A stretch of 32,000 bases of DNA, from NCBI RefSeq assembly GCF_900232105.1, contig NZ_LT934425.1, positions 2,400,001 through 2,432,000 on the forward strand. The letters run 5' to 3'. Origin of the DNA: Candidatus Kuenenia stuttgartensis. Its GTDB lineage: Bacteria; Planctomycetota; Brocadiia; Brocadiales; Brocadiaceae. Shown here one piece after another: positions 1-32,000 of this stretch. Every line of letters starts with the position of its first letter. The first letter of the stretch is position 1. The notes under the pieces are model-generated. The model had not been told where the DNA came from and ran no database searches. It worked only from the letters and a program-made list of their open reading frames with translations. The position numbers were made by a program, and so were the translations under genes.

Positions 1-1101
1 ATCTTGTGGGAAGTTTTGATAAAGTAATCTGCCCTCTCCTCGCAGTTGATCCATCAACTGGGTGCCGGGGAGGGGAGTAAGCAATGTGATCTGAACAATA
101 TCAATTCCCGATTGGACTAAAAAATCAGCTAATTTTTTATAATATAGAGAAGATTCATTATCATTGCCAATTATAAATGCCCCTAATACCCCTATTCCGT
201 ACTTGTGAAAACGATCAACTACTTTTTTATAATTTTCCACGCCAATCTTCAGATTAATCCCTTTTTTCATGTCCTTTAGCATTCCCTGGCTGATGGTCTC
301 AAAACCGATAAACACATACAAGCATCCGGATTGGGCTGCCAGTTCAATTACTCTCTCATCATCTGCTGCATTAATAGAGGTCTGCATCCACCACCTCTTA
401 TGTAATTTCCGCTGGATCATGCCCTTAAACAATTCCATAGCCCGGGCTTTACTCTCCGTGGTATAACCAATCAGATTATCGTCCACAAAGGTTATATATT
501 TTCCCTTTATCTCCTCAAGTTCATTCAGTATCTCCTGGGGCTTACGTTGGCGATATGCTTTACCAAGATGCTTAGATACCGAGCAGAAGTAACAATTAAA
601 CGGGCATCCGCGTGAAGTCTGCACAGAATGCCAGAAATAGTCAGGGTGCAGGAGATCATGACGGGGAGTGGTTTTAAACGTGGTTAAGTCCATTTGAACG
701 CCTACATATTTTGAGGACAGACGATTATTTTCAAAATCGTTAATCACCCTTTCCCATATACCTTCCGCCTCACCAATTAATACCGCATCAGCATACTGTA
801 GCGCCTCGTCCGGAAGCATCGAGACGTGTATTCCCCCCATAACCACCTTTGTTTTTCGTTCACGATACATACGTGCAATTTCGTAAGCACGGCTAATCGT
901 AGTAGTAAAGGCAGTGATAGCCACCAGGTCCGCTTCTTCAAACACAAACTTATCAAAATTTTCATCTACAATTTTAACATTCCAATTTGAGGGAGTCACT
1001 GCGGCTACATAGGCCAGACCTAATGGAGGAAAGGTGGAAAATTTACTCAGGAGATAACCACTTCTGCGACCTACTGGATTTATTAATAAAAGTTTTTTCA
1101 T
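1..1101 (-). CDS. B12-binding-domain radical SAM enzyme (N-terminus complete, C-terminus beyond window start)
   Basis: Absent from the ORF track because it stays open to the window edge. My reverse-strand translation from the ATG at 1101..1099 gives MKKLLLINPVGRRSGYLLSKFSTFPPLGLAYVAA... This has a cobalamin-binding-like N-domain followed by SRGCPFNCYFCSV (the CxxxCxxC radical-SAM cluster motif). The frame remains open to nt 1. Confidence 0.85.
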   Translation of the reverse strand, partial: MKKLLLINPVGRRSGYLLSKFSTFPPLGLAYVAAVTPSNWNVKIVDENFDKFVFEEADLVAITAFTTTISRAYEIARMYRERKTKVVMGGIHVSMLPDEALQYADAVLIGEAEGIWERVINDFENNRLSSKYVGVQMDLTTFKTTPRHDLLHPDYFWHSVQTSRGCPFNCYFCSVSKHLGKAYRQRKPQEILNELEEIKGKYITFVDDNLIGYTTESKARAMELFKGMIQRKLHKRWWMQTSINAADDERVIELAAQSGCLYVFIGFETISQGMLKDMKKGINLKIGVENYKKVVDRFHKYGIGVLGAFIIGNDNESSLYYKKLADFLVQSGIDIVQITLLTPLPGTQLMDQLRGEGRLLYQNFPQD

Positions 1102-1163
1102 GCGTTATTTGTACTCTAAATACCACTTAATTTGAATAATAATTTTATATAGACGCATTTAAC

Positions 1164-1199
1164 AGGTTATTGCAGAGTATTAATACTCTGCAATAACCT
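1164..1199. promoter_or_regulatory. 36-bp perfect palindrome in a divergent intergenic region (candidate operator)
   Basis: aggttattgcagagtatt|aatactctgcaataacct is an exact reverse-complement pair with no spacer. It lies between the minus-strand radical SAM start (1101) and the plus-strand FadL start (1331). No T-run follows it. Confidence 0.5.
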
Positions 1200-1330
1200 T
1201 TAACAAAAGGGCAGTTTTCGTGTTAATTTTTTTTTGATTGATAATGATATTTAGATTTGATTATATAGGCACGTTATCACACTTGAACCTTTGCATTTCA
1301 TTTCTTATCTCAAACAGGAGGATGTTTACT

Positions 1331-2620
1331 ATGAGTCGAAAAGGATTATTGAAAGGAATAGCTGTTCCTCTCTGTGTATTGTTTGTCATTTGTATCATTC
1401 CAAACGCGTATGGTTCCGGCTTCGCGATCTTTACCCAAGGGGCTACCGCACTCGGACAGGCAAATGCCGTAATTGCCAACTCTGATAGCCCGTCGGCTAT
1501 CTTTTTTAATCCTGCATTGATTAATAAACTCGACGGGACACAGATAGAAGCTGGGACGACCGTGCTTTTGCCTTCTAATGAATTTAGAAGTGATTTATCC
1601 GGAAAGACTTTTAAAACAGAAGAAGACGTGTTTTTCCCCTCCACGGTTTTTATCACCCATAAGTTCAATGATAAGGTTAGTGCCGGACTGGGCGTCTTTA
1701 ACTCTTTTGGATTGGGAATTGACTGGGGTGATGATTGGGAAGGAAGGTATATAGCTACCAATTCAGAATTACAAACCTTTAATATAAACCCCGTGGTTTC
1801 ATATCAGATAATGCCAAATATCGCATTCGCGGCAGGAGTTAACTACGTTCTGCTCGATACTACTTTAGAGAAACAGATAAATCTGTCTCCCTACGGGCTA
1901 TCCGACGCCGGACAACAATTTGACGGAGATGGTGATGGCATTGGATATAATCTTGGCTTTATCTACGACATTAACGAAGATATTTCCATCGGTACATCGT
2001 ACCGCAGCAAAATCGAGGTTGATATTGATGGCGACGCCGATTTTGACCTTCCCAACGGTACCCCTTCACTAATCAGCACACTATTTCAAAATACCGGAGG
2101 CAATGCAGACCTGACACTTCCGCAACAGGCTCATGTGGGAATTACCTATAGAGGCATAGACTGTCTTACGCTGGAAACTGGTTTGAGATGGGAAGGTTGG
2201 TCTTCCTTTGACGAATTAAAGATAAATCTTGATCAGCCGGTTGCCGGCAGTAAAACATCCGTTACCGAAAAAGATTGGAAAGATACCTATTCAGTAAATC
2301 TTGGCGCCAAATATCAGATAAATAAAACATTTGCATTGCTTGCAGGTTACCTGTACAGCGGAAACCCTGTACCCGACAAAACTTTTGACCCCATTGTCCC
2401 CGATGCCAATACACATCTTATTACCCTCGGAACCAATATTAAATTCAAACAATTCAGAATCGACATAGCATATGGTTATCAGCGGCTCGAAGGCAGGAGT
2501 AAAAACAATTCCATTGATGACAATCCCTCTGACTCCCTGGTAAATAGTGCCACCAGCGCGAGTGGAAAGTATGATAGTGATCTCCACTTGATTGGTATCA
2601 GCCTGGTGTATAATTTTTGA
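1331..2620 (+). CDS. FadL/OmpP1/TodX-family outer-membrane transporter for hydrophobic compounds
   Basis: Track ORF 1238..2620. A signal peptide (MSRKGLLKGIAVPLCVLFVICIIPNAYG) is followed by SGFAIFTQGATALGQANAVIANSDSPSAIFFNPA, the family's N-terminal hatch signature. The C-terminus is a beta-strand ending in aromatic F. I chose the ATG at 1331 because it lies 9 nt after caggagg; ATG 1322 is an alternative. Confidence 0.8.
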   Translation: MSRKGLLKGIAVPLCVLFVICIIPNAYGSGFAIFTQGATALGQANAVIANSDSPSAIFFNPALINKLDGTQIEAGTTVLLPSNEFRSDLSGKTFKTEEDVFFPSTVFITHKFNDKVSAGLGVFNSFGLGIDWGDDWEGRYIATNSELQTFNINPVVSYQIMPNIAFAAGVNYVLLDTTLEKQINLSPYGLSDAGQQFDGDGDGIGYNLGFIYDINEDISIGTSYRSKIEVDIDGDADFDLPNGTPSLISTLFQNTGGNADLTLPQQAHVGITYRGIDCLTLETGLRWEGWSSFDELKINLDQPVAGSKTSVTEKDWKDTYSVNLGAKYQINKTFALLAGYLYSGNPVPDKTFDPIVPDANTHLITLGTNIKFKQFRIDIAYGYQRLEGRSKNNSIDDNPSDSLVNSATSASGKYDSDLHLIGISLVYNF

Positions 2621-2662
2621 TTGTAGATTATGGAAGGCATTTATTTATATAGCACCCACATT

Positions 2663-2838
2663 CCTAATCCGGCATAGCCAGAAACTAAACAAACACGAAA
2701 ACAATCTGCAGTCCTCAATTCTCAATCTGCAATTTGACGACGACAGATTGCTGACTACAGAAGGGACAATTAAACATTTTGCCAAAAAGCACGCACTGAC
2801 GAATGGAAGTGTGCAAAGAAATTACCAATAAGGTACTA
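2663..2838. repeat. Mosaic intergenic repeat, copy A
   Basis: This is the reverse complement of 26872..27012 and of the ends of 10765..11073. Shared blocks are ggcatagccagaaac, cacgaaaaca, gtcctcaat..ctgcaatttg, and gggacaattaaa(c/t)attttgccaaaaagcacgcactgacgaatggaagtgtgcaaagaa. It starts about 40 nt after the FadL stop. Confidence 0.8.
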
Positions 2839-3134
2839 ATGCCATGCCCGGCAGAACCAGAAGATCAGAAGAATGCAGAGAACACTACCAACTACCCCAA
2901 AAACGAAAAATCCCCCGTTGTTGTCCTATTGCCGGAGAGAAAATGGGATACCCCCTGCCTGCAAATGCAAGAACCTCAAAACCATTCCAAAACAAAGAAG
3001 TACCGGAAAGAGTCGAAATGAAATGAAATCGTTTCACTATTTAAGCTGGTTTTTTATAATTTGTTGCAAAAAGACAAAAAATTAGTAGTATTTTGTAAGC
3101 TTCGTATTTAATCTTTTGAAAGAAACATAGTAAA

Positions 3135-5966
3135 ATGATTACTATACCCAAATCCATATCAAACTACTGCGAGCAAGCAATAATAGGTCTATTGCTTGCT
3201 GCAGTTGTCATTATTCCCCTGTTTTTTGATATACGCCTCTACAGCGTTTTTGACCTTAGCAAGGTCGCGGTTTTATATTTTTTTTCAATAGCTACGCTCG
3301 TAATCTGGACAATCTTACTAACGGTCAAACATGATTTTTCATTTTCGCATGTCTCGATAAACACGCCTATTCTTGCCTATATAGCAATCTTTATCATTGC
3401 AACAACGGTATCGATAAATCCGGTTATGAGCCTTTTCGGTACCTACAAGCGTTTTGAAGGGCTGGCGGCCACACTCTGCTATATATTTCTTTTTTACGTC
3501 ACAATACATTTCATCACTACGCGTACAAGGCTTTATATGCTTTTGATATCTATGGCCGTTTGCGCGTTAATTTCTTCAATTTATGGGATTTTTCAGCGAT
3601 GCGGTGTGGATTATTTTACATGGAGCAGCAGTGGCCCCCGGGTATTTTCAACATTTGGAAATCCTGTATTCTTTGCAGCGCAGCTTGTTATGGTACTGCC
3701 CGTGGTCGTTTCTTTATTTTTCATAGGCTTTAAAGAGAAAGAGGGCAAAGATGGTATTTTCATTAACAATCGATATGCCATCTGGAGTTTTTATGTAGTA
3801 TCGGTGATCATATACATCGCCTTTTGGCTTACCAATACCAGGGCATGTTTTGTAGCGCTTCTTGGCGGGATCGTACCGTTTCTCTTTTTCATTTTTATAA
3901 AACGATCTACCGAAAGGTATCCATTCTTAATACTTGTTGTTTCATTCTTTATTATAGGGATATTCTTTAATGTGAAGCCTGAAACGTCATTTATTAAACA
4001 TTTTGCTGCTGATGTGCAAAATGAAAAGGATTCGTCAGATTTTTTTATTGATAAAGAGGCGGAAGAAAAAAGTATATCCCGGAAGCCAAGGCCATGGATT
4101 GCCGGAAAATTTTCTGTTACAGGATCCTCCTTTTCCAGGATTTTTCAATATCTGGCGGCTGTTGAAATCATAAAGGACTATCCGGCCCTTGGCATTGGTC
4201 CAGATACCATAGGGATTGTTTTTCAAAAAAATCTGGCAAAGGTATTTTCTGTTTTAGAAGAGGATAATGGATTTCAGTTTCCCCGTCAGGATAGAATCCA
4301 TAATGATATCCTTGATACTGCCGTCACCCGGGGCATCCTGGGTTTGGGAACGTATGTGTGGCTGTTGACTGCCTTTGGGGTATATGTTGGCAGGAATTAC
4401 AGGAGATTAAACAATCGGGATAAGATCCTTATATTAGGGCTTTCATCCGGAATAGTTTGCTATCTCATTCAGAATCAATTTAGCTTTGGAAACACCCCCA
4501 TTGTGACGCTTTTCTGGGTGATGATGGGGCTTTGTATTTCGATAATAAAAATAAATACCGCCGAAGGAAATGGCGCGGGCGAAGAAGCGCAGTTAAAGCA
4601 AAAAAAAATCCTTCAAAAGAAAGAGAATGTCCCTTCCCCTGGCAAAATCTGTTTTAAGTGGATTTGTTGTGTATCGATACTTGCCATGTTGGGTTTTATC
4701 ACCTTATTTGTTTTGCGTATATACAAGGCGGATATGAATTTTGAATATGGCAGAAGGATATTGAATTATTCTGAGAGAGAAAATTCAGCACTGATGGTTG
4801 ATAAAGGACTGTTCTTTATCAACAGGGCAGTCCTTCTCAACCCTTATGAAACCACGTATCGTGACGAATTATGCAAAGTATATTTACAAAAAGCATCAAA
4901 TACAAATGATGAGAAATGGATACAAAAGGCATTTGTCCATGCGGGTAATTCTTTAAAGGTTATTCCGGAACATTTTGTAGGTTTTTTTCATTTTGGCATG
5001 ATTTATCAGATGTTAGCGGAAAAATTTAATCGGCCTACGATTGATCAGGCGATTGATTTTTATAGCAAAGCGATAGAAATGGACCCGTTTCAGGCGCAAT
5101 TTCACGGCAATCTTGGGTTTTTATATCTCAATAAGGGGAATACGGATCGCGCACTGGAGGAATTCTATCAGGCGTATTTGATTCGGCCAGCAACCGTCAC
5201 CTATTTAGAGCGATTGACCAATATTTATTTACAAAAAGGGGAGATGGAGAAGGCACTCTATTTTGCGGAAAAGGCGGTTGAAATAAATCCTGCAGAACCT
5301 GTGTATTATAATAACTTAGGTGCGATTTTTCTTAAAAAAGGCATGCCGGATAAAGCGATTGAAAGTTTCAAAAAGGCGCTGGAACTTAGTCAGAACGGAC
5401 AAGTTTACCTGGAGAATTTAACAAATGCCTGTTTGTCTGCGGGAAAATATGAAGAACTTTTGGATTGTTACAAAAAACTCATTGAACGGAATCCTTCCGT
5501 TGCAGACTACTATAATAATGTTGGCGTTATTTATAAAAAAAAACAACAATATGATGAGGCCGTCCGATATTCTCAGAAGGCCGTGTCATTGGCGCCTGAG
5601 AATCCCATTTATACACACAATTTAGCGGGGGAATATGTTGATTTACAGCAGCATGACCGGGCAGAAACCCTTTTACGCGAGTTTAATATGGCCTACCCGG
5701 AGCATGGTTATGTAAATATTTATTTGCTACTTGCAGATATTTACCTGAAAAATTTCGACTGGGAAAATGCAGTGCACGAGTGCCAGAGAGTAATACAAAT
5801 AGATAAAAAATCAATCGATGCACACAGGATACTTGGCGTTGTTTATTATAATAGGGAACAATATGATCTGGCGAAGGAGGCATTGGAAAACACGCTAACG
5901 CTTGCACCTGATGATAAGGTCGCCAGGGAATTACTCGAAAAGATTGAAGAAAAAACCAGGGAGTAA
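3135..5966 (+). CDS. Polytopic Wzy_C (O-antigen ligase-like) membrane protein with a C-terminal TPR array
   Basis: 943-aa ORF. The N-terminal roughly 470 aa contain many hydrophobic helices and the Wzy_C-like motif QDRIHNDILDTAVTRGILGLGTYVWLL. The C-terminal roughly 400 aa consist of repeated 34-aa TPR-like units (for example AQFHGNLGFLYLNKGNTDRALEEFYQAYLIRP and PVYYNNLGAIFLKKGMPDKAIESFKKALEL). Confidence 0.75.
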   Translation: MITIPKSISNYCEQAIIGLLLAAVVIIPLFFDIRLYSVFDLSKVAVLYFFSIATLVIWTILLTVKHDFSFSHVSINTPILAYIAIFIIATTVSINPVMSLFGTYKRFEGLAATLCYIFLFYVTIHFITTRTRLYMLLISMAVCALISSIYGIFQRCGVDYFTWSSSGPRVFSTFGNPVFFAAQLVMVLPVVVSLFFIGFKEKEGKDGIFINNRYAIWSFYVVSVIIYIAFWLTNTRACFVALLGGIVPFLFFIFIKRSTERYPFLILVVSFFIIGIFFNVKPETSFIKHFAADVQNEKDSSDFFIDKEAEEKSISRKPRPWIAGKFSVTGSSFSRIFQYLAAVEIIKDYPALGIGPDTIGIVFQKNLAKVFSVLEEDNGFQFPRQDRIHNDILDTAVTRGILGLGTYVWLLTAFGVYVGRNYRRLNNRDKILILGLSSGIVCYLIQNQFSFGNTPIVTLFWVMMGLCISIIKINTAEGNGAGEEAQLKQKKILQKKENVPSPGKICFKWICCVSILAMLGFITLFVLRIYKADMNFEYGRRILNYSERENSALMVDKGLFFINRAVLLNPYETTYRDELCKVYLQKASNTNDEKWIQKAFVHAGNSLKVIPEHFVGFFHFGMIYQMLAEKFNRPTIDQAIDFYSKAIEMDPFQAQFHGNLGFLYLNKGNTDRALEEFYQAYLIRPATVTYLERLTNIYLQKGEMEKALYFAEKAVEINPAEPVYYNNLGAIFLKKGMPDKAIESFKKALELSQNGQVYLENLTNACLSAGKYEELLDCYKKLIERNPSVADYYNNVGVIYKKKQQYDEAVRYSQKAVSLAPENPIYTHNLAGEYVDLQQHDRAETLLREFNMAYPEHGYVNIYLLLADIYLKNFDWENAVHECQRVIQIDKKSIDAHRILGVVYYNREQYDLAKEALENTLTLAPDDKVARELLEKIEEKTRE

Positions 5967-6010
5967 AAGATGTCGTTGGTGAGGTTTGTATGCGTTGTTA
6001 TTTTTCTCGT

Positions 6011-6139
6011 GTAACTATTCAGCGTAATTTATTAAATTACCCGGAGATCAGAGCGCAACTCGTTCCCAAACCTTGTACTGAACATAGTGAAGTATCTGTT
6101 TGGGAACGAGCCGTGTATCGTTTTACGCTGAATAGTTGC
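6011..6139. mobile_element. MITE-like element with terminal inverted repeats and a nested hairpin
   Basis: The TIR aactattcagcgtaa (6013-6027) pairs with ttacgctgaatagtt (6123-6137). An inner perfect 11-bp stem pairs cgttcccaaac (6061-6071) with gtttgggaacg (6098-6108). There is no coding capacity. Related copies lie at 18589-18678 and 28090-28130. Confidence 0.6.
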
Positions 6140-6182
6140 TTTCTCGTTGCTTTTTTGTACTATTTTTGCTATCTATAAATCC

Positions 6183-6842
6183 ATGTTTAAATCATATGAC
6201 CTTATAAAAAAACTGGAACCAAAAATTGGCGAAGATGAAGCCCGGGATCTTATCGAGTTCATTGAGGCTTACAGGGGAGACGGTGCAACCAAAGCAGACA
6301 TTGAGTTGCTAAAAATTGACGGTGAAAAAACGAGAAACGCGCTTGGTGTTAAAATTGATCGAACAAAAAGTGAACTTGAAGGCAAAATCGACCAAACAAA
6401 GAGTGAACTTGAAGGCAAAATCGATCGAACAAAAAGTGAACTTGAAGACAAAATCGATCGAACAAAAAGTGAACTTGAAGACAAAATCGATCGAACAAAA
6501 AGTGAACTTGAAGACAAAATCGACCAAACAAATAGTGAACTTGAAGGCAAAATCGACCAAACAAAAAGTGACTTTGAAGGCAAAATCGATCGAACAAAAA
6601 ATGAACTTGAAGGCAAAATCGACCGAACAAAAAGTGAACTTGGAGACAAAATCGACCGAACAAAAAGTGACCTTGAAGGCAAAATCGATCGAACAAAAAG
6701 TGAACTTGAAGGCAAAATTGAAAATTCCAAGCTTGAACTATCAGGCAAAATCTATATTGCTAAAATCGACCTGCTTAAGTGGCTTTTTGGTTTCTGGATT
6801 ACGCTCTTAGGCACAATTGTCTTCCTGTGGTTTTCTAAATAA
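6183..6842 (+). CDS. DUF1640-like tail-anchored coiled-coil protein with 12 tandem 11-residue repeats
   Basis: Track ORF 6147..6842 starts at a TTG inside the MITE-like element, so I prefer the ATG at 6183 (MFKSYDLIKKLEPKIGEDEARDLIEFIEAY..ATKADIELLK). The middle consists of (G/D)KID(R/Q)TKSELE units. The C-terminus LLKWLFGFWITLLGTIVFLWFSK is a single TM anchor. Confidence 0.7.
   Translation: MFKSYDLIKKLEPKIGEDEARDLIEFIEAYRGDGATKADIELLKIDGEKTRNALGVKIDRTKSELEGKIDQTKSELEGKIDRTKSELEDKIDRTKSELEDKIDRTKSELEDKIDQTNSELEGKIDQTKSDFEGKIDRTKNELEGKIDRTKSELGDKIDRTKSDLEGKIDRTKSELEGKIENSKLELSGKIYIAKIDLLKWLFGFWITLLGTIVFLWFSK
6351..6746 (+). repeat. Tandem repeat, 33 bp x 12, in-frame within the CDS
   Basis: The unit is aaaatcgatcgaacaaaaagtgaacttgaag(g/a)c, starting at 6351 and recurring every 33 nt. 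Units at 6417, 6450 and 6483 are identical. The last one or two units are degenerate. Confidence 0.95.
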
Positions 6843-6954
6843 TCATCCCTAAACGGACATTTTAAAAACATATTCATTTCCCTACCTGCCAGTCATTATT
6901 TTTTTCAAAACGAATTTATTTAAAAGAATCCATATCCCATAGCCATACACGGGC

Positions 6955-8343
6955 ATGGTGGAGAAAATGTGCATGGACGTTTTTTTTAATCCCTCATCGG
7001 TTGCCATTATCGGTGCTACGGAAAAAACCGGCAGTGTGCCTGGAATTATACTGAAAAATCTTCTAGATATGGGTTTTGCCGGAAGAATTTATCCCGTAAA
7101 CCCAAAATATAGGGAAGTTTTTGGCTTACAATGTTTTCCTGCACTGTCTGATATTTCTGAGGAAATTGCGCTTACCGTTATTGCAATACCGGCTTCGTTT
7201 GTATTGGAAATCGTGAAGCAGCAGGCGCAGAAGGGAGTCCATTATGCCGTAATAATCAGTGCGGGATTTCGCGAAATGGGCGCAGAGGGTATTCAAATGG
7301 AAGAGGATATCCGGAAAGTTGCGCTTGAAAATAATATTCGCATTATAGGCCCCAACTGCCTGGGGGTTTTAGATAATTATGCGAACTTTACCACATCTTT
7401 CTTGTCATGGGAAAGGATTACTAAACCAAAAAGAGGCGCCCTCTCAATTCTTTCGCAAAGCGGGGCATTTGCCATCACTGTATTGGATTTAGCGGCCCAG
7501 GAGGGAATAGGTATCGCTAAAATGGTGAATTACGGAAACCGGATGGATGTGGGAGAGTCCGATCTTTTGCCGTTTTTAAAGGAAGACCATCATACAAAAG
7601 TTGTAGCCATTTATATGGAATCGGTTGATCACGGAAGACGGTTTATTGAAGCCGCAAAAGCCTGTTCCAGGGAAAAACCTATTGTAGCGTTGAAAGTAGG
7701 AAAGGGCGCTGCAGGGGTAGCGGCTGCTAAATCGCATACCGGAGCAATTGCAGGAAACTATGAAATATATAAAGCGGCATTTCTGAAGGCAGGCATTATT
7801 GAGGCAAATGGCCTTGAAGAATTTATTGACGGGATAAAGGCCCTTTCCATGCAATCCCCTCCCATGGGTAACAAAATATTAATCGTAACAAATGGAGGGG
7901 GCTTTGGCGTTATTGTGGCGGATTATTGCGCCCAAAACGGTTTGGAAGTGACGCCTCCTTCGCCTGAATTAAAGGAGAAATTAAAGGAGAAATTCGCTAA
8001 GTTTTACGTTGTGAATAATCCGGTAGACTTAACGGGAAGCGCGTGCGATGATGATTATCGCGTTGTTTTGCAAACTTGTATGGTCGAAAGCGATGAATAT
8101 GACGCGGTTATTATTATACCGCTTATGTCGCCGAAAGGGATGTCTGAGAAAATTGTATCCGTTATTGATGAGACAATGAAGGCATCGGGGAAACCCGCTG
8201 TTGTGTGTACCGTTGGCGGAGTTTTCGCCACGAAGATAAAACGGTTATTGGAAGAACGGCATTATCCCGTATACCCCTCTCCGGAAAGAAGCGCAAAGGC
8301 CATGGGCATGTTGTTGGAGAGAAAGATGTTGCAGGCGCATTAA
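6955..8343 (+). CDS. ADP-forming acetyl/acyl-CoA synthetase alpha-type protein (CoA-binding plus succinyl-CoA-ligase-like domains)
   Basis: FFNPSSVAIIGATEKTGSVPGIILKNLLDMGFAGRIYPVNPKY is a CoA_binding-type N-terminus. IIGPNCLGV is present, and AAKSHTGAIAGN contains the phosphohistidine-loop His. Alternative starts are 6967 and 6973; the latter is 9 nt after ggtggag. No ATP-grasp beta domain lies in this ORF or nearby. Confidence 0.75.
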   Translation: MVEKMCMDVFFNPSSVAIIGATEKTGSVPGIILKNLLDMGFAGRIYPVNPKYREVFGLQCFPALSDISEEIALTVIAIPASFVLEIVKQQAQKGVHYAVIISAGFREMGAEGIQMEEDIRKVALENNIRIIGPNCLGVLDNYANFTTSFLSWERITKPKRGALSILSQSGAFAITVLDLAAQEGIGIAKMVNYGNRMDVGESDLLPFLKEDHHTKVVAIYMESVDHGRRFIEAAKACSREKPIVALKVGKGAAGVAAAKSHTGAIAGNYEIYKAAFLKAGIIEANGLEEFIDGIKALSMQSPPMGNKILIVTNGGGFGVIVADYCAQNGLEVTPPSPELKEKLKEKFAKFYVVNNPVDLTGSACDDDYRVVLQTCMVESDEYDAVIIIPLMSPKGMSEKIVSVIDETMKASGKPAVVCTVGGVFATKIKRLLEERHYPVYPSPERSAKAMGMLLERKMLQAH

Positions 8344-8408
8344 AGGAAAGGCAGATAAATTAAAAATTTTCATTCACAATTAAACTGATTTTTGGTAAAA
8401 ATAATAGG

Positions 8409-8495
8409 GCGTTGGTGCCGGGGAAAAGCCTTGGTAGTATATCGCTCAGTTTTGGGCTTATCTGAGCAGCTTCGACACCGACGCTCTTTTTTTTC
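8409..8495 (+). terminator. Long composite hairpin followed by a T-run (intrinsic terminator or small structured RNA)
   Basis: gcgttggtg (8409-8417) pairs with caccgacgc (8476-8484), including one G.U pair. This encloses the hairpin gctcag..ctgagc and is followed by tctttttttt. It lies 66 nt downstream of the 6955..8343 stop. Confidence 0.45.
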
Positions 8496-8511
8496 TTTAT
8501 ACAAACTGTAA

Positions 8512-8576
8512 GGGCGAAGCATTTGCCATAAATTGTCATAAATGCGTTCGTACCTAAACTGGCAAATGCTTCGCCC
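8512..8576. repeat. 17-bp perfect inverted repeat with a 31-nt loop
   Basis: gggcgaagcatttgcca (8512-8528) pairs with tggcaaatgcttcgccc (8560-8576). It lies about 110 nt upstream of the MoxR start. Confidence 0.8.
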
Positions 8577-8683
8577 CTACCCTGGTAGAATTGCTACCGT
8601 GTCTTAAGCCGATAAATAATAAACATATAGTTCTTGAACAGAGAACATGGCGGCCATTACCTTTATAGAAAATATCATTCTTT

Positions 8684-9688
8684 ATGGCACCCCTTGAAAT
8701 AGAAAAATCCGACCTCCAGTCAATTGAAAAGATAGTAAACGGCCGTACAAGGATTAAAAAGGAAATTGCAAAGGTCATTATCGGTCAGGAAGACGTTATT
8801 GACGAACTTCTCGTTGCCCTTTTTTGCAAAGGGCATTGTCTTTTTGTGGGAGTTCCAGGCCTTGCGAAGACATTACTGGTAAGTACGTTAGCAGATGTTT
8901 TGAATTTGAAGTTTAATCGTATACAGTTTACGCCAGACCTCATGCCTGCGGATATCACAGGCACAGATATTTTAGAGACGGATCACGATACGGGAAAAAG
9001 GTTTTTCAAATTTATTAAAGGCCCTATCTTCTCCAATATTTTGCTTGCGGACGAAATTAATCGCACACCTCCAAAGACGCAAGCTGCCCTCCTTCAGGCG
9101 ATGCAGGAAAACAAAGTGACTGCAAGCGGCGCTACCTATAAACTTGATCCCCCTTTCATGGTATTTGCTACCCAGAATCCCATTGAACAGGAAGGCACCT
9201 ATCCTCTGCCTGAAGCACAACTTGACCGGTTTATGTTTCAGATTAATGTAGAGTATCCTTCCAGGGAGGAGGAAATAGAAATTGTGAGAACCACCACATC
9301 TGCTTTTAAACCCTGTGTTTCTAAGGTATTCAGTCCCGAAGAAATAATACATCTTCAGGAATTGGTTACCAGGGTGCCCGTTGCTGATCATGTGCTTGAC
9401 TATGCCGTAAGATTGGTTCGCGCTTCCAGGCCAAACGATTCGGAGGCGCCTGATTTTATTAAAAAATGGATTAGCTGGGGGGCAGGCCCCCGTGCGTCGC
9501 AATATCTTATCCTTGGCGGTAAGGCCAGGGCAATACTGGATGGCAGGTATGCAGCGACATGCAGCGACGTTCGCAAGCTTGCAAAGTCCATATTACAACA
9601 CCGCATTATCACGAATTTTCATGCAGAAGCCGAAGGGAAAACAACCCTTCACATTATCGACCAGTTGGTTGACGCCATAAAAGAATGA
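8684..9688 (+). CDS. MoxR-family AAA+ ATPase
   Basis: Walker A is GVPGLAKT and Walker B is ILLADEINRTPPKTQAALLQAMQE. ATQNPIEQEGTYPLPEAQLDRF is the typical MoxR core. Confidence 0.9.
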   Translation: MAPLEIEKSDLQSIEKIVNGRTRIKKEIAKVIIGQEDVIDELLVALFCKGHCLFVGVPGLAKTLLVSTLADVLNLKFNRIQFTPDLMPADITGTDILETDHDTGKRFFKFIKGPIFSNILLADEINRTPPKTQAALLQAMQENKVTASGATYKLDPPFMVFATQNPIEQEGTYPLPEAQLDRFMFQINVEYPSREEEIEIVRTTTSAFKPCVSKVFSPEEIIHLQELVTRVPVADHVLDYAVRLVRASRPNDSEAPDFIKKWISWGAGPRASQYLILGGKARAILDGRYAATCSDVRKLAKSILQHRIITNFHAEAEGKTTLHIIDQLVDAIKE

Positions 9689-9728
9689 ATGAAACACGGC
9701 GCAATATAGCCTCAACCGCTCTACCAAA

Positions 9729-9752
9729 GTGAGGAATCTTAAGATTCCTCAC
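9729..9752. repeat. 24-bp perfect palindrome
   Basis: gtgaggaatctt|aagattcctcac is an exact palindrome, 41 nt after the MoxR stop. No T-run follows. Confidence 0.9.
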
Positions 9753-9772
9753 ATCGCGCAGTCCACAAACCA

Positions 9773-9832
9773 CAGTCCTCAATCGGCAATTTGCCGGCTG
9801 AAGACTGTGGATTGCCGACTGCATACTATAGA
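9773..9832. repeat. Mosaic intergenic repeat, partial copy B
   Basis: cagtcctcaatcggcaatttgccggctgaagactgtggattgccgactgca shares the gtcctca / cggcaat / gattgccgact modules with copies A, D and E. Confidence 0.65.
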
Positions 9833-9845
9833 CTACTTCTAAAAA

Positions 9846-10751
9846 ATGCCTGAAAATCCTTTCGATCCAATAACACTCTCAAAGATTGCGAATATGGAAT
9901 TGCGCGCAAGGCTGGTAGCGGATGCGGTAATGTCCGGCATTCATAAAAGTCCTTACACCGGTTCCAGCATCGAATTCCTTGAGCATAAAGAGTATTCTCC
10001 CGGCAATGAGATAAAACATATTGACTGGAAGGTACAGGCAAAGACTGATAAATATTATGTAAAACAATTCGAGGAAGAAACAAATCTTAAAAGCTACCTC
10101 TTTGTCGATGCCAGCGGTTCTATGGGATATAAGTCAAAAGGGGTAAGCAAACTTGAGTATGCAATTACCCTTGCGGCCTCTCTCTCGTATCTGCTGCTAA
10201 GGCAGTCCGATCTTGTGGGATTGGTTTGTTTCCGCGAAGGCATGAAGCAGTATGTGCCTCCGCGGTCGAGACTTTCCCATTTTTATGCGATAATCAAAAC
10301 ACTTGAAGGATTAGAGGCTGGTGGTGCATCCAATATCGGCGCCGTTCTTAAAGAATTTGCTGAAAAGATCCGCCATCGTTCATTAATTATCATCATATCT
10401 GATTTTTTTGATAATAGGGAAGAAATTATACGGCAATTAAAATATTTCCATTTTAAAAAGAACGAAGTATTATTATTTCACATTCTGGACCCTTATGAAC
10501 TCACTTTCCCGTTTGAAACGATTACTTATTTCGAATCGATGGAAGATGATAGAAAGATACTGGCAGACCCAAAGACGATAAAAGACCGGTATCTGGCAGA
10601 AATAAACCGCTTTATTGATCAATTCAAAAAAACATGCCTGGAAAATCAGATAGATTACTGGCTGATAGATTCTTCCACACCTCTTGACCAAACGTTAATT
10701 CAGTTTTTGGCGCGAAGGGAAAATGTCCTCCGTTCAATCATCAAGATATGA
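9846..10751 (+). CDS. DUF58 (vWA-like) protein, the usual MoxR partner
   Basis: GIHKSPYTGSSIEFLEHKEYSPGNEIKHIDWKVQAKTDKYYVKQFEEETNLKSYLFVDASGSM matches the DUF58 pattern. It sits immediately downstream of MoxR. Confidence 0.8.
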   Translation: MPENPFDPITLSKIANMELRARLVADAVMSGIHKSPYTGSSIEFLEHKEYSPGNEIKHIDWKVQAKTDKYYVKQFEEETNLKSYLFVDASGSMGYKSKGVSKLEYAITLAASLSYLLLRQSDLVGLVCFREGMKQYVPPRSRLSHFYAIIKTLEGLEAGGASNIGAVLKEFAEKIRHRSLIIIISDFFDNREEIIRQLKYFHFKKNEVLLFHILDPYELTFPFETITYFESMEDDRKILADPKTIKDRYLAEINRFIDQFKKTCLENQIDYWLIDSSTPLDQTLIQFLARRENVLRSIIKI

Positions 10752-10764
10752 CGCACCACGGTAT

Positions 10765-11073
10765 CAGTAATTTCTTTGCATTATTTGGTAAAATATTTAA
10801 TGGTGAAATCTGATAATTGTAAAATCTGAAACACGAAATGCGAAACAAATTCGAATAACAAAGCATAAAATTCAAAACAAATCCAAAACATCCCTGTCTG
10901 CGTGCGGTCACGCACAGGCAGGCAACAATATGAAGCATGAAATGTACGATACGAAAGGTGTACTTGTTTAGAATTTACATCATTTTGTCATTAGAATTTG
11001 TTTCGTATCTCGGACTTCGAATTTCGTATTTTTCATTTCATGTTTGTTTGGTTTCTGGCTATGCCAGCTTAGG
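10765..11073. repeat. Mosaic intergenic repeat, copy C, with a large internal imperfect palindrome
   Basis: Its ends match copy E and the reverse complement of copy A (cagtaatttctttgca...aaaatatttaat and gtttctggctatgccagcttagg). The interior carries gaaatgcgaaacaaattcgaata (about 10836) opposed to cattagaatttgtttcgtatctc (about 10990). These flank a central hairpin, ctgtctgcgtgcggtcacgcacaggcagg. Confidence 0.7.
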
Positions 11074-11110
11074 TATCTGTTTATTATCACTTTTTTGGGG
11101 GATATAATGC

Positions 11111-12736
11111 ATGGCACATCATTTTAAGAATGCGGAAGAATGTTGGAGGTCTATCCTGTCAGATGTAAAAGGAAATGCCAATTTACTGAGTGAAATCAAG
11201 AGGTTTGCGGAAGAAAACACCGCTCCGGCAAAGATCGTTTTTGGGACATCCGGCTGGAGAGGAGAAATGGGCACAGACTACACCTTTCATACGGTGCGCA
11301 TAGTAACCACCGCAATAATTGAAATGTTTAAAAACGCAAGCGCTGAATTACTGAGCGCTTTAGGGGCGGAGAATTTCGGGGATATAAAAAAACGCGGCAT
11401 AATTGTGGGACACGATAACAGGTTCCTTGGGCCTGAATTTGCAAATGCTGTTATGGGTTTATTGTCTAAGGAAGGCATCAAGGTGTATTACACAGGTGAA
11501 GCGACCACACCTGAATTATCAGCCTCTATTGAAATGGTAAATGCCGCCGGCTCGATAAATTTAACCCCTTCGCACAACCCTTCCAATTATGCCGGATTTA
11601 AGTTTAATCCGGCCGATGGCGGCCCTGCCGGCACTGAGATCACAAGTGTCATTGAAAGGAATGCAAACCAATTAATGGCAAACAACAAAACCATACCGGC
11701 AATTTTGCCCGGAGATGTAGAGAAGATAGATACCATAAAACTTTATAAAGATTTTCTTCTGCGCCGGGGTACATTGGATATTGAGAAAATCAGGCGATTT
11801 ATTCAAAACGAAGATTGTTTTATTTGCATAGATCATGTTCACGGCGCATCAAGAAAAAGACCTGCTTCAATTCTCGGAGAAAGCAATAAAATATCTTATC
11901 TGAGAACTGAAGACGACTATTTGTTTGGCGGCATTTCTCCGGAGCCTTCTGCCAGAAACATACAACCGGCAATGGATATGCTGAAGGGAAGAGGAAACAG
12001 ATTTAAGCTGGGCGTGGTTATTGACCCGGATGGAGACAGAATACGATTTACTGACGGAAACAGAGATATCACCATAAACCATTTTGGCGCGACGGCGCTC
12101 CACTTTTTACATACGTATAAAAATATTTTCGGCGTATTGGTAAAGTCGGTAGCAACCAGTAATTTTGGAAATGCCATTGCTCAAAAACTGAGTATTCCGG
12201 TAAAAGAAACGGCCGTAGGGTTTAAGAATTTTAGGCCCTATATGTTACAAAAAGCCAGTGAAAGGGCAATTGTCGCCTACGAAGAGAGCGACGGAATAAC
12301 CGGATACAACAATACCCTTGAAAAAGACGCCTTGTTTGGCCTTTTGATCGCCATTGAAATGATGGCTGTTACAGGAAAAAACATCAGTGAATATCTTTGC
12401 ATGCTGGAAGAAGAATTCGGCGCATACTATCCTGAAAGGGCAGGAATTGAGGTCGCGCGTTCTCTGGCAGGGGAACCGCTCGCAAAAAAACTTTCTAAAC
12501 TACTGGAAAGATTTAAAACAGGTGAAGAATTTTTGATAGGTGAAAAGAAGAAAAAAATAGCTTCTGTTATCACCACAGACGGCATTAAAATAGTACTGGA
12601 CGATAATTCCTGGTTTTTGATTCGGCCGTCCGGCACGGAACCAAAAGTAAGATTTTATACAGAAACAAGATCTCAGTGTGAAGCGGCGGCAATGATTGAC
12701 GCCGTAAAATCCATTACAAAAGAGGCGCTTGAATAG
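11111..12736 (+). CDS. alpha-D-phosphohexomutase (phosphoglucomutase/phosphomannomutase family)
   Basis: Four signatures are present: the active-site serine loop INLTPSHNPSNYAGFKF, the metal loop GVVIDPDGDRIRF, the sugar loop EESDG, and the phosphate loop IRPSGTEPKVRFY. Confidence 0.9.
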   Translation: MAHHFKNAEECWRSILSDVKGNANLLSEIKRFAEENTAPAKIVFGTSGWRGEMGTDYTFHTVRIVTTAIIEMFKNASAELLSALGAENFGDIKKRGIIVGHDNRFLGPEFANAVMGLLSKEGIKVYYTGEATTPELSASIEMVNAAGSINLTPSHNPSNYAGFKFNPADGGPAGTEITSVIERNANQLMANNKTIPAILPGDVEKIDTIKLYKDFLLRRGTLDIEKIRRFIQNEDCFICIDHVHGASRKRPASILGESNKISYLRTEDDYLFGGISPEPSARNIQPAMDMLKGRGNRFKLGVVIDPDGDRIRFTDGNRDITINHFGATALHFLHTYKNIFGVLVKSVATSNFGNAIAQKLSIPVKETAVGFKNFRPYMLQKASERAIVAYEESDGITGYNNTLEKDALFGLLIAIEMMAVTGKNISEYLCMLEEEFGAYYPERAGIEVARSLAGEPLAKKLSKLLERFKTGEEFLIGEKKKKIASVITTDGIKIVLDDNSWFLIRPSGTEPKVRFYTETRSQCEAAAMIDAVKSITKEALE

Positions 12737-12768
12737 GATGCAATATCATTTTGAACAGGGGAGCAGAT

Positions 12769-13500
12769 ATGTCGATTAAGGAAAATCTGGAGAATGTAAA
12801 ACAAAACATCGCCAATGCAGCAATTAAAACAGGGAAGAAGCCGGAAGATATCACCCTGGTTATGGCAACAAAAACGGTGGATGTTGACCGGATACGTGAA
12901 GCAATCAAGGCCGGCGGAAATATCATCGGCGAAAACAAAATACAGGAGGCGCTCAAAAAATACCAGGAACTGAAAGATGAAAAGGTGGAATGGCATTTTA
13001 TTGGGCATTTGCAGACAAATAAAGTAAAAGACGCCCTGAAATTTGCACATATGATACATTCCGTAGACAGACTTCCACTGGCAGAAAAACTCGATCACCG
13101 GCTTATGCAGGAAGTGAGGTCGCTTGATATCCTTGTGCAGGTCAATACTTCTCATGAAGAGAGCAAGTATGGCATCGAACCAGAAAAGGCAATATCCCTG
13201 ATAAAACAAATCGCAAAATATGACACGTTAAATATTCGTGGACTTATGACTATCGGGTTATTTACAAAGGACGAGGTAAAGATCCGGAAGTGCTTCAAAG
13301 TGTTGAAAGCACTTTGTGATACTATTGTAACGGAAGGGATCGATAGGGTGCAAATGGACTACCTATCCATGGGGATGACAAATGATTACCAGATAGCTAT
13401 TGAGGAAGGCGCAAACATGGTAAGAATTGGCACGGCAATTTTCGGGGCAAGAAATACTCCCGATGCATATTACTGGCCATCAGAAAAAAAAGACCAGTGA
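12769..13500 (+). CDS. yggS: YggS-family pyridoxal-phosphate homeostasis protein
   Basis: LVMATKTV carries the PLP lysine. GENKIQEA, WHFIGHLQTNKVK and IHSVD are also present. I prefer the ATG at 12769, preceded by gggag, over the TTG at 12751. Confidence 0.85.
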   Translation: MSIKENLENVKQNIANAAIKTGKKPEDITLVMATKTVDVDRIREAIKAGGNIIGENKIQEALKKYQELKDEKVEWHFIGHLQTNKVKDALKFAHMIHSVDRLPLAEKLDHRLMQEVRSLDILVQVNTSHEESKYGIEPEKAISLIKQIAKYDTLNIRGLMTIGLFTKDEVKIRKCFKVLKALCDTIVTEGIDRVQMDYLSMGMTNDYQIAIEEGANMVRIGTAIFGARNTPDAYYWPSEKKDQ

Positions 13501-13639
13501 GATTGTGCAACATAAGAACTATTGAAAAAGTATACTCCATATTATTGCTGGATTCGTCGCGAAAGGGCCGCTCCTTAATCCACCCAGTACTGGTTCAGGA
13601 TAGAAATGTATTGTTAACAATGGAAATAAAGGTGATGCT

Positions 13640-13744
13640 GTGAAATCAAAAGTAGTTGTTTATAAGACAGAAGAAGGTGGTTACCGGGCAGAAGTTCCGG
13701 CTATCCCTGGTTGTCTTACACAGGGTGATACATTGGAAGAATAA
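13640..13744 (+). pseudogene. hicB: HicB-family antitoxin N-terminal stub (34 codons)
   Basis: My translation from the GTG at 13640 is [34 protein letters not shown] followed by TAA. This matches the UPF0150/HicB N-terminal pattern (..E.GGY.A.VP.LPGC.TQG.TLEEA..) and stops exactly where the helix normally continues. It is below the track's 60-aa cutoff. Confidence 0.55.
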
Positions 13745-13791
13745 TTGCAAAATATCTATGTTTTGCAAAAATAAGAAATGGTTTTGATGTT

Positions 13792-14193
13792 TTGACACAA
13801 CACATTAAAAGACCACACACAGAACAGGATAAAGAAATTTATAGAATTGCTGTAGAAAAATGGAAAAGCAAGATGGGGAGGCTCGATTACAACGATCTCC
13901 CGGAAAGGCTTAAAACCCATAAAAACAGAAACGCTTTCTTAGACAGATTTAAGGTCGTAGCTGATAATGTGAATTATTCACAGACAGTGGTAGCGCATAT
14001 TGCAAAAGACGGACATTATTACATTCATCCTGATATAGAACAAAATCGTTCAATCTCGGTTCGGGAAGCTGCCAGACTGCAATCATTTCCTGACGATTAT
14101 TATTTCGAGGGAGTAAAGGAGGGGAGAAACAGAACTGCTGCTTTTAAACAAATTGGGAATGCCTTGCCGCCACTGATGGGTAAGGCGGCATAA
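13792..14193 (+). pseudogene. dcm: C-5 cytosine DNA methyltransferase, C-terminal fragment only
   Basis: [29 protein letters not shown]...[16 protein letters not shown] corresponds to motifs VIII-X (the QSFPD and GNAxPP blocks). The N-terminal AdoMet motifs (FxGxG) and the catalytic PC motif are absent. The frame is closed by a TGA at 13726-13728, and the track start is a TTG. Confidence 0.75.
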
Positions 14194-14215
14194 ACATCAA
14201 ACAATAATTTTAAAA

Positions 14216-14587
14216 ATGGACTTACAATATATTAAAAATACAATTGTGGAATTGAAAGAAAGAGATAAAATCTACTCTCATGAATTGGAATTAAATACTT
14301 TGGAAGAAGCAAACAAAATTGTTAAAGTTGGCGCTTTAACTGTTGGAACTGATTCAAAAGGAAAAATTATTGCCCAAAATGTTTTATATCCTACTCAGTT
14401 TTCACAAAAGGCAGTTGAAAATATTTTGACAATGAATTGGAGAAACGGAAATGGAGAACGAGTTGAACCTCTTGTGTATGGAAGAAATGACTGGTATCGG
14501 GAAAGGTTGAAAACGATAAATGGTATTTTGAAACTTATGGATGAAAGTAAGACTGAAAACTATGATTCGGTAGAAACCAAAGAATAG
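14216..14587 (+). CDS. Hypothetical 123-aa protein, no recognisable family, first gene of the cassette
   Basis: This is an intact ORF starting at an ATG. Its stop lies 4 nt before the start of the next gene. It is AT-rich like its neighbour. I see no TM segment or signal peptide. Confidence 0.5.
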   Translation: MDLQYIKNTIVELKERDKIYSHELELNTLEEANKIVKVGALTVGTDSKGKIIAQNVLYPTQFSQKAVENILTMNWRNGNGERVEPLVYGRNDWYRERLKTINGILKLMDESKTENYDSVETKE

Positions 14588-14591
14588 CTAT

Positions 14592-16568
14592 ATGCTTAAT
14601 TTCTATTACAAGGATTCTATCGAAACTTTTCAAAATAAAAGCATAGAAGAGATAATTGGTTTGATTGCTTTATCTAATCAATTTGATTCTACTATTAATC
14701 AAAACAAGTCGTGGGAACAACAAATACCTATTCTGAAGAAAGCTTTAGATGGATATTACGGGACAATTTTTTTTGAGTTCTCAATCCCAAGAATGGGAAA
14801 GCGTGTAGACTGTTTAGTTATTATTGATAATATTGTTTTCGTTATTGAATTTAAAGTTGGGGAGAAAGAATTTTTAAGTTACAACATTGACCAAGTTTGG
14901 GATTATGCTCTTGATTTGAAAAACTTCCACAAGCCAAGCCATTCCGCGGTTTTAGCACCGATTTTAGTAGCAACAGAAGCAAAATATTTATTAAACGAGA
15001 TTTCTTTAACCCCGCACAATGATGATTTGATTTTTCCTATAAAGTCGAATAAGGATAACTTACATGATGCAATTAAGAATACATTATTGTTTTTTCGTGG
15101 TAAAACAATAATAAATGGAGATGAGTATGCGAAAGGAAGTTATTCTCCTACCCCAACGATTATAGAAGCAGCCGTTTCACTTTACAACAATCATTCAGTT
15201 GAAGAAATTACCAGAAATGACGCAGAAGCTATAAATCTGAGTAAAACAAGTTCGGCTATATCTGAAATAATTGACTATGCTAAATCCGAAAACAAGAAAG
15301 TAATTTGTTTTGTAACGGGCGTCCCTGGCGCTGGAAAAACTTTAGTAGGATTAAAAGTGGCAACCTTACATTTAGATAATGAAAAAAACAATACAAGTGT
15401 TTATTTATCTGGTAATGCTCCTTTAGTAGCAATTCTTCAAGAAGCTTTGATAAGAGACAAAGTTAATCGGGAAAGAGAACTTGGAAATAGAATAACTAAA
15501 TCAGAGGCGAAAAAAGGAGTAAAAACATTCATACAAATAATTCATCATTACAGAGATGCTTATCTTGTAGACCCAAATCCACCTTATGATCATGTTGCGA
15601 TTTTTGATGAAGCACAAAGGGCATGGAATAAAGATCAGACCGTTAAATTCATGAGGCAAAAAAAGAATCAGAGTAATTTTAATTATTCAGAGCCAGAGTT
15701 TCTCATTTCTTGCCTTGATAGACATAAAGATTGGGCTGTTATCGTTTGTTTAGTTGGAGGTGGGCAGGAAATAAATACTGGAGAGGCAGGAATATCAGAA
15801 TGGTTAAATGCCATTTACAGTAAATTTACTGACTGGGAAGTTTGTATTTCACCAAACCTAACTGATAGTGAATATGCGGCAATCGAATCTATTAGTAAAC
15901 TTCAAGAAAGAGGGGTTACAAAATATAATAAAGATTTACATCTCTCTGTTTCAATGCGGTCTTTCAGGGCAGATAAAGTTTCTTTTTTTGTAAAATCACT
16001 TTTGGACTTAAACGTAGATGAAGTAAAAGAAACGCTATCATCTATCTCAGAAAATTATCCAATTATGTTAACAAGAGATTTAGCAAAAGCAAAGAAATGG
16101 TTGAAACAAAAATCAAGAGGAACCGAACGATACGGAATAGTAGTATCCTCCCAAGCCCAAAGATTAAAGCCCCTTGCAATTGATGTTAAATCCCCAATGA
16201 ATCCTGTAAACTGGTTTTTAGAGGGTAAAGATGATGTTCGTTCTTCCTATTATTTGGAAGATGTTGCAACGGAATTTCATGTTCAGGGCTTGGAGTTGGA
16301 TTGGGCTTGTGTTACTTGGGACGGTGATTTAAGATATTCTGAAAGCGGATGGGGAACTTTTTCTTTTGTTGGTAATAAATGGCAAAACATTCACAAGGAA
16401 GAAAGAAAAAGATATTTGATTAATGCTTACAGAGTATTGTTAACCAGAGCTCGACAAGGAATGGTAATCGTTCTCCCGGAAGGAAATGTTGAAGACCATA
16501 CCAGAAAGCCAGAATACTACGACAAAACTTTCAACTATCTAAAAAGTATCGGTATCAAAACTCTTTAG
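14592..16568 (+). CDS. PD-(D/E)xK nuclease-like N-domain fused to a DUF2075 (Schlafen group-3-type) P-loop NTPase/helicase-like domain
   Basis: The N-terminus FEFSIPRMGKRVDCLVIIDNIVFVIEFKVGEKE has a D...ExK arrangement. Walker A is FVTGVPGAGKT and the Walker B-like block is HVAIFDEAQRAW. VCLVGGGQEI is present, and the C-terminal AYRVLLTRARQGMVIV resembles SF1 motif VI. The overall layout matches my memory of Pfam PF09848. Confidence 0.7.
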   Translation: MLNFYYKDSIETFQNKSIEEIIGLIALSNQFDSTINQNKSWEQQIPILKKALDGYYGTIFFEFSIPRMGKRVDCLVIIDNIVFVIEFKVGEKEFLSYNIDQVWDYALDLKNFHKPSHSAVLAPILVATEAKYLLNEISLTPHNDDLIFPIKSNKDNLHDAIKNTLLFFRGKTIINGDEYAKGSYSPTPTIIEAAVSLYNNHSVEEITRNDAEAINLSKTSSAISEIIDYAKSENKKVICFVTGVPGAGKTLVGLKVATLHLDNEKNNTSVYLSGNAPLVAILQEALIRDKVNRERELGNRITKSEAKKGVKTFIQIIHHYRDAYLVDPNPPYDHVAIFDEAQRAWNKDQTVKFMRQKKNQSNFNYSEPEFLISCLDRHKDWAVIVCLVGGGQEINTGEAGISEWLNAIYSKFTDWEVCISPNLTDSEYAAIESISKLQERGVTKYNKDLHLSVSMRSFRADKVSFFVKSLLDLNVDEVKETLSSISENYPIMLTRDLAKAKKWLKQKSRGTERYGIVVSSQAQRLKPLAIDVKSPMNPVNWFLEGKDDVRSSYYLEDVATEFHVQGLELDWACVTWDGDLRYSESGWGTFSFVGNKWQNIHKEERKRYLINAYRVLLTRARQGMVIVLPEGNVEDHTRKPEYYDKTFNYLKSIGIKTL

Positions 16569-16585
16569 CAGTAATTTCTATTTTC

Positions 16586-16921
16586 TTGAATGAAGCGGAC
16601 AAGGCTATACTTAGAAAGTTTCTTCACGCCAATTCTGACTTTCTAAACATTCTTAATTCTTGGGTTGGCCCAGAAAAACAAATCAGGGATTTGCAGTCAG
16701 GAACATGGAGCGTTGAGATAAAAACAACTCATCAAAACAATCATCAGAAAGTTCACATAAGCAGCGAAAGACAACTTGACACACGTGATATGGGAAATCA
16801 TTTTCTCTATCATCTTTCATTGGAAGCAAGACAACAATCGGGCGAAATATTAAATCAAATTGTTGATTCTGTTTCAGAATATTTAAGTTCTGACATCTTT
16901 ACGAACACACCGGATATTTAA
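16586..16921 (+). pseudogene. DUF4420-type PD-(D/E)XK motif protein, C-terminal-domain fragment
   Basis: SWVGPEKQIRDLQSGTWSVEIKTTHQNNHQKVHISSERQLD matches the W.GP...(H)D(F)......(I/V)E(V/I)KTT......V.ISS..QL core as I remember it. The fragment is only 111 codons, whereas I recall about 300 for the family. The track start is a TTG. Confidence 0.5.
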
Positions 16922-16989
16922 TTCGGCAGGATGTATTCTGCAAAGTAGAAAATGACTTTCCGGGAATTGAGGAGAGAGATATTTGCAGT

Positions 16990-17057
16990 AAAATAGGGAC
17001 AGCGACCATTTCTGGAGATTTGGAAAAGTAAGCAGATAACATTTCTGTCCCTATTTT
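16990..17057. repeat. 13-bp inverted repeat with a 42-nt spacer
   Basis: aaaatagggacag (16990-17002) pairs with ctgtccctatttt (17045-17057). It sits in non-coding debris between two gene fragments. Confidence 0.8.
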
Positions 17058-17083
17058 GCCAGGAAGACCGCAGGCCGGAAGAC

Positions 17084-17359
17084 TTGTTGTTTCAGGTATT
17101 TATCGATCGGGACATTGAACAGACCCTGCCGGCGGTGAAAGAAACGATTGAGGGTAAAACCGTGTTTTTTGTGGACGATAATGTGCTGACGACCTGTTTT
17201 GATAACGGCATTACCGAAGAGCTGGTGAAACGCCTGGCAAAACGCAAACCCCTGCGTGCGGTATTCCGCGATAGCTCATACGGCAGCGACAGTGTAAAGA
17301 TCAATCTGGAGCGGATATTTAAGATCCTATCTCCATGTACTGATGTCCGATCGATTTAG
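17084..17359 (+). pseudogene. C-terminal tail fragment resembling N6-adenine DNA methyltransferases (type III Mod or type IIG-like)
   Basis: KPLRAVFRDSSYGSDSVKINLERIFKILSPCTDVRSI resembles the conserved tail (..VFRD.GF..D..KIN..QIFK.LSP.T.V..I) that I recall from R-M methyltransferases. There are only 91 codons, the start is a TTG, and no catalytic motifs are present. Confidence 0.4.
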
Positions 17360-17373
17360 GGAAAGAACCACAG

Positions 17374-18605
17374 ATGAATACAGATAAACACGGATTTGGA
17401 TTCGAAAAACTGGTTGTGCTATTTGCGCAGACACAGAGTGAACTACAGAAACAGGCGGCCCGTTCGGTTGATATTGCTTTAGTAATTCGCAACTGGCTCT
17501 TTGGCTGGTATATCGTGGAGTTTGAAAATGGCGGTGCAGAGCGGGCGGAACTGTATGGCAAGAAACTTCTTCAATGCCTTTCTGCGGAGCTCAAACAGGC
17601 TGGGCTGAAAGGTGTTTCACTAACTAATTTGAAGCAGTTCAGGCTGTTTTACGAAACCTACAAAGAGATTGGTCGGGCACCGCCTGACCAATCTTCTATC
17701 GATACAAACAACTGGGGAAAAATTACACAGACTGTGTTTGCGCAATCTCTGAATGTCGATACCCAAAAGATTCGGCAGGCAGCGCCTGACCAATCTCAAG
17801 AAACAAGGGCATGCCTGCAGGAAATCACGGCAAAACTGTCAGCTCGCTTTGTGCTTGGCTGGACGCATTATGTCACGCTTCTCACGGTTAAAAATAGTGA
17901 AGAAAGGCGGTTTTATGAAATTGAAGCCGCAGAAAAAACGGCTGGGGATATCGTGAACTGGAACGTCAGATTAACTCGGCTCTTTATGATCGGCTTGCTT
18001 TGAGTCGTGACAAAGAGGAGGTGAGAAGATTATCCACACATGGACAACTCCTCGAAAAACCGGCGGATGTGATCAAAAATCCTTACATTTTAGAGTTTAC
18101 GGGATTGGAAGAATGCAAAGCATTCAGTGAGCATGATCTGGAAACAGCTCTTATCGACAAAATAGAGTATTTTCTCCTGGAATTGGGTAAGGGGTTCCTG
18201 TTCGAGTCCTGCCAGAAACGCTTCTCCTTCGAGAATCGTCATTTTTATGTAGATCTGGTTTTTTACAACCGACTTCTGCGCTGTTACACTATAATTGACC
18301 TCGAAATTGGTGACTTAAAACATCAGGATTTGGGTCAAATGCAAATGTATGTGAATTATTTCGACCGTTATGTAAAACTCGATGAGGAAAATCCAACGGT
18401 CGGTATTCTGCTCTGTCTCAGCAAAAGTGATGAACTGGTTTAATTGACACTTCCGAAAGATTCCAATATCTACGCATCGGAATATCAACTTTATCTGCCT
18501 TCCAAAGAAGAACTGAAAAACCAACTGGAAGATGCACAACGGGAATGGGAAGCGCACCATGATAAGGAAATACCTGTTCAGAACTTGTGTAGCTATTCAG
18601 CGTAA
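17374..18605 (+). pseudogene. yhcG: YhcG/DUF1016 PD-(D/E)xK nuclease gene, disrupted by a frameshift and an in-frame stop
   Basis: The N-terminal part is AARSVDIALVIRNWLFGWYIVEFENGGAERAELYGKKLL. LGWTHYVTLLTVKNSEERRFYEIEA follows. After the A6 run at 17933-17938 the homologous reading KNGWGYRELERQINSALYDRLALSRDKEEV continues in another frame. The core LLELGKGFLFESCQKRF...FYVDLVFYNRLLRCYTIIDLEIGDLKHQDLGQMQMYVNY follows. A TAA at 18441-18443 then interrupts ..SDELV*LTLPKDSNIYASEYQLYLPSKEELK. Confidence 0.8.
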
Positions 18606-18678
18606 TCTATTAAACTACCGAAGCACCACTCGTTCTCAAACCTTGTACTGAACATAGTGAAGTATCTGATTGGGTACG
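18589..18678. repeat. Decayed partial copy of the MITE-like element
   Basis: gtagctattcagcgtaatctattaaa...cgttctcaaaccttgtactgaacatagtgaagtatctgattgggtacg aligns with 6011-6108. The 28 nt ccttgtactgaacatagtgaagtatctg are identical. The right TIR is missing and the inner stem is degenerate. Confidence 0.75.
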
Positions 18679-18821
18679 TAATGGCAATGGAAACTACATT
18701 CGTGGGCTCAGGTTTGTAACCGTTCGGCTGAGCTCACGACGAAGCCTGACCCAAACGTTTTATCCTTTTAATCCAGCCTTCTATTGGCAGAACAAATGAC
18801 AAATAAATTTCAGATTCCAAA

Positions 18822-18937
18822 CAGTCATCATGTTTCATTTGCGACACCCGGAAACGATGAAAATGGTTTTATAACCATATAGTGTTGTAATATATGTACT
18901 TAAGCTTTTTTTGTAGTCTTACTTTCGAGTCGGAAAC
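18822..18937 (+). repeat. Direct repeat DR1 (about 116 bp)
   Basis: cagtcatcatgtttcatttgcgacacccggaaacgatgaaaatggttttataaccatatagtgttgtaatatatgtacttaagc... is roughly nine-tenths identical by eye to 19344-19460. Weaker similarity extends about 25 nt further upstream. Confidence 0.85.
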
Positions 18938-19039
18938 ATCTGGCATTTCTGTTTATGTACCGGTTCAAATGTGTAGGGCCATCCAAAAGGTATCAGCTTG
19001 TTATTGCAAGGGGCTCGGCTTGTCATTGCAGGGATCTCA

Positions 19040-19247
19040 GCTTGTCATTGCGAGGGTCTTTTCCGAAGCAATCAGTATACTACGAGATATTTCGTGGCGT
19101 AAGAAACGCCATATCGCGGGAGAGGCAAATTAAGGGTGGCTCAAGGGCTAAAAAAAATAGAATTAATTAATGGAATGAATGCAGGATGGAAGGATCGCTA
19201 TGACGGTTTATGAGATTGCTTCGGAAAAGACCCTCGCAATGACAAGC
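19040..19247. mobile_element. Inverted-repeat-bounded GIY-YIG cassette remnant
   Basis: There are 34-bp perfect inverted repeats: gcttgtcattgcgagggtcttttccgaagcaatc (19040-19073) and gattgcttcggaaaagaccctcgcaatgacaagc (19214-19247). Further degenerate cttgt(c/t)attgc units lie outside both arms. The arms abut the gene stub to within 1 nt. Confidence 0.7.
19075..19213 (+). pseudogene. GIY-YIG nuclease family protein, C-terminal stub with a frameshift
   Basis: VYYEIFRGVRNAISRERQIKGGSRAKK is followed, after the A8 run at 19150-19157, by a shifted frame reading IELINGMNAGWKDRYDGL*. This matches the family tail (.YYE.F....AI.REKQIK.WSR.KK..LI...NP.W.DL). The GIY...YIG N-terminal half is absent. 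Confidence 0.6.
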
Positions 19248-19343
19248 CGATGCCCTTGTAAATGACAAGCATGTGGTTTTGGTATGATGGATAGAGAATC
19301 GGGTTTCTAATCCGCTTCCACTTGTAATGACAAAATAAGTCAT

Positions 19344-19460
19344 CAGTCATCATGTTGCATTTGCAACACCCAGAAACGATGAAAATGGTTTTATAACCAT
19401 ATAATGTTGTAATATATGTACTTAAGCTATTTTTTGTATTCTTACTTCCGAGACTGAAAT
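19344..19460 (+). repeat. Direct repeat DR2, immediately upstream of the 19477 gene
   Basis: This is the second copy of DR1, 522 bp downstream of it. It carries the intact palindromes tgttgcatttgcaaca and atggttttataaccat and a tataat hexamer. DR1 has tgtttcatttgcgaca and tatagt at the same places. Confidence 0.85.
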
Positions 19461-19476
19461 TAATATACATTTGAAG

Positions 19477-21420
19477 ATGTTAAACAGAAAATATCATATT
19501 TTGTTATTTGCGATAATCGTTGCCACCCCTCTTATCGTCTATCTCAATTCCCTGGCAAATACGTTTGTTTATGACGATTACCTCACGATAACTAATAATC
19601 ACTTTATTCGTGAATGGCGTTATATTACCGCACTTTTTAGCAAGAAATATGCCGCTGTATCTAATGAACTGACGTACCGCCCCATTGTTACCCTTTCGTA
19701 TTTTATCGACTATGCCCTCTGGGGGCTAAGGCCTGCCGGATACCACTTCGTCAATAACATTATCCACACAGTCAATGTGGTTTTATTGTATTTTCTGGCG
19801 TATCGGCTTTTTGGGAATCGTATAGTCTCTTTGATCTCGTGCCTGATGTTTTCCATACATCCGGTATTTTCTGAGGCAGTAAATGCTATAAGCTATCGGG
19901 AGGATCTTTTATCTGCGACCTTTTTGTTGATTGCGTTTATTTTTTTTCTCAAATCTTCAGATAAAACGGCAAGCGTCAGGAATCTTTCTGCCTTTTATGC
20001 GGTATCCCTGATTGCCTATTTCTTTGCGTTATTATCAAAGGAAATGGCAATTACCTTTCCCCTCCTTGCATTTGCCTACGATTTTATTTTTAAAAGAAAT
20101 GAGATTGCCAGCCGCCAGTGTGCCGGTATGCTTTCGCGCAGTGTTTATTTTTTCAGGGGCCGTTTTGTTACCCACTATATCGGATACATTATTATTAACG
20201 GCATATATTTGTTTTTGCGATTCAAGGTATTTAAAAATCCGGGAGAAGTGATATTTTATCCTGAAAAAAGCATCTTTATAAACGCCCTTATGATGACGAA
20301 GGTAGTTGGGTATTACCTTAAACTTTTCTTCATTCCCATGCCCTTAAATGCAGATTATGTTGTTCCTGTTGCATATTCTGTATTCGATGGGGCGTTTATT
20401 ATTTCTCTTGTGGTAATCTGCGGCACCATGGTACTGGTAAAAAAAAATTGTTTTTCCGGGAAGTGGGTTTTTGCTTTCACCTGGTTTTTTGTATCGATGT
20501 TGCCCGTGCTTAACATAGCCCCTCTGCTGAATATAATGGCGGAAAGATATCTTTATATCCCGGGCATAGGATTTACCCTGTTTGCGGGACTGGCATTTAA
20601 CAAAGGCTTTCAATGTTTTTACAGAAGAAGGCATTATTTTTTGTCATTTGTGGTGATAATTTGTTTTTTGCTGATGTGGGGGACAATACAGAGAAACGGG
20701 ATCTGGCTTAATGAATTTACCTTCAGCACGGAAACGATACGCCGTTCGCCAAAGAGTTACAGGATTTACAATGGCCTTGGATATTTTTATTACAATAATG
20801 GCTTAATCGATAAGGCAATTCAGGCGTTTGAAGGCTCTATACAGGCAATGCCGACACATCCAAAGGCGCACAGCAATCTCGGCGCAGCGTATTCTCTGAA
20901 GGGAATGCAGGACAAGGCGATTGAGGAACTGCAATTTGCCGTTCGGCTGAGAGATCAATACCCGGAAGCGCATAACAATCTGGGACTCCTTTATAAAAGA
21001 AAAGGCATGCCCGACATGGCGATTAATGAATATGTGGCGGCGCTTAAAACAAACCCCTATTATGCGGATGCGCATAATAATCTCGGAAGCGTTTATATTG
21101 ACACGGGAAGGTATGAAGAAGCCCTTTCTGAATTAGAAAAGGCATTAAAAATCAGAAGCAACTTCGCGCTGGCGCACTATAATATGGCGGTAATCTACTT
21201 CAAAAAGGGCCAGGTGGAAGATGCGTATAATAAACTTTTGGAAGCTTACAAGCTGGACCCCGGCAATGCCGATGTTCATCTCAGTCTTGGAGTTGTTTAT
21301 AAAGACCATTTTCACGATACTGCCAAAGCTCTTTTTCACATAAAAGAGTCATTACGTATAAATCCACAGCACAAACAGGCGGAGGAAATGAGGAAGGTTA
21401 TCAGGGAATTAACCCCGTAA
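19477..21420 (+). CDS. TMTC-like GT-C-type polytopic membrane protein with a C-terminal TPR array (putative protein glycosyl/mannosyltransferase)
   Basis: The track ORF starts at TTG 19471; the ATG at 19477 is more likely. The first loop has FVYDDYLTITNNHFIR (a DD motif), followed by about 10 hydrophobic helices. The C-terminal 220 aa are TPR units (AHSNLGAAYSLKGMQDKAIEELQFAVRL, AHNNLGLLYKRKGMPDMAINEYVAALKTNP and others). Confidence 0.65.
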   Translation: MLNRKYHILLFAIIVATPLIVYLNSLANTFVYDDYLTITNNHFIREWRYITALFSKKYAAVSNELTYRPIVTLSYFIDYALWGLRPAGYHFVNNIIHTVNVVLLYFLAYRLFGNRIVSLISCLMFSIHPVFSEAVNAISYREDLLSATFLLIAFIFFLKSSDKTASVRNLSAFYAVSLIAYFFALLSKEMAITFPLLAFAYDFIFKRNEIASRQCAGMLSRSVYFFRGRFVTHYIGYIIINGIYLFLRFKVFKNPGEVIFYPEKSIFINALMMTKVVGYYLKLFFIPMPLNADYVVPVAYSVFDGAFIISLVVICGTMVLVKKNCFSGKWVFAFTWFFVSMLPVLNIAPLLNIMAERYLYIPGIGFTLFAGLAFNKGFQCFYRRRHYFLSFVVIICFLLMWGTIQRNGIWLNEFTFSTETIRRSPKSYRIYNGLGYFYYNNGLIDKAIQAFEGSIQAMPTHPKAHSNLGAAYSLKGMQDKAIEELQFAVRLRDQYPEAHNNLGLLYKRKGMPDMAINEYVAALKTNPYYADAHNNLGSVYIDTGRYEEALSELEKALKIRSNFALAHYNMAVIYFKKGQVEDAYNKLLEAYKLDPGNADVHLSLGVVYKDHFHDTAKALFHIKESLRINPQHKQAEEMRKVIRELTP

Positions 21421-21424
21421 GAAA

Positions 21425-21503
21425 GTCGGCAATCTACAGTCGGCAATCGGCAAATTGCAGATTGGGGATTGCAGACTGAGGACTGTTTTCGTGCTTAGGC
21501 TGG
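21425..21503. repeat. Mosaic intergenic repeat, partial copy D
   Basis: gtcggcaatctacagtcggcaatcggcaaattgcagattggggattgcagactgaggactgttttcgtgcttaggctgg has the same modules and orientation as copy E. It starts 5 nt after the stop codon. Confidence 0.7.
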
Positions 21504-21554
21504 TTAAAAGGGAGTGAAACCGCAGATTGTCATATCATACACACTAAAACCACA

Positions 21555-21575
21555 ATGGGATACCCCATTTTTTTT
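21555..21575 (+). terminator. Weak intrinsic terminator
   Basis: atggg-atac-cccat forms a 5-bp stem followed by eight T residues. Confidence 0.35.
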
Positions 21576-21576
21576 G

Positions 21577-21606
21577 TTGCAAAGAACGGAAGGTCTTTGC
21601 TATACT
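21577..21606 (+). promoter_or_regulatory. Candidate sigma70-type promoter for rpsO-pnp
   Basis: TTGCAA (21577-21582), an 18-nt spacer, then TATACT (21601-21606), about 90 nt upstream of the rpsO ATG. Confidence 0.35.
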
Positions 21607-21694
21607 TTGCCTTTATATTGTTTGTTTTAGCGATAAGTTAATAGGTATTTACACATAGGGCAATGTGGGTATTTTTAAAGGATTTGGTGTTTCG

Positions 21695-21961
21695 ATGATA
21701 AGTAAAGAAGCAAAACAGAAAATTATTAATGATCTTAAAATTCATGAAAATGATACAGGTTCTTCAGAAGTGCAGATAGCTTTGCTCACGGGACGAATCA
21801 ATCATTTAACGGGCCATCTGAAGGTGCATAAGAAAGATAACGCATCGAGAAGAGGATTGTTGCAGATGGTCGGCAATCGTTCAGCGTTACTTAATTATTT
21901 ATCAAGAACAGACCGCGAAAGATACAAAAAACTAATAAATAAACTAGGTTTACGCAAATAA
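21695..21961 (+). CDS. rpsO: 30S ribosomal protein S15
   Basis: [69 protein letters not shown] gives 89 aa from the ATG at 21695. The track's GTG at 21665 would add an atypical extension. Confidence 0.95.
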
Positions 21962-22078
21962 ATCTAAATTCATGGAGGAATCAATATACATACCCACACC
22001 AATGCATAAGACAATTAAAACTAACCATTCCTTTGCTGGTCAATGGAAAATTTAAAGAACATAGATTGAGAGGTCAAA

Positions 22079-24196
22079 ATGGCACAATTTAAAGTGGAGA
22101 AGTTGATCGGCAATAGAGCGCTTAGCATAGAAACAGGCCGGGTCGCAAGGCAGGCTGATGGTGCCGTATTAGTGCAATATGGCGAAACTATAGTATTGGT
22201 TACAGCGGTTTCTGCATCAGAAGAAAAGGGAAACGTAGATTTTCTTCCACTTACCGTCGATTACCGGGAAAAGACATACGCTGCCGGGAAATTTCCTGGC
22301 GGTTTTTTCAAGAGAGAAGGAAGACCTTCTCAAAAAGAAATCCTCACCATGCGGTTGATAGACCGCCCTATCAGACCACTCTTTCCGGATACGTACTTCC
22401 GCGAAGTGCAGGTTATGTCAATAGTGCTTTCCGCAGATAAGGAAAATGATCCTGATATACTTGCGATGGTGGGCGCTTCCGCCGCATTATCCATTTCAAG
22501 CATTCCCTTTAGCAAACCTACTGGCTCGGTAAGAGTTGGGCAAATTGAAGGGAAATTTATTATCAACCCCACACATGCCGAGTTGGCACAAAGCAGCATG
22601 GATATTGTTGTCTCCGGGACAGAGGATGCCGTTATGATGGTTGAGGCGTCTGCAAAGGAAATTCCCGAAGAACAGATGGTGGATGCCATTATGTTTGGAC
22701 ATGCGGCTATAAAAGAAATCATAACTCTTCAACACGAACTTATTGAAAAATGCGGAAAAGAAAAGCAAATTGTTGCTCCTTCCATGATGAATAAAGAACT
22801 CATGGAAGAAGTTAAACAAAAATATTATACCGCTATTGTAGAAAAGAATCTGACTCCTGGAAAAGGATACCGAAAAGAAGCGCTTGATGAAATACTTGCG
22901 GCCATAATTAATGAATACTGTGTAGAAGGCGTCGAAAATGCACCTACACCAAAAGAAATTAAAGCAATATTTGAGACAGTTGAAACAATTGTAGTCCGGG
23001 AACAAATAGTGTCTAAAGGATTGCGACCCGATTCCCGCGGATTGAAGGATATAAGACCTATTACCTGTGAGGTTGGCATTCTCCCCAGAGTACATGGCTC
23101 TGCTTTGTTTACAAGGGGAGAAACACAGGCAATTGTTGTGGTAACCCTAGGTACCACATCGGACGAACAAAAAGTGGACGGACTTGAAGATGAATATTCA
23201 AAGAAATTTATGCTGGATTACAATTTTCCGCCTTTTTGTGTTGGTGAAACAAAGCCGTTGCGAGGTCCTGGCAGGAGAGAAATCGGGCATGGCGCATTGG
23301 CGGAGCGGGCACTGGCAGAAGTCCTTCCACCACCGAACAAATTCCCTTACACAACCCGTGTGGTGTCTGATATAACCGAATCTAACGGGTCTTCTTCGAT
23401 GGCATCAGTTTGCGGCGGGACGCTTGCTTTAATGGATGCCGGTGTGCCTATAAAAGCTCCTGTAGCCGGCATTGCTATGGGTTTGGTGAAAGAAGAGAAC
23501 AGTGTATGTATTTTATCTGACATATTAGGGACCGAAGATCACCTGGGAGATATGGATTTTAAGGTTGCAGGCACCGCGCAGGGCGTAACTGCTTTGCAAA
23601 TGGATATAAAAATTGCTGGAATTACTGAGAAAATAATGCGTGATGCACTGGCGCAAGCCAGGGAGGGCAGGCTTCATATTCTTCAGGAACTGGAAAAAGT
23701 CATTGAAAAACCGAGAGAAAAAATTTCTGTATACGCGCCAAAAATTGTACAGATTAAAATTAACCCGGAAAAAATCGGAATGATTATTGGCCCTGGCGGA
23801 AAAAACATAAAGAAAATACAGGAAGAAACCGGGGCAAAAATTGAAATTGAAGATGATGGAACGGTAATCATTTCCGCAACCCTTGGTGAATCGGCAGAAA
23901 AAGCAAAAACATGGATTGAAAATATGACGAAGGAAGTTGAGGTTGGAAAAACGTATAAGGGAAAAGTTTTATCAATAAAAGAATATGGGGCGTTTGTTGA
24001 GATAATTCCCGGGCACGATGGCTTGGTACATATTTCCGAGCTTTCTTACGAATATGTTGAAAAGGCGGGTGATGTTGTGGAGGTAGGCCAGGAAATAATG
24101 ATAAAAGTAATCGGCATAGATGACCAGAAGAGAGTCAAATTAAGCAGGAAAGCTGCTTTAAAGGAAAGCGAACAACCCCTTACTCCTAAGAATTAA
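22079..24196 (+). CDS. pnp: Polyribonucleotide nucleotidyltransferase (PNPase)
   Basis: 705 aa with two RNase PH domains (FLPLTVDYREKTYAAGKFPGGFFKREGRPS; TEDHLGDMDFKVAGT). KH (GMIIGPGGKNIKKIQEETGAKIEI) and S1 (GKVLSIKEYGAFVEI) domains follow. It is directly downstream of rpsO, as is typical. Confidence 0.97.
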   Translation: MAQFKVEKLIGNRALSIETGRVARQADGAVLVQYGETIVLVTAVSASEEKGNVDFLPLTVDYREKTYAAGKFPGGFFKREGRPSQKEILTMRLIDRPIRPLFPDTYFREVQVMSIVLSADKENDPDILAMVGASAALSISSIPFSKPTGSVRVGQIEGKFIINPTHAELAQSSMDIVVSGTEDAVMMVEASAKEIPEEQMVDAIMFGHAAIKEIITLQHELIEKCGKEKQIVAPSMMNKELMEEVKQKYYTAIVEKNLTPGKGYRKEALDEILAAIINEYCVEGVENAPTPKEIKAIFETVETIVVREQIVSKGLRPDSRGLKDIRPITCEVGILPRVHGSALFTRGETQAIVVVTLGTTSDEQKVDGLEDEYSKKFMLDYNFPPFCVGETKPLRGPGRREIGHGALAERALAEVLPPPNKFPYTTRVVSDITESNGSSSMASVCGGTLALMDAGVPIKAPVAGIAMGLVKEENSVCILSDILGTEDHLGDMDFKVAGTAQGVTALQMDIKIAGITEKIMRDALAQAREGRLHILQELEKVIEKPREKISVYAPKIVQIKINPEKIGMIIGPGGKNIKKIQEETGAKIEIEDDGTVIISATLGESAEKAKTWIENMTKEVEVGKTYKGKVLSIKEYGAFVEIIPGHDGLVHISELSYEYVEKAGDVVEVGQEIMIKVIGIDDQKRVKLSRKAALKESEQPLTPKN

Positions 24197-24396
24197 AATT
24201 AACTATAATTGGGTATAATATTTGAGAAAATTTCAAAAAGGAGGACGTATTAGAGATTCTGTAAACAAATAATATATCTATTTTATATCTTTTTTATCTT
24301 TTTAGGAGGATGTAGAATCGTACGGTAAAGAAAAATGTTGCTAAGTTTGTTCGTTTTTTTAAAGTGGTAAGTATTAAATATAAGGAGAATGAGATA

Positions 24397-24603
24397 ATGG
24401 CGATTGGCAAAGTCAAGTGGTTTGATGCAAAAAAGGGTTTTGGTTTTATCGAGCAAGATGGCGGAGGAGACGTCTTTGTTCACTATTCCAATATTGGCGG
24501 TGACGGATTCAAAACACTCGAAGACGGAGAAAAGGTAGAATTTGAAGTCGTCGAAGGAGCGAAAGGCCTGCAAGCCCAAAAAGTTAATCGCGTAGCTTCT
24601 TAA
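24397..24603 (+). CDS. CspA-family cold-shock protein
   Basis: [33 protein letters not shown] contains RNP1 (KGFGFI) and RNP2 (VFVHY). An aaggag Shine-Dalgarno sequence lies 9 nt upstream of the ATG at 24397. Confidence 0.95.
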
Positions 24604-24627
24604 AAAATATATAAAATATCATTTAAC

Positions 24628-24673
24628 GAGCCGGGAGGAAGCACATTCAGCCATCTTCCTGGCTCTTTTTTTT
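24628..24673 (+). terminator. Intrinsic terminator after csp
   Basis: gagccgggaggaag...cttcctggctc forms a GC-rich stem followed by eight T residues. Confidence 0.8.
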
Positions 24674-24682
24674 AATAAAAAA

Positions 24683-25505
24683 GTGATTCAATATCTGATC
24701 GGCGCTATTGCATCTGTAATAATCGTAGTTCCGTTAGCATATTACTATTATAACAGGGGAATAATCCGTAAAACAAAAGAACTGGAAAAACGCACGATTG
24801 ATTCTGAACGATTGGCGTTTGCCGGAACGTTGGCAGGGGGACTTGCCCATGAGATTAAAAACCCGCTAAGCACCCTAAACATTCATCTACAACTCCTAAA
24901 AGAAGACCTGCAAAATATCATTGGCGCTTCAGGAGACGACACCCGGAAAGTTTATAGAAAAATAGAGATTATCCAGAAAGAAGCACTAAGATTAGAAGAA
25001 ATCCTGAATGATTTTCTCCGGTTTGCCAAAGGACAAAAACTGGAATTAGAATACTGTGCTGTTAATGAAATTCTGGATGAAGTAATCAACTTTGCAACAC
25101 CGGAAATTAAACAAAAAAATGTCGTTGTTCTTAAAAGCTATCATCCTGGTTTGCCTTTATGTTATATTGACAGTAAACTTATAAAACAAGCCTTTCTTAA
25201 TGTTATTATCAACGCGCAGCAGGCTATGGAGCACGGAGGGGAACTTATGATTCGAACCTCAAAAGTAAAAAAGTCGGTACAGATAGATATCACCGATACA
25301 GGCCATGGCATTTCCAACGATTCGCTCAATAAAATTTTTCAGGTGTACTATTCTACAAAAACTGCCGGGACCGGACTCGGGCTTCCTACTACGAAAAAAA
25401 ATTATAGAAGAACACAGAGGCACAATTAGCGTTCAAAGCCAGGAAGGCAAAGGTACAAATTTTACCATACAATTACCCATAAACCTCGAAAATGTCTCAG
25501 TATAA
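24683..25505 (+). pseudogene. Sensor histidine kinase (one TM, DHp plus HATPase), reading frame broken by a +1 indel in an A8 run
   Basis: The H-box is LAGGLAHEIKNPLSTL and the N-box is NVIINAQQAM. The G-boxes are DTGHGIS and TAGTGLGLPTTKK. After aaaaaaaa at 25394-25401 the homologous continuation IIEEHRGTISVQSQEGKGTNFTIQLP lies in the next frame (track ORF 25305..25505). With seven A residues the gene would be intact. Confidence 0.85.
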
Positions 25506-26853
25506 TACGACAATTCTGATCATCGATGATAACGAAGAACACGCGAATGCTACGGCGGAAGCAATACAAAAGGTAGGATATAAATGTATTGTTGCTACCA
25601 GTGGCAAAGCGGGATTGAAGATTATTGAAACAGAAGAGATAGATGTCGTAATTACCGACCTGATTATGCATGATTTCAGCGGCATGGAAATTCTTAAAGC
25701 GACTAAGGAAAAATTGCCCGAAGCGGAAATTATTTTGATAACAGGATACGGCACTGTTGAAACAGCCGTTGATGCCATGCAAAAAGGTGCCGCTACCTTT
25801 CTTCTGAAACCAATTAATATTAACCATCTGCGCGCAGAAATTAATAAACTCGTTGAAAAACAAAATCTGGTAAGAAATAACATATTGCTCCAGAAACAGC
25901 TTGATGAAAAATATGGCCTTACAGGAATTATTGGCAACAGCGCCAGTATGCAAAAGGTATTGACCATGGTAAATCAGATTTCCGGAACGAATGCCACTGT
26001 ATTGATTACCGGGGAAAGCGGCACAGGGAAGGAATTGATAGCAAAAACCATACATAATAACAGCCTGAGGAAACACAATCCTCTGGTAATTCTTAATTCT
26101 GCCGCAATTCCGGAAAATATTCTGGAAAGCGAATTGTTCGGACATGAAAAAGGGTCATTTACCGGGGCGTTGTATCAGCGGAAGGGGAAGTTTGAATACG
26201 CACACCGCGGCACTTTCTTTCTTGATGAAATAGGCGACATGCCTCTTTCCGCACAAGCGAAACTGTTGCGTGTGTTAGAAGACGGAATGATTACGCGCAT
26301 CGGCAGCAATGAGTCCATTGAAGTAGATGTGCGCTTAATCGCTGCCACGAATCAGGAACTTGGAAATCTTATAAAAGAAGGAAAATTCAGGGAAGACCTG
26401 TACTTCAGATTAAATGTTATTCGCATCAAACTGCCTCCTCTCCGCGAACGGCTTGAAGATATTCCATTGCTCCTTGATGCATTCATTCGCGAATTTTCCA
26501 GATTATATAGTAAGGAAATTTTGCAAATTACCCCTGAAGCCAGAAAAATATTATTAAGATACCAGTGGCCGGGCAATATCAGAGAACTAAAGAATTGCAT
26601 AGAAAGCATGGTAGTTATTACCACAAAAAAATATTTAGATGTAGAAGACCTGCCCGATCATATCGAAAAAAAGAGCGACGAGATGCCAGTCTCCCATGGT
26701 TTGATGGCGGGAATGACTATGGAGGATGCAGAAATAGAACTCATTAAATGCACATTAGCCAGTGTGGGAGGCAATAGAGAAGAAGCCGCCAGAATGCTTG
26801 GGATTGGCGAGAGAACTCTTTATAGAAAGCTAGACCTTTACCGCTTGAAATAA
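25492..26853 (+). CDS. Sigma54-dependent NtrC-family response regulator (REC, AAA+, Fis-type HTH)
   Basis: The REC domain has ILIIDDNEEH and VVITDLIMHDFSGMEIL. The AAA+ domain has GESGTGKE and ESELFGHEKGSFTGA (GAFTGA-type loop). WPGNIRELKNCIE is present, and the C-terminal HTH is EAARMLGIGERTLYRKL. Its start overlaps the kinase stop by 14 nt. Confidence 0.92.
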   Translation: MSQYNTTILIIDDNEEHANATAEAIQKVGYKCIVATSGKAGLKIIETEEIDVVITDLIMHDFSGMEILKATKEKLPEAEIILITGYGTVETAVDAMQKGAATFLLKPININHLRAEINKLVEKQNLVRNNILLQKQLDEKYGLTGIIGNSASMQKVLTMVNQISGTNATVLITGESGTGKELIAKTIHNNSLRKHNPLVILNSAAIPENILESELFGHEKGSFTGALYQRKGKFEYAHRGTFFLDEIGDMPLSAQAKLLRVLEDGMITRIGSNESIEVDVRLIAATNQELGNLIKEGKFREDLYFRLNVIRIKLPPLRERLEDIPLLLDAFIREFSRLYSKEILQITPEARKILLRYQWPGNIRELKNCIESMVVITTKKYLDVEDLPDHIEKKSDEMPVSHGLMAGMTMEDAEIELIKCTLASVGGNREEAARMLGIGERTLYRKLDLYRLK

Positions 26854-26871
26854 AAAAGATGACAACAATTC

Positions 26872-27012
26872 AGTACCTTATCGATAACTTCTTTGCACAC
26901 TTCCATTCGTCAGTGCGTGCTTTTTGGCAAAATATTTAATTGTCCCTTCTGCAGTCGGCAATCTACAATCGGCAGATTGCAGACTGAGGAATGCTGGCTA
27001 TGCCAGTTTAGG
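26872..27012. repeat. Mosaic intergenic repeat, copy E
   Basis: This is the reverse complement of copy A. agtaccttatcgataacttctttgcacacttccattcgtcagtgcgtgctttttggcaaaatatttaattgtcccttctgcagtcggcaatc...ctggctatgccagtttagg. It starts 19 nt after the regulator's stop. Confidence 0.85.
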
Positions 27013-27050
27013 TAACACTTGAGTCTTTTTCAAAAAACTAAATTGTTACA
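27012..27050. repeat. Degenerate copy of the hairpin found at 30250-30288
   Basis: gtaacacttgagtctttttcaaaaaactaaattgttaca aligns with tgtaacactttagatttttcaaaaagctaaagtgttaca. The stem here has two mismatches. Confidence 0.7.
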
Positions 27051-27083
27051 AAATATGAAAACCTTTCGAATAATTAATCCCCT

Positions 27084-27461
27084 ATGTTAGAAATCAGAGT
27101 ATGCGCCAATTGCAAAAGAAGTCTTTCAAAAATTGATATTGAATCAGGAAATGCATTGTATCAGGAAGGTGGAACGGTAATCTGCGGCGCTTGCTTTGCC
27201 GGACAAACAAAAACGGAAGAAAAATATGAAGAAAATGACTATATCATGGAATCTATATTACGCGAAGTAAAGAATATTAACCGCACTCTTACCTATGAAC
27301 CCGCCTCCTGGCTGCCAATCCTGGCCTCTGTAATACAGTGCTTTGTATTTGGCTCCCTCATTTTTGCCTACCTTCACCGTAACGGAGATGTTCATTCCTA
27401 TCTATTACTAGCCATTGTTTTTCAAGTAATGGCACTGACCTTTTTCGTGATAAAAAAATAA
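27084..27461 (+). CDS. Small membrane protein with an N-terminal zinc-ribbon-like CxxC...CxxC and two C-terminal TM helices
   Basis: VCANCKRSL..(21 aa)..VICGACFAG forms the cysteine pairs. The hydrophobic helices are WLPILASVIQCFVFGSLIFAYL and YLLLAIVFQVMALTFFVI. I recognise no family. Confidence 0.5.
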   Translation: MLEIRVCANCKRSLSKIDIESGNALYQEGGTVICGACFAGQTKTEEKYEENDYIMESILREVKNINRTLTYEPASWLPILASVIQCFVFGSLIFAYLHRNGDVHSYLLLAIVFQVMALTFFVIKK

Positions 27462-27475
27462 GAACGAAATATTAC

Positions 27476-27503
27476 TTGACTTTCATATTCAGTGTTATAT
27501 AAT
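27476..27503 (+). promoter_or_regulatory. Near-consensus sigma70-type promoter for the peroxiredoxin gene
   Basis: TTGACT (27476-27481), a 16-nt spacer, then TATAAT (27498-27503), about 50 nt upstream of the ATG at 27556. Confidence 0.5.
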
Positions 27504-27555
27504 CAGCAATCATTATTGAATGGTAATATTTTCATATTAAAGAATGGAGGGAAAT

Positions 27556-28077
27556 ATGGGTATACAAGTAGGACAATGTGCGCCTTGTTTTACACTGCAA
27601 GGTGTTGTGGGTGAAAAATTTGAGGATTTTAGTCTGGATAATTATAAGGGTAAGTGGGTGGTGCTGTTTTTCTATCCCTTGGATTTTACCTTTATTTGTC
27701 CAACGGAAATAACAGAATTTTCAAAGAAAGACGGAGATTTTAAATCGCTCAATGCCCAGGTATTCGGGGTAAGCATTGACAGCGTATTCTCACACAAGGC
27801 CTGGCTTAAGGATCTTGGTAAACTTAATTACCCGCTGCTCAGTGATATCACAAAAGAAGTCTCTAGAAAATATGGAGTGTTGATTGAGGATAAAGGTATT
27901 GCGTTAAGGGGCACATTTATTATTGATCCTGAAGGAAAAATAAAATACCAACTTGTTCACGATTTAGGTGTTGGAAGAAGTGTTGAAGAAATTCTGAGAG
28001 TGCTTAACGCTTTACAGACCGGAGAACTTTGCCCGGTTGAATGGAAACCGGGAAAGAAGACCTTGGGTAAGGGTTAA
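27556..28077 (+). CDS. Typical 2-Cys peroxiredoxin (AhpC/Prx1 family)
   Basis: WVVLFFYPLDFTFICPTEI carries the peroxidatic Cys and GELCPVEWKPG carries the resolving Cys. I chose the ATG at 27556 for its spacing after ggaggg; 27544 is an alternative. Confidence 0.92.
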   Translation: MGIQVGQCAPCFTLQGVVGEKFEDFSLDNYKGKWVVLFFYPLDFTFICPTEITEFSKKDGDFKSLNAQVFGVSIDSVFSHKAWLKDLGKLNYPLLSDITKEVSRKYGVLIEDKGIALRGTFIIDPEGKIKYQLVHDLGVGRSVEEILRVLNALQTGELCPVEWKPGKKTLGKG

Positions 28078-28089
28078 TATAAATCTAAA

Positions 28090-28130
28090 GGCAACTATTC
28101 AGTGCAAATATATTGCGTTGAATAGTTGCC
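28090..28130 (+). terminator. Long hairpin after the peroxiredoxin gene, built from two MITE-TIR-like arms
   Basis: ggcaactattca (28090-28101) pairs with tgaatagttgcc (28119-28130), with inner gcaa/ttgc pairing. The arm sequence gcaactattcag matches the TIR of the 6011-6139 element. Confidence 0.6.
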
Positions 28131-28421
28131 AAATATTTTTCAATGCACGATTTTTGATGAAAGCTCCGTTATCTATAATGTTCAATACCACGAAGAAAAG
28201 TCTTTTGTCGTTCCTCATACATCACGCCTCTTTTTTTACCTTTTCAAGATTATTGATGGTCGCCTGAGATACCCTTGGATTTCATAGTTAATGTAACCTG
28301 ATAAATATCTTTTGCCTGGCATGTTCATGCAGAATAACCGCTCCAATATTATTAGGTATGATGTCGCTATGATTTTTTTGCAGATATCGAAAAAATATAT
28401 TTAACCTGTCAGGAGGAAATT

Positions 28422-28958
28422 ATGATAAAAACATCTTTTGCCGCAGTACTCGCAGCCGTACTATCTATTTGTGTTTTCACGAATCATGCACATGCCGTTA
28501 TGACCGGACTCAGTACGGAAGAACTCACAAAATCATCGCATGCCGTTATCACGGGCACTGTTGAGGATGTTCAATCGTACTGGAGCAGTGACAGAAAAAC
28601 TATTTTTACCACCGCCTCAATAAAGATAAGTGAGGTTATCCGCGGTAAAGCCGTTCAAAACACCATTACCGTTGAATATGAAGGGGGAGAAGTGGACGGC
28701 ATAGGACTAAGGATATCGGATATGGCTGTTCTCAGCAAAGGAGAAAAAATACTCTTATTCCTTAAAACAGTGAAAAGCAAAAAGGCGGAACAGAAAGAAG
28801 ACGTATTTCGCATCGTCGGAAAGGCACAGGGAAAATATCATATCGACAACCAGGGCATAGCGAGAAAAAGCGGTTTCTCTGTTATTGATGGTAAAGAGGT
28901 AATCGACAATGAAGTGTCCGTAGAAACCCTCATAAACAAGATAAAAGGAGTCGAATAA
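28422..28958 (+). CDS. Secreted hypothetical protein (178 aa)
   Basis: The signal peptide is MIKTSFAAVLAAVLSICVFTNHAHA|V. A caggagg Shine-Dalgarno sequence lies 7 nt upstream. The stop is 2 nt before the start of the next gene. I recognise no family. Confidence 0.6.
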   Translation: MIKTSFAAVLAAVLSICVFTNHAHAVMTGLSTEELTKSSHAVITGTVEDVQSYWSSDRKTIFTTASIKISEVIRGKAVQNTITVEYEGGEVDGIGLRISDMAVLSKGEKILLFLKTVKSKKAEQKEDVFRIVGKAQGKYHIDNQGIARKSGFSVIDGKEVIDNEVSVETLINKIKGVE

Positions 28959-28960
28959 TT

Positions 28961-30223
28961 ATGACAAAAACAAGATGGAACTATATTATTCCCTTTATCG
29001 TAATCATAGCATTAAATCTTTGCTGTTTAAAAATATATGGATTTGAAGTCAGTACCACAAACAGTGGAAAAGAAATAAAATGGAAAAAAGATACGGTAAC
29101 GTATCTTATCAACACTACTGACGGTCCTTCCGGCAGCCTTGACGCTCTATTGGCGTCAATGCAGACGTGGACAGACGTTGACACCTCTTCTTTTACTTTC
29201 GTAGACGGTGGAACAACCTCAAAAAATAGTCACGGAGAACAGGATGGCATTAATATTATTGATTTTGGGGTTATTAAGGATGAAGGGGTATTGGGGCAAA
29301 ATTCTTTCTGGTTTTATACGTCTGGAGAGATGATTGACAGCGATATACGTTTTAACACCAAAAATACCTGGAGTACAGACGGCTCGTCAGATAAATTTGA
29401 CGTGCAGAATGTAGGCACGCATGAACTCGGCCATTCCCTCAGCCTGGAGGATCTCTATGATAAAAGCGATTCGGAAAAAACTATGTATGGCTACGGTTCT
29501 CCCGGAGATACCAGCCAAAGGACGCTGCATCAGGACGACATGGATGGGATTACTTATTTGTATCCTGCAAATACATCAGGTCAAAATCCGACACCTGTGG
29601 TATTGCCAACGCCTGGCGTAGCAACCGGTACGCTGGCAGGGTTTGTAACGGATAATGATAGAAGGTTGAGAGTAGCAGGAGCAACGGTGCGTAATCAGTC
29701 CGGGATGTTCACCGCTACGACAGGTGCGGATGGATATTATCAGATTGATAATATCCCCGCCGGAAGTTATACGTTCATTGCATTAGCTACCGGATACACT
29801 TTGAAAACAGTAACGGGTGTAACGTTAACGGCGGGAGAAACAGCCACGCTTGACTTTGCGCTGTCGGCTGTCGTTGTTCCAACACCGCCTCCATATGAAT
29901 GCCCCGATACTTTAGAGGTTATGGCAACGTCTGCGTCTGTTGATCCGGATACCTTGATTCTTTCAAAAGGCAGCAGCGAAGAAGTTACAATTATTGTAAC
30001 TGATAATGATGGATGTACGGCAGAGGGCGTGAAAGTAACACGGAAGCTTTCTTCGGCTAACAGGAAAATGATTAACGTAAAACCTCTCAGCGCAAAAACA
30101 GATGCAAGTGGACAGGCAACGTTCACCATAAGGGCGAAGAAGGATAAAGGAAAAGCCGATGTGAAGTTTAGCGTAGGCGGTGTGAAAGATAAACCAAAAG
30201 TAAAGATTGCCCTTACGAAGTAA
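28961..30223 (+). CDS. Secreted metzincin (matrixin/M10-like catalytic domain) with a CarboxypepD_reg-like domain and an Ig-like (Big) domain
   Basis: An N-terminal hydrophobic anchor or signal is present. The zinc site is VGTHELGHSLSLEDLY (HExxHxxSxxD), followed by the Met-turn TMYGY and DDMDGITYLYP. Next comes GTLAGFVTDNDRRLRVAGATVRNQSG..ADGYYQIDNIPAGSYTFIALATGY (carboxypeptidase-regulatory-like fold pattern). The last domain is an Ig-like beta domain ending KADVKFSVGG. Confidence 0.75.
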   Translation: MTKTRWNYIIPFIVIIALNLCCLKIYGFEVSTTNSGKEIKWKKDTVTYLINTTDGPSGSLDALLASMQTWTDVDTSSFTFVDGGTTSKNSHGEQDGINIIDFGVIKDEGVLGQNSFWFYTSGEMIDSDIRFNTKNTWSTDGSSDKFDVQNVGTHELGHSLSLEDLYDKSDSEKTMYGYGSPGDTSQRTLHQDDMDGITYLYPANTSGQNPTPVVLPTPGVATGTLAGFVTDNDRRLRVAGATVRNQSGMFTATTGADGYYQIDNIPAGSYTFIALATGYTLKTVTGVTLTAGETATLDFALSAVVVPTPPPYECPDTLEVMATSASVDPDTLILSKGSSEEVTIIVTDNDGCTAEGVKVTRKLSSANRKMINVKPLSAKTDASGQATFTIRAKKDKGKADVKFSVGGVKDKPKVKIALTK

Positions 30224-30249
30224 GATAGCGCCAGGACAAAGTTTTTCTC

Positions 30250-30288
30250 TGTAACACTTTAGATTTTTCAAAAAGCTAAAGTGTTACA
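30250..30288. terminator. Bidirectional hairpin between convergent genes
   Basis: tgtaacactttagatttttcaaaaagctaaagtgttaca has 19-nt arms with a single mismatch around the central c. It lies between the + gene's stop (30223) and the - gene's stop (30307). Confidence 0.65.
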
Positions 30289-30306
30289 ATTATTCAGGAT
30301 TGTTTC

Positions 30307-32000
30307 TCATGTTTTTTCCTTTTCAATAGCGCACAACAAACCTCTTAGTTGATAAGACCCAAAGGCGGGGTCGTAAGGGGGTTTGTTGTTTGTTAATACG
30401 TTGGCGTTCGATTCCCAAACACCGAATTCCGGACCCGCTTTTTCAGGAAACCACCATCCATGTTCCACGCTTATCACCCGTGGATGAATATCTTCCGTTA
30501 CCTGCGCCTTCATACGGATGCTTCCCCGCGGAGAACTCACAATGACCCAATCACCATGGTTTATTCCCTTTTCTGCGGCAACCTCCCGATGCATTTCTGC
30601 CTGGGGATGCGGCCTCCGTTTTCTCAGAGAGGGTATCTGTCTGTGTTCGCTCTGGAAAAATTCTTTCTTACGGCATCCCGTAATGAGCACATAGGGAAAT
30701 TGTTCCACCAGTTCAGGCGATTGCACCGGGCTTTCCGGGGGTTCTTTGTATGTTGGCAGAGGATCGTACCCCAATCTCTGTAATGATTTTGAATAAAGTT
30801 CTACCTTTTTCGAAGGAGTTCTGAACCCTTTTTCCTCATACCTTTTGTATTGATGCGGCGGATAAAAGAATCCTGAGGTTTTTAACTTCTGATAATCTAT
30901 TCCCAGAGGTTCCAATTGATAATTCATTACGTCTTCCAGGCTTTCTTCGCTTCCTGGCAGGTGAAGCCGTTTGGAGAGTTCATTGATTATCCATTCGTCC
31001 TGCCTGCATTCTGCGTGTTGCGTGATTTTTTGTTGAGCCATGACCATGTTTTCTACCACCAGGGGATATCCAATTACCTGTTCAACTTCAGGCCAAAATG
31101 CCGCGGGAAGGACATAATCCGCCAGTGCAGCAGTAGGCGTCATAAAAAGATCAGTAACCACCAATAGTTCCAGCCTTTGCAAGCTTTCATATACCTCTCC
31201 CGGATTTGCTACTGTAGTCAAAGGGTTGTTTCCAAAGATAAGAAGCGCCCTTATTTGATAAGGATCGCACGTTCTCATTGCCTTAAATAATGCAGGGATG
31301 TGCGCAGACGGCATGAACGCCCTCCAGCCACCCAGGAGTTTAAATGTATCCGCCCCTAAGCGCTTTTTCAACATGCCTTCCGGTAATTTCTCTTTGAGGG
31401 TAGGGTAACTGCGGATGATATTTTTACCAATAATATCACCGCCAGGGTTGTCGATGTTGCCTGTTAATGCGCGTAAAATGGCAATGCTTCTGACGGTTTG
31501 CAGGGAGTTTGTATTCTGTTCAATGCCCAGCCCCCATTCTAATATTGCAGGTTTATTCAGGGCATATGTCCGCGCAGCATTTACGATGTCACATGCAGCT
31601 ACCCATGTAATCGTCTCCGCCCATTCAGGGGTGAACGCTTTTACATGTTCCCTAAGCTCAGAAAACCCATGCGTCCATTTCTCCACAAATTCTTTATCAT
31701 AAATATTTTCCTTTATAATAACGTGTATCATTGCCAGTGCTAATGCAGCATCAGTTCCTGGTCTGACAGGCAGCCATTGCTTGCAGCGTTTTGCAGTCTC
31801 CGATCTCCTGGGATCAACGGCGATGCCGATTGCCCCCTTATCCAATGCCCTTTTGACGGAAATTGCCAATTCACCGTCCGGCCCCGATACCAGTGGATTG
31901 TGCCCCCAGAATAAAATACATTTTGGCGGTACGTCTCCATAGTAATCCCCGACAACAAAACCGCCATACATAATATTGCTAACTGTAATTCTCGGGATAA
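30307..32000 (-). CDS. Molybdopterin (Mo/W-bisPGD) oxidoreductase catalytic subunit, N-terminus beyond window end
   Basis: Track ORF 30307..31971. The frame stays open upstream of that Met to nt 32000 (..IPRITVSNIMYGG). ILFWGHNP, VDPRRSETA and WLPVRPGTDAALALAM are present. The C-terminal molybdopterin-dinucleotide-binding domain is INHGDWVIVSSPRGSIRMKAQVTEDIHPRVISVEHGWW. Confidence 0.85.
   Translation of the reverse strand, partial: IPRITVSNIMYGGFVVGDYYGDVPPKCILFWGHNPLVSGPDGELAISVKRALDKGAIGIAVDPRRSETAKRCKQWLPVRPGTDAALALAMIHVIIKENIYDKEFVEKWTHGFSELREHVKAFTPEWAETITWVAACDIVNAARTYALNKPAILEWGLGIEQNTNSLQTVRSIAILRALTGNIDNPGGDIIGKNIIRSYPTLKEKLPEGMLKKRLGADTFKLLGGWRAFMPSAHIPALFKAMRTCDPYQIRALLIFGNNPLTTVANPGEVYESLQRLELLVVTDLFMTPTAALADYVLPAAFWPEVEQVIGYPLVVENMVMAQQKITQHAECRQDEWIINELSKRLHLPGSEESLEDVMNYQLEPLGIDYQKLKTSGFFYPPHQYKRYEEKGFRTPSKKVELYSKSLQRLGYDPLPTYKEPPESPVQSPELVEQFPYVLITGCRKKEFFQSEHRQIPSLRKRRPHPQAEMHREVAAEKGINHGDWVIVSSPRGSIRMKAQVTEDIHPRVISVEHGWWFPEKAGPEFGVWESNANVLTNNKPPYDPAFGSYQLRGLLCAIEKEKT

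Follow-up and report, generated by a model that had tools for sequence, protein, structure and literature searches.

The 32,000-nucleotide stretch of the Candidatus Kuenenia stuttgartensis genome analyzed here (the window) contains, among broken defense genes, two adjacent open reading frames (ORFs) that have remained intact. The larger encodes a putative nuclease-helicase, while the smaller belongs to an uncharacterized, apparently noncatalytic family. The original prediction treated the pair as a two-gene cassette of defense, which raises the question of whether the two genes form a unit in their own right and what the small protein would contribute to it.

Two intact genes in a decayed defense island

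The small gene (positions 14216 to 14587, + strand) is an ORF of 123 aa with an ATG start, and the large gene (14592 to 16568, + strand) is an ATG-initiated ORF of 658 aa. As the TAG stop codon of the small gene ends at 14587 and the ATG of the large gene lies at 14592, the two ORFs are 4 nt apart, in agreement with the original prediction. Likewise, the motifs previously read from the large protein were all found, at aa 71 to 93 (RVDCLVIIDNIVFVIEFKVGEKE), 243 to 250 (GVPGAGKT), 337 to 345 (IFDEAQRAW), and 616 to 627 (LLTRARQGMVIV). The G+C contents of the four hand-counted lines were exact on recount (26.7%, 26.7%, 48.3%, and 46.7%), the line used for comparison falling in pnp (22079 to 24196; RNase_PH, KH, S1, and PNPase domains).

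The two ORFs represent real genes and are, as judged from their substitution patterns, under purifying selection. Against three Brocadia orthologues, dN/dS was approximately 0.3 (small gene) and 0.14 (large gene), and of the 263 columns with at least 97% conservation among 78 non-Brocadia homologues, the large protein of the window retains 262. Promoter and terminator signals around the two genes did not rise above the level expected from shuffled sequence, and the scan detected no terminator. The window lacks tRNA genes, and Rfam gave no match at 13 to 20 kb.

Between 13.5 and 19.5 kb, indeed no ORF other than these two is undamaged, as each neighbor covers just part of its profile. Upstream lie a 34-aa HicB-like N-terminal stub (13640 to 13744; partial profile match) and the 3' remnant of a DrmMII-like C5 cytosine DNA methylase gene (13753 to 14193, + strand; ORF 13792 to 14193), which comprises the last 133 to 145 of approximately 405 codons. 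This remnant matched Pfam DNA_methylase (E = 9.7e-12; profile positions 217 to 316 of 324) and the PADLOC DrmMII profile PDLC02649 (E = 2.7e-63; positions 286 to 408 of 422). Downstream, a DUF4420/MzaD-like PD-(D/E)xK fragment (16586 to 16987, + strand; ORF 16586 to 16921; Pfam E = 1.8e-21, positions 146 to 242 of 306) is followed by a Type III methylase C terminus (17084 to 17359, + strand; positions 532 to 620 of 621 in PADLOC MTase_III). The next gene, YhcG/PDC-S02 (+ strand), is cut short and split at about 18000, with DUF1016_N and YhcG_C on separate ORFs (17374 to 18003 and 18000 to 18443). The earlier view of the region as a decayed defense island is borne out by these methylase, DUF4420, Type III methylase, and YhcG fragments.

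Comparison with other Brocadia genomes indicated that the small and large genes are not a self-contained block. The block common to these genomes spans 13753 to 16987 and begins within the truncated methylase gene; position 13753 is the exact start of homology to loci L091, L004, and L007, inside their intact 400- to 405-aa methylase genes. The DUF4420 fragment forms the 3' end of the shared block, matching L091 with 98% identity as far as 16893 and 91% as far as 16987, and the DUF4420 gene is truncated in L091 as well (139 aa). In the other Ca. Brocadia genomes, the full operon is intact in their island. All four genes, for Vsr, an m5C methylase, the small protein, and the nuclease, were found intact at L004, L007 to L011, L091, and L093, and likewise in distant lineages (L076, L096, L110, and L113). 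The two-gene cassette of the original prediction is not the evolutionary unit; the conserved ancestral unit comprised all four genes. These homology boundaries show the segment to be what remains, the 3' half, of an operon of four genes that was acquired horizontally; in the window, Vsr and about 260 methylase codons were lost in a deletion that ends on the right at 13753. Horizontal acquisition, which had also been predicted, is supported by the foreign GC3 (25%, versus 41 to 46% in flanking genes) and by the nearest non-Brocadia relatives of the large protein, which are 79 to 81% identical and come mostly from metagenome or Bacteroidota/Syntrophaceae sequences.

The large protein, a nuclease-helicase of a catalogued family

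The large protein had been assigned to PF09848, and the profile search placed it there with 274 bits against a cutoff of 24 (E = 2.8e-81; residues 236 to 629 aligned with profile positions 1 to 353 of 354). The DUF2075/SLFN-g3 P-loop helicase domain (aa 236 to 629; 15297 to 16478) includes an intact P-loop motif, Walker A (GVPGAGKT; 15318 to 15341), as well as Walker B (DEAQ, within IFDEAQ at aa 337 to 342; within 15600 to 15626) and the LLTRARQGMVIV motif (16437 to 16472), all on the + strand. The motifs of this domain are nearly invariant across the family. Furthermore, a full-length match to PADLOC PDC-S41 (E = 9.8e-284, 940.7 bits; residues 1 to 658 versus profile positions 1 to 653 of 657) makes the large protein a member of that family. 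It has more than 8,000 homologues, with 75 to 81% identity across phyla. More distant relatives are encoded on a Persicobacter plasmid and a gut phage contig (48% identity) and on Bacillus cereus megaplasmids (29%), and the small gene was not found upstream of these distant relatives. A PDB sequence search with the large protein, as a single sequence or a profile, gave no match.

The N-terminal domain (aa 1 to 235; 14592 to 15296, + strand), which had been read as restriction endonuclease-like from a D...ExK arrangement, is well supported as a predicted PD-(D/E)xK nuclease. Pfam detected no nuclease domain in the large protein. Residues D73, E86, and K88 of the D...ExK segment RVDCLVIIDNIVFVIEFKVGEKE (14802 to 14870, + strand), as well as E62, are invariant in 19 homologues. 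In the AF2 model of the domain (pLDDT 74.7), the core has the order alpha-beta-beta-beta-alpha-beta (helix 35 to 52, strands 58 to 61, 74 to 78, and 81 to 88, helix 96 to 112, and strand 120 to 127), with D73 just before strand 74 to 78 and E86-x-K88 inside strand 81 to 88. The best Foldseek matches were VC1899, McrC, Cdn1/Can2/Card1, Mus81, EcoO109I, the DdmD nuclease domain, and Hjc. Nearly all matches were PD-(D/E)xK proteins, each of them weak (E of 2e-3 to 0.5, TM of at most 0.36), with a probability of 0.97 for McrC.

As its layout is that of the validated single-protein defenses Nhi and Nhi-like, the large gene is of a known kind, one more member of a catalogued family with Nhi architecture. 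Nhi (SERP2475) of Staphylococcus epidermidis consists of an N-terminal 230-aa PD-(D/E)xK nickase/exonuclease and a DUF2075 helicase, both of which are required for immunity (Bari et al.), and Nhi-like defense has been validated (Millman et al.). Like these proteins, the large protein combines an N-terminal PD-(D/E)xK domain of approximately 230 aa with a DUF2075 SF1 helicase in one polypeptide of approximately 600 to 660 aa. PADLOC models named Nhi did not match the large protein at E ≤ 0.1, and the tie to Nhi is therefore one of architecture and not of demonstrated homology beyond PF09848. Nhi is described as acting by itself, and neither a methylase nor a small partner has been reported for it, whereas in the window a methylase remnant and the small gene precede the large gene. 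PF09848 is also common to eukaryotic Schlafen group 3 proteins (SLFN5/11/13); however, the Schlafen N-terminal tRNA/RNase "slfn core" is missing from the large protein, which has the PD-(D/E)xK domain instead, and the PDB sequence search recovered no Schlafen chain.

The suggestion that the locus is a candidate antiphage module agrees with this layout and with the cataloguing of the large gene as a defense candidate (PDC-S41), a family that was absent from the published literature, where no test of defense was found. PDC-S41 is catalogued as a single-gene candidate, whereas it closes a Vsr-methylase-small gene operon in the window and in a minority of relatives. Neighbor families of PDC-S41 genes were assigned with Pfam (138 nearest neighbors at 75 loci; raw counts), the most frequent being C5 methylases (5), Fic (4), HNH_2 (4), Nudix (3), and NERD, RE_HpaII, and ResIII (2 each), with housekeeping genes mixed in. 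By analogy, the large protein probably acts like Nhi, through sequence-nonspecific nicking/exonuclease and helicase activities on phage DNA. Its architecture and the published work on Nhi suggest that it most likely loads onto invading phage or plasmid DNA, that the helicase would use ATP to unwind or translocate, and that the N-terminal nuclease would nick or degrade the DNA of the invader. As most close relatives occur without a partner gene, the PDC-S41 protein probably works as a stand-alone effector.

The small gene and its exchangeable nuclease partners

The large gene by itself adds little, and the importance of the locus lies in the small protein. This protein had no match in Pfam, NCBIfam, PADLOC, PHROGs, or PDB sequences (searched with the single sequence and a profile), and its family is undescribed, with no annotation, known domain, or solved relative. 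It has 19 close homologues, and a profile search recovered about 117 clusters at 50% identity, which span many bacterial phyla and at least one viral contig; phage and plasmid records gave no match. A search for fusions returned long profile matches that were repetitive or low-complexity proteins or unannotated extensions. Only T42, P59, and W93 are invariant in the family. Structure prediction of the 123-aa protein, suggested earlier as a check, succeeded insofar as a model was obtained, while the search for a matching PDB fold gave none. The best AF2 model (pLDDT 87.7; only one of five models was confident) has the order alpha-beta-beta-beta-alpha-beta-alpha, in which long helices flank three central strands, and resembles unnamed phage proteins (TM of 0.57 to 0.69).

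The family is apparently noncatalytic, as judged from its residue conservation. A tiny restriction enzyme or an inactivated PD-(D/E)xK domain would be compatible with the order of elements, but the family conserves neither acidic residues nor lysines, and no nuclease was among the fold matches. A DNA mimic or acidic antitoxin was likewise rejected, given the pI range of 4.7 to 9.7 across the family. No DNA-binding domain was found, with no helix-turn-helix (HTH) family matched in Pfam or NCBIfam, and in a weak test for an operator-like motif upstream of the small gene, 16 loci shared only AT-rich 8-mers and no common palindrome. Residue 37 is K in the window and E in close relatives, and K37 was otherwise seen only in P0001. 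An inactivating E37K change tied to methylase loss was considered and discarded, as position 37 is variable in the wider family.

Small-family loci were gathered by targeted pattern scans, and the following counts are therefore not an unbiased census. At 46 loci, the downstream gene encoded PDC-S41 (22), HNH_2 (10), mREase_IV (4), NOV_C/PDC-S36 (3), a McrB-like AAA protein with DUF2357/PDDEXK_7 (1), Nudix (1), or an unknown product (3), with a contig end at the remaining 2. A nuclease or NTPase gene follows the small gene at 40 of the 44 loci with a readable downstream gene, and the spacing varies between −4 and about +30 nt, the small gene being coupled as tightly to four other nuclease families as to PDC-S41. 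The reverse association is rare: of 78 close relatives of the large gene outside Brocadia, 3 have the small gene and the other 75 (68 to 81% identical) lack it. The linkage proposed in the original prediction was thus confirmed only in the direction from the small gene to the nuclease. As the linkage is one-way and other nucleases are coupled as tightly, the small protein is not the dedicated sensor or inhibitor of the Schlafen-type NTPase that had been suggested.

The tree of small proteins intermingles partner types, and DNA homology between PDC-S41-linked and HNH-linked loci stops 10 to 14 nt before the stop codon of the small gene. This breakpoint shows, at the level of aligned loci, that the nuclease has been exchanged at the 3' end of the small gene. 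Upstream, a methylase or Vsr gene or its remnants were present at about 31 of 39 metagenome loci, where the methylase is mostly decayed and the small gene and nuclease are intact. An intact small gene and nuclease accompany a decayed or missing methylase at approximately two-thirds of the loci that could be assessed. Locus comparison thereby showed the small family in one fixed position, directly 5' of a swappable restriction-type nuclease gene, often overlapping it, and usually 3' of the same m5C methylase family or its remnants.

Possible roles of the small protein

We assign a probability of about 60% to the explanation in which the segment is the surviving half of an operon, the PDC-S41 protein a stand-alone nuclease-helicase, and the small protein a gate. 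The family has no conserved catalytic or charged residues, and the small protein is most likely a nonenzymatic gate, i.e., a regulator or adaptor acting on the expression or activity of whichever nuclease follows. Such gating may originally have been in step with the methylase module. Since the methylase is dead in the window, the pair there would act only independently of methylation or be on its way to decay. A single adaptor for five unrelated nuclease families is hard to reconcile.

The original prediction of a self-contained two-component system, in which the small protein would serve the DUF2075 nuclease-helicase alone, as its sensor, inhibitor, or adaptor, now appears unlikely. The 4-nt gap in the window, the 1- or 4-nt overlaps in relatives, the integrity of both genes under purifying selection, and the persistence of the pair after methylase loss in the window and at L002, L100, L105, L119, L120, and L122 are all consistent with it. 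However, the 75 non-Brocadia relatives without a small gene argue against it, as do closely related small proteins that precede HNH, SauUSI-like, NOV_C, and McrBC-like genes and a small-protein tree that does not track partner type. The same absences weigh on a toxin-antitoxin-like arrangement, in which the small protein would neutralize the nuclease until infection destabilizes it and the freed nuclease causes abortive infection; the small gene is not the obligatory companion that an antitoxin would be. Although the upstream, translationally coupled position of the small gene and the toxicity of one overexpressed Nhi homologue would fit, one antitoxin family would need to neutralize five unrelated nucleases. 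Moreover, the family is not consistently acidic, so that a DNA-mimic role is unlikely, and we regard this arrangement as very improbable.

There is a low probability that the locus derives from classical restriction-modification, with the nuclease, with or without the small protein as specificity or assembly subunit, cutting DNA that lacks the m5C mark of the linked methylase; the window copy would then be silenced, shielded by a different methylase, or close to being lost. The tight methylase-small gene-nuclease order with Vsr is typical of m5C restriction-modification systems, and L094, on a Brocadia-like contig, combines an intact methylase with a split nuclease gene. NTP-dependent restriction enzymes paired with m5C methylases also exist (LlaJI, BsuMI, and CglI/NgoAVII), in which an m5C methylase, often with Vsr, accompanies an NTPase-driven nuclease, as in the operon. 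To our knowledge, their components are not homologous to PDC-S41, and none of them has a counterpart of the small protein. Unlike in these systems, the methylase is frequently dispensable at small-family loci: it is no longer intact in the window and intact in a minority of related loci, and many loci keep the small gene and nuclease without it. Its decay or absence at two-thirds of assessable loci would be lethal with a classical restriction enzyme. Furthermore, most PDC-S41 genes have no adjacent methylase (5 of the 138 nearest neighbors), and some partners are Type IV-like and expected to cut methylated rather than unmethylated DNA. It is equally doubtful that the small protein belongs to the methylase/Vsr module, as an accessory of methylation or very-short-patch repair that adjoins nucleases through packing and island recombination and persists in the window as a passenger yet to decay. 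Between loci, DNA homology is continuous from the methylase 3' end across the small gene and is lost ahead of the nuclease, most loci carry the same methylase family or remnants of it on the upstream side, and the small gene has a higher dN/dS than the nuclease. Nevertheless, in many independent lineages the small gene is intact where the methylase is reduced to 40 to 160 aa or has left no trace (L028, L105, L116, L119, and L122), no locus has the methylase and small gene without a following nuclease, and the start and stop codons of the small gene and nuclease gene overlap.

In its position, the putative gate resembles the C proteins of restriction-modification systems, whose genes also lie directly upstream of many unrelated nuclease genes and often overlap them. 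The likeness is one of position only; the HTH and operator-like motif of C proteins were not found for the small protein, for which an alpha-beta-beta-beta-alpha-beta-alpha fold is predicted. Were the small protein to gate or adapt nucleases, restriction-like defenses would have a previously undescribed control element in common, with a reach like that of C proteins or BrxR-type regulators, and this element would offer a handle on the puzzle of m5C methylases that share an operon with methyl-directed nucleases. A more tentative proposal is that the small protein is the signature of a modular type of restriction system not described before, in which it would be a conserved, noncatalytic "hub" and self/nonself gate between the m5C methylase/Vsr module (DrmMII-like) and nuclease cassettes that can replace one another (PDC-S41, HNH, SauUSI-like, NOV_C, and McrBC-like). 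Such a hub might read the methylation state via the conserved aromatic residues or time nuclease expression, its gene could double as a homology handle for cassette exchange, and methylase decay might record conflicts after a methyl-directed nuclease was swapped in. An HMM of the small family could mark new nuclease cassettes.

The alternative partners of the small gene include genes for SauUSI-like Type IV enzymes (PLD, helicase, DUF3427) and NOV_C/DUF3883 genes. Unlike SauUSI and the McaZI group, the nuclease of the window has no recognizable modification-reader domain. DUF2075 NTPases and C5 methylases have been noted beside modification-dependent nucleases in the McaZI-group neighborhood (Lutz et al. 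2019), a study in which the small gene is not described. Among the small-family loci, one (L112) carries a McrBC-like pair.

The gene pair, its decayed surroundings, and its origin

The two open reading frames (ORFs) singled out in the original prediction are real: both start with ATG on the + strand, at 14216-14587 (small gene, 123 aa) and 14592-16568 (large gene, 658 aa), and the 4 nt reported to separate them are CTAT. All motifs quoted for the large protein were found, namely, the RVD...EFK motif (aa 71-93), GVPGAGKT (aa 243-250), IFDEAQRAW (aa 337-345), and LLTRARQGMVIV (aa 616-627). The GC values counted by hand for single sequence lines were exact on recount (26.7, 26.7, 48.3, and 46.7%), with the comparison line located inside the true pnp gene. 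The two genes were correctly described as an intact pair inside a decayed defense island and as the only undamaged ORFs between 13.5 and 19.5 kb, where all other ORFs match just part of a family profile. These partial matches comprise a HicB-like stub of 34 aa (13640-13744), a C5 methylase C terminus (13792-14193), a DUF4420/MzaD-like fragment (16586-16921), a Type III methylase C terminus (17084-17359), and a split and shortened YhcG/PDC-S02 gene (17374-18443). The HicB-like stub matches the first ~30 to 40 positions of HicB/UPF0150 antitoxin profiles below the cutoff (E value of about 5e-4), and as one more island remnant it lies directly left of the breakpoint at 13753. Direct repeats of ~91 to 115 nt (18822-18936 and 19344-19459; 95% identical) bracket a segment containing three 22-nt tandem units (18993-19059) and a 48-nt inverted repeat (19026-19073 and 19214-19261). 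This repeat region (18822-19459), for which no Rfam match was found, may represent a small mobile element, or a repeat element, on the island edge.

Compared with three Brocadia orthologs, the large gene has a dN/dS of ~0.14 and the small gene one of ~0.3. The large protein retains 262 of 263 near-invariant family columns, with the conservative substitution E458D as the sole departure. Codon 37 of the small gene (14324-14326) encodes K, while E is present in all close relatives except the small-protein homolog P0001 (locus L092). As position 37 is unconserved in the wider family, K37 is probably not significant.

The block from 13753 to 16987 has a GC content of 34.5%, compared to ~41% in its flanks, and GC3 is 25% in the two genes versus 41 to 46% in flanking genes. 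Homologs carry Ca. Brocadia names, and an anammox-type multiheme gene is found near the closest locus, which makes a Brocadia-like planctomycete the probable host. The nearest homologs outside Brocadia are mostly from Bacteroidota. The low GC and GC3 values, together with the Bacteroidota homologs, agree with the earlier proposal that the cassette was acquired horizontally.

In other Brocadia genomes, homologs of the small protein reside in a four-gene operon encoding Vsr (125 to 150 aa), a C5 methylase (400 to 405 aa), the small protein (123 aa), and the nuclease (658 aa), followed by AIPR genes; L091 carries an undamaged example at 8316-12353. Window positions 13753-16987 are 98% identical to positions 9539-12836 of the related locus L091, and homology with two further Brocadia loci (L004 and L007) begins at exactly the same base, 13753, corresponding to ~778 nt into their methylase genes. 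As the block edge falls inside methylases that are intact elsewhere, the window must have lost Vsr and ~260 methylase codons, and the cassette is a truncated four-gene operon. The reciprocal decay is observed on a Brocadia-like contig (L094, 460-4052) encoding a small protein 97% identical to that of the window; there, an undamaged methylase accompanies a DUF2075 gene that is broken into two ORFs.

Family and architecture of the large protein

The predicted placement of the large protein in Pfam PF09848 (SLFN-g3 helicase, formerly DUF2075) holds (aa 236-629; E value of 2.8e-81). The PADLOC model PDC-S41, a candidate single-gene phage defense family, is matched end to end (E value of 9.8e-284), while no NCBIfam family was found. 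The large gene counts as a new member of an already known candidate family. A literature search found no paper mentioning PDC-S41. The wider family is very large (>8000 proteins below 1e-10) and includes many 658-aa homologs with 75 to 81% identity from Bacteroidota, Syntrophaceae, Desulfobacterales, and others. A more distant full-length homolog (29% identical; L134, Bacillus cereus plasmid NZ_CP085507.1, 313248-315083), annotated as a DNA/RNA helicase domain-containing protein, stands alone on megaplasmids of the Bacillus cereus group, with a Shedu SduA gene and an HNH endonuclease gene a few kilobases away.

The N-terminal 235 residues have no Pfam match. The proposal that they form a PD-(D/E)xK nuclease agrees with three lines of evidence: E62, D73, E86, and K88 are invariant in the homolog alignment; the AlphaFold model of the domain (pLDDT 74.7) has an alpha-beta-beta-beta-alpha-beta core in which D73 opens the second strand and E86-x-K88 lies in the third; and almost all Foldseek matches are PD-(D/E)xK nucleases. 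The latter include VC1899, McrC (probability of 0.97), Cdn1, Can2, Card1, Mus81, and EcoO109I, as well as the DdmD nuclease domain, Cas4-like ACE1, and Hjc. As each match is weak (E values of 2e-3 to 0.5), the predicted fold is regarded as well supported but not proven.

The same layout of an N-terminal PD-(D/E)xK domain and a DUF2075 helicase occurs in Nhi (SERP2475), the nuclease-helicase immunity protein of Staphylococcus epidermidis, and in a validated "Nhi-like" protein. In Nhi, nickase and 3'-5' exonuclease activities reside in the N-terminal domain (~230 aa) and the helicase in the DUF2075 part, and immunity requires the two together. As no PADLOC model named Nhi matched the large protein, the link between the two is architectural.

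One-way linkage and nuclease exchange

The small gene had been expected to show conserved linkage to this DUF2075 clade. This was not the case in 80 genome loci with genes for close relatives (68 to 95% identical) of the large protein, as just 3 of the 78 non-Brocadia PDC-S41 loci carry it (L028, L076, and L016), in L016 as a 42-aa remnant. Elsewhere, the upstream position is empty or occupied by unrelated genes distributed by subclade in the nuclease tree. The gene directly before PDC-S41 encodes a 56-aa zinc ribbon protein in five loci (L018, L022, L024, L029, and L036), a Nudix hydrolase in three (L080, L081, and L089), and a MazG-like (L083) or a HIT-like (L088) protein in one locus each. 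These arrangements suggest that PDC-S41 has several alternative accessory genes. As small-linked nucleases are few and scattered over three separate places in the nuclease tree, the small protein is dispensable for the nuclease. In four unrelated genomes, ORFs of ~1600 aa adjoin the PDC-S41 gene (L025:8385-13187, L049:1180-5997, L056:8099-12928, and L087:1035-5834).

Viewed from the small gene, 38 metagenome loci and one IMG/VR viral contig (members 41 to 98% identical) bring the family to 46 partly redundant loci. The gene that immediately follows the small gene encodes PDC-S41 in 22 of the 46, an HNH_2 protein of 256 to 260 aa in 10, a PLD-helicase-DUF3427 protein (PADLOC mREase_IV, SauUSI architecture) in four, a NOV_C/DUF3883 protein (PDC-S36) in three, and a McrB-like AAA protein followed by a DUF2357/PDDEXK_7 protein in one. 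In three loci it is of unknown type, in two a contig end intervenes, and in the remaining one (L123) it is a Nudix gene, as also found beside PDC-S41. Spacing ranges from a 4-nt overlap to a gap of ~30 nt. Partner types are intermixed in the small-protein tree, and DNA comparisons of PDC-S41- and HNH-linked loci (L114/L121, L113/L129, and L126/L113) revealed homology spanning the methylase 3' end and the small gene and ending 10 to 14 nt before the small-gene stop codon. The nuclease has therefore been exchanged exactly at this boundary. Linkage is thus one-way, and the reading of the pair as a two-gene module stands for a candidate defense nuclease-helicase of horizontal origin but not for the pair as an evolutionary unit, given its four-gene ancestry and the rarity of the small gene beside PDC-S41.

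HerA-NurA, a ThsA-Macro gene, an N6 methylase with a MORC-like ATPase, and Bro-N genes occur near small-family loci, which are real defense islands. One locus (L129:359-2212) adjoins a DUF3987/PriCT_2 primase-like gene, typical of integrative elements, and another (L126:1257-4703) adjoins the HerA-NurA pair; these neighbors suggest that the cassettes travel on mobile elements.

Possible functions of the nuclease and the small protein

A C5 methylase of the same DrmMII-like family, Vsr, or short remnants of either are present upstream of the small gene in ~31 of the 39 metagenome loci (the L110 methylase matches PADLOC PDLC02649, DrmMII-like, with an E value of 3e-146). The methylase is intact in only a minority of loci. 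Internal deletions and stubs of 40 to 160 aa are common, and several loci retain no methylase trace, while the small gene and nuclease are full length. This pattern argues against a classical restriction enzyme relying on its methylase for self-protection, a reading that we consider unlikely. In small-family loci, the m5C methylase co-occurs with Type IV-like nucleases. A C5 methylase is the commonest nearest neighbor of PDC-S41 genes, yet in just 5 of 138 cases, and as two RE_HpaII genes are also among the nearest neighbors, ordinary adjacent Type II systems may account for part of these methylases.

The two-gene anatomy and the family placements are direct observations. PDC-S41 probably acts in an Nhi-like manner, with an ATP-driven helicase and a PD-(D/E)xK nuclease attacking invading DNA. 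The small protein would serve the nuclease encoded next to it, of whatever type, as a noncatalytic gate that is a regulator or an adaptor. An adaptor would have to serve five unrelated partners. Only the location of the small gene favors a regulator; no helix-turn-helix domain was detected with Pfam, nor was a shared upstream palindrome found.

The small protein had no match in Pfam, NCBIfam, PADLOC, PHROGs, or PDB sequences, searched as a single sequence or a profile. A profile search of 1.84 billion representatives returned 117 clusters, nearly all of stand-alone proteins of 100 to 130 aa; the few long matches are repetitive or unannotated. Invariant residues among 51 diverse members are limited to T42, P59, and W93; the other conserved positions are hydrophobic or aromatic. 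No charged residue is conserved, and pI values extend from 4.7 to 9.7, which makes it unlikely that the small protein is an enzyme, mimics DNA, or binds DNA in the manner of a classical basic protein. The family was not found described in the literature on DUF2075, and both the family and its fixed place in a modular methylase/small-gene/nuclease arrangement appear to be undescribed.

The best AlphaFold model of the small protein (pLDDT 87.7; the other four, 50 to 57) predicts a long N-terminal helix, three strands, a short helix, a strand, and a long C-terminal helix. It has no fold match in the PDB and resembles unnamed BFVD phage proteins of 110 to 135 aa (TM score of 0.57 to 0.69; probability of 1.0). 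A small-family gene is also present on a viral-classed contig (L001/L131; IMG/VR UViG 3300009868_000073) beside portal, Mu-F, and capsid genes; the partner following it there is truncated at the contig end (88 aa) and has no relationship to DUF2075.
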